A stretch of DNA of 64,000 nt from Actinomycetota bacterium (GTDB lineage: Bacteria; Actinomycetota; Acidimicrobiia; Acidimicrobiales; JAJPHE01): contig JAJPHE010000124.1 in the NCBI GenBank assembly GCA_021325435.1, forward strand, positions 3,921-67,920. The letters are read 5' to 3'. Position 1 is the first letter of the stretch, and the number at the start of each line of letters is the position of its first letter. Of the stretch, positions 1 to 64,000 are shown one piece after another. Below the pieces are notes generated by a model. That model did not search any database. It was not told where the DNA came from and saw nothing but the letters and a program-made list of their open reading frames with translations. Both the position numbers and the translations under genes were made by a program.

Positions 1-17
1 CCACCGGACCCGCTCAG

Positions 18-608
18 GTGGCAGCCAAGATCGCCACCGACCGGCCGGATGTCCTGGTCAACAGCATCCTGCACACCGCCCAGGGCATGACCGTCGTGGT
101 CCTGTCCGCGGCTCTGGCCGCGCTCCTGGCGAGTGCGCGGCGTCACCTCGCCGCCTATTGCATCCTCGGCTTCGGTCTGGCCACCGCCGCCGCTTCGCTT
201 CTGAGCGCCGGTTTGAGCGCCACCGTGGCCAGCTCGATACACCGGGTCACCGACGCCCAGGCGTCGTACCTCCTCTACCGGGCAGCCCAGAGCGCAGGCA
301 TGGTCGACACCGTCTTCTTTGCCGGGGTCGTGCTGGTCGTCGCGCTCGAGCTGACCCGCATCGAGCTGCTTCCCCGCTCCATGGCCACCACCGGCGCCGT
401 CGTCGCCCTCTTGTTCTTCGCCGGCGGCCTCGACTACCTGAGCCCCGATTCGGGCCCGCTGAGCGGCGTGCGAGCTCTGGGCGGCGTGTTGACGATCCTC
501 TACCTCATCATCATGAGCGTCCGCCTGCTCCAGAGGTCCGAGGAGGCCATGTCGATCACCGGCTCCCCAGCCAGCGCCGGCTCCCCCCCTCAAACTACAG
601 TGATGTGA
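18..608 (+). CDS. Integral membrane protein, unknown function (start may lie upstream of window)
   Basis: ORF-track frame 18..608. First codon is GTG and the frame stays open to the window edge, so the 5' end is uncertain. The translation is a run of hydrophobic helices (VVVLSAALAALLA, CILGFGLATAAASLL, VFFAGVVLVVALEL, VVALLFFAGGL, VLTILYLIIMSV). No family recognised. Confidence 0.45.
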   Translation: MAAKIATDRPDVLVNSILHTAQGMTVVVLSAALAALLASARRHLAAYCILGFGLATAAASLLSAGLSATVASSIHRVTDAQASYLLYRAAQSAGMVDTVFFAGVVLVVALELTRIELLPRSMATTGAVVALLFFAGGLDYLSPDSGPLSGVRALGGVLTILYLIIMSVRLLQRSEEAMSITGSPASAGSPPQTTVM

Positions 609-646
609 TTCCAGGCGGCGGTGAGCCGGCAAGCACGAGGAGGGCC

Positions 647-1198
647 ATGGGCGACGGGCTGAACAAGGCGCTGGTTCTCACCATCTTGCGCCACGCCGAA
701 GACTTTCCGTGGAGGATGCACGACATCGGCCTCATGGCTCTGCGGCTGGACGAGCAGAGGCAGTACCGGCTTCACGTCTGGGATCCGACTCTTAGCGTCG
801 GGGAGCCCCCGATCCACGACCATCCCTACGACTTCACCTCGGAGATCGTCGCCGGTGAGCTCACCAACACCCTCTACCACGAGGACCGGGCCGGAGAGGA
901 TTACGTCCGTTTCCGCTACCCGCCGGGCGCCGAGGACCTCCGGCGATCCGACACGGTGCGGCTATCGGCCACGGCGGCGACCTTCACGGAGGGAGACCAC
1001 TACCGACAGCGGGCCCAGCAGCTCCATGCGAGCTGGCAACTCCCCGGCACCGTCACGGCGATCCGGTGCTCCTGGGTGGAGGTCCCCGCCCTCACCGTCT
1101 GCCTACGAGAGGAGGGCTCGTGGCGGTCGGCCCAGACCCGAGACGCCAGGCGCCAGGAGGTCAAGGCCATGGCGGCCCGGGCCTTGGAGTGGTTCTGA
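647..1198 (+). CDS. Hypothetical soluble protein (183 aa)
   Basis: Trimmed from ORF 158..1198 to the in-frame ATG at 647, just downstream of GAGGAGGG. The upstream part of that ORF is Arg/Pro-rich shadow sequence overlapping the 18..608 gene. His-rich patch PPIHDHPYDF. Family not recognised. Confidence 0.5.
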   Translation: MGDGLNKALVLTILRHAEDFPWRMHDIGLMALRLDEQRQYRLHVWDPTLSVGEPPIHDHPYDFTSEIVAGELTNTLYHEDRAGEDYVRFRYPPGAEDLRRSDTVRLSATAATFTEGDHYRQRAQQLHASWQLPGTVTAIRCSWVEVPALTVCLREEGSWRSAQTRDARRQEVKAMAARALEWF

Positions 1199-1211
1199 GC
1201 GGACGCCTGGC

Positions 1212-1580
1212 TCAGCGCTTGGCGTCGAGTTGGGCGACGAGCCTCCGGGGGGCGACCGTCCGGTAGGCCTCCTCGCACAGTGCCGCCACCTCGTCCCAGT
1301 CGACCGGCCCGTCCAGACGAACTCCCAGCCAGCCCCGATGGCCCACGTACGGGGGGCGGAAGAAGCGCTCAGGTGCCGAGGCCACCAGGTCGTGCTGGGC
1401 TCCCTCCGGGGCGGCGCACCACAGGTGGGGGAAGTCGTGGTCGTGATGGCCGCCGTCCCACAACATCACGAACTGCTTCCCGATGAAGAAGGCCGGAGAC
1501 CCGTGGCTGAGGCGCTCGGTCACCTCGGGAAGAGCCGTGCAGATCCGGCGCACCTGCGTCACGATGTCACGCCGGGCCAT
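1212..1580 (-). CDS. MmcQ/YjbR-family-like small protein
   Basis: Trimmed from ORF 1212..1925 to ATG at 1580 (122 aa, MARRDIVTQVRRICTALPEVTERLSHGSPAFFIGKQF...GWLGVRLDG...). Size and pattern resemble the YjbR/MmcQ family. Recognised from memory only. Confidence 0.55.
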   Translation of the reverse strand: MARRDIVTQVRRICTALPEVTERLSHGSPAFFIGKQFVMLWDGGHHDHDFPHLWCAAPEGAQHDLVASAPERFFRPPYVGHRGWLGVRLDGPVDWDEVAALCEEAYRTVAPRRLVAQLDAKR

Positions 1581-1689
1581 GCGCCCGAGGGTAACGCCGG
1601 CCCTACGGGGCGATGCGAGCCTCCTGCAAAGTGGCCACTGGATGACCGCTTTGCCGGCGCATCCTGAGCCCACCCCCAAGGAGGTAGCC

Positions 1690-2226
1690 ATGACCAACAT
1701 CGACGCCGACCGACCATCGCATGACCCCGGCCAGGAAAGGGCGGACCTGGTGGAGACGCTCAGGGCCCACCGGGCCTTCCTGCGCCACACCGTGGGCGGG
1801 CTGGACGACGAACAGGCGACCCGGCGGACCACCATCAGCGAGCTGTGCCTGGGAGGCTTGATCAAGCACGTCTCCCACGTCGAGGCCAACTGGGTGCGTT
1901 TCATCCTCGAGGGGCCGAACGTCATGGCCGGATTCGACGAGGCGGCGATGGCGGCTCACGCCGCCAGCTTCCGCGTGCTTGAGGGCGAGACCCTGGCCGG
2001 CCTCCTGGCCGATTACGAAGCAGTCGCCGCCCGCACCGATGAACTGGTGATGACCCTCCCCTCTCTGGACGCCTCCCAGCCGCTTCCCGAGGCGCCGTGG
2101 TTCCCACCCAACGCCCGCCGCACGGCCCGGCGGGTCTTCATGCACATCGTGGCCGAGACAGCCCAGCACGCCGGCCACGCCGACATCCTCCGCGAGGCTC
2201 TCGACGGCCAGAAGACCATGGGCTGA
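1690..2226 (+). CDS. DinB-family (DUF664-like) metal-binding four-helix protein
   Basis: Trimmed from ORF 1483..2226 to ATG 1690, preceded by AAGGAGG. Motifs LIKHVSHVEANW and C-terminal HIVAETAQHAGHADILRE fit the DinB/DUF664 His pattern common in Actinobacteria. Confidence 0.65.
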   Translation: MTNIDADRPSHDPGQERADLVETLRAHRAFLRHTVGGLDDEQATRRTTISELCLGGLIKHVSHVEANWVRFILEGPNVMAGFDEAAMAAHAASFRVLEGETLAGLLADYEAVAARTDELVMTLPSLDASQPLPEAPWFPPNARRTARRVFMHIVAETAQHAGHADILREALDGQKTMG

Positions 2227-2272
2227 CCCTCGAGTTGCGACTGGGTGATAACCGACCTGGTCGAGTCCTGCC

Positions 2273-3088
2273 TCAGCCGGCCGGCATGGCCGGCGACAGG
2301 CAGAACTCGTTCCCTTCGGGATCGGCCAGTACATGCTCGGCGTCCCAGCGCAGAACGGTGGCACCGAGCCCGACCAACCGGTCGCGGTCCGACCCGGCAT
2401 CGGTGGAATTGAGGTCGAGATGGAGCCGATTCTTCCTTGCCTTCGGTCGATCGGTAGGCACGAAGGAAAGGCCGGGGCTCAGATCGAAGAGCCGAGAGCT
2501 GTCGGGCGCGGCACCCATGCCGGTGACGTGGAGGTATCGGCACCCGCGGTACTGAAAAGCGCCATCGCCGAACGTGAGGCCGTCATCGACCGGGTCACAC
2601 CGGCTGCCGCTCACCCGGTAACCGGTGGCCTGGGACCAGAACTCGAGCATGCGTGCGGTGTCGAGACAATGAAATTCGACGCTGGTCAGTTGCCGCTCCG
2701 CTACGTCGTCTCGCTCGACGACGGTGAACTCGTTGCCCTCGACGTCCTGCAGCACGTCCCCGTTGACCGAGGCCCCTAACGCCTGGAAGTCGCGCAGGGC
2801 TTCTTGCCGGGTCCCCGGTGCGACGCCGACCTCGAGCCAGAGTCGGTTGGGCCCCTCCTTGGGCTCCGGGACCTGCTGCACATAGACCGGTGGGCGACGC
2901 AGCTGGCGATCGTCGACCCTCCCCCGACCTGCGAACTGTGGATTGGCGGCCCGGAAGGCCGCCACTTCGGCGTCTGAGGCATGAGCCAAGCGGTTGCGGT
3001 ACTCGAGGGCCTGACCCCAGAACCGGGGGACGGCGTCGGGGTCGGCGCAGTCGAAGACCAGCTGGACCAGCCATATCGACCCCACCAC
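2273..3088 (-). CDS. VOC/glyoxalase-like protein with two tandem domains
   Basis: ORF 2273..3088 (GTG start). Two repeats of a glyoxalase-like module (VQLVFDCADPDAVPRFWGQALEY...DVEGNEF and VEFHCLDTARMLEFWSQATGY...DPEGNEF). Confidence 0.6.
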   Translation of the reverse strand: MVGSIWLVQLVFDCADPDAVPRFWGQALEYRNRLAHASDAEVAAFRAANPQFAGRGRVDDRQLRRPPVYVQQVPEPKEGPNRLWLEVGVAPGTRQEALRDFQALGASVNGDVLQDVEGNEFTVVERDDVAERQLTSVEFHCLDTARMLEFWSQATGYRVSGSRCDPVDDGLTFGDGAFQYRGCRYLHVTGMGAAPDSSRLFDLSPGLSFVPTDRPKARKNRLHLDLNSTDAGSDRDRLVGLGATVLRWDAEHVLADPEGNEFCLSPAMPAG

Positions 3089-3125
3089 TTGATGCTACCG
3101 ACCGAGTGCTCCAGGGGGCGCCCCG

Positions 3126-4643
3126 TCAGTCGACGTAGGCCGGCGGCCCCTGGTACTGGAGGCAGGAGCACGACGAGAGGTACTCCTCGGTGCGGAACAT
3201 GTCGCCGCCGTCACGTCGCCCCTGGAACAGCTTGGCGCCGTACACCAGAGCGGGAGCGAAGCCGGTCCCCAGGGTCTGGGCCTGAGCGACGAACGAGTTG
3301 TTGTTGATCGTGGTGGTTATCCCGTTGACCACCCGCTGCAGGAAGAAGACGGCGTCGCAGGCCTGAGACGCCAGCCCCTCGTCGTTGGCGTTGCTGGAGC
3401 TGACGGGATAGCCGGCGGCGGCCTCGATCTGGTAGCAGAGGTCACGAGCCGGGTTGGCGTGCCAGCCCTGGTCGTACTGCTTGTCGTAGTCGACGTCGTC
3501 GACGGCCAGGCCCTTGTTCATCTCGTCGGACGGGTTGATCGACGCACCGGGGTTGTTGCCCGAGTTCATGCCGTAGCGCGGGTAGTACCCCTGTGACTTG
3601 GCCTGGTTCATCCACTCCAGAGTCAGCCCGTCGCCGGCCCAGACGCCGGCATGCCCGTCCTGAACGATGACATGGTCGATGCCCAGGGCCTTGAACTTCT
3701 GGACTGCGCTGCTCACCGCCGCCGTCATGTCGGCCACCGCCCCCAGCTGCTGGGGGACGCTGATGTAGGCGATCTGGGCCGGGGTGATGTGGTGAGACGA
3801 AAGGGCGGGCAGATAACCGTTGCTGATGGTGGCCCGGTAAGCGGGGTCGTCCCAGGTGACCAGGCCGAGCTTGCCCGAGAAGTAGCCGGCCCGGTAGAGC
3901 CCGCTCACCGTCACACTCCCCTGTCGGTCGAGGGCCGTCGCCTCGGGATCGACCAGGTGAGGATTCTGCTGGAAGGTGGCCTCCGTGGCGGCTGGGGCAC
4001 TGATCGGGACGGCGCCGGCCTTCTCGGCGCAGGCGATCTGGAGGGGGTCCTCTGAGGCGATGGCGAACACCTTGTTGTCCTGGGTCCAGTAGGCACAGGC
4101 CGACTGGTCCTGGGTGTTGGTGTCGGTGGTGACGTTGAAGTCGAAGTAGAGGGGCTGCAGTTTGCGACCGGCGAAGCCGCCGTGGGTGTTGGCGTAGTTG
4201 ACGGCGGCGTTGAAGACGTTGCGGAAGTCGTAGCTGGGGGCGGCGCCGGCGGCGCCGATGGCCCGGTCGGCCTGGGCCGACTGCGAGCTGTACTCGACGC
4301 CGACGTACATGGTTTGGTTGGTGACACCCGGCGCATTGGCTCCCACGAACTTGGAGGTGACCCCCGGGCCGCCGGTGCCCGAGCCCGATGAGCCAACCGC
4401 ATAGCTGCCGCCGCCCGACGAACCGGAGCCCGAGCCCGAGCCGGCGAGGGCACCCCCCGACCCGCTGTTGGCGCCGGAGGGGGACGATCCGTTGGTGGGC
4501 GAGTTCTGGGACGGGCCCGAAGGCATCGAGAGGCCGTTGGACGACGACCCCCCGGAGTGGCCGCTGCCGCTCTTGACTGTGGTTCCGCAGGCAGCCGCCA
4601 GCACCACCACGGCCCCCAGGGCGGCGATGCGCCTCGTTCTCAT
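3126..4643 (-). CDS. Secreted lipoprotein, tentatively a type-I periplasmic-binding-fold (LivJ-like) solute receptor
   Basis: ORF 3126..4643; ATG preceded by GAAGGAGG. Signal peptide with lipobox-like VVLAAAC, then a ~75-aa Gly/Ser-rich linker, then a ~400-aa globular domain. The fold assignment is tentative and needs an HMM search. Confidence 0.5.
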   Translation of the reverse strand: MRTRRIAALGAVVVLAAACGTTVKSGSGHSGGSSSNGLSMPSGPSQNSPTNGSSPSGANSGSGGALAGSGSGSGSSGGGSYAVGSSGSGTGGPGVTSKFVGANAPGVTNQTMYVGVEYSSQSAQADRAIGAAGAAPSYDFRNVFNAAVNYANTHGGFAGRKLQPLYFDFNVTTDTNTQDQSACAYWTQDNKVFAIASEDPLQIACAEKAGAVPISAPAATEATFQQNPHLVDPEATALDRQGSVTVSGLYRAGYFSGKLGLVTWDDPAYRATISNGYLPALSSHHITPAQIAYISVPQQLGAVADMTAAVSSAVQKFKALGIDHVIVQDGHAGVWAGDGLTLEWMNQAKSQGYYPRYGMNSGNNPGASINPSDEMNKGLAVDDVDYDKQYDQGWHANPARDLCYQIEAAAGYPVSSSNANDEGLASQACDAVFFLQRVVNGITTTINNNSFVAQAQTLGTGFAPALVYGAKLFQGRRDGGDMFRTEEYLSSCSCLQYQGPPAYVD

Positions 4644-4809
4644 CAGTGGTGCCTCCTTCTCCCAGCCCGGGGCAGCCCAACTCGGGGCAGCCGCCCCACC
4701 CGGGCAGCGCGCGCCACCAGGACAGTAGGCCAGGTTTGTCCGTAATCCGTCGTCGGATCGGACTAAAGGGCTGTCCCGCCACTGTGGAGACCGAACAGCT
4801 GGGAGCTGG

Positions 4810-5973
4810 TTAGCCGTCGAATCGGGCTCGGGAGGGGCCCCGCTCCTTGCTGGCTCGGGCCGCTACCGCCTCGGCTTCGCTGAGGGCCCGGAGGACGTTG
4901 CCCCCGGCGACCTTGGCGCATTCGGCTTCGCTCCAGCCGCGCTGGCCCAGCTCGGCGAACAGCTCGGGATAGCCGCTGACATCGTCGAGGCCGACGGGCA
5001 TGGCGTCGCAGCCGTCGAAGTCGCCTCCTATGCCGACGAAGTCGATGCCGGCGACCTCGCGGACGTGCTCGATGTGGTCGGCCACCTGGGCCACGGTTGC
5101 GGCCGGGCGAGGTGAGCGGCGCTCGAACTCGGCACCGAAGCTCATCCGACTGGACCAGTCACCGGGATCCAGGCCGGCGGTGGTCATGGCCGCTGACAGC
5201 TGGTCGGACCAGGCCGCGCACGCCGACGACACGAAGTAGGGGACGAAGGTCACCATGCACACCCCCCCATTGGCGGGGAGACGGGCGAGGATGACGTCGG
5301 GCACATTGCGAGGATGGTCGACCAGCTGCCGACAGGAGGAGTGGCTGAAGATGACGGGCGCCTCGCTGGTGTCTAGGGCGTCGGACATCGTCCCTTGGCT
5401 GACGTGCGAGAGGTCGACCAGCATCCCGAGGCGGTTCATCTCCCTCACCACCTCGTGCCCGAAGGGGCCGAGTCCACCCAGGCGGGCCTCGTCTGTGGCG
5501 GAGTCGGCCCAGGGCACGTTGTCGTTGTGGGTGAGGGTGAGATAGCGCGTCCCCAGGGCGTAGAGGGCTCGCAGGGCGGCCATCGAGCAGGCGATCGAGT
5601 GCCCACCCTCGGCGCCGATCAGCGATGCCACCCGTCCGCTGGCGAACACCGACCGGACCTCGTCGGCGGTGAGGGCCAGGCCGAGCTGGTCGGGGTGACG
5701 GGCGACGAGCTGGTGGACGAAGTCGATCTGCTCGAGGGTCGCAGCCACAGCGGCGTCCCCGGCCAGGCTGGAGGGCACATAGACCGACCAGAACTGGGCG
5801 CCTACTCCCCCCTGGCGTAGGCGGACCAGATCGGTGTGGGTGCCGGTCAGCCGGGTGGCCGGATCGAGCTGGTCCATGTCGTAGCCGGCCAGCTGACGGT
5901 GAGCCCACGGGAAGTCGTTGTGGCCGTCGATCAGCGGGTGACGGGCGAGCAGGGCGCGGGCAGATTCGTTCAC
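4810..5973 (-). CDS. Membrane (renal-type) dipeptidase, peptidase family M19
   Basis: ORF 4810..5973; GTG start overlaps the upstream stop as GTGA. M19 motifs IDGHNDFPW, VDLSHVS, IFSHSS, GIGGDFDG. Confidence 0.85.
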   Translation of the reverse strand: MNESARALLARHPLIDGHNDFPWAHRQLAGYDMDQLDPATRLTGTHTDLVRLRQGGVGAQFWSVYVPSSLAGDAAVAATLEQIDFVHQLVARHPDQLGLALTADEVRSVFASGRVASLIGAEGGHSIACSMAALRALYALGTRYLTLTHNDNVPWADSATDEARLGGLGPFGHEVVREMNRLGMLVDLSHVSQGTMSDALDTSEAPVIFSHSSCRQLVDHPRNVPDVILARLPANGGVCMVTFVPYFVSSACAAWSDQLSAAMTTAGLDPGDWSSRMSFGAEFERRSPRPAATVAQVADHIEHVREVAGIDFVGIGGDFDGCDAMPVGLDDVSGYPELFAELGQRGWSEAECAKVAGGNVLRALSEAEAVAARASKERGPSRARFDG

Positions 5974-7364
5974 GACGGCACAGCCGCCACCCTGGTGGCG
6001 AGGCGCCCTCCGATGTGAACGCCGCTCACCGTGCCGTCGGCCTCGCGCACGAAGTAGCCCTTCATCCCCTTGGCCGGCCCTTCGGCCACGACGTACTCCT
6101 CGCCGTCGGCCGACAGGAGCCCGAGGACGAAGGGGGGCTGCTCCTCGGGCACGTCCTCGCCCGACTCCTGGAGCATCTTGCGGGTCTCCGGCTTGATCTC
6201 CACCCTCGCCAGCAACCGTCCGGCCTCGGCGGTTATGTCACAGACAGCGGCGATCGTCTCGTACCGGCCGACGAAGCGGGCGAGGGCGTCGTCTCCGACG
6301 AGTACGGGCTCCGGCTCTCGCTCCACCACCCCCACGTAGTGTTCGAGCGCCCACTTGGACAACTGGTCGTTGAGCTCCGAGCCGTTCGGCCCGCAGTTGG
6401 TCATGGAACTGAAGGCGAAGCCGCGCTCGGGCACCATCAGGAAGTCGGAGTACTGGCCGTTGGTGGTGCCACCGTGACCGACGATCCGGACTCCGTCGAC
6501 GTCACGCAGCAACCAGCTGATGCCCACGTAGTCACCGAGGGCGCTGCCCTTCATCTCTACGGTCGGGTCCTTCATCCGATCCAACAGCTCCTTGGAGAGC
6601 AGCCGCTGACCGGCGGGGGTAGTCCCGTCGCCGAGATGGAAGCGGGCCCACTTGATCAGATCGCGCGAGTCCGACGAGATGCCCCCTGCCGGGGCGTTGC
6701 CCCGGGGAAGGGCCCAGGGCCGGGCGACCGTCACCCGGCCGTCGTCGTGGCGGGTGTGGCCCACCGCGAAGCGGCGGGTCATGATCTCGGTGGGGAAGAA
6801 GAAGGAGTGCTCCATGCCGAGCGGGGTGAGCAGGAGGTCGCGGATCGCCTGCTCATAGGTGGTGCCGCAGATCCGCGAGATGATCAGCCCGGCGACGGAC
6901 AAGGACGCGTTGTTGTAGGAGACGGTCGTGCCGAGCGGGCTGACCTGCTCGATCCCCGACATGAGAGCGACGTAGCGCTCGAGGGAGTCATCGCCGTCCC
7001 CGGTGTTGTCCATCAGGTCGCCCTGCCAGCCGGCGGTGTGGTTGAACAAGTGCAGGACGGTGACCTTCTCGGCGACCCCCGAGTCCTTGAGCTTGAAGTC
7101 GGGCAGGTAGGTCCGGACCGGGGCGTAGAGGGAGACCTTCCCCTGGTCCACCAGGCGAAGCATGGCCGTGGCCGTGAACGTCTTCCCGGTCGAGCCGAAC
7201 TGGAAGATGGTGTTCTCGTCGACCGGCAGCGGGTTCTCGACGCTGGTCACCCCGTGGTAGGCGTAGCGCTCCTCTCCGTCGGCGAGCACGCCCACCGAGA
7301 CCCCCGGAACCTCCAGCTCGGTGGCCAGCTCGGCGAGCTTGCCTTCGAGGTCGCGGTCTTGCAT
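5970..7364 (-). CDS. Serine hydrolase of the beta-lactamase fold (D-aminopeptidase/esterase-like)
   Basis: Trimmed from ORF 5970..7733 to ATG 7364 (MQDRDLEGKLAEL...), preceded by GGGAGGACAAAC. SxxK nucleophile motif FGSTGKTF. 464 aa with an extra C-terminal domain. Confidence 0.8.
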   Translation of the reverse strand: MQDRDLEGKLAELATELEVPGVSVGVLADGEERYAYHGVTSVENPLPVDENTIFQFGSTGKTFTATAMLRLVDQGKVSLYAPVRTYLPDFKLKDSGVAEKVTVLHLFNHTAGWQGDLMDNTGDGDDSLERYVALMSGIEQVSPLGTTVSYNNASLSVAGLIISRICGTTYEQAIRDLLLTPLGMEHSFFFPTEIMTRRFAVGHTRHDDGRVTVARPWALPRGNAPAGGISSDSRDLIKWARFHLGDGTTPAGQRLLSKELLDRMKDPTVEMKGSALGDYVGISWLLRDVDGVRIVGHGGTTNGQYSDFLMVPERGFAFSSMTNCGPNGSELNDQLSKWALEHYVGVVEREPEPVLVGDDALARFVGRYETIAAVCDITAEAGRLLARVEIKPETRKMLQESGEDVPEEQPPFVLGLLSADGEEYVVAEGPAKGMKGYFVREADGTVSGVHIGGRLATRVAAVPS

Positions 7365-7545
7365 GTTTGTCCTCCCGAGAGTCACCCGGCCCGGCGTTGG
7401 GGCTGCCGAGGTCGTCCCCACCAGTTGGTCGTCGGCCACACCCTGCATCCCCTGCCCACCCAAGCAGTCTCGTCCCTGTGGGCCCCGCCGGCGTGGTGCT
7501 AGCCGCCCAACCCGGGGGCCGGGGTTGGTCGTGCCGGACAGGGCG

Positions 7546-7866
7546 CTAGCCGGCGCGCCGCTCCGCCAGCAGCTGGGCCAGCCGAACGGCGTCGTCCAGC
7601 TGACGGTCGGCGGCGGCGCGGGCCGCCGCGTCCTCCCGGCGCCCGAGGTGCACCGCCAAGCCGGCCGAACCCAGACCGACCAGCGCCAGACCGACGGTGG
7701 CGGCGACCAGGGGAGCGACCTGCGGGGGAACAAACGAGAACCCGGCTGAGCGCCGCCAGGCCACAGCCATGAGGACGAACCCGAGACCGGCGAGGGCGAC
7801 CAGGATCCAGGCGAACCGCAATCCGGCGTCCCCCCACCAGCGGGTGATCGGACCAGCTGCCCTCAC
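7546..7866 (-). CDS. Small membrane protein (106 aa), unknown function
   Basis: ORF 7546..7866; GTG start overlaps the upstream stop (GTGA). Two hydrophobic helices followed by an Ala/Arg-rich C-terminal helix (AAARAAADRQLDDAVRLAQLLAERR). Confidence 0.4.
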   Translation of the reverse strand: MRAAGPITRWWGDAGLRFAWILVALAGLGFVLMAVAWRRSAGFSFVPPQVAPLVAATVGLALVGLGSAGLAVHLGRREDAAARAAADRQLDDAVRLAQLLAERRAG

Positions 7867-8189
7867 CGTTCGAGCACCCCGCGCAGGTCGTCGAGCACAT
7901 CAGCCAGCGCCTCCATCTGGCGGGCTCGCTTGGCGCCCTCCTGGCGCCTGACGCTCACGTTCACCACCACCAGGCCCACCATGATCAGACCGAGCCCGGG
8001 GAAGGCGGACGAGATCACGTAGGGCATCTGCCGGTAGACGTCGGCCTGACCGGCCACTTCCGCCCACGCCACGAACAACAAGGCGAACCCGGCCACCACG
8101 GCCGCCACCCCCAGCAAAGTGGGCACCAGCGAGGACGGGTCGGTGAGGAACGACCACGTCGACCCGCCGACCCCACCCGTCGCGGCCAT
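7863..8189 (-). CDS. Small membrane protein (108 aa), unknown function
   Basis: Trimmed from shadow-extended ORF 7863..9305 to ATG 8189 (MAATGGVGGSTWSF...). Two hydrophobic helices plus a charged C-terminal helix (RQEGAKRARQMEALADVLDDLRGVLER). Same architecture as the next gene. Confidence 0.4.
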   Translation of the reverse strand: MAATGGVGGSTWSFLTDPSSLVPTLLGVAAVVAGFALLFVAWAEVAGQADVYRQMPYVISSAFPGLGLIMVGLVVVNVSVRRQEGAKRARQMEALADVLDDLRGVLER

Positions 8190-8314
8190 GCGGGTGGCCG
8201 TCCGGACCGCTTCGGCCGGGGGGCTCTCGGCCCGGGCCCCGGCGGGCGGGGCGGATCCGGCCGGAGCCTCTTGACCGGTGGTTCGGGGCGGGGCCGGACG
8301 GCGGCGACCGGTGC

Positions 8315-9406
8315 TCACCGCCGCTGCCTCAGCTCGTCCACCAGGGCAGCAACCAGGGCGGCCCGTCGGGGCATCTCCGGCACCGACACCCACTCGCCCG
8401 GTGCGTGGGCCTGGTCGCCGACCGCCCCCAGCCCGTCGAGGGTGGGCACCCCCAGGGCGGCGGTGAAGTTGCCGTCGGAGCCGCCCCCCACCGCCACCGC
8501 GCTCAAGGGGCCGAACCCCAGCCGCTCGGCGTGGAACCGGGCCCGGTCGAACAGATCGGCCGACACCGCCTCCTCGAGGGGGGGACGCACGGACACCTCG
8601 ACCACCTCGACCCGGGCGTCGGCCAGGACGGCGGAGAGCCCGCCCAACCCTTCCTGGACCCGCCGCATCTCCGCCATGGTTGTCGCCCTCACGTCCACCG
8701 ACAGCGACGCTCGGTCCGGAACAGTGTTGATGGTGGTCCCCGCCGTCAGGACGGTGGGGGTGACCGTCGTCCCCCGGGCCGGGTCGGCCAGGTCGGCGGC
8801 GGCCAGGGCCTGGTGAGCGACCTCGATGGTGGCGTTGACGCCCCGCTCGGGCTCCAGCCCGGCGTGGGCCGCCCGGCCGAGCACGTCGATCCGGAAGCTG
8901 CCGACCCCCTTGCGGGCCGTCTTCAGGGCTCCGCCGGCCGACGGTTCCAGCACGAGGACGGCGTCGAGGCCCTCGGCGGTCTGCTCCACCAGCTGGCGGG
9001 AGGTGGTGGACCCCACCTCCTCGTCGCTGGTCACCAACACCGCCACCCCGTCGCGGTCGCCCAACAGGGTCAAGGCTTCGAACAGCTGGACCAGCCCGGC
9101 CTTCATGTCGAAGGCGCCGGGCCCGGTCGCCCGGTCGCCCTGGAGGGCGAAGGGCCATCCCTCGATCGTGCCGGTGGGCCACACCGTGTCGAGGTGGCCG
9201 AGGAGCAGGACGCGCGGCGCCCCGAACTGCCAAAGAAGATGAACCCGGCCGTCGACCACGATCGCTTGCGGTTCGACACCCAGCCGCCGGCTCGAGAGCT
9301 CGCACACCGAGTCGGCGCAGGCCGCGGTGGCGCCGGCATCTTCAGAGGGGGACTCGCGCTCGACCAGCCGACGCAAGTCGTCGCACAACTCGGCGACGGC
9401 GGTCAT
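8315..9406 (-). CDS. Peptidase M20 family amidohydrolase (N-acyl/N-succinyl-amino-acid deacylase or carboxypeptidase type)
   Basis: ORF 8315..9406. M20 motifs LLLGHLDTVWP, GAFDMKAG, SDEEVGS, GGGSDGN. Confidence 0.8.
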   Translation of the reverse strand: MTAVAELCDDLRRLVERESPSEDAGATAACADSVCELSSRRLGVEPQAIVVDGRVHLLWQFGAPRVLLLGHLDTVWPTGTIEGWPFALQGDRATGPGAFDMKAGLVQLFEALTLLGDRDGVAVLVTSDEEVGSTTSRQLVEQTAEGLDAVLVLEPSAGGALKTARKGVGSFRIDVLGRAAHAGLEPERGVNATIEVAHQALAAADLADPARGTTVTPTVLTAGTTINTVPDRASLSVDVRATTMAEMRRVQEGLGGLSAVLADARVEVVEVSVRPPLEEAVSADLFDRARFHAERLGFGPLSAVAVGGGSDGNFTAALGVPTLDGLGAVGDQAHAPGEWVSVPEMPRRAALVAALVDELRQRR

Positions 9407-9513
9407 CGACCCGCCTCCGGCGGCTGGGCGTCGGAGGTGAAGACCCGGGCCAGGAACAGCCCGAGCAGCGCCAGCGCCAGGGGCACCAGCAGAGAGGCCG
9501 ACGACCTAAACAC
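9403..9513 (-). CDS. Possible 36-aa single-helix membrane peptide
   Basis: Read by hand: GTG at 9513, translation VFRSSASLLVPLALALLGLFLARVFTSDAQPPEAGR. Its TGA overlaps the ATG of the M20 gene (ATGA). No homology evidence. Below the ORF-track size cut-off. Confidence 0.2.
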   Translation of the reverse strand: MFRSSASLLVPLALALLGLFLARVFTSDAQPPEAGR

Positions 9514-9681
9514 GGGCTTGGCTCATGCGCGCTCCTGGGTGCCGACACGGAGACCCCGGCCGGGGGAGCCATCCTCCCCGTCCGGCGGTGGGCCGCCGAT
9601 TGTAGGGGAGGACCATTCCCGCCCCTGGCCGTGGTGCAGGCCACCCAGGCGCGCTGGCGGGCGGGATGGCAGGGTGGGACG

Positions 9682-10788
9682 GTGAAGCTCACCGCGGTGG
9701 AGCTCCGGCGGGTCTCGCTGCCTCTGGTGGCGCCCTTCCGGACCTCCTTCGGTACCGAAGTCGAGAAGGACGCCCTGCTGGTCCGGGCCATCTCGCCGGA
9801 GGCGGAGGGATGGGGGGAATGCGTCGCCATGGCGCACCCGCTCTACTCCTACGAGCACCTCGAAGGCGCCCGCGACGTCATCCGCCGCTTCCTGCTCCCC
9901 CGCCTGTTCGCCGCCGGTGATGTGACGGCCCAGGGAGTCGGCCACCTGCTGGAGCCGATCAAGGGTCATCCGATGGCGAAGGCAGCGGTGGAGATGGCGG
10001 TCCTCGACGCCGAACTGCGCCAGTCGGGCACGTCTTTCGCCTCCTTCTTCGGGGCGGTGCGCGACCGTGTCCCGTCCGGGGTGTCGGTGGGGATCATGGA
10101 CTCCATCCCTCAACTGCTCGACGCGGTGGGCGCCTACCTCGAGGCTGGCTACGTGCGCATCAAGCTCAAGATCGAACCGGGCTGGGACGTGGATCCGGTG
10201 CGGGCGGTGCGCGAACGGTTCGGCGATGAGCTGCTCCTGCAGGTCGACGCCAACACCGCCTACACCCTCGGCGACGCCCGCCAGCTGGCCCGCCTCGACC
10301 CCTTCGACCTGCTGCTCATCGAGCAGCCGCTGGCCGAGGACGACGTCGCCGGCCACGCCGAGCTGGCCCGGCGGATCCGCACCCCGGTCTGTCTCGACGA
10401 GTCGATCACCTCGGCTGCCACCGCCGCCGCCGCCATCTCCATGCAGGCGTGCCAGGTCATCAACATCAAGCCGGGGCGGGTCGGCGGCTACCTCGAGGCC
10501 CGCCGCATCGCCATCGTGGCGGCGGCCAACGGTGTGCCGGTGTGGTGCGGGGGGATGCTGGAGACCGGCATCGGCCGGGCGGCCAACGCCGCCCTGGCGG
10601 CCTGCCTCGAGTTCACCCTGCCCGGGGACGTCTCCGGGTCGGACCGCTTCTACGCCCGCGACATCACCGCCCCGCAGCTGATCCAGGATGGGCACCTGCC
10701 GGTGCCGACCGGCCCCGGCACCGGGGTCGAGGTCCTGGACGAGGTTCTCGCCGATGTGACAACCGACGTGGAGACGATCAGGCCCTGA
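9682..10788 (+). CDS. Enolase-superfamily o-succinylbenzoate synthase / N-acylamino-acid racemase (NSAR) family enzyme
   Basis: Trimmed from ORF 9631..10788 to GTG 9682 (VKLTAVELRRVSLPL...). MLE-subgroup catalytic set is visible: KxK (YVRIKLKIEPG), metal ligands QVDAN / LIEQP / CLDES, second Lys INIKPGRVGG. Confidence 0.85.
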   Translation: MKLTAVELRRVSLPLVAPFRTSFGTEVEKDALLVRAISPEAEGWGECVAMAHPLYSYEHLEGARDVIRRFLLPRLFAAGDVTAQGVGHLLEPIKGHPMAKAAVEMAVLDAELRQSGTSFASFFGAVRDRVPSGVSVGIMDSIPQLLDAVGAYLEAGYVRIKLKIEPGWDVDPVRAVRERFGDELLLQVDANTAYTLGDARQLARLDPFDLLLIEQPLAEDDVAGHAELARRIRTPVCLDESITSAATAAAAISMQACQVINIKPGRVGGYLEARRIAIVAAANGVPVWCGGMLETGIGRAANAALAACLEFTLPGDVSGSDRFYARDITAPQLIQDGHLPVPTGPGTGVEVLDEVLADVTTDVETIRP

Positions 10789-13700
10789 CCGTCAGCGCCC
10801 GGTCGAGCGCCGCTCGGATGCGGCGGGCCAGGTCCGGGCCGACACCGTCAACCGCCATCAGCTGTTCGAGGCTGGCGACCCGGAGCTCCTCTTCGGTGGG
10901 GAACGCCTCGAGCAGGACCCGCCGGCGAGCGGCGCCGATGCCGGGGACCGACTCCAGCAGGCGAGTCAGCCCGCCCTCGGCCGGCTCCCCGCCCCGGCCG
11001 GAGCGCTCGATGGCAGTGACGCTGCCGCCCAGGTAGGAGTCCACCACCAACGGGTTGGAGCGGACCTCCTCGGGGCTGCCCTCGGCGATGATCTGACCGC
11101 TGTCCATGGCCACGATGCGGTCGGCGATGCCCATGATCAACGGCATGTCGTGCTCGATGACGACGAGGGTTAGACCGAGCTGGTCGCGCAGCGCCTCGAG
11201 CAGACCCCCCAGGGCCTCGGTCTCGCGTTGGGCGATGCCCGATGAGGGCTCGTCCAGCAACAGGCACGAGGGCTCGAGGGCGACGAGGCAGGCCAACTCG
11301 GCGATCCGGCGGGTTCCGGTCGACAGCTCCTGGATCTGCTTGTCGCGATAGCGGTCCAAGCCCATGAAGGCGACCAGCTCCCGCGCTCGAGGCTGCTTGC
11401 GTCGCTCGGCCCGGCCGGCGCCCAGGACAGAGGTCAGGAAGCGGGTGGGCGTGACCCGCTCGAGGGCCAGCATGACGACCTCGGTGACGGTCATCGTCGG
11501 GAAGAGGGCGGCGTCCTGGAAGGAGCGAATGAGGCCGAGGCGGGCCCGCTCCTCCGGGGACAGCTGCGACACGTCGCGGTGGTCGAAGATGACCGATCCG
11601 GCGTCGGGCCGGGTGAAACCACCGAGCAACTCGAAGGTGGTGGTCTTGCCCGCCCCGTTAGGACCGATGAGCCCGACCGTCTCGCCGACCCGCACGGAGA
11701 AGGACACGTCGTCTACCGCGGTGATGCCGCCGAATCGCTTCACCAGCCCGCGAGCCTCCAGGAGCCGGGTGCCGGGCAGGCCGGCGCCGGCGGGCCGGGC
11801 GGCGGCCGGCCGCTCGGCCGTCACCACCGTCTTCGCCATCGACGACACCGACCCGGCCGCGGCGTCGTCCTGGCCGGCGAAGGGTGGCTCGGGGTCGATG
11901 CCGTGCCAACGGGCCACGACTCTGGCCAGGCGGTCGCGGGCCGGTTCCAGCACCTGAACCAGCCCGCCCGGCTTCCAGAGGATGATCAAGAGGGCGCCGA
12001 GGGTGGTGGCGGCCAGGCCGATGCTGCCGATGTTGAGAAGCGGCAGGCCCAGCACCCACACCGCTCCGAGGATCGGGCCCATCAGGACACCGACGCCACC
12101 CAGCACGGTCATGACGACGACGTTGAGGCTGGCGGAGGCGGGGAAGGTCGAGGCCCCGACGATGGCGAGGGAGTGGCCGTAGGCGGCGCCGCCGATACCG
12201 GCCATGAACCCGGCGATCAGATAGCCCTGCAGCTTCACCAGGCTGGAGCGGACGGAGAAGGCCCGGGCGGCGTCCTCGTTGTCGCGCACCGCCACCAGCA
12301 ACCGGCCGAAGCCGCTGCGACGGATGTTGCGGGCCACCAGCAGCACCACGAGGAACAAGACGAGGGCGAAGTAGTAGTAGCTGTGTCCGCTGTCGAGCGG
12401 GTGGCCGAACACGACCGGCCTACCGGGGTTGACGCCATCGCCGAGCATCCACGACTGGGTGAGCAGCCAGGCGGGAGTGGCCAAGGCGAAGCCGAGGGTC
12501 GTCACCGTGAGCATGAGGCCCCTGATGCGCAGGGCCGGCAGGCCGATCACGACCGACACCAGGCCCGCGGCCAGCCCGGCGTAGAGCAGGGCGAGAGGGA
12601 AGTCGCCGAAGCGGCTGGACACCCGATAGGAGACGACGGCACCGATGGCGGCCACGCCGAACTGACCCAGGGTGAGCTGCCCGCCCAGCCCGGTCAGCAC
12701 ACCGATGGACAGGCCCACCATGGCGTAGCCGATGATGCCGGTGATGCTGACCGACAGGCTGTTGGAGGTGAACGCGGGCACGGCGACCAGTAGGAGCAGG
12801 CCGGCGAAGGCGACGCCGGGTCCCACCCACCGGATGGTGGGCAGCTGACGGAGCCGGTCCGGTAGGGGGCGCAGCGCCTGCACCGCGGCCCAGCTGCCCT
12901 TCTCCTCGTCGCGGCCCCGCCGTTGGCGCTGCAACACCAGCACCACGAGGATGATCACGAACAGCGTGACCTCGACCAGGCCGGACCGGGGGTAGTTCCA
13001 GAGCAGGATCTGCTCGACGATGCCGAGGCCGACACCGCCGGCCAGCGCCAGCGGCAGACTGTTCATGCGGCCGATGACCGCCGCGGTCATGGCTCGAAGC
13101 AGGAGTCCGGGCCCGAAGGTGTCACCGCTGGTGAAGCCCTGGGTGGGGGCGGTGAGGATGGCGCTGAAGGCGGACAGGGCCCCGGCGATGGCCCACGCCA
13201 GCGATGACATCCGACTGGCGAATATGCCCGACATGCGGGCCGCCTCGGGGTTGGCGGCGGCCGCCCGCATGGCCATCCCGAAACGGCTGCGTTTGAGGAA
13301 TACGGCGATGGCAAGCACGGTCAGGGGCGACAGCACGAGCATGCCCGAGTAGGCCTGGGTGATCCGCAGGCCTCCGACGTTGAACACCGGCAACCACGAC
13401 GGCTGGGGGTAGATGGCGCCGGCGGCGGCGGTGTTGTTGATGACCGAGGCGAAGATGAGGAGGAATTGGCCCACTCCGAGGGTCGCGACCACGCTCATGA
13501 TCCGGGGGGCGTGGCGCAGGCGCCGCACCACCCCGGTCTCGGCCGCCGCCCCGGTGCCGGCGGCGGCCGCCAGGGCCAGGGGAAAGGCGACCCAGTAGGG
13601 GATGTGCCAGCTGACGGCGACCAGCCCGAACACGGCGGCGCCGAAGGCGCCGATCTGTCCGTGGGCGAAGTTGATGATGCGGTTGGTCCGGTAGATGAGG

Positions 13701-13903
13701 ACCAGACCCACGGCCAGCAGCCCGTAGGTGAGCCCGATGATCGTGCCGAGCAGGATCACCGGCCAGGGGGTGGATCCGGCGATGACGTGGCGCGAGTCCA
13801 GCTGCGACAGCAGGACCTTGGCCACCACCACCGCGGCGGCGAAGCCGGCGAACCCCGCCGCTCGGCGGTGGTCCGCCACCAGGACCTTCAGGCGTTCCCT
13901 CAT
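10778..13903 (-). CDS. Fused branched-chain-type ABC transporter: LivH-like permease + LivM-like permease + LivG-like ATPase + C-terminal helix-hairpin-helix (HhH2) domain (1041 aa)
   Basis: ORF 10778..13903; ATG overlaps the upstream stop (ATGA). LivH-like block with INFAHGQIGAFGA. Second permease block (~aa 350-690). ATPase with GPNGAGKTT, LSTGTRR, LLLDEPSSG, VIEHDM and a LivG-type end VVDSYLGG. Then a tail LLESVPGIGAARRRVLLEAFPTEEELRVASLEQLMAVDGVGPDLARRI resembling the UvrC-type HhH2. Confidence 0.85.
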   Translation of the reverse strand: MRERLKVLVADHRRAAGFAGFAAAVVVAKVLLSQLDSRHVIAGSTPWPVILLGTIIGLTYGLLAVGLVLIYRTNRIINFAHGQIGAFGAAVFGLVAVSWHIPYWVAFPLALAAAAGTGAAAETGVVRRLRHAPRIMSVVATLGVGQFLLIFASVINNTAAAGAIYPQPSWLPVFNVGGLRITQAYSGMLVLSPLTVLAIAVFLKRSRFGMAMRAAAANPEAARMSGIFASRMSSLAWAIAGALSAFSAILTAPTQGFTSGDTFGPGLLLRAMTAAVIGRMNSLPLALAGGVGLGIVEQILLWNYPRSGLVEVTLFVIILVVLVLQRQRRGRDEEKGSWAAVQALRPLPDRLRQLPTIRWVGPGVAFAGLLLLVAVPAFTSNSLSVSITGIIGYAMVGLSIGVLTGLGGQLTLGQFGVAAIGAVVSYRVSSRFGDFPLALLYAGLAAGLVSVVIGLPALRIRGLMLTVTTLGFALATPAWLLTQSWMLGDGVNPGRPVVFGHPLDSGHSYYYFALVLFLVVLLVARNIRRSGFGRLLVAVRDNEDAARAFSVRSSLVKLQGYLIAGFMAGIGGAAYGHSLAIVGASTFPASASLNVVVMTVLGGVGVLMGPILGAVWVLGLPLLNIGSIGLAATTLGALLIILWKPGGLVQVLEPARDRLARVVARWHGIDPEPPFAGQDDAAAGSVSSMAKTVVTAERPAAARPAGAGLPGTRLLEARGLVKRFGGITAVDDVSFSVRVGETVGLIGPNGAGKTTTFELLGGFTRPDAGSVIFDHRDVSQLSPEERARLGLIRSFQDAALFPTMTVTEVVMLALERVTPTRFLTSVLGAGRAERRKQPRARELVAFMGLDRYRDKQIQELSTGTRRIAELACLVALEPSCLLLDEPSSGIAQRETEALGGLLEALRDQLGLTLVVIEHDMPLIMGIADRIVAMDSGQIIAEGSPEEVRSNPLVVDSYLGGSVTAIERSGRGGEPAEGGLTRLLESVPGIGAARRRVLLEAFPTEEELRVASLEQLMAVDGVGPDLARRIRAALDRALTVRA

Positions 13904-16125
13904 TTACGTGCCCCGGCGCCGGCGCCGTGAAGGAACACCGCCCGTAGCAGATCGTCGCGCCGGAGCAGGTCGGCGGCCCGCCCGTCGAAGCGCATCTCGC
14001 CCTTCTCCATGAAGTAGGCGTGCTCGACCAGGTTCAAGGCGATGCTTACCGACTGCTCGACCAGCACCACGGCCGTCCCGTCACTGTTGATGCGGCGCAC
14101 CATCTCGAGCAGCTGGCCCACGATGATCGGCGCCAGCCCGAGTGAGAGCTCGTCGATCAGCAGCAGGCGGGGACGGAGCATGAACGCCTTGGCCAGGCCG
14201 AGCATCTGCTGCTCACCGCCCGACAGGGTGGCGGCCAGCGAGTTTCGGCGCTCCTCGAGGCGGGGGAACGCCGACAGGGCGGTGTCGATGCCGCGCTCCA
14301 CGGCTGCCCGGTCGCGGCCCAGGGTGTAGCCGAAGCCACGAAGGTTCTCGACAACCGTCATGGGCCCGAAGACCGCCCGGCCGCCGGGGATCTGGGTGAT
14401 GCCGAGGCGGGTGCGTCGCTCGGCGTCGAGGTAGGTGATGTCCTGGCCCTGGAAGCGGACCGAGCCCCGGGTCGGCAGGCCGATACCGGAGATCACCTTG
14501 AGCAGGGTGGACTTGCCGGCTCCGTTCACGCCGAGGAGGGCGACCATCTCGCCGTCCTCCACGACGAAGTCGACGCCGAAGAGCACCTGCAGATGCCCGT
14601 ACGAGAAGTCGACGCCGCGCGTCGCCAGCATCGGCAGATGGCCGCCCCCGCCCCGGATGCGGCGGATCTCCTCCTCTTCGACGACCTCCTCGATCATGCG
14701 GTTGAGGTCGGCCCGGATGAATCGTCCCGCGCTGGCGATGACGAGGGCACCCAGCACACCGGGAATCGCCACCGCCACCATGGTCCCGCTCACGCCGTAC
14801 TGGGCCTGCACCCCGGCGAGGAGCAGCACGCCGACCAGGCTGCCGGCGGCGAGCGAGATGGCCGCCAGCGACTGGGCGTGTGGGCGCATCCGGGCCGGGA
14901 TGATCGACAGGAGCGATATCGAGAGCAGGGGCAGCACGACGACCGCCAACGCTCCGGCCACCCCGAAGCAGGCCAACATTCCGCCGTACACCGGGATCAG
15001 GCCCCCGAGGGCGATCATGGTCACGGCACCGGCCTCGAGGTAACCGGCGGCACGCAGCACCCGGGCCGGGTTGGCTCGGAACTGCTTCTCTCCCCTGCCT
15101 CCGTAGAGCAAGAGGGCGGCGACGCCGCACCCGTAGTAGTAGGCGAAGAAGAGCCCCCGACCGCCCGGCCCCATGTTCCACCGCTGGTCGAGGAAGTAGG
15201 AGAGGAAGGTGCCGAGCGGGACGCTCAACACCCCGAACACGGCGAGCCCGGCGAAGATCCTCCTGGCCGTCGGGATCAGCAGCATGCGTCGGCAGATCTC
15301 CCAGAAGCCGAGGGTTACCTCGCGCTCGGGCACGGGGTCCTGCTCGCCGTGGGCCACGTGAACGGCCGCCCGCAGCCGCTCGGTGTCCCACCGGCCGAAG
15401 CCGGGGTCGCGCAGTCCCAGGCTGGACAGGGCCATGGCGATGGAGATGGCCCCGAGGGCGACGAACACACCCCGCCAGGTGAGGTGGAAGACGCCGGCCA
15501 GCAGGGCCACCAGCAGGGGCGAGACCCCGTACCCGAAGGAGTAGAAGGCGTTGTAGGTCGACAGGGCCCGTACCCGGGCCTCCGGGTGGTAGCTGTCGAG
15601 GACCAGAGGGCTGTGCAGGGCGACCACGCTCCCGGTCGTGAGGCCGTCGAGCACGAGGATGGCGACCAGCCCGACCAGGGAGGTGACGAAACCGGTGAAG
15701 AGGGTGATGACACTCCAGATCAGTCCGGTGGCGATGCACAGGAGCGCTCGACGGGCCCGGTTCTGGGTCAGGGATGCCACCGGCAGAGGGGCGACCGACT
15801 GGGCGATGAACTGAATCGACCGGGCGGCGGCGATGGCCGCCACCGACACGCCCAGCGTCCGGGTTATCTCCGGGGTGAGAACGGTGAAGGCGTAGGTCTG
15901 GAACGAGTCCGAGGTGGACAGCAGGCCGAGAGCGATGAGCGGGTAGTAGGACAGTCCGTACTGACGGGCCAGGCGGCGGAAGCTCGGCGTCTTCTCGTCG
16001 CCGGTGACCCCCAGTAGGGCCCGGGCCGAGTCGCGCATCGCCTCGCGCGTCTCGTAGATGACATCTATCTCGTCTACATCGCTCTGCTGAGCCGAAGCGG
16101 ACCTGGCGGTAGACGGGTTGCTCAC
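13900..16125 (-). CDS. MFS-like membrane domain fused to LivF-like ABC ATPase (741 aa)
   Basis: Trimmed from ORF 13900..16344 to GTG 16125 (GTGA overlap with the upstream stop). The N-terminal ~500 aa are multi-helix with MFS-like loops (SLTQNRARRALL, LDGLTTGS, YHPEARVRALSTYNAFYSFGYGVSP). The C-terminal ATPase has GVNGAGKST, LSGGEQQML, LLLIDELSLGLAP, VLVEQS. Confidence 0.8.
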   Translation of the reverse strand: MSNPSTARSASAQQSDVDEIDVIYETREAMRDSARALLGVTGDEKTPSFRRLARQYGLSYYPLIALGLLSTSDSFQTYAFTVLTPEITRTLGVSVAAIAAARSIQFIAQSVAPLPVASLTQNRARRALLCIATGLIWSVITLFTGFVTSLVGLVAILVLDGLTTGSVVALHSPLVLDSYHPEARVRALSTYNAFYSFGYGVSPLLVALLAGVFHLTWRGVFVALGAISIAMALSSLGLRDPGFGRWDTERLRAAVHVAHGEQDPVPEREVTLGFWEICRRMLLIPTARRIFAGLAVFGVLSVPLGTFLSYFLDQRWNMGPGGRGLFFAYYYGCGVAALLLYGGRGEKQFRANPARVLRAAGYLEAGAVTMIALGGLIPVYGGMLACFGVAGALAVVVLPLLSISLLSIIPARMRPHAQSLAAISLAAGSLVGVLLLAGVQAQYGVSGTMVAVAIPGVLGALVIASAGRFIRADLNRMIEEVVEEEEIRRIRGGGGHLPMLATRGVDFSYGHLQVLFGVDFVVEDGEMVALLGVNGAGKSTLLKVISGIGLPTRGSVRFQGQDITYLDAERRTRLGITQIPGGRAVFGPMTVVENLRGFGYTLGRDRAAVERGIDTALSAFPRLEERRNSLAATLSGGEQQMLGLAKAFMLRPRLLLIDELSLGLAPIIVGQLLEMVRRINSDGTAVVLVEQSVSIALNLVEHAYFMEKGEMRFDGRAADLLRRDDLLRAVFLHGAGAGARK

Positions 16126-16649
16126 AACCCCGCCCTCTGCATGCGCAGGTCCAGCTCCCAGGCGCTCTCCCCGATGCGGTGCCCGGACGTGTCCATTAGC
16201 ACCACGACGATGGCATGCAGCTGGACGCGCTCGGTGCCGGCGAGCGGCGGTATCTGGGGGATGGTGAGGTGGGTGTCCGTGGTCGTGTAGATCTGCCGGG
16301 CGGCCAGGTAGGCGGGGTCGGGGCAGCCCCGCTGGTGGAGACACTGCTCGTCGTTGGCCGCCACCGCACGCATGGTCTGGTCGGGCCGCACCGGCTGGCG
16401 GTCGACGAACACGGCGAAGTAGCCGGCGTCGGGGGTCGGCGGGGCGGAACCGGGCGCCTCCACCCGGAACTGCTTGATCGTCCAGCGGACAGTCAGCGGC
16501 GCGGCCACCAGCGCCCGGTCCGGAGGCGCCACAAAGTGGAGGCGTTCGTCTACCCGGAAGCGGAGGTCCTGCATGTGGGTGAGGCCACAGGCGCTGGCCC
16601 CCAGGGCAATCGCCATCAGGGCCGCCCCGTGGATCCGCCTTCCGCGCAC
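16122..16649 (-). CDS. Putative secreted/lipoprotein of unknown family, first gene of the transporter operon
   Basis: Frame of ORF 16122..16670. I prefer GTG 16649 (GGAGGG 6 nt upstream) over the first GTG at 16670. N-terminus VRGRRIHGAALMAIALGASAC looks like a signal/lipoprotein peptide. The mature ~150-aa domain is not recognised. Confidence 0.5.
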   Translation of the reverse strand: MRGRRIHGAALMAIALGASACGLTHMQDLRFRVDERLHFVAPPDRALVAAPLTVRWTIKQFRVEAPGSAPPTPDAGYFAVFVDRQPVRPDQTMRAVAANDEQCLHQRGCPDPAYLAARQIYTTTDTHLTIPQIPPLAGTERVQLHAIVVVLMDTSGHRIGESAWELDLRMQRAGL

Positions 16650-16766
16650 CAAGCGCCCTCCGGTCGCCACTCGATCAGCGGGTCATGCTGCCAGACGGGC
16701 CGCCTTCGGAATTGGTGCGGCCGGACCAACCCGGCACCCGGCGACTGTGGTGGCTGACGACGGCGT

Positions 16767-18419
16767 TCAGCCGCCGGCGTCCCCCGGTCGGTCCAGGAAC
16801 CTCAGCTGCAGTTCGGCGACCAGCCGCTCGTCGGGATCGGAAAGGTCCAAGGCGAACGTCTCAGCGATGCGCCGCAGGCGGTAGCGGAACGTGTTGGGGT
16901 GCACGTTCACCCGGGCGGCGGCGGTGGCCACGTCGCCAAAGGCGTCGAAGTAGGAGCGCAGGGTGGCCAGGTGAGCCGTGCCCCGGGCGGCGTCCTGCTC
17001 GGCCAGGGCCCGGACTGGACCTTCGGTCAGCTCCGGGTGGGCCTCGGCCAGCCGTTCGAGGCGGCGCAGCACCACCTGGGCACGCACGTCGTCGAGGGTG
17101 GCGGCCACCGACCCTTCCCCCAGCACGGCGAGCACGTCGTCGGCCTCCACCCGCGAGCCGGCGAGCCCCGGCAAGGTTGTGATCGACCCGACCCCGGCGC
17201 GCAGTCGGGCGTGCAGGGCCTCGTCGGCCCGGTCGACGATGGCGCTCGCCAGGGAGAGGACCGACTCGGATCCTTCGTCGCCGGCCAGGGGGACCAGGGC
17301 ATAGACGCGACCGCCGGCGACGGCACAAGACGCGCGGCGGCGGTAGGACTCGCAGTACAGCGCGACCAGGTCGGCCACCCTCTGGGCCCGGATGGCCGCG
17401 GTGGCGTCATCGGACTCGCCGGCGTCGAAGGCCACCACCGCCACGGGTGTGTCCGGCTGGATGCCGAGGAGGGCGCGGACGCGGTCCCCCCGCTCGCGCC
17501 CCTCGAGCACGGCCAGCAGGGCGTCGGCGCGGCGGTGTCGGTCGACGTCACTGGCGCTGCGGTGGGCCAGCAGGTGGAGGGCGGCGATGTCGGCCGCCTC
17601 GCGCAGGGTCCGTTCCGCCTCCGGACCGAGGGCACGGTCACCCTCGATGACCCAGATGCTGCCGAGCAACTCCCCTCCCGCCCGGACGGCCACCGCCACG
17701 CGGGCCAGGTAGCCGGGGAAGTCGGCGAAGTCGCCCACGTGCACAACCTCACCGGTCTGCCACAACCGCCGGAACACCCCGGCTTGACGCAGTCGCTCCA
17801 TCCACTCGGACGGCACCTGTCGGCCGAGGATTGTCTGCTGGCGCGGCTCGTCGATCGGGTGGTCGAGGCTCGAGTAGGCCAGCACCCGGCTGTGGGGGTC
17901 CTCGATGGTGGTTGCTCCCCCGACCATGGCCGCCACCGCGTTGGCCAGGGCGAACAGGTCGCCGAGGGGCACGTCTCCGACCCCGCGGGTGGCCGGCAGG
18001 CTGACGGTCGAGGCGGTGACGAGGAGCGAGAACAGCTGCCCCCACGAGACGCCGGCCCGGGCGGCCAACACGGCGACACCGGTGGCGTCGGCCACGGCCA
18101 TCAGCTCCGGGTCGGGGTCCGTCTCTCCGCTCTGGCGGAAGACGACCGCCGCCACCCCAGCTCCACCGAGGCGTCTGGCGAGGTCAACCCTCGCCGTGGG
18201 AGTGTCCACGCCGACCGCCAGCACGATGCTTCCCGGCTCCGGCCCGGCGGCGTCGCCCAGATCGAGGATGGACGGGTGCCCGACGGGCACGGCCAGCCCT
18301 CGGGGCGCGGCCACCACGTCCAGAACGGCCGGCTGGAGCCGCTCGACCAGCACCTCCAGGGTCCGCCCGCCCCCGTCGGGGCTGCCCGGGTCGGCTGGCG
18401 TCGCGGTCTGCCGGGCCAC
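16767..18419 (-). CDS. PucR/CdaR-family transcriptional regulator
   Basis: Trimmed from ORF 16767..18722 to GTG 18419 (start uncertain). C-terminal PucR-type HTH LRSYFDAFGDVATAAARVNVHPNTFRYRLRRIAE. About 550 aa. Confidence 0.75.
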   Translation of the reverse strand: MARQTATPADPGSPDGGGRTLEVLVERLQPAVLDVVAAPRGLAVPVGHPSILDLGDAAGPEPGSIVLAVGVDTPTARVDLARRLGGAGVAAVVFRQSGETDPDPELMAVADATGVAVLAARAGVSWGQLFSLLVTASTVSLPATRGVGDVPLGDLFALANAVAAMVGGATTIEDPHSRVLAYSSLDHPIDEPRQQTILGRQVPSEWMERLRQAGVFRRLWQTGEVVHVGDFADFPGYLARVAVAVRAGGELLGSIWVIEGDRALGPEAERTLREAADIAALHLLAHRSASDVDRHRRADALLAVLEGRERGDRVRALLGIQPDTPVAVVAFDAGESDDATAAIRAQRVADLVALYCESYRRRASCAVAGGRVYALVPLAGDEGSESVLSLASAIVDRADEALHARLRAGVGSITTLPGLAGSRVEADDVLAVLGEGSVAATLDDVRAQVVLRRLERLAEAHPELTEGPVRALAEQDAARGTAHLATLRSYFDAFGDVATAAARVNVHPNTFRYRLRRIAETFALDLSDPDERLVAELQLRFLDRPGDAGG

Positions 18420-18473
18420 GCCTAGATGGTGACACCGACGGTCGCCGGCGGCGGACGGCCTCGCCGAGATCCT

Positions 18474-18503
18474 TTGACCCCCCTGATAAGCCCCGTCTAT
18501 ATT
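18474..18503 (+). promoter_or_regulatory. Sigma-70-like promoter TTGACC-N18-TATATT for the RHH/ABC-2 operon
   Basis: TTGACC at 18474-18479 and TATATT at 18498-18503, in the only AT-rich patch of the 18420-18546 divergent intergenic region, ~45 nt upstream of GTG 18547. Confidence 0.45.
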
Positions 18504-18522
18504 CCATATGTATTTCAGATGG
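18504..18522 (+). promoter_or_regulatory. Imperfect inverted repeat CCATATG-N5-CAGATGG (candidate operator)
   Basis: Directly abuts the -10 box. 6 of 7 positions are complementary. A ribbon-helix-helix repressor gene lies immediately downstream. Confidence 0.3.
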
Positions 18523-18546
18523 AGTGTTGGAGGGTAAGGGGGCTCG

Positions 18547-18957
18547 GTGGAGACCGAGAAGGTGTGTGTGAACCTCCCCGCCGCCGAGCTGGGCAAGATC
18601 GACGTGCTGGTGGCGGAGGGGCTGTTCGCCTCGCGGACCGATGTCATCCGTGCCGGCATCCGCTCGGTGTTGGATGCCCACGCCCAGCCGGTCGAGCGGG
18701 TGGCGTCCTTCGGGGCCCGCATCGGGTATCAGCTGCTGCTCCGGTCCGAGTTGGAAGAGGCGCTCCGGCTCGGGCGCCGTCTGAACCTCTTCGTGGTCGG
18801 CGTCCTGCGCATCCAGAACTCGGTGACCCCCGAACTGGCCGACGGAGCCATCGACCGGATCCGGATATTCGGCGCCGTGCGAGGGCCGGCGGAGGTGCTG
18901 GCCCGGCTCGAGCCTCGGATCGTGCGGGGAACCGAGAACCTGGAGGGCCGGGCGTGA
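18547..18957 (+). CDS. Ribbon-helix-helix (CopG/Arc-like) domain protein with ~90-aa C-terminal domain
   Basis: ORF 18547..18957 (GTG, purine-rich GGAGGGTAAGGGGG upstream). N-terminal pattern KVCVNLPAAELGKIDVLVAEGLFASRTDVIRAGIRSVL fits a beta-strand plus two helices, as in RHH repressors. Confidence 0.6.
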   Translation: METEKVCVNLPAAELGKIDVLVAEGLFASRTDVIRAGIRSVLDAHAQPVERVASFGARIGYQLLLRSELEEALRLGRRLNLFVVGVLRIQNSVTPELADGAIDRIRIFGAVRGPAEVLARLEPRIVRGTENLEGRA

Positions 18958-19895
18958 TCCTCGAGGCCGAGGGGGTGACAAAGCGGTACCGGCGCAGCGC
19001 CGCCCCCGCCAACGACGGGATAAGCCTGCAGGTGGAGGCCGGTGAGGTGTTCGGGCTGCTTGGACCCAACGGGGCGGGCAAGACCACCCTCGTCAGTCAG
19101 ATCCTCGGCGTCCTCTTGCCCGACGCGGGCTCTATCCGCATCGCCGGCCACGACGTGGTGGCCCGGCCCGAGATGGCCCGCCGACTGTGCAGCTACCAGC
19201 CGCAGGCCACCGCGCCGGTCGAGGGGCTCACGCCCCGCGAGGCGGTGGACCTGATCGGGCGGCTCCGCGGTGGACGCCCGGGCGACGTCGGCCGCCGGGG
19301 AGAGGAGCTTCTGGGCGCCTTGGATCTGCTCGCTTCGGCCGACCGCCGGGTTCCGCTTTCCGGTGGAATGGCCAGGCTGGTCGGCTTCTGCATGGCCGCG
19401 GTGGTGCCCGGGCGCGTGGTCGTGCTGGACGAGCCGACCAACGACGTCGACCCGCTTCGGCGGCGGGCCCTGTGGTCCCTGGTGCGGTCCCTGGCCGACA
19501 GGGGGGCCGCCGTGCTCCTCGTCACCCACAACGTGAACGAGTCCGAACGCTGTGTCGACCGCCTCGCCATAGTCGCCGGCGGGCGAGTCCTGGCCCACGG
19601 GACGCCCTCCCAGCTGAAGGCCAACCTCGGCGCTCCGCTTCGCATCGATTGCAGCCTCGACGACCCCTCGCGACCGCCGCCGCTGCCCAATATCGGGACG
19701 GGCTGGGTGGCGACCGGCCGCCGCCTGATCGGCCAGATCCAGTTGCCGGAGGCGGGTGACGCCGTGTCGTGGGCCAAGACCCAACTCGACGCCGGGTGGC
19801 TGGTCGAGTTCTCCGTGGCGCCTGCCTCCCTCGAGGACGTCTACGCCAGCTGGGTGCAGCCGGACCAGACCCAGACCGCCGGGGCGATCGGGTGA
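18954..19895 (+). CDS. ABC transporter ATP-binding protein (ABC-2 exporter type)
   Basis: Trimmed from ORF 18426..19895 to GTG 18954 (GTGA overlap). Walker A GPNGAGKTT, signature LSGGMARL, Walker B VVVLDEPTNDVD, H-loop LLVTHN. About 90-aa C-terminal extension. Confidence 0.85.
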   Translation: MILEAEGVTKRYRRSAAPANDGISLQVEAGEVFGLLGPNGAGKTTLVSQILGVLLPDAGSIRIAGHDVVARPEMARRLCSYQPQATAPVEGLTPREAVDLIGRLRGGRPGDVGRRGEELLGALDLLASADRRVPLSGGMARLVGFCMAAVVPGRVVVLDEPTNDVDPLRRRALWSLVRSLADRGAAVLLVTHNVNESERCVDRLAIVAGGRVLAHGTPSQLKANLGAPLRIDCSLDDPSRPPPLPNIGTGWVATGRRLIGQIQLPEAGDAVSWAKTQLDAGWLVEFSVAPASLEDVYASWVQPDQTQTAGAIG

Positions 19896-20635
19896 GCCTG
19901 CCCCCCGCCGTCAGGTCCTATCTCCTGTTGGTGCGGTGGGAGTTCCTTCGCCGCCGCCAGCTCGTTGTCATGTTCGTGCTCCTGCAGGTGGCGCTGGGAG
20001 TGGGCATCGTCTACGGCTTCGCCTTCCTGGTGCCCCAGATCACCCCCACCGTGGCCGTCTTCCTCGCCACCGGTGCCATGACGATCACCCTGACCCTGCT
20101 GGGACTGGTGGCCGTGCCCCAGGAGGTGGCCCTGGCCCGGGTCAGCGGCCGCCAGGGGTACCTCGACGCCCTGCCGGTACCGCGGCTTGCGCCCCTCCTA
20201 TCGGAGCTGACATTCGCCGTCCTCATGCAACTGCCCGGAGCCGTGGCCACGCTCGCCCTGGCCGCCGTGCGGTTCCACCTGCATCTCCAGCTGAGCCCGC
20301 TGGTGTTGCCAGCGGCGGCGCTGACGGCCCTGACGGCGGCCGCCTTGGGGTGCGCCATCGCCGTGTCCCTGCCGCCGAACGCCACTCAGCAGGTCACCCA
20401 GTTCCTGTCCGTCGGGCTGCTGCTGTTCTCGCCGGTCGCCTTCCCGATGAGCCGGCTGCCGGCCGGCCTGCAGGACCTGCACCGGGGGCTGCCCGTCGCC
20501 TACATGGCCGACATCATGCGGGGCACGATCACCGGCCACTACGACACCAGCCGGCTGCTGGCCTTTGGCGTCGTGATGGCCTGGTGCGTGGCGGGCCTGG
20601 CCACCTGCGGGCGGGCCGCCGCCCGGCGCCACTGA
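19892..20635 (+). CDS. ABC-2-type transporter permease
   Basis: Trimmed from ORF 19769..20635 to GTG 19892 (GTGA overlap). 247 aa with ~6 hydrophobic helices. Confidence 0.7.
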   Translation: MSLPPAVRSYLLLVRWEFLRRRQLVVMFVLLQVALGVGIVYGFAFLVPQITPTVAVFLATGAMTITLTLLGLVAVPQEVALARVSGRQGYLDALPVPRLAPLLSELTFAVLMQLPGAVATLALAAVRFHLHLQLSPLVLPAAALTALTAAALGCAIAVSLPPNATQQVTQFLSVGLLLFSPVAFPMSRLPAGLQDLHRGLPVAYMADIMRGTITGHYDTSRLLAFGVVMAWCVAGLATCGRAAARRH

Positions 20636-20659
20636 CCCCCGTCGGTTATCGGGCGCCGC

Positions 20660-21547
20660 TCACGCCGGGGAGATGACGTAGGTGCCGTCGCGGCCTACCG
20701 CGCTGACCTGAAGACCTTCCTCGAAGGCGGCGCTCAGTACGTGACGGAGCGCCGAGCGCCACGCCCGGGCGGTGGAGGGGGCGTCGTTGCGCAACCGGAC
20801 GACGTCGCTCGGCACCCGGGCCAAGAGGGCCTGACCGGGCTGGTGATCGCCCAGGACGGGCTCACCAGCCGGCCCGGGTGAGAGCACGTCGACGGCGCCG
20901 GCCGCCCGCAGAGCCGCCAGGTCGCAGTGGGCAACCGAACCGTCGGCCGCCTTCACCGCCCTGTGGTCATCGAGCCACCACGTCACCAGGCAACGATCGC
21001 TCTCGTCACCGGCGTTGACCCCGTCGGTCAGCTCACCGTAGAAGTCGACGTAGTAGGAGGTGAGCCGGGCGCCCAGTTTCATCACGTTGAAGAAGGCGTT
21101 GCGGGCCACCAGCGGGTCGAACGTCCAGGTGACCCGGCCGAGGCCCTGCTCGAGGCTCCAGGCCCGCTGGTGTTGTTTGAGGGCGAAGCCAACGTTGGCG
21201 CCCTGGTGTGCCGGCAGCACGCCGACCATGTGGGAGTGCAGGTAGGCCCCTAGCCCGTCCACACCCCGGAAGGCCAGGGCGGCGGCCACCGGCTCGGCGC
21301 CGTGCCGGGCGACGGCGACGTAGTTCCCTGAGTGGGCCAGCGCCCAGGCGAGCTCCGGGGTTACCGGCAGGTGGCCGTCGGGCTGGGGCCAAACCCCGGC
21401 TAGCACGCCGACTGCTTGGCGGGCGCCAGCCTCAGCGGTCACCACCTCGATCTCAACCCCCGCCTTTTCCGCCCAGTCCCGAGCCGAGCGGTCAGCGTCC
21501 GCGGCGATGCCGGGGGTGGCTCGGCCCGGGCGCACCGTCTCGGCCAC
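20660..21547 (-). CDS. Predicted acyltransferase-fold (GNAT-like, COG3375-like) protein
   Basis: Trimmed from ORF 20660..21766 to GTG 21547, 8 nt after the upstream stop (start uncertain). Central block HMVGVLPAHQGANVGFALKQHQRAWSLEQGLGRVTWTFDPLVARNAFFNVMKLGA matches my memory of this family. Not verified by search. Confidence 0.5.
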   Translation of the reverse strand: MAETVRPGRATPGIAADADRSARDWAEKAGVEIEVVTAEAGARQAVGVLAGVWPQPDGHLPVTPELAWALAHSGNYVAVARHGAEPVAAALAFRGVDGLGAYLHSHMVGVLPAHQGANVGFALKQHQRAWSLEQGLGRVTWTFDPLVARNAFFNVMKLGARLTSYYVDFYGELTDGVNAGDESDRCLVTWWLDDHRAVKAADGSVAHCDLAALRAAGAVDVLSPGPAGEPVLGDHQPGQALLARVPSDVVRLRNDAPSTARAWRSALRHVLSAAFEEGLQVSAVGRDGTYVISPA

Positions 21548-21555
21548 GGTCGGCC

Positions 21556-22944
21556 CTAGCTGACCCGGGGCGTGGCCCGGGCGCCGGCATGCACGTAGCG
21601 GTATCCGTCGGCGGAGGACTCGAGGAACTTGATGGTGACGTGGCGGCCCAACCGTCGGTCCGGTTCGCTGGTCAGCAAGGTGCTGTCGTCCAAGGCGATG
21701 ACCTGCTTGGGCGGCTCGTCGGGCAGGGTGCCAGCCAACGGCCCCGTGCTCGTCGCCTTGAACCACAGCCGCCCATCGGCGTCGGCGGTGATGTCGATGC
21801 GGACACCGGTCCGCTCATAGCTGCCCACGAAAGATCGGGGGTCGACCTGGGGCGGGGTGGCGGGCGGCACCGCGGCCGGGTTGAGCTCCGCTCCTGCCAG
21901 GTCGGCGAGGACGGGCCTCACCAGGTCGTCGAACAGGGCGCCGCTGTCGCCCCCGTTGCACAGCAGCACCATGGCGAGGTTGGCGTCAGGAACGATCCGT
22001 AGGAAGGCGTTCTGGCCCAGGGTGGTCCCGTCGTGACCGAACACCAGCGGCGAAGCGGCCCGGTAGAGGATGACACCGAGGCCCCATGCGTCGCCGAGGG
22101 TGTAGGGATCGGGCATTTCCACCTCGAACCGACGCATGGCCTGAGTGCTGGTAGCGGTGAGGACTCGATCGCCGCCGGGCCCGTTGCCGTCGTCCAGGAG
22201 CATGCGGGCGAACGCCAGCACTTCGGCGGCGGGCGCCGAGATGGCCCCGGCCGGGCCGGTGGCCCGGGCCAGATGCCACAGAGGCGTGACCTGCAGGGCG
22301 CCGTCTTCGCCTGTACGCAGGTGGCCGACCGCGGTCCGGCGCAGAATGGCCTCCTCGGGGAGGGTGACCGTGTCGTGCGCCCCGAGGGGGTCGAGCAGGT
22401 GCTTGCGGAGGGCGACGTCCCAACTGCAACCCCGGAAGTGCTCCACCAGCCGGCCGAGGAGCACGTAGCCCGAATTGCAGTACGAGAAGAAGGAGCCGGG
22501 CGGATGGGTGTGGGCGAGACTGGCCATGGCGTCGACGTAGCGCTCGATGCACTCGTCACCCCGGCCGAAGTCGTCGAAGACGTCGCCGTCCATTCCACTG
22601 GTGTGGGCCAGGAGCCTGCGAACCGTCACGCCCGCTGTCGCCGCTTCGTCGGCGGTGCGGAATGACGGCAGATAGCGCTGTACGGGAACGTCCAGGTCGA
22701 CGAGGCCCTCGTCCACCAGCTGCATGACGAGGGTGGCGGTGTAGGACTTGGTGATCGACCCGATCTGGAACAGGGTGTCGCGGGTTACCTCCACCCCGGT
22801 GCGCAGGTTGGTCACCCCGCTGACAGCCTGGACCATCTCGTCGCCCTGGACCACCGCGGTCGAGGCCCCGACCACCTCGTGCTTGGCGGCCAGCTCGCGT
22901 AACCGTTCCGCCAAGCCCGCCCTCAGGTCATCGATGCCGGTCAT
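21556..22944 (-). CDS. Serine hydrolase of the beta-lactamase fold (second paralogue)
   Basis: Trimmed from ORF 21556..22995 to ATG 22944 (MTGIDDLRAGL...). SxxK motif QIGSITKSYTA. 462 aa. Confidence 0.8.
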   Translation of the reverse strand: MTGIDDLRAGLAERLRELAAKHEVVGASTAVVQGDEMVQAVSGVTNLRTGVEVTRDTLFQIGSITKSYTATLVMQLVDEGLVDLDVPVQRYLPSFRTADEAATAGVTVRRLLAHTSGMDGDVFDDFGRGDECIERYVDAMASLAHTHPPGSFFSYCNSGYVLLGRLVEHFRGCSWDVALRKHLLDPLGAHDTVTLPEEAILRRTAVGHLRTGEDGALQVTPLWHLARATGPAGAISAPAAEVLAFARMLLDDGNGPGGDRVLTATSTQAMRRFEVEMPDPYTLGDAWGLGVILYRAASPLVFGHDGTTLGQNAFLRIVPDANLAMVLLCNGGDSGALFDDLVRPVLADLAGAELNPAAVPPATPPQVDPRSFVGSYERTGVRIDITADADGRLWFKATSTGPLAGTLPDEPPKQVIALDDSTLLTSEPDRRLGRHVTIKFLESSADGYRYVHAGARATPRVS

Positions 22945-23078
22945 GGCGCCTCTCCCTTCAACCGTCACCGAAGGTATGCGCCGGGGCGGCCGCACCCCAC
23001 GTCGAATCGGACGAGAGGCGCCGGCGCGGGTAGTGCGATGGCACCAAGCACTGAGGGCCCGGCTGGCCTGAGGATGCT

Positions 23079-23097
23079 GGCGGGCCGGCGGCCCGCC
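23079..23097 (-). terminator. GC hairpin GGCGGGCC-GGC-GGCCCGCC (possible terminator, no U-tract)
   Basis: Perfect 8-bp stem read directly, in the ~300-nt non-coding gap downstream of the 23241..23597 gene. Function uncertain. Confidence 0.25.
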
Positions 23098-23240
23098 GAT
23101 GCCCTCTTCAGGGGCCGTCCGCCACGAAGGTGGATATCAGCGAGGCAAGCCGTGCAGGAGGACGATCGGCCGGCCGGGGCCGGCGGTGTCGCGGTACTCG
23201 ACGGCCCCGACCGACAACTCCACCTCTGACATGAGGGAGC

Positions 23241-23597
23241 TCACCGGCTATCCACGGGCCGCTCGGCGCCTCGGGTGGGCTCGGGGGTACCGGCCGCGTC
23301 CACCAGGGTGGCGACGATGGCCCTGGCGTCGGGATTGTCGGATCCGATGTCCAGCCGCACGAGAGCTTCCTCGCTGGTGACCGAGAGGGTTAGGAAGCCG
23401 CAGCATTCCTGTTCGGCGGCGGCCAGCCGTCTCAGCTCAGAGCCGCGGTCCGCTTCGAACCAAAGCCGGGCGTGGCAGCCGTCGTCGTCCACCGTCACGG
23501 CTCGGCAGGAGGCGGACAGGTTCTCCCACCCTGACAGCTGTCGCCGGAGCCCGGCCGCGTCGAGGCTGCAGGCGATTGGCTGACGGTCCTCGCTCAT
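23241..23597 (-). CDS. Hypothetical small Cys-containing protein (118 aa)
   Basis: ORF 23241..23597. Contains IACSLD and AEQECCGFLTLSV. No family confidently recognised. Confidence 0.45.
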   Translation of the reverse strand: MSEDRQPIACSLDAAGLRRQLSGWENLSASCRAVTVDDDGCHARLWFEADRGSELRRLAAAEQECCGFLTLSVTSEEALVRLDIGSDNPDARAIVATLVDAAGTPEPTRGAERPVDSR

Positions 23598-23704
23598 AGC
23601 AGGCGGCTCCCTGAGTCGACGAGTCCCAGCTTGTCCGGGTTGCGAATCAGTCGCACGGCGCGCACGACCCTACCTTCGATCTGGAACGCGGCTGGTTGTC
23701 GCCG

Positions 23705-24589
23705 TCATGAGCCGTACCCGGTCGACGGGTTCGGGCGACCGGCCGCCTCCCACGCCTCGTGGGCGGCACTGACCCGCCCCCAAAGGCGGGACCTCGCCGG
23801 GGCGGCGATCGGCCCGACTCCGAACAGGTCCGCCAGGGCGTCGAACAGCTCGGACGGTAAGGTGATGACCCGCTCGCCGGCGCCCTCGCCGAGCCGGAGC
23901 AGGACGAGGCCACGCAACACATCGGCGCCGGCCTCGTCGCGGCGCTGAACGGTGAGCAGCTTGACGAACGGTGAATCCGGCGAGGTCGAGAGCAACCGGT
24001 GCCGGGCGTCGAATGCGCCCGGGGCAGCGTCGGCCGACCGCCAGGCCATACCGCCGAAGGCGTCACCTCCGATGTTGACGAGATGCCAGTCGCCGACGTC
24101 GCCCGGCGTCTGCTCGAGAGCGAGACGGAACGGACCCTGGCGGTAGGACCCGGACACCAGCGGCAACGGCTCGTACAGCAGATAGCCCAGCCCGGCGTCG
24201 ACGTACCAGGTCCCGCCCGGGTTGGCGTCGGTCGGCAGGCCCGCAACGGTGAGGACCAGATGGTTGGTCATCTCCGCCTCGCTCGGCCCGTTGGGCCCGT
24301 GGACGCCCCCGACGTGGCGGCGGACCGAATAGCCCAGCTCGACCAGCAGCCGCCCCAGCGCCCCATTGAGGTGGAAGCAGTAGCCGCCCCGCCGCTGGGT
24401 GGCGATGCGGGCTAGCGACGACCCCGCATCGATGGGCCAGCGCTCGCCCATCTGGATCCACAGGGACTCGTAGGCCACCTTGTCCACCTGGGCCCGGTGG
24501 ATCCGGAACAGGGCGTCGACCGACGGCGGCTCCGCCTCCAGTCCGAGACGGCCGAGGTACGCACTCACCAGGGAGGAGGCGACCTCCAC
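23705..24589 (-). CDS. nat: Arylamine N-acetyltransferase (NAT) family
   Basis: Trimmed from ORF 23705..24823 to GTG 24589, 19 nt after the upstream stop. Catalytic-Cys motif RRGGYCFHLN, His region TNHLVL and Asp region WYVDAGLG fit the NAT Cys-His-Asp triad. Confidence 0.8.
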   Translation of the reverse strand: MEVASSLVSAYLGRLGLEAEPPSVDALFRIHRAQVDKVAYESLWIQMGERWPIDAGSSLARIATQRRGGYCFHLNGALGRLLVELGYSVRRHVGGVHGPNGPSEAEMTNHLVLTVAGLPTDANPGGTWYVDAGLGYLLYEPLPLVSGSYRQGPFRLALEQTPGDVGDWHLVNIGGDAFGGMAWRSADAAPGAFDARHRLLSTSPDSPFVKLLTVQRRDEAGADVLRGLVLLRLGEGAGERVITLPSELFDALADLFGVGPIAAPARSRLWGRVSAAHEAWEAAGRPNPSTGYGS

Positions 24590-24608
24590 CGGCTCATCCG
24601 CCCGGGCG

Positions 24609-25805
24609 CTAATCGGCCGCGGCGGCCAGCGCCCGGCCGAAGTCGGCGACCACGTCTTCGGGGTCCTCCAGGCCGACGCTGATCCGCACCAGGCCGTCGG
24701 CCAGGCCCTGGGCGGCCCGGTCGGCCGGGGGGACCTGCCGGTGGGTCGTCGACGCCGGGTGGGCGACGAGGGTGTGGACCCCTCCGAGGCTGGCGGCGAT
24801 CCACGCCATCTCCAGTGAGTCACAGAAGCGGATCGCCGCGTCGATGCCGCCCTTCAGCTCGGCGGCGAGCATGCCGCCGAAACCGTTCAGCAGCCGGCGG
24901 GCGACGGCGTGGGACGGGTGACTGGGAAGGCCGGGGTAGTAGGCGACGGCGACGGCCGGCGATTGGTGGAGAAGCTCGGCGACTCGCTGTCCCGTCGCCG
25001 AGTGACGCTCCATGCGCAGCGCCAGGGTGGCCAGGCCCCGGATGCACAACCAGGCTTCGAGGGGCTGCATGGCTCCGCCGACTTCGAGGGCGGTGGCGCG
25101 GATGGAGCCCCGGGCCTCGGACCGGCAGCAGACCACCCCGCCCAGCAGGTCCGAGTGCCCACCGATGTACTTGGTCGCCGAGTGGACCACGTAGTCGAAG
25201 CCGAGCCGGGCGGGGGCGCACAGATAGGGGGAGGCGAAGGTGTTGTCGACGACCGAGGGGACCCCCGCCTGGGCGCACAGAGCGGCCAGGCCCGCGAGGT
25301 CGGCCACCGACACGAGGGGATTGTCGATCGTCTCGACGTAGAGGAGTCGGGCGCCGGCGAGGCTGTCGGCCACGGCCTCCGGGTCGGAGACGTCCACGGT
25401 GGTCACGTCAATTCCGTAGCGGGGCAGCACCTCGTGGAAGAGCGAGTGGGTGCCGCCGTACAGAGCGCGGCTGGTCACGATCCGGTCGCCGGCCCGGGCG
25501 AGGGTGGTGACCACGGCGTGGATCGCAGCCATGCCTGAATCGAAGGCGAAGGCTGCCTCGGTCCCTTCGAGGTCGGCCATCACCGCCTCGAAGGCCTCCA
25601 CCGTCGGGTTGCCGTAACCGCGGCCGTAGACGTGGCCCGGCTTGCGGAAGGCGACGACCTCGGCGAAGTCGTCGAGCGTCTCAAAGCGCCAGGTGGACGT
25701 CTGGTACAGCGGCACGCTCGAGGGCAGCTGGGTCACCGGCGGCGCCACCGGTCGGTGGATGGCCCGGGTGGAGAACCCGGGCGCGGGGGCGGGGCGATCG
25801 GTCAC
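24609..25805 (-). CDS. PLP-dependent Cys/Met-metabolism enzyme (cystathionine gamma-synthase / gamma-lyase / O-acylhomoserine sulfhydrylase family)
   Basis: ORF 24609..25805 (GTG). PLP-lysine motif HSATKYIGGHSD. N-terminal FSTRAIH...YQTSTW pattern typical of this family. Confidence 0.85.
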   Translation of the reverse strand: MTDRPAPAPGFSTRAIHRPVAPPVTQLPSSVPLYQTSTWRFETLDDFAEVVAFRKPGHVYGRGYGNPTVEAFEAVMADLEGTEAAFAFDSGMAAIHAVVTTLARAGDRIVTSRALYGGTHSLFHEVLPRYGIDVTTVDVSDPEAVADSLAGARLLYVETIDNPLVSVADLAGLAALCAQAGVPSVVDNTFASPYLCAPARLGFDYVVHSATKYIGGHSDLLGGVVCCRSEARGSIRATALEVGGAMQPLEAWLCIRGLATLALRMERHSATGQRVAELLHQSPAVAVAYYPGLPSHPSHAVARRLLNGFGGMLAAELKGGIDAAIRFCDSLEMAWIAASLGGVHTLVAHPASTTHRQVPPADRAAQGLADGLVRISVGLEDPEDVVADFGRALAAAAD

Positions 25806-25824
25806 CCCGCCATCATGTCCGGGG

Positions 25825-34414: not shown

Positions 34415-36760
34415 CTATCCGGAGGCGGCCGGCACGGCCGGGCGCAGCATGGCTTCGACGACCTCGGGGGCGGCCGGCCGGCACATCAGGTAGCCCTGGG
34501 CCAGGTCGCATCCCCGGGCCGCCAGGAAGGCCCACTGCTCTTCGGTCTCGACGCCTTCGGCCACGACCGTGAGCCCCAGCCCGTGGGCCATGTCGACCAG
34601 GGCCGAGACAATCGGTGACGCCGGACCGGAGGAATCGACGCCCCGCAGGAAGCTGCGGTCGATCTTGAGTGTCTGCACTGGGAACTCGGTGAGGCGTGAG
34701 AGCATCGAGTAGCCGGTGCCGAAGTCGTCGATGGCCAGGCGGACCCCGAGCCGGCGCAGCTCGTCCAGCTGGCCGGCGCTGGTGCCGCTCACTGCCACTC
34801 CCTCGGTTACCTCCAGCTCGATCAGCTCCGGCTCGATACCGGCCTCGGCCAGGGCGGCCGCCACCCGGTCCACCAGCCCGGGATCGGCGAAGTTGCGCCC
34901 GGAGAGGTTGACGGCGACCCGGATGGCGGGCAACCCGGCGTCGCGCCACCGCCGGGCCTGCTGGCAGGCGGTGCGCAGCACCCAGTCGTCGATGGCCGTG
35001 ACCAGCCCGGTCTCCTCGGCCAGCGGTATGAACCGGTCCGGGGTGACGACTCCCCGGTCCGGGTCGGCCCAGCGCACCAGGGCCTCGACGGCCACCACCG
35101 CCCCGGTGGCCATGTCGAGCTGCGGCTGGTACAGGACGGTGAAGTCACCGCGCTCCAGCGCCGCTCGCAGGTCGTTCTCCAGGGCGAGCCGCTCGTGGGC
35201 GACGGCGGCCATCGACGGCGACCAAACCTGGACGTTGTTGCGGCCGGCCGACTTGGCCCGGTACATGGCCGTGTCGGCGTGCTTCAACAGGGCGCTGGGG
35301 GTCCGGCCGGCCTCGGGGTGGACGGCGACGCCGACGCTCGGCGTGATCACCAGCTCCTCGTGGTCGAGGAGGAAGGGGCGCTGGAGGACCTCCAGGATCT
35401 TCTCCGCCACCGATCTCACGTCGTCGACCCCCTGGGCGGCGGTCACCAGAACCGTGAACTCGTCGCCTCCCATGCGGGCGACCGTGTCCGAGGAGCGAAC
35501 CGCCTGCTCGAGGCGCCGGGCCACCTGGACCAGCAGCTGGTTGCCAACCGGATGGCCGAGGCCGTCGTTCACCTTCTTGAAGTCGTCGAGGTCGATGAAC
35601 AGGACGCCCACCTGCTGACCGGCCCGCTCCGCCTGAGCCACGGCGAAGGAGGTCCGGTCCTCGAACAGAACCTGGTTGGGCAGGCCGGTGAGGGTGTCGT
35701 GGAGGGCCTGGTGCTTGATCTGGTCGACGAGGCGGGCGTTCTCGAGGGCGCCGGCGGCCACCGCGATCAGAGCGTCGAGGAGGGTGCCGTCCTGATCGTT
35801 GAACCGCTCGTCGCGCCCGGCGACGACCAGCCACCGCTCGGGCCCGCCGTCTGGTGGCAGGAGTCGGCCGAGCTCATCGGGGCCCGAAGGCGCCGCGCCG
35901 ATCCGGGCGGTGGCCGAGCGTAGGAGGCTGCGCGCCGCGTCGGTGATGGCCGACTCGACGTCGGCCACGGTCATCGAGGCGTGGGCGTCGAGAGCGGCGC
36001 GCAGCAGCCCGTTGACCCGTTCGCGATCGCGCCGGGCCCGCAGGGAACCCCCGAGCACGACCTGGAGCATGGCCAGCGGCGGCACCGCCAGCAGCAGCGA
36101 CCAGGCCGAAGCACTGCTGGCCAGGGCGGTGAGGATGCCGAGAGCGGCGCTTGCCGAGGCGACGAGAGATCGGAAGCCCCGGCTCTCCGCCAGCTGCTTC
36201 ATGATGGGCACCCCGCTGGCCAGCCAGACGATGCCCGAGATGGCCATGGTGTTGACGATGTTGAACACCGCCGTGCCGGCCACCGCGGCACCGACCCGCC
36301 CGGCCACCAATCCGTGCCCGGGGTCCAGACCGTTCAGAACCACCAGGCCGAGGGCGGTGGCCACGAGGGACTGGGCGGTGTTGTACAGCACCCGCGAGGG
36401 CGCCCGGCCGCAGAGGACGTTGCCAGCCAGGATGCCGCCGGCGAAGGCGACGAGCGCCCCGACCGGAGGCAACTGCAGGAACATGAGGATGAGGAAGCCC
36501 TCGTCGAGGTTGAACACCTCGGTGTTGCCTTTGCGCATCAGCGCCATCGGGAACGCCTGCGAGCAGGCGAGGGCCAGGCCGAGACCGAGCACCTGGACCA
36601 GGGGGCCGGTTCCCTGGCGCCAGGCCAACGAGGCGGTGCCGGCGACGCTCAGCCCCCCGAGGGCGGCGGTGACGGCCACCGCCGCCCGTACAGCCGGCGA
36701 CAGCGGCGCCCGCCGGGGGACGCGCCGAACCAATGGCCGCCGACGCCCCGCTCTCGTCAT
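34415..36760 (-). CDS. Membrane-anchored GGDEF-EAL protein (diguanylate cyclase/phosphodiesterase)
   Basis: ORF 34415..36760. About 270-aa multi-helix N-terminus. GGDEF domain (RMGGDEFTVL). EAL domain (VEALVRW, AIDDFGTGYS, LKIDRSF, VAEGVETEEQ). Confidence 0.9.
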   Translation of the reverse strand: MTRAGRRRPLVRRVPRRAPLSPAVRAAVAVTAALGGLSVAGTASLAWRQGTGPLVQVLGLGLALACSQAFPMALMRKGNTEVFNLDEGFLILMFLQLPPVGALVAFAGGILAGNVLCGRAPSRVLYNTAQSLVATALGLVVLNGLDPGHGLVAGRVGAAVAGTAVFNIVNTMAISGIVWLASGVPIMKQLAESRGFRSLVASASAALGILTALASSASAWSLLLAVPPLAMLQVVLGGSLRARRDRERVNGLLRAALDAHASMTVADVESAITDAARSLLRSATARIGAAPSGPDELGRLLPPDGGPERWLVVAGRDERFNDQDGTLLDALIAVAAGALENARLVDQIKHQALHDTLTGLPNQVLFEDRTSFAVAQAERAGQQVGVLFIDLDDFKKVNDGLGHPVGNQLLVQVARRLEQAVRSSDTVARMGGDEFTVLVTAAQGVDDVRSVAEKILEVLQRPFLLDHEELVITPSVGVAVHPEAGRTPSALLKHADTAMYRAKSAGRNNVQVWSPSMAAVAHERLALENDLRAALERGDFTVLYQPQLDMATGAVVAVEALVRWADPDRGVVTPDRFIPLAEETGLVTAIDDWVLRTACQQARRWRDAGLPAIRVAVNLSGRNFADPGLVDRVAAALAEAGIEPELIELEVTEGVAVSGTSAGQLDELRRLGVRLAIDDFGTGYSMLSRLTEFPVQTLKIDRSFLRGVDSSGPASPIVSALVDMAHGLGLTVVAEGVETEEQWAFLAARGCDLAQGYLMCRPAAPEVVEAMLRPAVPAASG

Positions 36761-36763
36761 GAA

Positions 36764-36787
36764 TTCTCGATCGGTACAAATCGAGAA
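36764..36787 (-). promoter_or_regulatory. Perfect 8-bp inverted repeat TTCTCGAT-N8-ATCGAGAA, 4 nt upstream of the GGDEF-EAL start codon
   Basis: Read directly. It occupies the position where a Shine-Dalgarno sequence would be expected. Confidence 0.3.
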
Positions 36788-36880
36788 GCGGATGAGACCC
36801 CTGTGCGCCCGTGGCCGCCAAATGAGCCGATCGGGCCACGCGCGTCACCGTCACCCGCCGGGGCCGGGGAGGCCGACCGC

Positions 36881-36886
36881 TAGGTT
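36881..36886 (+). promoter_or_regulatory. -10-like TAGGTT box 6 nt upstream of GTG 36893 (leaderless-type promoter candidate)
   Basis: TANNNT hexamer, then CAGGAC, then GTG. No Shine-Dalgarno sequence. Confidence 0.35.
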
Positions 36887-36892
36887 CAGGAC

Positions 36893-37573
36893 GTGTCCGC
36901 CTCGCCGCTCCAGCAGCTCGACATGCTGGCCCGGCAGGAGGCCGAGATCGATGCCGGCCTCACCCACCTGGAGATCTACACGCTGCGAGGGTTGCTGACG
37001 ATCCTCTGGCACGGCCCCCGCGACGCCTCCTCCGCCCTGATCGCCTGCGGCGGCGCCATGGGCGGCCTGCTCGGCCCGGGCGCCGGCCTGTACCACCAGC
37101 TGGGCCGGGTGCTGGCCGACGCCGGCATCGCCACCCTGCGGGTCGGCTACCGCCGCCCCAACGACCTCGAGTCCTGCACCCTCGACCTCGGAGCGGCGGC
37201 CGAGCTCGCCTTCCGGGCCGGGGCCCGTCGGGTCGTGACCATGGGTCACTCTTTCGGGGGGGCGGTCGCCGTCCGGGCGGCCGTGGCCATGCCGGACCTC
37301 GTGGCCGGGGTGGTCACCCTGGCCACCCAGTCGGCGGGCTGCGAGGCCGCCGACCGGCTGGCCTGCCCGCTGCTCATGTTCCACGGCGACGCCGACGAGC
37401 TGCTGCCCCCCGCCGCCAGCGAAATGGTCCGGTTCATCGCCGGCCAGGGGGAGCTGGTCATCATCCCCGGTGACGGCCACCTTCTGAACGCCGGCGCCCC
37501 CGACATCCTCGAACGGTTGACCACATGGATCCCCGAGGTCCTTAAGGACCCCGACAGCAAGGAGCGCACATGA
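36893..37573 (+). CDS. Alpha/beta hydrolase (dienelactone-hydrolase-like)
   Basis: ORF 36893..37573 (GTG). Nucleophile elbow MGHSFGG; late DGH (IIPGDGHLL). Confidence 0.7.
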   Translation: MSASPLQQLDMLARQEAEIDAGLTHLEIYTLRGLLTILWHGPRDASSALIACGGAMGGLLGPGAGLYHQLGRVLADAGIATLRVGYRRPNDLESCTLDLGAAAELAFRAGARRVVTMGHSFGGAVAVRAAVAMPDLVAGVVTLATQSAGCEAADRLACPLLMFHGDADELLPPAASEMVRFIAGQGELVIIPGDGHLLNAGAPDILERLTTWIPEVLKDPDSKERT

Positions 37574-38382
37574 GCGAGGACGAGGTCCTCTACGAGGTCG
37601 ACGGCCCCGTCGCCACCATCACCCTCAACCGGCCGGACCGCCTCAACACCATGAACCACACCCTGCTCGAGGCGGCCCTGGCCGCCCTGGAGGAGGCGGC
37701 GGGCGACAACCGGGTCCGGGCGCTCATCCTCACCGGAGCCGGGCGGGCCTTCTGCGCCGGAGGCGACCTGCAGGGGATGGCCGCCGGCGGCGGTTCCCCC
37801 GGACTGGCCGGCGGCGGCCGCTCAGTGGAGACCGACGTCGGCGCCCTCCGCCGCCACATGCGCACCTCCCAGCTGCTGCGAGAGATGCCGAAGCTCACCA
37901 TCGCCGCCATCAACGGGGCCTGTGCCGGCGCCGGCCTGGCCTGGGCCTGCGCGGCCGACGTCCGCTATGCCTCCAACACGGCCGTGTTCAACACCGCCTT
38001 CATGACCGCCGGTCTGTCCGGCGACTTCGGCGGTACCTGGAACCTGCCGCGGATCGTCGGGCCGGCGGTGGCCCGCGAGCTGTACCTGACCGCCGAGAAG
38101 TTCGGGGCCGACGAGGCCGAGCGGATCGGGTTGGTCTCCAAGGTCGTGGCCCCGGACGAGCTGATGGGCGTGGCCCGGGCCAAGGCCGAGCGGGCGGCCG
38201 GCTTCGCCCCCCTCACCTTCGCCGCCATCAAGGCCAACCTCAACGACTCGGCCGATGTGAGCTTCTCCGAGATGCTCGACCGCGAGGCGGCCCGTCACAT
38301 CCGCTGCGGGCGCACCGAGGACGCCCGCGAGGCGGCCGCCGCCTTCCTCGAGAAACGCCAGCCGGTGTTCAAGGGCCGTTAG
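37570..38382 (+). CDS. Enoyl-CoA hydratase/isomerase (crotonase) family
   Basis: ORF 37570..38382; ATG overlaps the upstream stop (ATGA). LNRPDRLNTM, FCAGGDL, and INGACAGAGLAWACAAD. Confidence 0.85.
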   Translation: MSEDEVLYEVDGPVATITLNRPDRLNTMNHTLLEAALAALEEAAGDNRVRALILTGAGRAFCAGGDLQGMAAGGGSPGLAGGGRSVETDVGALRRHMRTSQLLREMPKLTIAAINGACAGAGLAWACAADVRYASNTAVFNTAFMTAGLSGDFGGTWNLPRIVGPAVARELYLTAEKFGADEAERIGLVSKVVAPDELMGVARAKAERAAGFAPLTFAAIKANLNDSADVSFSEMLDREAARHIRCGRTEDAREAAAAFLEKRQPVFKGR

Positions 38383-38401
38383 TCGAGCGGGCGGGGCCGG
38401 C

Positions 38402-39187
38402 TCAGCGCTGGTGGGCCGGGCACCACCACGTCGTGCGCCCGCCCACCACATCGCGTCGTAGGGGGTGGCCGTCGCGCGGGCAGCGCCCTCCGGCCACCCT
38501 CGACTCCATCAGGTCGCCGGTGTGGGAGCCGCCGCGGGCGGACAGATCGCGCAGGGTCGAGACCAGCCGGCTGTGCAGGCGCCTCAGGTCGGCCCGGTCG
38601 AGCGAGCCGGCGGGCCGGCCGGGGGCCAGGGCCGCCCGCCACAGCAGCTCGTCGGCGATGAGGTTACCGACGCCGGCGAGGCGTGACTGGTCCATGATCC
38701 GAGCCTTCAGGGGGGTCGCTGACCCGGCCAGGGCCCGGGCCAGCTCGGCCGGCCCCACCGAGGCCGCGTCCGGCCCGAGGCGCGACTCGTCCGGGTCGAG
38801 CTCCACCCCGCCCAGTCGCCTCGGGTCACTGACCCGCAGTACCCCTCCGCCGGCCAGGCCGACCACCAGCCGGTCCCACCTCGGCTCCGTCCGCGAGCTC
38901 GAATAGATCAACCGGTCGACCCCGGGCCGGTCGTCCACGATCAGCCGCCCGGTCATGCCGAAGCGCAGCCCGAGGACCGGGCCACCCCTGCCGGTGTCGA
39001 GCATGAGCAGCTTCCCCCGCCGGCGGGCGGCGGTGAAGCGCCGGCCGGTCAGCGCCTCCTCCAGCTCGTCGGCGGTGAGACCGCCCTTCAGGAACCAGTC
39101 GTCGGGCGCGCCCACCGAGCGGATCCGGCGGCCGAGAACGCTCTCGGCCAGGACCCGGTAAGCCTCCACCTCGACGAGCTCGGGCAC
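38402..39187 (-). CDS. Fpg/Nei-family DNA glycosylase (formamidopyrimidine-DNA glycosylase / endonuclease VIII)
   Basis: Trimmed from ORF 38402..39268 to GTG 39187, so the mature N-terminus is PELVEVE (the catalytic N-terminal Pro of the family). H2TH region and a C-terminal Cys/His finger (RCPRDGHPL...WWCPAHQ). Confidence 0.8.
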   Translation of the reverse strand: MPELVEVEAYRVLAESVLGRRIRSVGAPDDWFLKGGLTADELEEALTGRRFTAARRRGKLLMLDTGRGGPVLGLRFGMTGRLIVDDRPGVDRLIYSSSRTEPRWDRLVVGLAGGGVLRVSDPRRLGGVELDPDESRLGPDAASVGPAELARALAGSATPLKARIMDQSRLAGVGNLIADELLWRAALAPGRPAGSLDRADLRRLHSRLVSTLRDLSARGGSHTGDLMESRVAGGRCPRDGHPLRRDVVGGRTTWWCPAHQR

Positions 39188-39191
39188 GGCA

Positions 39192-39197
39192 TACAGT
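39192..39197 (+). promoter_or_regulatory. -10-like TACAGT box 6 nt upstream of ATG 39204 (leaderless-type promoter candidate)
   Basis: Only 16 nt separate the divergent start codons at 39187 and 39204. A TANNNT hexamer sits at the canonical distance from the ATG. Confidence 0.35.
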
Positions 39198-39203
39198 CTT
39201 CCC

Positions 39204-40334
39204 ATGCCCCCCGAGAAGCCGCACTGGGCCCACCTCTTCCCGGAGGTCGTCACCTCGGGCCTGTGCACCGGGTGCGCGGCCTGCGTGGTGGCCTGCCCCT
39301 ACGACGTCCTCGGTTACGACGACACCAACGGCCGGTATAAGCCGTTCCACGTCGACGCCGACGGCGGCTTCGACGACTGCACCCACGGCCAGCGGGGCTG
39401 CACCCTCTGCACCCGGGCCTGCCCCCGCTTTCGCGAGTGGGAGACCGAGACCGACACCTTCCTATTCAGCCGGGCCCGCAATGAGGACGAGGTGGCGGGG
39501 ATCAGCAAGGACATCGTCCTGGCCCGGGCCACCGACGCCGAGCTGCACGAGCGGGGCCAGGACGGCGGCCTGGTGTCAGCCATCCTGGTGTGGGCGTTGG
39601 AGAACGACATGATCGACGCCGCCCTCGTCTCCTACCTCGAGGGCGACGGCACATCCTGGAAGGCCGTTCCCGGCGTCGCCCGCACCCGCCAGGACGTGTT
39701 GGCCGCCGCCGGCAGCCGCTACACCTATTCGGCCAACACCTTGGCCTACGGCAAGGCCATCGCCGACGGGGCCGAGCGGCTGGCCATGGTGGGCATGAGC
39801 TGCATGGCGTCGGCGCCCCCGATGATGGCAGCCCGCAAGGCGGGCAAGGTCGCCCGCCGCTTCGCCCTGACCGTCGGCCTGTTGTGCTCGAAGACCTTCG
39901 ACGACGCCATCTTCCCCGAGCTGCTCGAGGCCCGGTACGGCCTCAAGCGCGAGGACATGGTGAAGATGAACATCAAGGGCGTCCTGCAGATCTGGATGCG
40001 CGACGGCTCCTACCACGAGATCCCGCTCAAGGAGTGCCACGAGTGGACCCGTGACGGCTGCAAGGCCTGCCCGGACTTCGCCGCCGAGCACGCCGACATC
40101 TCCACCGGGGGCATCGGGGCCTTCAACGACTGGACCCTCACGATCGTGCGCACCGACCGGGGCCGCGAGCTGATGGACTCGATGCTGGCCGCCGGGGCCA
40201 TCGAGGTCCGCCCGGGCGACGACGACCCCGGGGCCGTGGCCCTCCTGCGCAAGCTTTCGCGGGTGTCACGCCGGCGGTGGCCGGAGACGGCCGTGCCCAC
40301 CCCCGGGCTGGTGCCGGCTCGCCCCGGTGCGTAA
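39204..40334 (+). CDS. Coenzyme F420 hydrogenase/dehydrogenase beta-subunit (FrhB/FdhB) family Fe-S flavoprotein
   Basis: ORF 39204..40334. Two ferredoxin-type clusters (CTGCAACVVACP; CTLCTRACP). FrhB-like body (GQDGGLVSAIL, SRYTYS, VGMSCM, C-terminal CKACPDFAAEHADIS). Confidence 0.7.
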   Translation: MPPEKPHWAHLFPEVVTSGLCTGCAACVVACPYDVLGYDDTNGRYKPFHVDADGGFDDCTHGQRGCTLCTRACPRFREWETETDTFLFSRARNEDEVAGISKDIVLARATDAELHERGQDGGLVSAILVWALENDMIDAALVSYLEGDGTSWKAVPGVARTRQDVLAAAGSRYTYSANTLAYGKAIADGAERLAMVGMSCMASAPPMMAARKAGKVARRFALTVGLLCSKTFDDAIFPELLEARYGLKREDMVKMNIKGVLQIWMRDGSYHEIPLKECHEWTRDGCKACPDFAAEHADISTGGIGAFNDWTLTIVRTDRGRELMDSMLAAGAIEVRPGDDDPGAVALLRKLSRVSRRRWPETAVPTPGLVPARPGA

Positions 40335-40371
40335 TGCTCTGAGGAGCTAGCTCGCCGAAGGGGAGGGTCCC

Positions 40372-41541
40372 ATGCCCGAAGCTGTAATCGTCGCCACCGC
40401 CCGCACGCCGATCGGCCGGGCGTTCAAAGGTTCGTTGGTCGACTACCGGGCCGACGACATGGGCGGCTTCATCATCCAGAAACTGCTGGAGAAGGCGCCC
40501 GCCGTCAGCCCCGGCGACGTCGAGGACGTGATCATGGGCGCCGCCAACCACTCCGGGGAGCAGGGCATGAACATGGCCCGCAACATGGCCTTGCTCGGCG
40601 GGCTGCCCGACACCGTCCCGGGGACGTCGGTGAACCGGTTCTGCGCCTCCTCGCTGCAGTCGATCCGCATGGCCTTCCATGCCATCAAGACCGGTGAGGG
40701 CGACACCTACGTCGCCGGTGGGGTCGAGAGCGTCAGCCGGACCAGCGGCAAGGGGTTCGGGCGCGACGATCTCAACCCCCGCTTCGTCGACGAGTCGCGG
40801 TCGGACTTCGTCAACCACGTGTACATCCCCATGGGCATGACCGCCGAGAACGTGGCCGAGAAGTACAACGTGCCCCGGGCCCGCATGGACGAGTTCGCCA
40901 AGCTCAGCCAGGACCGGGCGGTCGAGGCCCAGAAGAACGGCTTCTTCGACCGCGAGATCACCCCGCTCACCCTTCCGGACGGCCGGGTGGTCGACAAGGA
41001 CGACTGCCCTCGCGCCAACACCACCCTCGAGAAGCTGGCCGAGCTGCCGCCGGCGTTCAAGCCCGAGGGGGGCAAGGTGACCGCCGGAAACGCCTGCCCG
41101 CTCAACGACGGCGCCGCCGCCGTGCTGGTCATGGCGGAGGACAAGGCCCGCAGCCTCGGGCTCACCCCGCTGGCTCGCATCAAGGCCAGCGCCGTTTCCG
41201 GCCTCGCCCCCGAGATCATGGGGGTCGGGCCGATCGAGGCCTGCCGCAAGGTCCTGGCCAAGGCCAACATGACCATCAAGGACATCGACGTCGTCGAGCT
41301 GAACGAGGCGTTCGCCGCCCAGGTCCTCCCGGTGTGTGACGAGGTCGGCATCTCCATCGAGGACCAGCTCAACCCGAACGGCGGCGCCATCGCCCTCGGG
41401 CACCCGTTCGGCATGACCGGTGCCCGCATCATGACCACCCTCATCAACGACCTGCAGACTCTCGACAAGACCTACGGGCTCGAGACGATGTGCGTCGGCG
41501 GGGGTCAGGGCATGGCCATGATCATCGAGCGGCTCTCCTAG
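40372..41541 (+). CDS. Acetyl-CoA C-acyltransferase (thiolase)
   Basis: ORF 40372..41541; GGGGAGGG upstream. Active-site Cys VNRFCASSLQ; NPNGGAIALGHPFG; C-terminal MCVGGGQGMAMIIE. Confidence 0.9.
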   Translation: MPEAVIVATARTPIGRAFKGSLVDYRADDMGGFIIQKLLEKAPAVSPGDVEDVIMGAANHSGEQGMNMARNMALLGGLPDTVPGTSVNRFCASSLQSIRMAFHAIKTGEGDTYVAGGVESVSRTSGKGFGRDDLNPRFVDESRSDFVNHVYIPMGMTAENVAEKYNVPRARMDEFAKLSQDRAVEAQKNGFFDREITPLTLPDGRVVDKDDCPRANTTLEKLAELPPAFKPEGGKVTAGNACPLNDGAAAVLVMAEDKARSLGLTPLARIKASAVSGLAPEIMGVGPIEACRKVLAKANMTIKDIDVVELNEAFAAQVLPVCDEVGISIEDQLNPNGGAIALGHPFGMTGARIMTTLINDLQTLDKTYGLETMCVGGGQGMAMIIERLS

Positions 41542-41561
41542 CCGCTTCCCTGCTTCGTCTG

Positions 41562-41592
41562 CACCGGGCGGCGGGCCACCCGCCGCCCGGTG
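41562..41592. terminator. Perfect 14-bp GC hairpin (CACCGGGCGGCGGG-CCA-CCCGCCGCCCGGTG) between convergent genes
   Basis: Read directly. Lies 21 nt after the thiolase stop and 6 nt after the UDG stop, so it could terminate both transcripts. Confidence 0.55.
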
Positions 41593-41597
41593 CGCGT

Positions 41598-42287
41598 TCA
41601 CCCTCCCGGCGAGGGTTCGCCCAACTGGCGGGCCCGGGCCAGGACGGCGTCCATCATCTCCTCGGTCAGGGTTCCGGTGAAGGTGTTCTGCTGACTGGGG
41701 TGGTAGCAACCGAGCAGGGTGATCCCGCTGGGGGCCGGGGCCTCCGAGCCGTGGCCGAATCGGGGCTTGGGGCGTACGCCGAGCAGCCGGCAGGTCACGT
41801 CGTGGGCGAAGTGTCCGAGCGTCAAGATGACCCGAACGTCGGCCAGCAGTCGCATCTCCCGGGTCAGGTAGGGCACGCAGTTGTCGCGCTCGGCCGGGGT
41901 GGGCTTGTTCGCCGGTGGCGCGCACCGGACGGCGGCGGCCACGTAGGCGCCGGTGAGGCGCAGCCCGTCGTCGGCCGACACCGACGTGGGCTGGTTGGCG
42001 TAGCCGGCCCGCCACAAGGCGGCGAAGAGCCAGTCGCCCGAGCGGTCTCCGGTGAACACCCGCCCGGTGCGGTTCCCGCCGTGGGCGGCGGGCGCCAGAC
42101 CCACCACCAGAAGATGGGCCTTCGGATCGCCGAACCCGGGGACCGGCCGGCCCCAGTACTCCTGGTCGGCGAAGGAGGCCCGGCGGGTGCGGGCCACGTC
42201 CTCGCGCCAAGCCACCAGGCGGGGGCAGCGGCGGCACTCCACGATCTCCGCCGTCACCCGCGAGAGGCTGTCGGTGGTGGACGGCAT
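41598..42287 (-). CDS. Uracil-DNA glycosylase superfamily protein (family 4/5, UdgB-like)
   Basis: Trimmed from ORF 41598..42851 to ATG 42287. Fe-S Cys pattern ECRRCPRL; motif A GLAPAAHGGNRTGR; motif B GCYHPSQQN. Confidence 0.8.
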   Translation of the reverse strand: MPSTTDSLSRVTAEIVECRRCPRLVAWREDVARTRRASFADQEYWGRPVPGFGDPKAHLLVVGLAPAAHGGNRTGRVFTGDRSGDWLFAALWRAGYANQPTSVSADDGLRLTGAYVAAAVRCAPPANKPTPAERDNCVPYLTREMRLLADVRVILTLGHFAHDVTCRLLGVRPKPRFGHGSEAPAPSGITLLGCYHPSQQNTFTGTLTEEMMDAVLARARQLGEPSPGG

Positions 42288-42294
42288 GAGGACG

Positions 42295-42300
42295 AGAGTA
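42295..42300 (-). promoter_or_regulatory. -10-like TACTCT box 7 nt upstream of ATG 42287 (leaderless-type promoter candidate)
   Basis: Plus-strand AGAGTA at 42295-42300. The 42-nt divergent intergenic region has no Shine-Dalgarno sequence for either gene. Confidence 0.3.
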
Positions 42301-42329
42301 CGGGCGGCGCCCACTACCGTTGTTCCGCC

Positions 42330-42977
42330 ATGCCGGCCCGCAAGCCGAAAACCCCACCGGCCGCCCTCGTGCTCCTCGTCCGCCACGGACGTACGCCCAC
42401 CACGGGCACCGTCCTGCCGGGACGGGCCGCCGGCCTCAGCCTGTCGGACGAGGGCCGGGCCCAGGCCGAGGCGGTCGCCGAGCGGCTGGCCTCGCTCGGC
42501 AAGATCGACGCCGTCTACGCCTCTCCGCTCGAGCGCACCCGCCAGACGGCGGCCCCCATCGCCAAGCGGACCGGACATCGGGTGGTGGTGGAGAAGGGTT
42601 TGCTCGAATGCGACTTCGGCGAGTGGACCGGCGGCGACCTCAAGGCGCTTTCGAAGACGCCGGAGTGGAAGGTGGTGCAGCGCTGGCCGAGCGGATTTCG
42701 GTTCCCCGGCGGGGAGTCGTTCCCCGAGATGCAGTCGCGTGTCACCTCCACCCTGGTGCGACTGGCGCGCCTCCACCCAGGCGGTCGGATCGTGGCGGTG
42801 TCCCACGCCGACCCGATCAAAGCGGCGGTGGCCGACGCCCTCGGCACCCACCTGGACCTGTTCCAGCGCATCGTGATCTCGCCGTGTTCGGTGACCGCCA
42901 TCGCCTACGGCGACACTGGCCCGACCGTGCTGGCGGTCAACTCGCTCGGCAACCTGGCGGAGCTCCGTCCCTCGTGA
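42330..42977 (+). CDS. Histidine phosphatase (phosphoglycerate-mutase-like) family protein
   Basis: Trimmed from ORF 41490..42977 to ATG 42330. RHG motif LLVRHGRT; ERTRQT; second His VAVSHADPI. Confidence 0.8.
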   Translation: MPARKPKTPPAALVLLVRHGRTPTTGTVLPGRAAGLSLSDEGRAQAEAVAERLASLGKIDAVYASPLERTRQTAAPIAKRTGHRVVVEKGLLECDFGEWTGGDLKALSKTPEWKVVQRWPSGFRFPGGESFPEMQSRVTSTLVRLARLHPGGRIVAVSHADPIKAAVADALGTHLDLFQRIVISPCSVTAIAYGDTGPTVLAVNSLGNLAELRPS

Positions 42978-43486
42978 GCAACTCCTACGACCTGCCCCGG
43001 GTGGACCACCTGACCGTCGGCACCGTGGGTCCGGTCGGCCAGCGGATCTTCCTCCTGCAGGCCCGCCGCGGCGTGGACTCGGTCACCCTCAAGCTGGAGA
43101 AGCAGCAGGTGGCCGCCCTGTCCGAGTACCTCTCCGACCTGTTGGAGAAGGTCGGTCGTCCCGGCGAGCTGCCCACCGACCTCGAGCTGGAGCTCCCCGC
43201 CGAGCCCGAATGGCCGGTCGGCACCCTGGGCGTCGCCTACGACGAGGAGGAGGACACCGTCATCCTCGTGGCCGAGGAGGCCACCGCCGCCGAGGAGGAG
43301 GCCGAGGCCCCCGACGGCGCCGTGGCCCGGCTGGGGGCGACCCGGGAGCAGGCCGCCGCCCTCGCCATCCGCGGCGTCCAGCTGGTGGAGGCGGGCCGGC
43401 CGTCCTGCCCGCTGTGCGGGTTCCCCCTCGACCCATCCGGTCACGCATGCCCCAGGTCGAACGGCCACCGGCCGCCGACCCCCTGA
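42974..43486 (+). CDS. DUF3090-family protein
   Basis: Trimmed from ORF 42320..43486 to GTG 42974 (GTGA overlap). HLTVGTVGPVGQRIFLLQA..., acidic middle, C-terminal CPLCGFPLDPSGHACPRSNGH. Family recognised from memory. Confidence 0.7.
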   Translation: MSNSYDLPRVDHLTVGTVGPVGQRIFLLQARRGVDSVTLKLEKQQVAALSEYLSDLLEKVGRPGELPTDLELELPAEPEWPVGTLGVAYDEEEDTVILVAEEATAAEEEAEAPDGAVARLGATREQAAALAIRGVQLVEAGRPSCPLCGFPLDPSGHACPRSNGHRPPTP

Positions 43487-44172
43487 CCGTCCTCGCCCTG
43501 GGCGAGGTGGAGGTCGAGGGTCGGATGCCATGGAGCTCCAACCACACCTTCCTGGTCCGTCTCTGCCACGCCGAGGCGGAGATGGCCGCCATCTACAAAC
43601 CCGGCCGGGGCGAGCGCCCGCTATGGGACTTCCCCGATGGCGTGTTCGTGCGGGAGGCGGCGGCCTGGGAGTTGTCCCGATTCCTGGGCTGGGGCCTCGT
43701 CCCCGAGACGATCGTGCGCCACGACGCACCGCTCGGCCCGGGGTCGCTGCAGCGCTTCGTGGCCGCCGACTTCTCGCAGCACTACTTCACCCTGCTTGAG
43801 GATCCGGCCCACCACGACTCGCTGCGGGCCATCGCCACCCTCGACGTCCTGCTCAACAACGCCGACCGCAAGAGCGGCCACTGCCTGCTCGGCGAGGACG
43901 GCTCCATTTGGGCCATCGACCACGGCCTGTCGTTCCACACCGAGCCCAAGCTGCGCACGGTCATCTGGGATTTCGCCGGCGAGCCGGTGCCGGCCCGCCT
44001 GATCCCCGGCATCGAACGGCTGGTCGACGCCGGTCCCCCCGAAGGCGTGGCCGACGTGCTCGACGACGACGAGTGCGAGGCCCTGTTGCTGCGAGCCGAG
44101 ACGCTGCTGGACCGCCGCATCCTGCCCGCCCCCCACCCCGACCGGCGCCACTACCCCTGGCCGCTGGTGTAG
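43447..44172 (+). CDS. SCO1664-like protein with PI3/PI4-kinase-like catalytic motifs
   Basis: Trimmed from ORF 43210..44172 to ATG 43447, which overlaps the DUF3090 gene by 40 nt; a later start is possible. Motifs LLNNADRKSGHCLL and WAIDHGLSFH resemble the kinase catalytic and DFG-like loops. Confidence 0.65.
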   Translation: MPQVERPPAADPLTVLALGEVEVEGRMPWSSNHTFLVRLCHAEAEMAAIYKPGRGERPLWDFPDGVFVREAAAWELSRFLGWGLVPETIVRHDAPLGPGSLQRFVAADFSQHYFTLLEDPAHHDSLRAIATLDVLLNNADRKSGHCLLGEDGSIWAIDHGLSFHTEPKLRTVIWDFAGEPVPARLIPGIERLVDAGPPEGVADVLDDDECEALLLRAETLLDRRILPAPHPDRRHYPWPLV

Positions 44173-44177
44173 CGGAG

Positions 44178-45209
44178 GTGGCGGATCTGGCCGCGGCCGT
44201 CGAGGGCGGCGACATCGACGAACTGATCGGCGTGATCAACGGGCTGTGCCTCGACGGCGACTGGGACGGCCTGGAGGAGCTCGCCCGCCGCTGCCGGGCG
44301 GCGCTGGAGCGGGGCCGCCAGCTGTGGCCGGTCGCGGCCCACGCCGACTACCGGCTGGCGCTGGAGGCCCCGGCCCGGTTGGCGGCGAGGACGATCGAGC
44401 CCGGCCGGGGTCGCTTCGCCCCCGGCCCCCTCACCGAGGTGTTGGCGTCGACCCACCGGTGGGATGACCTCGCACCCCACCTGCCGGCCGGCCCGCTGGC
44501 CGGCGTGGTCGCCCAGGAGCGGGTGCTGCGGGGCGAGGACCTGACCGCCGACGAGCGGGTCGACCCCTCCGCCCGAGAGCTTCCTCTCCGGCTGGCCGAG
44601 TGGGAGCCGGCCTACGCCCTGGCGACCTTCCACCCCGACCGGGCCGACCTGCCGGCGCCGGCGCTCGAGGTAACCGGGATGCCCCAGCCGGTACACGAAC
44701 ACCCGGGTGAGGAGGCCGGATCGGCGGCCAATGTCGACGAGGACGCCGGCGAGGGGCGCCGGGCGCTGCTCGACCTGGTGACGACCTGGACCGGGGAGTC
44801 GTCGGGCCGGGCGGAGGCGGTGGCCGTCGAGGGCGGGGCGGCGGACGCCGCCACCCTGCTCGCAGCCCGACCCCGGCAGCTGGTGCCGGTGACGAACGGG
44901 TCGGCCGTCGCCCTGATGGCCTGGGCCGGGGCCAGCGGCGGGGCCCACGGACGGCGGCGGGGGGCGGCGGCCGGCCGCTTCGCGGCCTGGTGGGCGCTGG
45001 CCGCCCTGGCGGGCATGCTCGACGAGTGGCCTCCCCCCGCCGACACGCTCGGGGAGGCCCTGGCCGAGCTGCGCTTCTACGAGCTCCGCACTGAAGGCAG
45101 CCAGACCGGGTGGCGCCTGTCGCTGGCTGTCGAGTCCCCCGCCGACGAGCTGGCGTGGGCGGTGTGGGCGGCGGATCCGGCCGAGGCGGTGGCGCCGGCC
45201 CCGGGCTGA
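44178..45209 (+). CDS. Hypothetical protein (343 aa), fourth gene of the DUF3090 cluster
   Basis: Trimmed from ORF 43908..45209 to GTG 44178, 5 nt after the upstream stop. Ala/Leu/Glu-rich. No family recognised. Confidence 0.45.
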   Translation: MADLAAAVEGGDIDELIGVINGLCLDGDWDGLEELARRCRAALERGRQLWPVAAHADYRLALEAPARLAARTIEPGRGRFAPGPLTEVLASTHRWDDLAPHLPAGPLAGVVAQERVLRGEDLTADERVDPSARELPLRLAEWEPAYALATFHPDRADLPAPALEVTGMPQPVHEHPGEEAGSAANVDEDAGEGRRALLDLVTTWTGESSGRAEAVAVEGGAADAATLLAARPRQLVPVTNGSAVALMAWAGASGGAHGRRRGAAAGRFAAWWALAALAGMLDEWPPPADTLGEALAELRFYELRTEGSQTGWRLSLAVESPADELAWAVWAADPAEAVAPAPG

Positions 45210-45482
45210 GCGCAGATCGGCATTCACCCGCGGGCCGGGGTGGGTGTCAGTCCAGTGTCAACGCAGGTGGCCGAACGGGCCAGGATCACGATGGCGTATC
45301 CGCATCGCCTGGCGCCGAAGCCGTGGTCGCCGTCTGCCCGCAACGGCGCGACAGCGCAACGGCCCTCACATGGCGTCGACGTTAGGCAACTCAGGTGTAC
45401 GGAGTTTTTCGAGTCCCCGACGACGTCTCGGTCCACCGTTGGCGCCAACCCGAAGGGAGCGCAGCGACCGGAGGGGCGGCAG

Positions 45483-46799
45483 CTACAGGGCGCCGAGGAC
45501 GCGGTCGGTATAGGCGTTGGCGAAACGGCCGTCGGGGTCGAGCTTGCGCCTCACCGACTGGAAGCGTTCCCAGTCGGGATAGCGGGGCGCCAGGGTGGCG
45601 GCCGTCTGGTAGTGCAGCTTTCCCCAGTGGGGGCGCCCGCCGAGCGACCACATGATCTCCTCGACGGCCCGGAAGTACTGGTCGTAGGGCGTGCCCCGGT
45701 ACATGTGCACGGCGATGTAGCAGCTTTCGCGCCCGTTGGCCGTGGACAGGGGGATCTCGTCGGCGGCGGTGAATCGCACCTCCACGGGGAAGCTCACCAG
45801 CAGGCCGCGCTCGTCGACCATCTTGGTGAGCCGGTCGAGGGCGGTGGCCGCCTCGCCCCGGGGAATGGCGTACTCCATCTCACAGAAGTGGACCAGGCGG
45901 GGGGTGGTGAACACCTGGTCGCTGCGCCGCACGAAGTCACGCGTGCCCGAGGACGGCACGGCGGTGGCCAGCTTGGGGATCAGCGACGGCCGGCGTCGGC
46001 CGATGCGGCAGGCCGCCCCGAAAGCCACGTTCTCGAGCAGGACCCGCTCGTAGAGCTCGCGGGCCCGGCCCATGCCCCGGGGCGCCTCGTCGGTGTGGTT
46101 GTTCGCCTTGGTCAGCGCCCACCGGGTGTGCGGCACCCAGTAGAACTCGAAGTGGTCGTTGCCGTCGACGAGCTCGTCGAGGCGGCCGAGGACGTCGTCC
46201 ATGCGCATGGGCGCCTCGACGGCATGCATGTTGAATGCCGGCACACACTGCAGGGTGACGGTGGACAGGATCCCGAGGGCGCCGAGCCCCACCCGGGCGA
46301 CCGACCAGATCTCGGGCTCCTCGTCCGCTGACGCGTTCACGACGGTTCCGTCGCCTATGACGAGGCTGACACCGACGACCTGCTCGGCGATGCCCCGGTA
46401 GCGGGCGCCGGTCCCGTGGGTGCCGGTGGAGATGGCCCCGGAGATCGTCTGGTAGCCCACGTCGCCCAGGTTGGGCAGGGCCAGGCCCACGTCGGCCAGC
46501 TCGCGGCACAGCTGGTTGATGGTGATGCCGGACTGGACCCGGACCCGCATCGACTGGCGGTCGACGTCGAGCACCCGGTCGTGGCGGTCGAGACGGACCT
46601 GCACCCCGGAGGTGGTGGCGATGTCGGTGAAGGAGTGACCGGAGCCGACCGGCTTCACCGTCTGCCCGGAGCGGGCCGCGGCCCGCACCACCTCGGACAG
46701 CTCGGCCTCACTGGCCGGGCTTACCACCTCGGCCGGCGCGCACCGCTGGTTACCGCCCCAGTTGACCCATCGGTGCGTCGCCCCCAAGGTGCTGGCCAT
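45483..46799 (-). CDS. FAD-linked aldonolactone oxidase/dehydrogenase (L-gulono-/D-arabinono-1,4-lactone type)
   Basis: ORF 45483..46799. FAD_binding_4 motif [11 protein letters not shown]; C-terminal ALO-domain hallmarks GGRPHWGK and [11 protein letters not shown]. Confidence 0.8.
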
Positions 46800-46816
46800 G
46801 GGTCAGGGCGCCGCGA

Positions 46817-47785
46817 TCAGCCCCGCGCCTTGAGCGCCTCGATGAGCTTGGGCACCACCTTGTGGACGTCGCCGACGACCCCGAGGTCGGCGATCGAGAA
46901 GATCGGGGCCTCCTGGTCCTTGTTGATGGCGACGATGTTCTTCGAGCCCTTCATGCCCACCATGTGCTGGGTGGCGCCGGAGATGCCACAGGCGATGTAG
47001 ACGGTGGGTTTCACCGTCTTGCCGGTCTGGCCCACCTGGTAGGCGTAGGGCACCCAGCCGGCGTCGACGATGGCGCGGGAAGCGCCGGGGGCGCCGTTGA
47101 GCAGCTTGGCCAGCTCCTCGATCATGGCGTAGTTCTCGGCGCTGCCGAGCCCCCGCCCGCCGGACACGACCACGGCCGCCTCGTCCAGCTTGGGACCGGT
47201 GCGCTCCTCCACGTGGCGCTCCAGCAGCTTGGCGTCGCCGGCGTGGCCCACGTCGGGGGCGGTCAGCTCCTCCACCTCGGGGGCCCCGCCGCCGGACTCC
47301 TCGGCCGCGAAGGTCTTCGGGCGCACGATGAACAACCCCGGACCGGCTCCGGTGAACTTGGCCTTGGCGATCTGGGTGCCGCCGAAGATGGCGTGCTGGG
47401 TGACGAGGTCGTCGCCCTGCTTCTCGATGCCGACGATGTTGGCCAGCACCGGCCGGTCGATGCGGGCCGACAGGCGGCCGATGATGTCTCGGCAGTCGTA
47501 CGTCGAGCTGCCGAGGATGGCGTCGGGCCCGTCCGCCGAGACCTTCTCGGCGAGGGCGGCCGCCACCCGGGCACCGGCGAGGCCGCCGCCGAGGTCGCTG
47601 ACGGCCAGGACCTTGGTGGCGCCGTGCGCTCCGAGCTGGGCGGCGGCGTCGGTCGCCTTCTCCCCCCAGACCACGCCCGTGACATTGGAGCCGAAACCGC
47701 GGGCGGCGGTGAGCAGCTCGAGGCCGCCCGAGGAGGGCACGCCCTCGACGGTGTCGGCCAGGACCCAGATCTTTTCGGTAGCCAT
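46817..47785 (-). CDS. etfA: Electron transfer flavoprotein alpha subunit
   Basis: Trimmed from ORF 46817..47842 to ATG 47785 (AGGAGAGAG upstream). C-terminal FAD-binding block [41 protein letters not shown]. Confidence 0.9.
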
Positions 47786-47792
47786 CTCTCTC

Positions 47793-48572
47793 CTACAGAA
47801 GCTTGAGCTCGTCGAGGAAGGCGACGACCCGCTCGTGGGCATCGCCTTCGTCCACCACGATCTCGCCCGCCTTGCGCTCCTCGGCCTGGGCGACCTCGAT
47901 CATCTCCTGGCGGGCGCCCTTCAGGCCGACCTCGTCGGCGGACAGGCCGAGGTCCGAAACCGTCAGGGTCTCGACCGGCTTGCTCTTGGCGGCCATGATC
48001 CCCTTGAAGGAGGGGTAGCGGGGCTCGACCACGCCGGCGGTGACGGTGATGACCACCGGCAGGGCGCACTCCACCTCGTCGTAGCCGGCCTCGGTCTGCC
48101 GGTTGACCTTCACCTTCCCGTCGGCCACGTCGACCGACTTGGCGAAGGTCACCGACGGGAGGCCGAGCAGCTCGGCCACCTGGACCGGCGTCGTGCCGGT
48201 GTAGCCGTCGGTCGACTCGGTCGCCGCCACCACCAGGTCGGGCTCGGCCCGCTTGATGGCGGCGGCCAGCACCTTGGCCGTCGACAGGGCGTCGGACCCC
48301 TTGAGGGCGTCGTCGCTGACCAGGATGGCCTTGGCGGCCCCCATGGCCAGCGCCGTACGCAGGCCGCTGGTCTCGCCGTTGGGGGCCATGGACACCAGCG
48401 TCACCTCTCCGCCACCGGCCCGCTCGGCCAGCTGCAGCGCCATCTCGACCCCGTAGGCGTCGGAGTCGTCGAGGATCAGCTTGCCCTCGCGTACGAGGGT
48501 CTTGGTCGAGGGGTCGAGGCTGCCGGGTGCAGCCGGATCGGGAATCTGCTTCACACAGACGACCACGTTCAT
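47793..48572 (-). CDS. etfB: Electron transfer flavoprotein beta subunit
   Basis: Frame of ORF 47793..48581. ATG 48572 preferred (GAGGAGA 9 nt upstream). MNVVVCVKQIPDP hallmark N-terminus. Confidence 0.9.
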   Translation of the reverse strand: MNVVVCVKQIPDPAAPGSLDPSTKTLVREGKLILDDSDAYGVEMALQLAERAGGGEVTLVSMAPNGETSGLRTALAMGAAKAILVSDDALKGSDALSTAKVLAAAIKRAEPDLVVAATESTDGYTGTTPVQVAELLGLPSVTFAKSVDVADGKVKVNRQTEAGYDEVECALPVVITVTAGVVEPRYPSFKGIMAAKSKPVETLTVSDLGLSADEVGLKGARQEMIEVAQAEERKAGEIVVDEGDAHERVVAFLDELKLL

Positions 48573-48741
48573 GGGGCGCATTCTCCTCGACCGCCTCGGG
48601 AGTGTCGAACCGGCACCTCCGGCGGACGGTCACCCGGGTTGCGGTGCCCGCTCGTTACCCACCAGACCGGCGGCCCTCACCCCGTCGACTACTTTCGTCC
48701 CTTCGGGCTGGACTTCCGAGGGGCAGGAAAGCGGGTCGCGC

Positions 48742-49134
48742 GTGGCCGACAAGGACGAGGTGAGGCTGGTCGTTCCGGCCAGCCCGGAGTTCGTGCGCCT
48801 GGCCCGGGTGACCGCCTCGGGCCTGGCCAGCCGCCTCGGCTTCAGCTACGACGAGATCGAGGACCTGCGCCTGGCCGTCGACGAGCTCTGCTACGCCGTC
48901 ATCGGCCCGGCCGGCCGGCCCGGGGCCCTGACCGTGCGCTTCTTCATCCGCGAGGGCGGCCTCGAGGTCGAAGGCACCGGCCATTTCGACCCCGGCGGCC
49001 CGCCGGTCGGGTTGTCGGACCTGTCCCACCAGATCCTCACCGCCCTGGTCGACAGCCACGACGTGCGTGCCGACCTCGACGGCCAGCCGTCGGTGTGGCT
49101 GCGTAAGCGGGGAAGGGCGGCCGAGGCCGGATGA
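48742..49134 (+). CDS. rsbW: Anti-sigma factor, RsbW/UsfX-like
   Basis: Trimmed from ORF 48481..49134 to GTG 48742. 130 aa. Its stop overlaps the sigma gene start (ATGA), the arrangement typical of rsbW-sigF/B pairs. The HATPase-like motifs are weak, so the call rests largely on size and position. Confidence 0.6.
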   Translation: MADKDEVRLVVPASPEFVRLARVTASGLASRLGFSYDEIEDLRLAVDELCYAVIGPAGRPGALTVRFFIREGGLEVEGTGHFDPGGPPVGLSDLSHQILTALVDSHDVRADLDGQPSVWLRKRGRAAEAG

Positions 49135-49889
49135 CCCCAGACCCCGACGAGCGCGAGGAGCTGCGGCGACAGTTCGCCGTCTTCGCCGAGACCCGCGAGC
49201 CGGCGCTTCGTGAGGAGCTGGTCAACGCCCACCTCGGCCTGGCCGAGTACCTGGCCCGCCGGTTCGCCAACCGGGGGGAGCCCCTCGACGACCTCATCCA
49301 GGTGGCCTCGATCGGCCTGGTCAAGGCGGTCGACCGCTTCGATCCGGAGCGGGCCGTCGAGTTCTCCACCTACGCCACCCACACCATCGTCGGGGAGCTG
49401 AAGCGCCACTTCCGCGACAAGGGCTGGGCGGTCCGGGCGCCCCGGCGGCTGCAGGAGCTGTACCTCCGACTGGGCCAGGTTATCTCCACGCTGTCCCAGA
49501 CCCTCGGCCGCTCACCGACGATCAGCGAGCTGGCCGAGGAGGTCCAGGCGTCCGAAGAGGAGGTGCTCGAGGCGCTCGAAGCGGGCCAGGCCTACCGGTT
49601 CGCCTCGCTGGACGCGCCCGCCCCCGGGCCCGACGACGAGGGGTCGGCCACCCTGGCCAGCCAGCTGGGCGAGGACGACCCCACCATGATGGCGGCCGAG
49701 GACCGCGCCGCCCTCGGCCCGCTGCTCGAGCACCTTCCGCCCCGCGAGCAGCGCATCCTGTTCCTCCGCTTCTTCCAGGGCATGACGCAGTCGGAGATCG
49801 CCTCCCAGCTCGGCATCTCCCAGATGCACGTGTCGCGCCTGCTGGCCCGCAGCCTGGCCCAGCTCCGCTCGGTTGCCGCCGAGTCGTAG
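49131..49889 (+). CDS. Group-3 sigma-70 family sigma factor (SigF/SigB type)
   Basis: ORF 49131..49889. Region 2 DLIQVASIGLVKAVDRFDP..FSTYATHTIVGELKRHFRD; region 4.2 MTQSEIASQLGISQMHVSRLL. Confidence 0.9.
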   Translation: MTPDPDEREELRRQFAVFAETREPALREELVNAHLGLAEYLARRFANRGEPLDDLIQVASIGLVKAVDRFDPERAVEFSTYATHTIVGELKRHFRDKGWAVRAPRRLQELYLRLGQVISTLSQTLGRSPTISELAEEVQASEEEVLEALEAGQAYRFASLDAPAPGPDDEGSATLASQLGEDDPTMMAAEDRAALGPLLEHLPPREQRILFLRFFQGMTQSEIASQLGISQMHVSRLLARSLAQLRSVAAES

Positions 49890-49893
49890 GGCG

Positions 49894-50865
49894 GTGCGGC
49901 TGCTTCTCGTCGTCAACGTGTCGGCGTCGGCCGTCACGCCGCGCACCCGGGTCGTCATCGCCAAGGCGCTGGCGGCCGACCACAAGCTCGAGGTGGTCGA
50001 GACCGATCGGCGGGGTCACGCCACCCACCTGGCTCACGAGGCCGCCACCGAAGGCTGGGACGCGGTGGTCGTCCTCGGCGGGGACGGGACGGTCAACGAG
50101 GCGGCCAACGGCCTGGTCGGCACGGACACCGCCCTCGGGGTGCTTCCCGGGGGTTCGACCAACGTGTTCGCCCGCACCATCGGGGCGTCCACCGACCCCA
50201 TCGAAGCGACCGGTCAGCTCCTGGCCTCGCTGGCCGGCGGCGAGCGTCGGCGCATCGGCATGGGACGGGCCGACGAGCGCTACTTCCTGTTCCACCTCGG
50301 CGTCGGCTTCGACGCCGCCGTCATCGACCGGGTCGAGCGGCGCCACATCCTCAAGCGCTACGCCGGTCACCCTCTGTTCGTGGCCGCCGCCGTCGACACC
50401 TGGGTCCGCCACTACGACCGCAGCCGGCCCCGGTTCTCGGTGTCGGTGCCCGGCCCCGACCCGGCCGGCGAAGCCGCCGATTCCCTCGAGGGTGGCTACT
50501 TCGCCGTGTTCCTCAACAGCGACCCCTACACCTTTCTCGGCACCCGACCCCTCCATCTCGGCCCCGGCACCGGGCCCGACGACGGCTTGGCCGTGGTCGC
50601 CTTCCGGTCGCTGCGGCTCACCGACCTGTTGGGAACGGCCGCTCGGGCCCTCGGGTCGGGCCGGCGGGTCGGCCGCCCGCACCGGATCTGGGCGCTCGAC
50701 CACCTGGAGGAGGCCGAGGTCACCGGGCTCAGCGGGCCCGACGGCGACCCGGCGGGCGCCGCCTTCCCCTACCAGGTGGACGGCGACTTCCTCGGGCTGA
50801 CCAGCGCCCTGCGGGTCAGCCACCACCCGGCGGTGATCGACGTCCTCTACCCGCCGGGCTCCTGA
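49894..50865 (+). CDS. Diacylglycerol/lipid kinase family protein (DagK/LCB5-type)
   Basis: Trimmed from ORF 49873..50865 to GTG 49894. VVVLGGDGTVNEAANGL and LGVLPGGSTNVFAR. Confidence 0.8.
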   Translation: MRLLLVVNVSASAVTPRTRVVIAKALAADHKLEVVETDRRGHATHLAHEAATEGWDAVVVLGGDGTVNEAANGLVGTDTALGVLPGGSTNVFARTIGASTDPIEATGQLLASLAGGERRRIGMGRADERYFLFHLGVGFDAAVIDRVERRHILKRYAGHPLFVAAAVDTWVRHYDRSRPRFSVSVPGPDPAGEAADSLEGGYFAVFLNSDPYTFLGTRPLHLGPGTGPDDGLAVVAFRSLRLTDLLGTAARALGSGRRVGRPHRIWALDHLEEAEVTGLSGPDGDPAGAAFPYQVDGDFLGLTSALRVSHHPAVIDVLYPPGS

Positions 50866-51557
50866 ACCTCACGCCCCAGGGCCGCCAGAGCCACATCGGG
50901 TCGGTTGGTGATGATGGCGTCCACTCCGGCCCCGGCCAGCCAACGAATTCGTTCCGGGTCGTCGACGGTCCAGGTGTTGACGGCGACCCCGGAGTCGTGG
51001 GCGGAGGCCACCAGTTCGGTCGTGACCACCCGGTGGTGGGGATGCAGGGCCCGGTGGCCGCGGGACCGGACCAGCTCGAGGGCCTGGTGCTGGTCGAGCG
51101 ACTCGGTGGTGAGAAGGCCCGTCACCAGGTCCCCGTCGACGGCGAGGGCGGCGTCGATCGATGCCAGCGAGAACGACGAGACGATGACCGACGCCCGGCG
51201 CTCGGCGACCATGGCCGCCACCTGCCGGGCGACCAGCTCGGCCTCGTCCCAGCCCGGCTCCCAGGGGAGGTTCTTGATCTCGGCGTTCACCACCAGACCG
51301 GCGCAGGCGTCGAGGGCGGCGTCGAGCAACGGGACGGAGCCCGGAAGCTCAGCGACGGTGAGCTCGGCCACCGGGCCGACCCCCTCGATCACCGCGTCGT
51401 GGTGGACGACGAGGGCGCCGTCCGCGCTGCGTCGCACGTCCAGCTCGACACCGTCGGCGCCCAGCCGGACCGCCTCCAGGAAGGCCTCGATGGTGTTCTC
51501 CGGGCAGGCGGCCGACGCCCCCCGGTGACCCAGGACCGCCACGGCAGGGAAGCCCAC
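50847..51557 (-). CDS. Glycerophosphodiester phosphodiesterase family protein
   Basis: Trimmed from ORF 50847..51632 to GTG 51557 (start uncertain). GHRGAS..PENT and GVELDVRRSADGALVVHHD. Confidence 0.75.
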   Translation of the reverse strand: MGFPAVAVLGHRGASAACPENTIEAFLEAVRLGADGVELDVRRSADGALVVHHDAVIEGVGPVAELTVAELPGSVPLLDAALDACAGLVVNAEIKNLPWEPGWDEAELVARQVAAMVAERRASVIVSSFSLASIDAALAVDGDLVTGLLTTESLDQHQALELVRSRGHRALHPHHRVVTTELVASAHDSGVAVNTWTVDDPERIRWLAGAGVDAIITNRPDVALAALGREVQEPGG

Positions 51558-51681
51558 GTTTCGCGCCGCCGAAGCAGGAAACGGCCCGCCTTTGGACGAA
51601 TCAAAGCCTTGCTTTACCACCGGCCTCACCATATGATCGCCGTATCACCTTTACTGCTCGGTAACACGTATGTCGCCGGCA

Positions 51682-51697
51682 TGTGAATGTATTCACA
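51682..51697 (+). promoter_or_regulatory. Perfect CRP/FNR-type palindrome TGTGA-ATGTAT-TCACA upstream of whiB
   Basis: Read directly. Centred ~37 nt upstream of GTG 51727, in an AT-enriched intergenic patch. Confidence 0.6.
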
Positions 51698-51726
51698 AGT
51701 GAACTAGTCACCGCCGAGGAGGGACC

Positions 51727-52017
51727 GTGGCCCTGACCTGGAGCCGCACCATCGACTGGGACAGCGACAACTGGCGCGATGTGGCGGCGTGTCGAGACAC
51801 GGACCCGGACCTCTTCTTCCCGGTGGGCACGACCGGCCCCGCCCTCGAGCAGATCGCCGCCGCCCAGGCCGTATGCCGCCAGTGCCCGGCCCTGGAGCCT
51901 TGCCTGGAGTTCGCCCTGGCCACCAACCAGGAGTCCGGGGTATGGGGCGCCACCTCCGAGGAGGAGCGGCGCAAGCTGCGCAAGTCGTGGCTGGCCCGCC
52001 AGCGCCGGGCTTCCTGA
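51727..52017 (+). CDS. whiB: WhiB-family Fe-S transcriptional regulator (WhiB1-like by synteny)
   Basis: ORF 51727..52017 (GTG, GAGGAGGG upstream). Four Cys (AACR...CRQCPALEPC), GVWGATSEEERRKLRK turn and basic tail. Confidence 0.9.
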   Translation: MALTWSRTIDWDSDNWRDVAACRDTDPDLFFPVGTTGPALEQIAAAQAVCRQCPALEPCLEFALATNQESGVWGATSEEERRKLRKSWLARQRRAS

Positions 52018-52024
52018 GGAACCC

Positions 52025-53485
52025 CTAGCCAATCTTCTGCGGCTCCGGCAGGGGGACCCGCAGGCTCACCCGGGTGCCGTCCGTGCCCGCCATGCCGATC
52101 TCCCCTTGGAGCTGGCCGGTCACCAGGTCGCGCACCAGCGACAGGCCGAGGCTGGTGGTCCGGGCCACGTCGAACCCCTCCGGCAGGCCGACCCCGTTGT
52201 CGATAACGGTCACCCGCAGCTCGGACCCGTCGTTGGCGAAGTCCAGCGCCACCCGCCGCGCCTCCGCCCCGGGGTCCGACCCGTCCACGAAAGCGTGCTC
52301 CACCGCGTTCTGCAGCAGCTCCGCCATGACCACCGCCAACGGCGTGGCCACGTCGGCGGGGACCTCCCCGGGGTCGCCGCTCACCTGGATGGCGACGGGC
52401 CGGTCGAAGGACGCGGCGGCGTCCTCGGCCATGTGGACGAGGGAGCGCACGATCTCCCCGAAGGCCACCTGGTCGCCGGGGTCCCGCGACAGGATCTCGT
52501 GGACCAGGGCGATCGACCGGATGCGCCGCTCCGCCTCCTGCAGGGCGGTGCGGCCCTCGTCGGAACCCAGCCGGCGGCCCTGCAGCCGCAGCAGCGACGA
52601 GATGGTCTGCAGGTTGTTCTTCACCCGGTGGTGGACCTCGCGGATGGTGGCGTCCTTGGAGATCAGGAGCCGGTCGCGCCGGCGCAGGTCGGTGACGTCA
52701 CGCATGAGGGCCACCGCGCCGGACGGTCGCCCCTCCTCCAGCAAGGGGATCACCCTGATGACGACGATCAGGTCGGGGCGACGCTCGACCTCCTCGGTGA
52801 CGGGCATCGCCGTCTGCAGGGCCCGCTCGGTCGACGTCACCTCGAGTCCCAGCTCGTCAAGCCGGGCCCCGGCGACATTGCTGTGCACCCCCATGCGGTG
52901 CAGGGCCGACACCGCGTTCGGTGACGCGTACTCGATGCGCCCGCGACCGTCGACGAGTACGACGCCGTCACCGACCCGAGGCGCCTCCGCCGCCGCCGAG
53001 TCCTCGGCGGTGTCGAACGGGAACTCGCCGTTGACGATCATGCGGGCGAAACGGTCGAAGGTGTCGACGTAGACCGCCTCCAGCTCGCCCTGGCGGCGCC
53101 CGACCGTCGGGGCCGACTCGCGGGTGAGCACGGCCAGCATGCGGCCACCGTGGCGCACGGGGATGCACTGCACCCGCGCCCGCTCGGCGCCGACCTGTTG
53201 CATCTCGCCCTCGACGATGGCTCCCAGCTGCCACGACCGGGCCACCAACGGTCGGTCCGTCTCCTCGTAGGTGCGGCCCAGCATGTCCTCGCGATAGAGG
53301 GTGGGGTTGGTCGTGGGGCGCATCTGCCCGACGATCCGGAACACCGACGGATCCTCCTCCGAGGTCGGCACCAGCAGGAGCAGGTCGGCGAAGCACAGGT
53401 CGGCGAGCATCCCCCAGCTGCCCATCAGCCGCTGCAGGTGGCCCACGTCCTCGGGGCTGAGCCACTCGGGGAGCGCTTGGGGCAT
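52025..53485 (-). CDS. pdtaS: PdtaS-type sensor histidine kinase (GAF-PAS-HisKA_2-HATPase)
   Basis: ORF 52025..53485. H-box IREVHHRVKNNLQTISSLLRLQ; C-terminal ATPase domain. Convergent with whiB, as I recall for Rv3219/Rv3220c. Confidence 0.8.
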   Translation of the reverse strand: MPQALPEWLSPEDVGHLQRLMGSWGMLADLCFADLLLLVPTSEEDPSVFRIVGQMRPTTNPTLYREDMLGRTYEETDRPLVARSWQLGAIVEGEMQQVGAERARVQCIPVRHGGRMLAVLTRESAPTVGRRQGELEAVYVDTFDRFARMIVNGEFPFDTAEDSAAAEAPRVGDGVVLVDGRGRIEYASPNAVSALHRMGVHSNVAGARLDELGLEVTSTERALQTAMPVTEEVERRPDLIVVIRVIPLLEEGRPSGAVALMRDVTDLRRRDRLLISKDATIREVHHRVKNNLQTISSLLRLQGRRLGSDEGRTALQEAERRIRSIALVHEILSRDPGDQVAFGEIVRSLVHMAEDAAASFDRPVAIQVSGDPGEVPADVATPLAVVMAELLQNAVEHAFVDGSDPGAEARRVALDFANDGSELRVTVIDNGVGLPEGFDVARTTSLGLSLVRDLVTGQLQGEIGMAGTDGTRVSLRVPLPEPQKIG

Positions 53486-53500
53486 GGCCGGCGACCGCCC

Positions 53501-54367
53501 TCAGATACCGACGGAGTGACGGACCCGCCCCCGGAAGGCGGCCAGCTCGGTGTAGCCCGCCGCACCGAGCAGCTGGCGCAGGTCGTCGCTGCGGAAGGCG
53601 ACCTGGCCGGGGCCGTGGGTGTCCGAGGCGGTGGTGACGGGCACGCCGGCCGCGGCCAGCTTGGTCAGCAGGTCGGGCGCCGGGTAGGCCTCGGCCGCCG
53701 GCTTGCGCCACCCGGCCGAGCTCACCTCGGCGGCCATGCCGGTCCGGGCGGCGGCCTCGGCGATGCGGTCGTGGAACTCATCCGGTGCGGCCGGCCGGTG
53801 GCCGGCGACCTTGGCCAGATCGGGGTGGGCCAGCACGTCGCAGGTGGCGCTGTCGGCCAGCTCTTCGAGGCAGGTGGTGTAGGCGTCCCACACGGCGTCG
53901 ATGCCCCGCCTCCCCCACTCGGCGACCATGTCGGGGTCCTCCAGCCAATCGAACAGCCACGCCCCGATCCAGTGCACCGAGCCGAGCAGCACGTCGAACG
54001 GGTAGCCGGCCAGCAGACCGGCGACCTTGGCCATGAGGCCCGGGTAGTGGTCCACCTCCAGTCCGAGCAGCACCGGCAGCCCCGCCGCCTTTGCCTCCAT
54101 CACCGTGGCCACGTAGTCGTCGAGATCGGCGTGGGCGTGGTCGTCCCAGTAGCGGGCCATGGCGGCGCGCAGGTTGGGATCGGGGTCGTCGTCCCAGAAG
54201 TCACCGAGGAGATCGCGGGCGGACCGGAAGCGGAAGAGGTGCTCGGTGACGGCGATCTCGCCCACGCCGGCACCGGCCGCCAGGGCGCAGTACTCGGACA
54301 GCTCCTCGACGGTCGGCGCCCGGTCGCGCTGGCCGTGGGGCCACAGGTGCACGTGGTAGTCGAGCAC
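53501..54367 (-). CDS. PHP-domain histidinol-phosphatase-family protein
   Basis: ORF 53501..54367. MLDYHVHLWPHG, VTEHL, LGLEVD, GSVHW, LAHPD, and TASDTH metal-ligand pattern. Confidence 0.75.
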   Translation of the reverse strand: MLDYHVHLWPHGQRDRAPTVEELSEYCALAAGAGVGEIAVTEHLFRFRSARDLLGDFWDDDPDPNLRAAMARYWDDHAHADLDDYVATVMEAKAAGLPVLLGLEVDHYPGLMAKVAGLLAGYPFDVLLGSVHWIGAWLFDWLEDPDMVAEWGRRGIDAVWDAYTTCLEELADSATCDVLAHPDLAKVAGHRPAAPDEFHDRIAEAAARTGMAAEVSSAGWRKPAAEAYPAPDLLTKLAAAGVPVTTASDTHGPGQVAFRSDDLRQLLGAAGYTELAAFRGRVRHSVGI

Positions 54368-54370
54368 CGC

Positions 54371-55018
54371 CTAGCCGGCCTTGCGGATCAGCGTGACTCC
54401 GTCGCGCACGGTGAGTTGCACGCACACGACGCGGGGGTCCGCCGCCACCCGCTCGTTGAACTGGCGGATGGCCGCGGTGTCCTCGCTTTGGTCGGACTGG
54501 TCGATGACCCGCCCGCTCCACAGGGTGTTGTCGGCCATGATCAGCCCGGAGTCGGTCAGCTTGGGCAGGACCGCTTCGAAGTAGTTGAGGTAGTTGCGCT
54601 TGTCGGCGTCGATGAAGACCAGGTCGAAGGGCCCCTCGAGGCGGGCGATGGACTCGAGCGCCGGCCCGAACCGCAGCTCGATACGGTCGGCATGCGGGCT
54701 GGCGGCGATGTGGCGGCGGGCGATGTCGGCGTGGCGCTCGGACACCTCGCAGGTGACGATGAGCCCGTCCGGGGGCAGGGCGGCCGCCATCGACAGCGAG
54801 GAGTAGCCGGTGAAGGTGCCGATCTCGAGGATCCGCCGGGCCCGGCTGGCGAACACCATCATCTCGAGGAAGCGGCCCTCGAGGGCGCCCACCATCATGC
54901 CGGAGAGGGCGCCCAGCTCCGCCTTGGTCTCCTCGGCCAGGTGCTGGAGGTGGGCGGCCGGCGGGGTGGTATGGGACTCGGCGTATGCCTCGATCGACGG
55001 TTCGATGACCCCGGCCAT
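54371..55018 (-). CDS. Class I SAM-dependent O-methyltransferase (caffeoyl-CoA OMT-like)
   Basis: ORF 54371..55018. SAM motif ILEIGTFTGYSSL; FIDADKRNY; ADNTLWSG. Confidence 0.8.
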   Translation of the reverse strand: MAGVIEPSIEAYAESHTTPPAAHLQHLAEETKAELGALSGMMVGALEGRFLEMMVFASRARRILEIGTFTGYSSLSMAAALPPDGLIVTCEVSERHADIARRHIAASPHADRIELRFGPALESIARLEGPFDLVFIDADKRNYLNYFEAVLPKLTDSGLIMADNTLWSGRVIDQSDQSEDTAAIRQFNERVAADPRVVCVQLTVRDGVTLIRKAG

Positions 55019-55019
55019 G

Positions 55020-56195
55020 TCAGCTCCAGATCGCCTCGCCCAGGCGCAGCAGGCCGCCCAGGTCGCAGATGTCGGTTTCGAAGAAGGGCACGGTCGCCAC
55101 CACCTCCGGGCTCACGGCCAGCTCGGCTCGCTGCTCGGCCTCGCGCTGGGCCACCACCTGGAAGTTGAGGAAGCTGGCGGACACCTCGGTGAGCACCCGC
55201 TCGACCTGGCTGCGCTCGGCGGACAGGTCGAGGTAGGCGGCGAGCTCGGCGGCGCGCGACTCGATCCGCTCGGCCGTGCGGGTGGCCTCCTCGTCGAGCA
55301 GGTACTCGGGGAGGACCCGGTTGAGGACGACCGCCCCCAGGTGGAGCCGGCGTTCGTCGAGGGCGTCGATGAAGAACTCCGCCTCGTGCAGGGGGGACGC
55401 CTCGAGCGTGCTCACGACCACGAACGTGGTGCGGCGGTCGTGCAGCAGGCGCGACACGGCCCGGGCCCGCTCGACGAAGCCGTCGTACATGGTCTGGAAC
55501 AGGATGAAGAACTCGGCGATGTCCTCGAGGAACTGGCTGCCGAGGATGCGGTCGGCCACCTGGTAGAAGGGCCGCGACGCCAGGTTCACCAGCCGCGACC
55601 GGTAGGGGGCGATGAGCCAGCGCAGCAGGCGGCTGGAGAAGAAGTCGCCCATTCGGGCCGGCGCCTCGAGGAAGTCGATGGCGTTGCGGGTCGGGGGGGT
55701 GTCCACCACGATCAGGTCGTAGCTGCCCTCGCTGTGGATCTCGTAGAGGCGCTCCATGGCGATGTAGTCGTGGCTCTGCACGAAACGGCTGGAGATGTTC
55801 TGGTAGAGCGGGTTGCCGAGGATGCGGTGGGCGGTGTCCTCGTCGGGGGCGTGGCGCAGCACCAGCTGGTCCCACGACTGCTTGGTGTCGAGCATGGCGG
55901 CCCACAGCTCGCCCCGCGGGGTAACCCCCGCCTGCTGGAAGGCCTCGGCAGGGACCTGGTGCTCGTCGTTGCCGATCCCCTCGAGCCCGAGGGCCTGGGC
56001 CAGCCGACGGGCAGGGTCGACGGTCACCACCAGCACCTTGCTGCCGTGACGTACCGCAGCCATGGCGGCGGCGGCGGCGGCCGTGGTCGTCTTGCCCACC
56101 CCCCCCGACCCGCAGCAGATGGCGATCTCCTTGGCCGCCAGCAGCTGGTCGACGGTGGCGGCCCGGCCGTCGCCGTGCTTGTCCCGCGGGGTCAT
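55020..56195 (-). CDS. ArsA/Get3-like P-loop ATPase (second of pair)
   Basis: ORF 55020..56195. Deviant Walker A CCGSGGVGKTT; VVVDTPPTRNAIDFLE. Confidence 0.8.
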   Translation of the reverse strand: MTPRDKHGDGRAATVDQLLAAKEIAICCGSGGVGKTTTAAAAAAMAAVRHGSKVLVVTVDPARRLAQALGLEGIGNDEHQVPAEAFQQAGVTPRGELWAAMLDTKQSWDQLVLRHAPDEDTAHRILGNPLYQNISSRFVQSHDYIAMERLYEIHSEGSYDLIVVDTPPTRNAIDFLEAPARMGDFFSSRLLRWLIAPYRSRLVNLASRPFYQVADRILGSQFLEDIAEFFILFQTMYDGFVERARAVSRLLHDRRTTFVVVSTLEASPLHEAEFFIDALDERRLHLGAVVLNRVLPEYLLDEEATRTAERIESRAAELAAYLDLSAERSQVERVLTEVSASFLNFQVVAQREAEQRAELAVSPEVVATVPFFETDICDLGGLLRLGEAIWS

Positions 56196-56199
56196 CGGG

Positions 56200-57147
56200 T
56201 CATATCCCCAGCTCGGCCGCCAGGGCGGCGGTCACCTGGCGGAGGGCCCGCTGCCCGTGGGCCCGGGTGAACAGGTAGGGCACGTAGATCAGGGGCACCG
56301 AGTGGTCGATGCCGTCGCGCAACCGCTGCAGATGGCCGGCCCGGGTGCGGCGGAGGGTGACGGCCAGGCGGGCGGCGGCCAGCAGGGGCCCGGCGTCGCC
56401 GGAGGCGGCCTCGCCGAGGTTCTCGGCGACCTCCGGGTCGCACAGGGTCTCGAAGATCTCCTCCTCGGCCCGGGTGAACAGCTCCGGCAGCACCCGGTTG
56501 ACGACGACGGCGGCCAAATCGACGGTCGTCTCCTTGGAGATCCGCTCGGCCAGCTCGACCGTCTCGACCACCGGCATCTCCTCGGGGGTGGCCACCAGGC
56601 ACAGGCCGGTCACATCGGGGTCGGAGAGGATGTCGAGCATCCACCCCGTTTGCTGGCGCACCCGACCCACCTGCACCAGGCTGTTGATGGCCTGAGGGGC
56701 GGCCAGCTGGCCGACGATGTGGCCGGTGGCGCTGGCGTCCACCACGATCAGGTCGTAGTGGCGCTCGCGCACCTCGTAGGCGAGTTTGCCGACGGTGAGG
56801 ATCTCCTTCACGCCGGGGGCGGCGGTGGCCACGAAGTCGAAGGCCCGGGCCACCGGTCCGATGCGGCCCACCATGGGCACCCGCAGTTGGATGTTGAGGT
56901 ACTCGCGCAGCGACTCCTCGGTGTTCATCGACATGGCCCACAGCCCCGGCTGGACCTGGCGGGGCTGGTAGCCGGTCTGGTCGCACTCGTAGGAGGAGGC
57001 GATGTCGCCCTTGGCGTCGATCTCGCAGACCAGCGTCTTCTGGCCGCGCTCCGCCGCCAGCAGGGCGAGGGCGGCGGCGATGGTGGTTTTGCCGACGCCG
57101 CCCTTGCCGCTGACGAACAGCAGCTTGCGGTCGAGGAGGGCGGTCAT
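56200..57147 (-). CDS. ArsA/Get3-like P-loop ATPase (first of pair)
   Basis: Trimmed from ORF 56200..57276 to ATG 57147 (MTALLDRKLLFVSGKGGVGKTT). IVVDASATGH. Confidence 0.8.
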   Translation of the reverse strand: MTALLDRKLLFVSGKGGVGKTTIAAALALLAAERGQKTLVCEIDAKGDIASSYECDQTGYQPRQVQPGLWAMSMNTEESLREYLNIQLRVPMVGRIGPVARAFDFVATAAPGVKEILTVGKLAYEVRERHYDLIVVDASATGHIVGQLAAPQAINSLVQVGRVRQQTGWMLDILSDPDVTGLCLVATPEEMPVVETVELAERISKETTVDLAAVVVNRVLPELFTRAEEEIFETLCDPEVAENLGEAASGDAGPLLAAARLAVTLRRTRAGHLQRLRDGIDHSVPLIYVPYLFTRAHGQRALRQVTAALAAELGI

Positions 57148-57157
57148 CGGACCCGGG

Positions 57158-57397
57158 CTACGGGGTGCCGAAACCGACCCGGCGGTCCTCGCCGGGAGCC
57201 CCGATCTCGACGTAGGCGACCTTGGCCGAGGGCAGGCCCACCTTGCGGCCCCTGCGGTCGGTGAGCCAGAGCACACCCTCGGGGCGCCCCAGCGCCTCGT
57301 CGATGCTCTTGGACAGCTGGTCGCGGTCGGCGTCGTCCGCCAGCTCCACCTCGATCTCCCTCGGCGCCTGGGTGACGCCGACGCGAACGACGATCAC
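57158..57397 (-). CDS. DUF3107-family small protein
   Basis: Trimmed from shadow ORF 57158..57931 to GTG 57397 (GAAGGAG 6 nt upstream). 79 aa, VIVVRVGVTQAPREIEVE...LWLTDRRGRKVGLPSAKVAYVEIG. Family recognised from memory. Confidence 0.65.
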   Translation of the reverse strand: MIVVRVGVTQAPREIEVELADDADRDQLSKSIDEALGRPEGVLWLTDRRGRKVGLPSAKVAYVEIGAPGEDRRVGFGTP

Positions 57398-57488
57398 GGC
57401 AACTCCTTCTCGGTCCCCAACGGGGCTCGTGGCTGGGCCATCGTAGGCGTCCCTCGGGACCGTCACAGCGGTCGGCCACACTGGTGGC

Positions 57489-58643
57489 GTGAGCGAGCTG
57501 GCCGAACTTCCGGGCCCGAGCGAGCGGGCCGTCCGCTGGGGTTCCACCATGGACGGCCACCCGGCGGCCACCGGAGTGCGCCGGGCCCATCTCGACAGCC
57601 GGGCCCAGGTGGGGCGCACCCCCGCCCGGCGACGCGAGGAGCGCGAGGAGGCCGAGGACGCCGCCCTGGCCCCCGGGGCGACCCGCGCAGCCGGGGCCGG
57701 CCGGCGGGCGGCGCCCGAGGAGCCCGACCCTCTGCGGACCTGCTTCGAGCGCGACCGCGACCGGATCCTGCACCGGACCACGGCGTTCCGCCGCCTGGCG
57801 GGCAAGACCCAGGTCTTCATCTTCCCCGAGGACCACCAGCGGACCCGGCTGACCCACGCCCTCGAGGTGGCCCAGGTGGCCACCAGCATCGCCCGGGCGG
57901 CCCGGCTCAACGTGGCCCTGACCGAGGCCATCGCCCTGGGCCATGACTGCGGGCACGGTCCGGGCGGCCACGCCAGCGAGGACGCCCTCGACCCCTACGT
58001 GGCCGGAGGCTTCGACCACGCCGTCTGGGGCGCCGACGTGGTGCTGTCCCACCTGAACCTGTGCACCGAGACCCTGGACGGCATCCGCAACCACTCCTGG
58101 TCCCGTCCCGCTCCGTCCACTCCGGAGGGGGAGGTGGTGAGCTGGGCCGACCGCATCGCCTATGTGTGTCACGACTTCGAGGACGCGGTGTGGGCCGGCA
58201 TCGTCACCCCGGCGATGCTGCCCGACGTGGTGAAGCAGCGCTGCGGCGCCCGCCGGGGCGAGCAGCTGGGGGCCTTCATCGACGCCGTGGTGGAAACCAT
58301 CTCCGCCACCGGCGAGGTGGGCATGGCCGAGGACATGGCCGAGGCTCTCTCGGAGTTCCGCCGGCTCAACTACGAACAGGTCTACCTGCGCCCGGCGTCG
58401 GTCGCCCAGGGCCAGGCCGTGGTCCGCCTGCTGCGGGCCCTGGTCGAGCACTTCGTCGACCGCCCCAACCTGATACCGGCGGTCGCCGAAGCCGGCGGCG
58501 TGCCGGCGGGCAGCGAGGCCGCCCTGCACGAGGCGGTCGCCTACGTGGCCGGCATGACCGACCGCTACGCCTGCCAGATGGCGATGGCCCACCTGGCGTG
58601 GGACCGGTCCCAGCTGCCGGGCGGAGTCGACATCCCCCGCTAG
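57489..58643 (+). CDS. dgt: dGTP triphosphohydrolase-like HD-domain protein
   Basis: ORF 57489..58643 (GTG). The true start may be further downstream, because the first ~90 aa are low-complexity. FERDRDRILH, TRLTHALEVAQV, and LGHDCGHGPGGH. Confidence 0.75.
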   Translation: MSELAELPGPSERAVRWGSTMDGHPAATGVRRAHLDSRAQVGRTPARRREEREEAEDAALAPGATRAAGAGRRAAPEEPDPLRTCFERDRDRILHRTTAFRRLAGKTQVFIFPEDHQRTRLTHALEVAQVATSIARAARLNVALTEAIALGHDCGHGPGGHASEDALDPYVAGGFDHAVWGADVVLSHLNLCTETLDGIRNHSWSRPAPSTPEGEVVSWADRIAYVCHDFEDAVWAGIVTPAMLPDVVKQRCGARRGEQLGAFIDAVVETISATGEVGMAEDMAEALSEFRRLNYEQVYLRPASVAQGQAVVRLLRALVEHFVDRPNLIPAVAEAGGVPAGSEAALHEAVAYVAGMTDRYACQMAMAHLAWDRSQLPGGVDIPR

Positions 58644-59236
58644 CTCTCCGCCGCCATCTCGTCGGCCCAGGCCGGTGCGTGACGGCGGGCCCACCTGCGG
58701 CTCACCCGACCGGTGATCATCGAGCGCAGGCTGGCGGGATGGGTCAGAGCCATGCCGACGTGACCGACGATCACCACCACGATGAAGGTGGCGAGCACGT
58801 CGTGCACGAACGTGGCGCCCGTCCGCCACGAATCGGGGAAGGGCCCGAACCACCACATCACCGCCCCGGTCATCAGCATGACGACGATCGACCCGCCGGT
58901 GAAGGAGACGTTCAGCTTCTGGCCCGGGTTCAGCTTGTCCAGCCGCACGAAGGCGTCTCTTCCGAACGAGCGCAACCAGGCCAGCTCCCCCGCGCTCCAC
59001 CGGTTGACCCGGCGCAGGTCGGCCCGCAGCGTCCGCCCCCACGGACCGAGAACCGACAGCAGCACGGGCACGGGCAGGAACACGCCGGTCCAGACGTGGA
59101 TGCGGGCCACCACGTCGCGGTGGCCGACCACGGCGGCCAGCGACCCGAAATAGAGGGGGATCGCCGTCAGCACGAGCACGGAGAACATGGCGGCGTTGAC
59201 CCAGTGCAGGGCTCGCTCGACTCCGTCGAACCGCAC
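58640..59236 (-). CDS. Membrane b-type cytochrome (cytochrome b561 / Ni-hydrogenase CytB-like)
   Basis: Trimmed from ORF 58640..59677 to GTG 59236 (VRFDGVERALHWVNA...). Four helices with conserved His positions (HW, HVW, VHD, GHVG). Confidence 0.65.
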   Translation of the reverse strand: MRFDGVERALHWVNAAMFSVLVLTAIPLYFGSLAAVVGHRDVVARIHVWTGVFLPVPVLLSVLGPWGRTLRADLRRVNRWSAGELAWLRSFGRDAFVRLDKLNPGQKLNVSFTGGSIVVMLMTGAVMWWFGPFPDSWRTGATFVHDVLATFIVVVIVGHVGMALTHPASLRSMITGRVSRRWARRHAPAWADEMAAES

Positions 59237-59279
59237 GACGGAGCCGGCGTCAACGTCTTGGCCGCCGGGGCCGGGCCGC

Positions 59280-60008
59280 TCAGGACGTCGGAGCGTCGTC
59301 ACGGCCGTTGGACCGTCCCACCCAGGCGTCGATGTCGTAGCCGTTCTGCTCCCAGTAGCCCGGCTCCACCCGGTCGACCACCCGGATGCCCGACAGCCAC
59401 TTGCACGACTTGTAGCCGTACATGGGGGCGACGTAGAGCCGGACCGGGCCACCGTGCTGCGAGGTGACCGGGCCGCCCTCGAACCCGTAGGCGGCGATGA
59501 CGTCGGGCCGGCGGGCCTGATCGAGGGTGAGGCTCTCGGTGTACACGCCGTCGAAGGAGTCGAAGCGCAGCGCCCGCGCTGACGGGAGAACCCCCGCCTC
59601 ATCCAGCAGCGTCGAGATGAGAACGCCGTCCCAGCGGACCTTGGCCACCCGCCAGCCGGTGACGCACTGGAAGTCACGCACCAGGGTGGTGGACGGCATC
59701 CCCTTCAACTGATCGAAGGACAGCTCCAACGGCCGCTCGACCAGGCCGGTGACGGACAACCGGTACTGCGAAGTGGGCATGGAGGGCAGCGAGTCGGTGA
59801 CGGTGTAGATGCGGAACCGGTCCTCGCCGGGGATGAGGGCGCTCACTCCCCCGCCACTGACCGAGGTGACGGGGCGGAGGGCGGCGGCCACCCAGCGCTG
59901 CACCGACGAACCCACGACCACGCCGGCCGCCCCGAGCCCGACCATGCCGAGGAAGACCCGCCGTCCCACCGGGGTGGCCACCTCGCCGGTGGCCCGGGGG
60001 CTCCTCAC
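59280..60008 (-). CDS. Sulfite-oxidase-family molybdopterin oxidoreductase (MsrP/YedY-like), Tat-exported
   Basis: ORF 59280..60008 (GTG). Twin-arginine signal VGRRVFLGMVGLGAAG; Mo-ligand Cys context FQCVTGW; GGPVRLYVP-like block. Confidence 0.75.
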   Translation of the reverse strand: MRSPRATGEVATPVGRRVFLGMVGLGAAGVVVGSSVQRWVAAALRPVTSVSGGGVSALIPGEDRFRIYTVTDSLPSMPTSQYRLSVTGLVERPLELSFDQLKGMPSTTLVRDFQCVTGWRVAKVRWDGVLISTLLDEAGVLPSARALRFDSFDGVYTESLTLDQARRPDVIAAYGFEGGPVTSQHGGPVRLYVAPMYGYKSCKWLSGIRVVDRVEPGYWEQNGYDIDAWVGRSNGRDDAPTS

Positions 60009-60074
60009 GGCAACGAGCGTAGGGGGCGGCGGCCCGGTTGGGACGTCGGGGTCCGCTATCGGCGGCCCCGGCGC

Positions 60075-60947
60075 TCAGACCGGGTTGACCCGCAGCTCCG
60101 ACCGGTAGATGCGGGTCGGCCCCATCTCGACGATCTTGCTGGCCACCTCGGCGAAGGCCCGGCTGGCCTCGCCGTCGGGGTCGGAGACGGTGACCGGAAC
60201 CCCCCGGTCGCCGCCTTCGCGCACGGCGGTGACGAGCGGAACCTGCCCGATCAGGGGCACGCCCAACGACTGGGCCAGCGATTCGCCGCCTCCGGCGCCG
60301 AACAGCTCGTAGCGGTGGCCGTCGTCGCCGGTGAACCACGACATGTTCTCGATGACGCCCCGGAGGGTGAGGTTGAGCTTGCGGGCCATGTACGCCGTCT
60401 TCTGGGCTACCCGCTGGGCCGCCGGCTGCGGGGTGGTGACGACGAACACCTCCGAGCGGGGCAGGTACTGGCCCATGGACAGGGCGACGTCGCCGGTGCC
60501 CGGCGGCATGTCGATGACGAGGAAGTCGAGGTCGCCCCACGCCACGTCGACGAGGAACTGCTCGAGGGCTTTGTGGAGCATGGGGCCGCGCCACATGACC
60601 GGCTGGTCCTCGCCGACGAAGAAACCCATCGAGATGCAGCTGATGCCGTACGCCTCCGGCGGCAGGATCTTGTTGTCGTCGATGACCGGGGCCTCGGTAA
60701 GCCCGAGCATGAGGGGGACGGAGTAGCCGTACACGTCGGCGTCGAGGATGCCCACCTGGTGGCCGGCCCGGGCCAGCGACACGGCCACGTTGACGGTGAC
60801 CGACGACTTGCCCACGCCCCCCTTGCCCGAGGAGATGCCGAGGATGCGGGTGCGCGAGTCGTTCCCACCGAAGCGGTTCGGGCGTCCCAGCTCGTGGCCC
60901 AGGGGCTGGCCGGCGGGGCCTGGGGCGTGCTGGTGCTCGGTTGCCAT
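60075..60947 (-). CDS. Mrp/ApbC/NBP35-family Fe-S cluster carrier ATPase (no DUF59 N-domain)
   Basis: ORF 60075..60947. SSGKGGVGKSS, VIDMPPGTGD, and GVIENMS. Confidence 0.9.
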   Translation of the reverse strand: MATEHQHAPGPAGQPLGHELGRPNRFGGNDSRTRILGISSGKGGVGKSSVTVNVAVSLARAGHQVGILDADVYGYSVPLMLGLTEAPVIDDNKILPPEAYGISCISMGFFVGEDQPVMWRGPMLHKALEQFLVDVAWGDLDFLVIDMPPGTGDVALSMGQYLPRSEVFVVTTPQPAAQRVAQKTAYMARKLNLTLRGVIENMSWFTGDDGHRYELFGAGGGESLAQSLGVPLIGQVPLVTAVREGGDRGVPVTVSDPDGEASRAFAEVASKIVEMGPTRIYRSELRVNPV

Positions 60948-60968
60948 GCTGGTGAACGGGCCTCCCGA

Positions 60969-60995
60969 CCGGATGGGGGAATTTCTCCTATCCGG
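60969..60995 (+). promoter_or_regulatory. Inverted repeat CCGGAT-N15-ATCCGG in the Mrp/regulator divergent region (candidate operator)
   Basis: Read directly. Lies immediately upstream of the TAGAAT box. Confidence 0.25.
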
Positions 60996-61000
60996 GTAGG

Positions 61001-61006
61001 TAGAAT
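61001..61006 (+). promoter_or_regulatory. -10-like TAGAAT box 6 nt upstream of GTG 61013 (leaderless-type promoter candidate)
   Basis: TAGAAT, then ATCCCT, then GTG. No Shine-Dalgarno sequence. Confidence 0.4.
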
Positions 61007-61012
61007 ATCCCT

Positions 61013-64000: not shown

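Follow-up and report, generated by a model that had tools for sequence, protein, structure and literature searches.

The locus analyzed here raises the question of why a nutrient transporter should end in a module of the kind found at the C-terminus of UvrC, and whether that module could bring the transporter into contact with DNA. The preliminary description of the window (the whole 64,000-nt stretch of DNA analyzed) had placed a UvrC-like (HhH)2 module at positions 10781-10969, on the C-terminus of a Liv-type ABC transporter ATPase. These positions are exactly residues 979-1041 of the encoded protein, and the fusion was borne out by Pfam, AF2, Foldseek and PDB matches. The host had been taken for a LivG ATPase, but we found a single polypeptide in which LivH (53-320), LivM (388-628) and LivG (713 to about 960) are joined. 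The gene and its parts are as follows.

10778-13903, minus strand: whole gene, LivH-LivM-LivG-linker-(HhH)2; uninterrupted ORF of 1041 aa, stop codon at 10778-10780.
12944-13747, minus strand: first permease domain, LivH-like BPD_transp_2, residues 53-320 (PF02653; whole-protein E=2.3e-49).
12020-12742, minus strand: second permease domain, LivM-like BPD_transp_2, residues 388-628 (PF02653; 86.8 bits with sub-sequence 341-700).
11024-11767, minus strand: LivG-type ABC ATPase domain with BCA_ABC_TP_C motif, residues 713 to about 960 (ABC_tran 94.5 bits; BCA_ABC_TP_C 36.5 bits).
10997-11023, minus strand: conserved post-LivG motif SVTAIERSG, residues 961-969, common to tail-bearing and tail-less homologues.
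10970-10996, minus strand: linker RGGEPAEGG, residues 970-978, short, low-complexity and flexible (alignment; pLDDT).
10802-10969, minus strand: (HhH)2 domain, residues 979-1034, five helices (Pfam, AF2, Foldseek, PDB sequence/profile matches).
10934-10942, minus strand: hairpin 1, G988-I989-G990, followed by AARRR; both glycines invariant in 34 homologues.
10838-10846, minus strand: hairpin 2, G1020-V1021-G1022, followed by P1023-x-L-A-x-R1028-I1029; G, G, P, L, A, R and I invariant in 34 homologues.
10781-10801, minus strand: C-terminal extension RALTVRA, residues 1035-1041; final codons and stop overlap, on the opposite strand, the end of the convergent gene.

The protein does not stop at ...AALD, as first described, and has seven further residues; its C-terminus reads ...NPLVVDSYLGGSVTAIERSGRGGEPAEGGLTRLLESVPGIGAARRRVLLEAFPTEEELRVASLEQLMAVDGVGPDLARRIRAALDRALTVRA* (translation of ORF 10778-13903). 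An identical protein is deposited at NCBI as HZT64348.1, from a MAG labelled Acidimicrobiales, and bears only the name 'ATP-binding cassette domain-containing protein'. LivG and the domain are separated by 18 aa rather than by the ~25-aa linker supposed earlier, and the first nine of these residues are the conserved family motif. In the AF2 model, the LivG ATPase domain had a pLDDT of 75-90 and residues 960-976 fell below 50. The linkers of tail-bearing homologues are Ala/Pro/Thr/Ser-rich and vary in length from 8 to 40 aa in the alignment. Since a cytoplasmic ATPase domain precedes the tail with no membrane segment between them, the tail must lie in the cytoplasm.

The genes on either side are the following.

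13900-16125, minus strand: partner gene, a 741-aa fusion of MFS_1 (residues 69-363) and a LivF-type ATPase (residues 499-732) (Pfam/NCBIfam).
9631-10788, plus strand: convergent enolase-superfamily gene of the OSBS/N-succinylamino-acid-racemase type (TIGR01928, 291 bits, cutoff 200.65).

The MFS-LivF gene lies immediately upstream and overlaps the start of the HhH2-bearing gene by 4 nt; the LivH-LivM-LivG-HhH2 protein works with this fusion. Of the components of a Liv/HAAT importer, two BPD_transp_2 permease domains and a LivG-type ATPase with BCA_ABC_TP_C were present in the HhH2-bearing gene and a LivF-type second ATPase in the upstream gene; Peripla_BP_6 (LivJ/K-type substrate-binding protein) had no Pfam call within 23 kb around the gene. 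The Liv assignments of both genes are at family level and not equivalogs: PRK11300 (LivG), the top NCBIfam match of the 1041-aa protein, covered residues 713-959 with 216.8 bits, under the 362-bit equivalog cutoff, and PRK11614 (LivF), the top match for residues 499-732 of the partner, scored 181.7 bits (cutoff 441). The partner, whose C-terminus is ...LRAVFLHGAGAGARK, had no HhH match. Two neighboring genes encode predicted lipoproteins of 175 and 505 aa, which matched neither Pfam nor NCBIfam.

We regard it as nearly certain that the (HhH)2 domain at residues 979-1034 is real and folded, and that it belongs to the UvrC/ERCC1/Hef type. The preliminary description had proposed profile search, structure prediction and a survey of homologues, and each of these upheld the assignment. 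Pfam searches with the last 90 aa of the protein returned HHH_5 (46.3 bits, cutoff 27, E=6e-12), HHH (39.5 bits, cutoff 24) and HHH_2 (32.1 bits, cutoff 27). The AF2 model of the tail alone had a pLDDT of 86 and five helices (2-10, 17-26, 30-34, 38-42 and 49-66 of the tail), as in the compact RuvA domain-2-like fold, where a connector helix accompanies two HhH units; in protein numbering, the helices of the domain are 978-985, 991-1000, 1004-1009, 1012-1016 and 1023-1040. Foldseek superposed this model on the HhH2 domains of DisA, ERCC1 and UvrC with TM 0.74-0.80 and an rmsd of 1.1-1.4 Å, and on solved HhH2 domains overall with TM 0.70-0.82 and 1.1-2 Å. Sequence and profile searches of the PDB matched the tail to ERCC1, UvrC, Hef, PolX, LigA and DisA at 1e-9 to 1e-10, while a profile built from 34 tails gave ERCC1 at 8e-10, UvrC 1kft at 1.2e-9 and Hef at 3e-9. 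The two G-[IV]-G hairpins recognized at the outset (G988-I-G990 and G1020-V-G1022) are spaced by 32 residues, and the tails inspected have R or K as the third residue past hairpin 1. By a hand count from the sequence the domain has a net charge of ~+1 and is not strongly basic. As for homologues, the same tail was found under purifying selection in ~35 orthologue clusters from uncultured soil Actinobacteria.

A tail of this kind could in principle be an artefact, produced by read-through of the true stop, by a frameshift or by chimeric assembly with a uvrC fragment. The final 11 nt of the convergent enolase-superfamily gene overlap the 3' end of the tail gene, and some tail-less homologues run antisense into this neighbor, as such an origin might predict. 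Against it, the identical protein is recorded on four contigs from independent sources, and seven tail-bearing loci from different samples share the same architecture and the same neighbors on both sides. Neither a stop nor a frame change separates LivG from the tail, the GC3 in the tail frame is of coding type (codon-position GC 0.86/0.48/0.86, like the remainder of the gene), and UvrC nuclease domains are not adjacent. An artefactual origin is thus effectively refuted and scarcely conceivable. The preliminary description had held that absence or variability of the tail in close orthologues would suggest read-through; the closest orthologues do indeed lack the tail, but its repeated loss, and its retention in ~35 clusters, speak against read-through.

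By sequence, the tail is most similar to UvrC C-termini. In an exhaustive search of 1.84 billion representatives, UvrC_RNaseH accompanied 27 of the 109 best tail matches and was the only recurrent non-HhH partner domain among them; the top local NCBIfam matches were the C-termini of UvrC, Hef and DisA. The closest known sequences are the C-terminal (HhH)2 domains of UvrC (PDB 2nrt/2nrx of T. maritima, 1kft of E. coli and 8b0q of D. radiodurans). Over its full length the window tail can be aligned with residues 166-216 of T. maritima UvrC 2nrt, and its position, at the C-terminus beyond a flexible hinge, is that of the UvrC module. Identity to the UvrC domains is 38-41%, with an rmsd of 1.1-1.2 Å. 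On the other hand, GIY-YIG, UVR and RNase H-like domains were not detected by Pfam in the 1041-aa protein, where the HhH2 instead follows a transporter ABC ATPase and the only families ahead of it are BPD_transp_2, ABC_tran and BCA_ABC_TP_C. A short additional stretch at the C-terminus (ALDxAL...), common to several other transporter tails, also sets the tail apart from UvrC. The protein was rejected as a UvrC excinuclease; the UvrC equivalog models matched over no more than their own last ~55 residues (35 bits, cutoff 451).

Sequence comparison suggests that an HhH2 module resembling UvrC C-termini was captured once, in an ancestor of one clade of uncultured Actinobacteria from soil, and was then probably retained under purifying selection in ~35 lineages and cleanly deleted in about a dozen. 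The carriers are ~35 homologue clusters (90% identity), all metagenome or MAG sequences, and our tail set comprised 34 full-length proteins (the window's own and 33 homologues) plus one truncated homologue and several fragments. Parsimony gave one gain and about 12 losses. The closest orthologues of the window gene, with a core identity of about 80%, had no such tail, nor did any homologue from a named cultured genus among the matches listed (Kribbella, Nonomuraea, Actinomadura and Actinocrispum). These homologues, together with the MAG proteins P0001 and P0003, are fused Liv-type (HAAT) proteins, described as 'branched-chain amino acid ABC transporter permease/ATP-binding protein'; they are 64-82% identical across the LivH-LivM-LivG core and have the same SITAIERSG motif without HhH2. 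When the sister gene P0001 was compared with the window gene, a clean ~165-nt gap spanned the HhH2 module almost exactly, and the two tail-less loci examined, P0001 and P0003, have the same MFS-LivF partner and gene neighborhood as the window gene. Because the tail has been lost ~12 times and is absent from the nearest relatives and from the listed cultured genera, it is not needed for transport and is evidently a dispensable accessory. The ...VRA* ending is common to the window protein and its tail-less sisters.

A rival reading is that the tail is a nearly neutral passenger, a UvrC-derived fragment fused by chance and persisting in some lineages without meaningful function. The ~12 losses, which include the sister lineages of the window and left operon content visibly unchanged, agree with this, as does the small share of carriers (~35 of the ~1,700-1,900 fused homologues detected). 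The tail also evolves faster than the core, with a pairwise identity of 60% vs 82%. The window tail is an outlier, 48% identical to the other tails, which share 60% among themselves, and its dN/dS against them was 0.6-0.8, at saturating distances; constraint may be relaxed in the window's own lineage. Among four close loci, however, the dN/dS of the tail was 0.13-0.33 (0.03-0.14 for the ATPase domain), and ten positions were invariant in the 34 tails (G988, G990, L1015, G1020, G1022, P1023, L1025, A1026, R1028 and I1029). The insertion point is identical and not one indel occurs inside the 56-residue domain, beside a linker that cannot be aligned. A confident predicted fold is retained, whereas a neutral coding extension of 190 nt at 70%+ GC would soon decay or be truncated. 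We infer that purifying selection has kept the tail in about 35 lineages, and consider a passenger role quite unlikely.

(HhH)2 motifs are known for non-specific binding to the phosphate backbone of the minor groove, and our preferred reading is that the tail binds DNA, to which we assign a probability of roughly 0.5 from the sequence and predicted structure. Since strict conservation covers both G-h-G hairpins and the basic residues that follow, as in HhH2 domains that bind DNA, and the domain is flexibly tethered, the contact is expected to be weak and independent of sequence. A flexibly tethered tail on the cytoplasmic face of the transporter would make micromolar contacts with the DNA phosphate backbone, and through avidity in patches of transporters these could keep the transporter against the nucleoid surface at the membrane. 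The UvrC HhH2 binds single-strand/double-strand junctions but is weak alone, and the C-terminal half of D. radiodurans UvrC binds DNA with a Kd of 1.6 µM (PMC10085695). Deletion of HhH2 scarcely alters DNA binding by full-length UvrC (PMC10085695). The transporter has a single HhH2, and a lone HhH2 is a weak DNA binder; this and the low net charge of the domain count against the DNA-binding reading.

Some HhH2 domains, such as those of ERCC1-XPF, FAAP24-FANCM and the NusA AR domains, have a protein-protein role only. The tail might accordingly link two transporters by HhH2 pairing, in the manner of Hef/XPF homodimers, or recruit or sequester a cytoplasmic partner, for which the adjacent PucR-type regulator is a candidate, in either case without binding DNA. 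The structural and sequence matches of the tail include ERCC1-XPF, Hef, FAAP24-FANCM and NusA, several of which act by dimerization or partner binding; ERCC1, XPF, Hef and FAAP24 share its five-helix fold (profile E 8e-10 for ERCC1 and 3e-9 for Hef; TM 0.70-0.76). Their HhH2 domains are, however, obligate homo- or heterodimers, while the transporter has one HhH2. Because the MFS-LivF partner ATPase has none, pairing within one transporter is impossible, and the earlier suggestion that the module dimerizes the nucleotide-binding domains is therefore disfavored. The nearest sequence relatives of the tail are those of UvrC, the C-terminal half of which is strictly monomeric (PMC10085695). Both hairpins retain the full G-h-G consensus in 34 sequences, along with the flanking basic residues. 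HhH units that serve protein contacts only, as in XPF and the NusA AR domains, usually lose both.

A flexible tether would suit the catching of a diffusing partner, and a PucR-like regulator (HTH_30) was a conserved neighbor wherever the locus flank extended far enough. This regulator and all other neighbors, including the enolase-superfamily gene, were equally present in tail-less loci, so no candidate partner co-varies with the tail. The regulatory C-terminal domains through which the importer ATPase MalK binds MalT and EIIAglc, tying transporter state to gene regulation, are an established precedent for a protein module (PMC6906923). Like MalK, the tail is an extra cytoplasmic domain after the nucleotide-binding fold of an importer, a functional analogy only: no TOBE/MalK-type domain was found in the Pfam scan of the 1041-aa protein, and the tail is all-helical. 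The domain of MalK, by which the activator MalT is sequestered, packs rigidly and forms a dimer, whereas the HhH2 tail sits on a disordered tether, once per complex. Taken with the evidence from the hairpins, a tail that binds protein alone, by dimerization or partner recruitment, is the chief alternative to DNA binding, though on the doubtful side.

An actinobacterial parallel to the tail is DisA (M. tuberculosis 9y4s and M. smegmatis 7y0d), an enzyme other than a nuclease whose appended HhH2 makes contact with DNA; its C-terminal HhH was the best structural match of the tail (TM 0.80, rmsd 1.2-1.3 Å). DisA differs in being a soluble octameric diadenylate cyclase with many HhH domains, and is only about 32% identical to the tail. 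ComEA also has a membrane-associated HhH2 that binds DNA non-specifically, and its matches to the tail were weak (2duy at E=2.5e-6, second hairpin only; TIGR01259 at 0.0031). The ComEA module, in contrast to the cytoplasmic tail, lies outside the cytoplasm and works in DNA uptake.

In ABC importers, the coupling of transport to regulation is known to run mainly through accessory domains on the ATPase subunits, such as those of MalK, MetN and ModC and, in OpuA, the CBS domains. Full-text literature searches found no account of this fusion, in line with the impression that the fusion had not been described, and no report of a DNA-binding fold as an importer ATPase accessory domain. If the tail binds DNA, it would offer a simple, genetically tractable contact between membrane and nucleoid made by a nutrient transporter, and the tail-less sisters in the same operon context would be natural 'knock-outs' for comparison. 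If it binds protein, it would widen the repertoire of HhH2 adaptors beyond nucleic-acid metabolism. Either way its practical weight is limited, as a family of only about 35 clusters is involved, uncultured soil Actinobacteria are its sole carriers, and the tail is evidently dispensable. Candidate consequences of DNA binding include localization of the transporter, a membrane-nucleoid link, and coupling of transporter state to nearby DNA; these are possibilities, and any particular physiological role is unlikely at best. More speculatively, the transporter might be a DNA-contacting membrane machine, in which the tail tethers the chromosome to the membrane and the ATPase/substrate cycle may gate the access of nearby DNA or of the adjacent PucR-type regulator, a 'trigger transporter' reading out directly on DNA, with the short basic tails of tail-less relatives as a cruder version; we consider this very unlikely.

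Tail-less homologues end 9-40 residues past ...YLGG, frequently with a short K/R-rich tail. About half of them have such endings, with a mean net charge of +2.5 vs +0.7 for the linkers of tail-bearing proteins, which fits a putative recurrent role of the C-terminus in contacting polyanions. The Arg-rich short tails may also be a by-product of the 70%+ GC composition.

We analyzed the C-terminal tail of the host protein by profile, motif and fold, and all three place it in the (HhH)2 family. A UvrC-like HhH2 module had been proposed at window positions 10781-10969, corresponding to residues 979-1041. Pfam searches with the last 90 aa identified HHH_5 (46.3 bits, cutoff 27, E=6e-12), HHH (39.5 bits, cutoff 24) and HHH_2 (32.1 bits, cutoff 27), and the best local NCBIfam matches were to the extreme C-termini of the UvrC, Hef and DisA models. 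A 34-tail profile matched ERCC1 (8e-10), E. coli UvrC (1kft, 1.2e-9) and Hef (3e-9) in the PDB, followed in order by the solved (HhH)2 structures of PolX, LigA, FAAP24, DisA and XPF, while residues 166-216 of T. maritima UvrC aligned end to end with the window tail alone. AlphaFold2, run from the tail alignment, gave the canonical five helices with a pLDDT of 86. Foldseek superposed this model on HhH2 domains from M. tuberculosis DisA (TM 0.80, rmsd 1.3 Å), UvrC (2nrx; rmsd 1.1 Å, 41% identity) and also ERCC1, so that the proposed module was confirmed. On the other hand, the GIY-YIG, UVR and RNase H-like domains that UvrC possesses were all absent from the host protein, which is therefore not a UvrC. 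The GC content of the tail by codon position (0.86/0.48/0.86) indicated that it is a real gene in this frame.

The module had been described as a fusion to the LivG ATPase of an ABC transporter. A LivG-like domain does carry it, but as part of a four-part chain identified by Pfam and not as a free LivG. The transporter genes were as follows.

10778-13903, minus strand: host gene, 1041 aa, no interruption, ending ...NPLVVDSYLGGSVTAIERSGRGGEPAEGGLTRLLESVPGIGAARRRVLLEAFPTEEELRVASLEQLMAVDGVGPDLARRIRAALDRALTVRA and stop
Host residues 53-320: LivH-like domain (BPD_transp_2)
Host residues 388-628: LivM-like domain (BPD_transp_2)
Host residues 713-961: LivG-like domain (ABC_tran and BCA_ABC_TP_C)
13900-16125, minus strand: upstream partner gene, MFS_1 (residues 69-363) with a LivF-type ATPase (residues 499-732)

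The host belongs, at the family level, to the Liv/HAAT-type ABC systems. The start and stop of the two genes overlap by 4 nt in the window, and no HhH2 was found in the partner protein. The MFS-LivF combination is unusual in that a fold typical of secondary transporters is joined to an ABC ATPase; it was kept upstream of the LivH-LivM-LivG gene in 9/9 loci examined. Full-length AlphaFold2 modelling gave confident values for both the ATPase domain (pLDDT 75-90) and the tail (pLDDT 76-87) but values below 50 for residues 960-976 between them, and the linkers preceding HhH2 in homologues were 8-40 aa long, rich in Ala, Pro, Thr and Ser, and could not be aligned. These features indicate that the module is flexibly tethered in the cytoplasm, with one copy predicted per transporter.

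We also analyzed the genes around the transporter, which included the following.

3126-4643, minus strand: predicted lipoprotein, 505 aa, lipobox LAAAC, with a Ser/Gly-rich linker of ~90 aa
4810-5973, minus strand: M19 dipeptidase
5970-7364, minus strand: beta-lactamase-fold hydrolase
8315-9406, minus strand: M20 deacylase
9631-10788, plus strand: OSBS/N-succinylamino-acid-racemase-type enolase (TIGR01928, 291 bits, cutoff 200.65)
10778-10788: 3' ends of the tail gene and of the enolase-superfamily gene convergent with it, overlapping by 11 nt
16122-16649, minus strand: predicted lipoprotein, 175 aa, lipobox LGASAC, directly upstream of the transporter
16767-18419: PucR-like regulator
18547-20635, plus strand: exporter-like three-gene module (RHH_8 small DNA-binding protein, ABC ATPase and ABC2_membrane permease)

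The transporter belongs to a conserved gene cluster (4810-10788) whose enzymes process amino acids and peptides, suggesting that the substances taken up and catabolised are D- or N-acylated amino acids or peptides and not branched-chain amino acids. Related loci also carry an Amidohydro_3 enzyme. Since no LivJ/K-type binding protein was detected near the host gene, one of the two lipoproteins, neither of which had a Pfam or NCBIfam match, may be the unrecognised substrate receptor of the system. No tRNA gene, and no Rfam family at threshold, was found in the whole window (1-64000).

The identical protein is recorded as HZT64348.1, an 'ATP-binding cassette domain-containing protein [Acidimicrobiales bacterium]' from a MAG, and occurs on four contigs. 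A search for homologues with the same tail, as the preliminary description had recommended, found it in 33 full-length proteins among the 120 best; all 33 came from metagenomes or MAGs, the few named ones being labelled Mycobacteriales or Frankiales. A full-length profile search with the tail-bearing proteins, limited to 8000 scored candidates, returned the same carriers and one truncated member, and two fragments (P0136 and P0148) were further examples of the tail. Judged from these sequences, the family probably comprises about 35 clusters (90% identity) among roughly 1,700-1,900 detected fused homologues. A genome scan with the single pattern V[PD]GVGP[ED]LA, which represents a 7-tail subset and limits the census to that pattern, gave 20 loci. 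The fusion was present in one, a Frankiales MAG on the same contig as homologue P0063, and no Liv-type ATPase was found beside HhH2 in the other 19. Metagenomes scanned with the LivG end and the tail together gave no new fusion loci among the matches listed, almost all of which were tail-less or generic LivG. The tail profile, run in a word-indexed protein search that is unsuited to counting full-length members, returned only fragments of up to 126 aa (ends of UvrC, ComEA and a small number of LivG-HhH).

The 56-residue domain aligned across homologues with zero indels, and G988, G990, L1015, G1020, G1022, P1023, L1025, A1026, R1028 and I1029 were invariant. In four closely related loci dN/dS was 0.13-0.33 for the tail versus 0.03-0.14 for the ATPase domain, and this sequence comparison shows purifying selection on the tail that is weaker than on the core. 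Conservation and dN/dS together rule out read-through of the true stop. An assembly artefact was likewise excluded, given the identical protein on four contigs, the uninterrupted frame, the coding-like GC3 and the same architecture in seven loci fetched for this purpose. A fusion of HhH with an ABC transporter was not described in any paper found by full-text literature searches, in line with the earlier claim of novelty, and no source annotation names it, though precomputed Pfam hits do list the HhH domain. Transporter family and domain are each known, whereas their combination is new and was not to be expected. It is real, conserved and unusual, yet rare and repeatedly lost, and the tail-bearing family is confined to uncultured soil Actinobacteria.

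Absence of the tail from close orthologues had been named as a sign of read-through. The nearest core relatives (~80% identity; P0001, P0003, P0005, P0019, P0009, P0010 and P0016) do lack it, but the read-through explanation does not hold. The tail was also absent from all listed homologues of cultured genera (Kribbella, Nonomuraea, Actinomadura and Actinocrispum). Aligned as DNA with the window gene, the sister gene P0001 showed a single clean gap of ~165 nt, in frame and covering almost exactly the HhH2; both flanks aligned, including the common terminal ...VRA and stop that overlaps the convergent gene. In the tail-less P0009, P0010, P0016 and P0026 the frame continues antisense into the convergent neighbour (...VSTSVV...), giving meaningless C-terminal extensions. 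Tail-bearing and tail-less loci had the same set of genes, namely the PucR-like regulator, the 175-aa lipoprotein, MFS-LivF, the transporter and the convergent OSBS/NSAR-type gene, and likewise the M20, M19, beta-lactamase-fold and amidohydrolase genes. In a neighbour-joining core tree without support values, 34 carriers were scattered in an 81-leaf clade, requiring either one gain and 12 losses or 12 gains. Because the tails share their insertion point and an upstream SITAIERSG motif, with an ALD-x-AL extension in several lineages, we think that the pattern reflects a single old capture and then repeated deletions. The tail is evidently dispensable. The many losses, the fast divergence of the window tail (48% identity to others) and its apparent dN/dS of 0.6-0.8, at saturated distances, keep alive the notion that it is a neutral passenger, which the selection signal nevertheless contradicts.

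An exhaustive HMMER search with the tail against 1.84 billion representatives gave 389 matches at E<=1e-3, and in the best 109 of these the UvrC RNase H-like endonuclease domain was the only recurrent non-HhH partner (27/109). The window tail was more UvrC-like than the main group, retaining PGIG in the first hairpin and A-S-L-E-Q-L where main-group tails have RGLG...FGSNGSLHGAS, and the transporter tail fragment P0148 looked even closer to UvrC (FGSLQAIERASLDEL). In our reading UvrC was the source of the ancestral module, from which the window copy has either changed little or drifted separately. The window tail scored equally well on UvrC ends (up to 147) and on other transporter tails (median 122), as might follow from a second, independent capture from UvrC in its lineage. 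This is not favoured, since the insertion point is the same, the ALD-x-AL extension is shared with several lineages of the family and intermediate or UvrC-like fragments exist (P0136 and P0148). NCBI labels the MAGs of the window protein and its tail-less sisters 'Acidimicrobiales' and those of the main tail-bearing group 'Mycobacteriales/Frankiales'. Core identity between the two sets (L004 and L105 versus L002 and L003) is nonetheless ~76% and their synteny is identical, hinting that the whole cluster may have moved horizontally between actinobacterial classes or that MAG taxonomy is loose.

The (HhH)2 motifs touch the minor-groove phosphate backbone with no sequence specificity, and the UvrC HhH2 binds ss/ds junctions and supports 5' incision (PMC10085695). 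The C-terminal half of UvrC is monomeric with a Kd of 1.6 µM; the HhH2 alone is a weak binder, and its deletion barely alters binding by full-length UvrC (PMC10085695). In the transporter tails both hairpins and the basic residues that follow (G-h-G-x-x-R/K; GVGP-x-LA-x-R-I) were strictly kept. With conserved hairpins, monomeric DNA-binding relatives and no second HhH2 in the complex, weak and non-specific DNA contact would be the likeliest activity of the tail. A folded UvrC-type (HhH)2 tethered to the cytoplasmic end of the LivG domain would touch DNA weakly at the inner face of the membrane, and avidity would strengthen the contact where transporters cluster. Any purpose assigned to this contact, such as localisation, linking the membrane to the nucleoid, or coupling with the neighbouring regulator, is speculation. 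A serious alternative is a protein-interaction or dimerisation module, as the HhH2 of ERCC1-XPF, Hef, FAAP24 and NusA work in this way and the C-terminal domain of MalK, also an importer ATPase, is able to sequester a transcription factor (PMC6906923). However, no second HhH2 is available as a partner, HhH2 of the UvrC type is monomeric, both hairpins are fully canonical and none of the neighbours co-varies with the tail.

The short tails of tail-less homologues had a mean net charge of +2.5 (+3 or more in 40/79), and the linkers of tail-bearing proteins averaged +0.7. Lys/Arg-rich short ends such as KPAKKTTRARKTTAKAR were frequent in tail-less homologues (P0031, P0032, P0035, P0041, P0049, P0069, P0103-P0108 and others). 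These basic ends may be a simpler polyanion-binding substitute for HhH2 and point the same way as DNA contact, although high GC could also explain their Arg-richness. The exporter-like module at 18547-20635 is divergent from the PucR-like regulator. It was missing from L004, the sole tail-less locus with enough flank, and present in the tail-bearing loci L001-L003.
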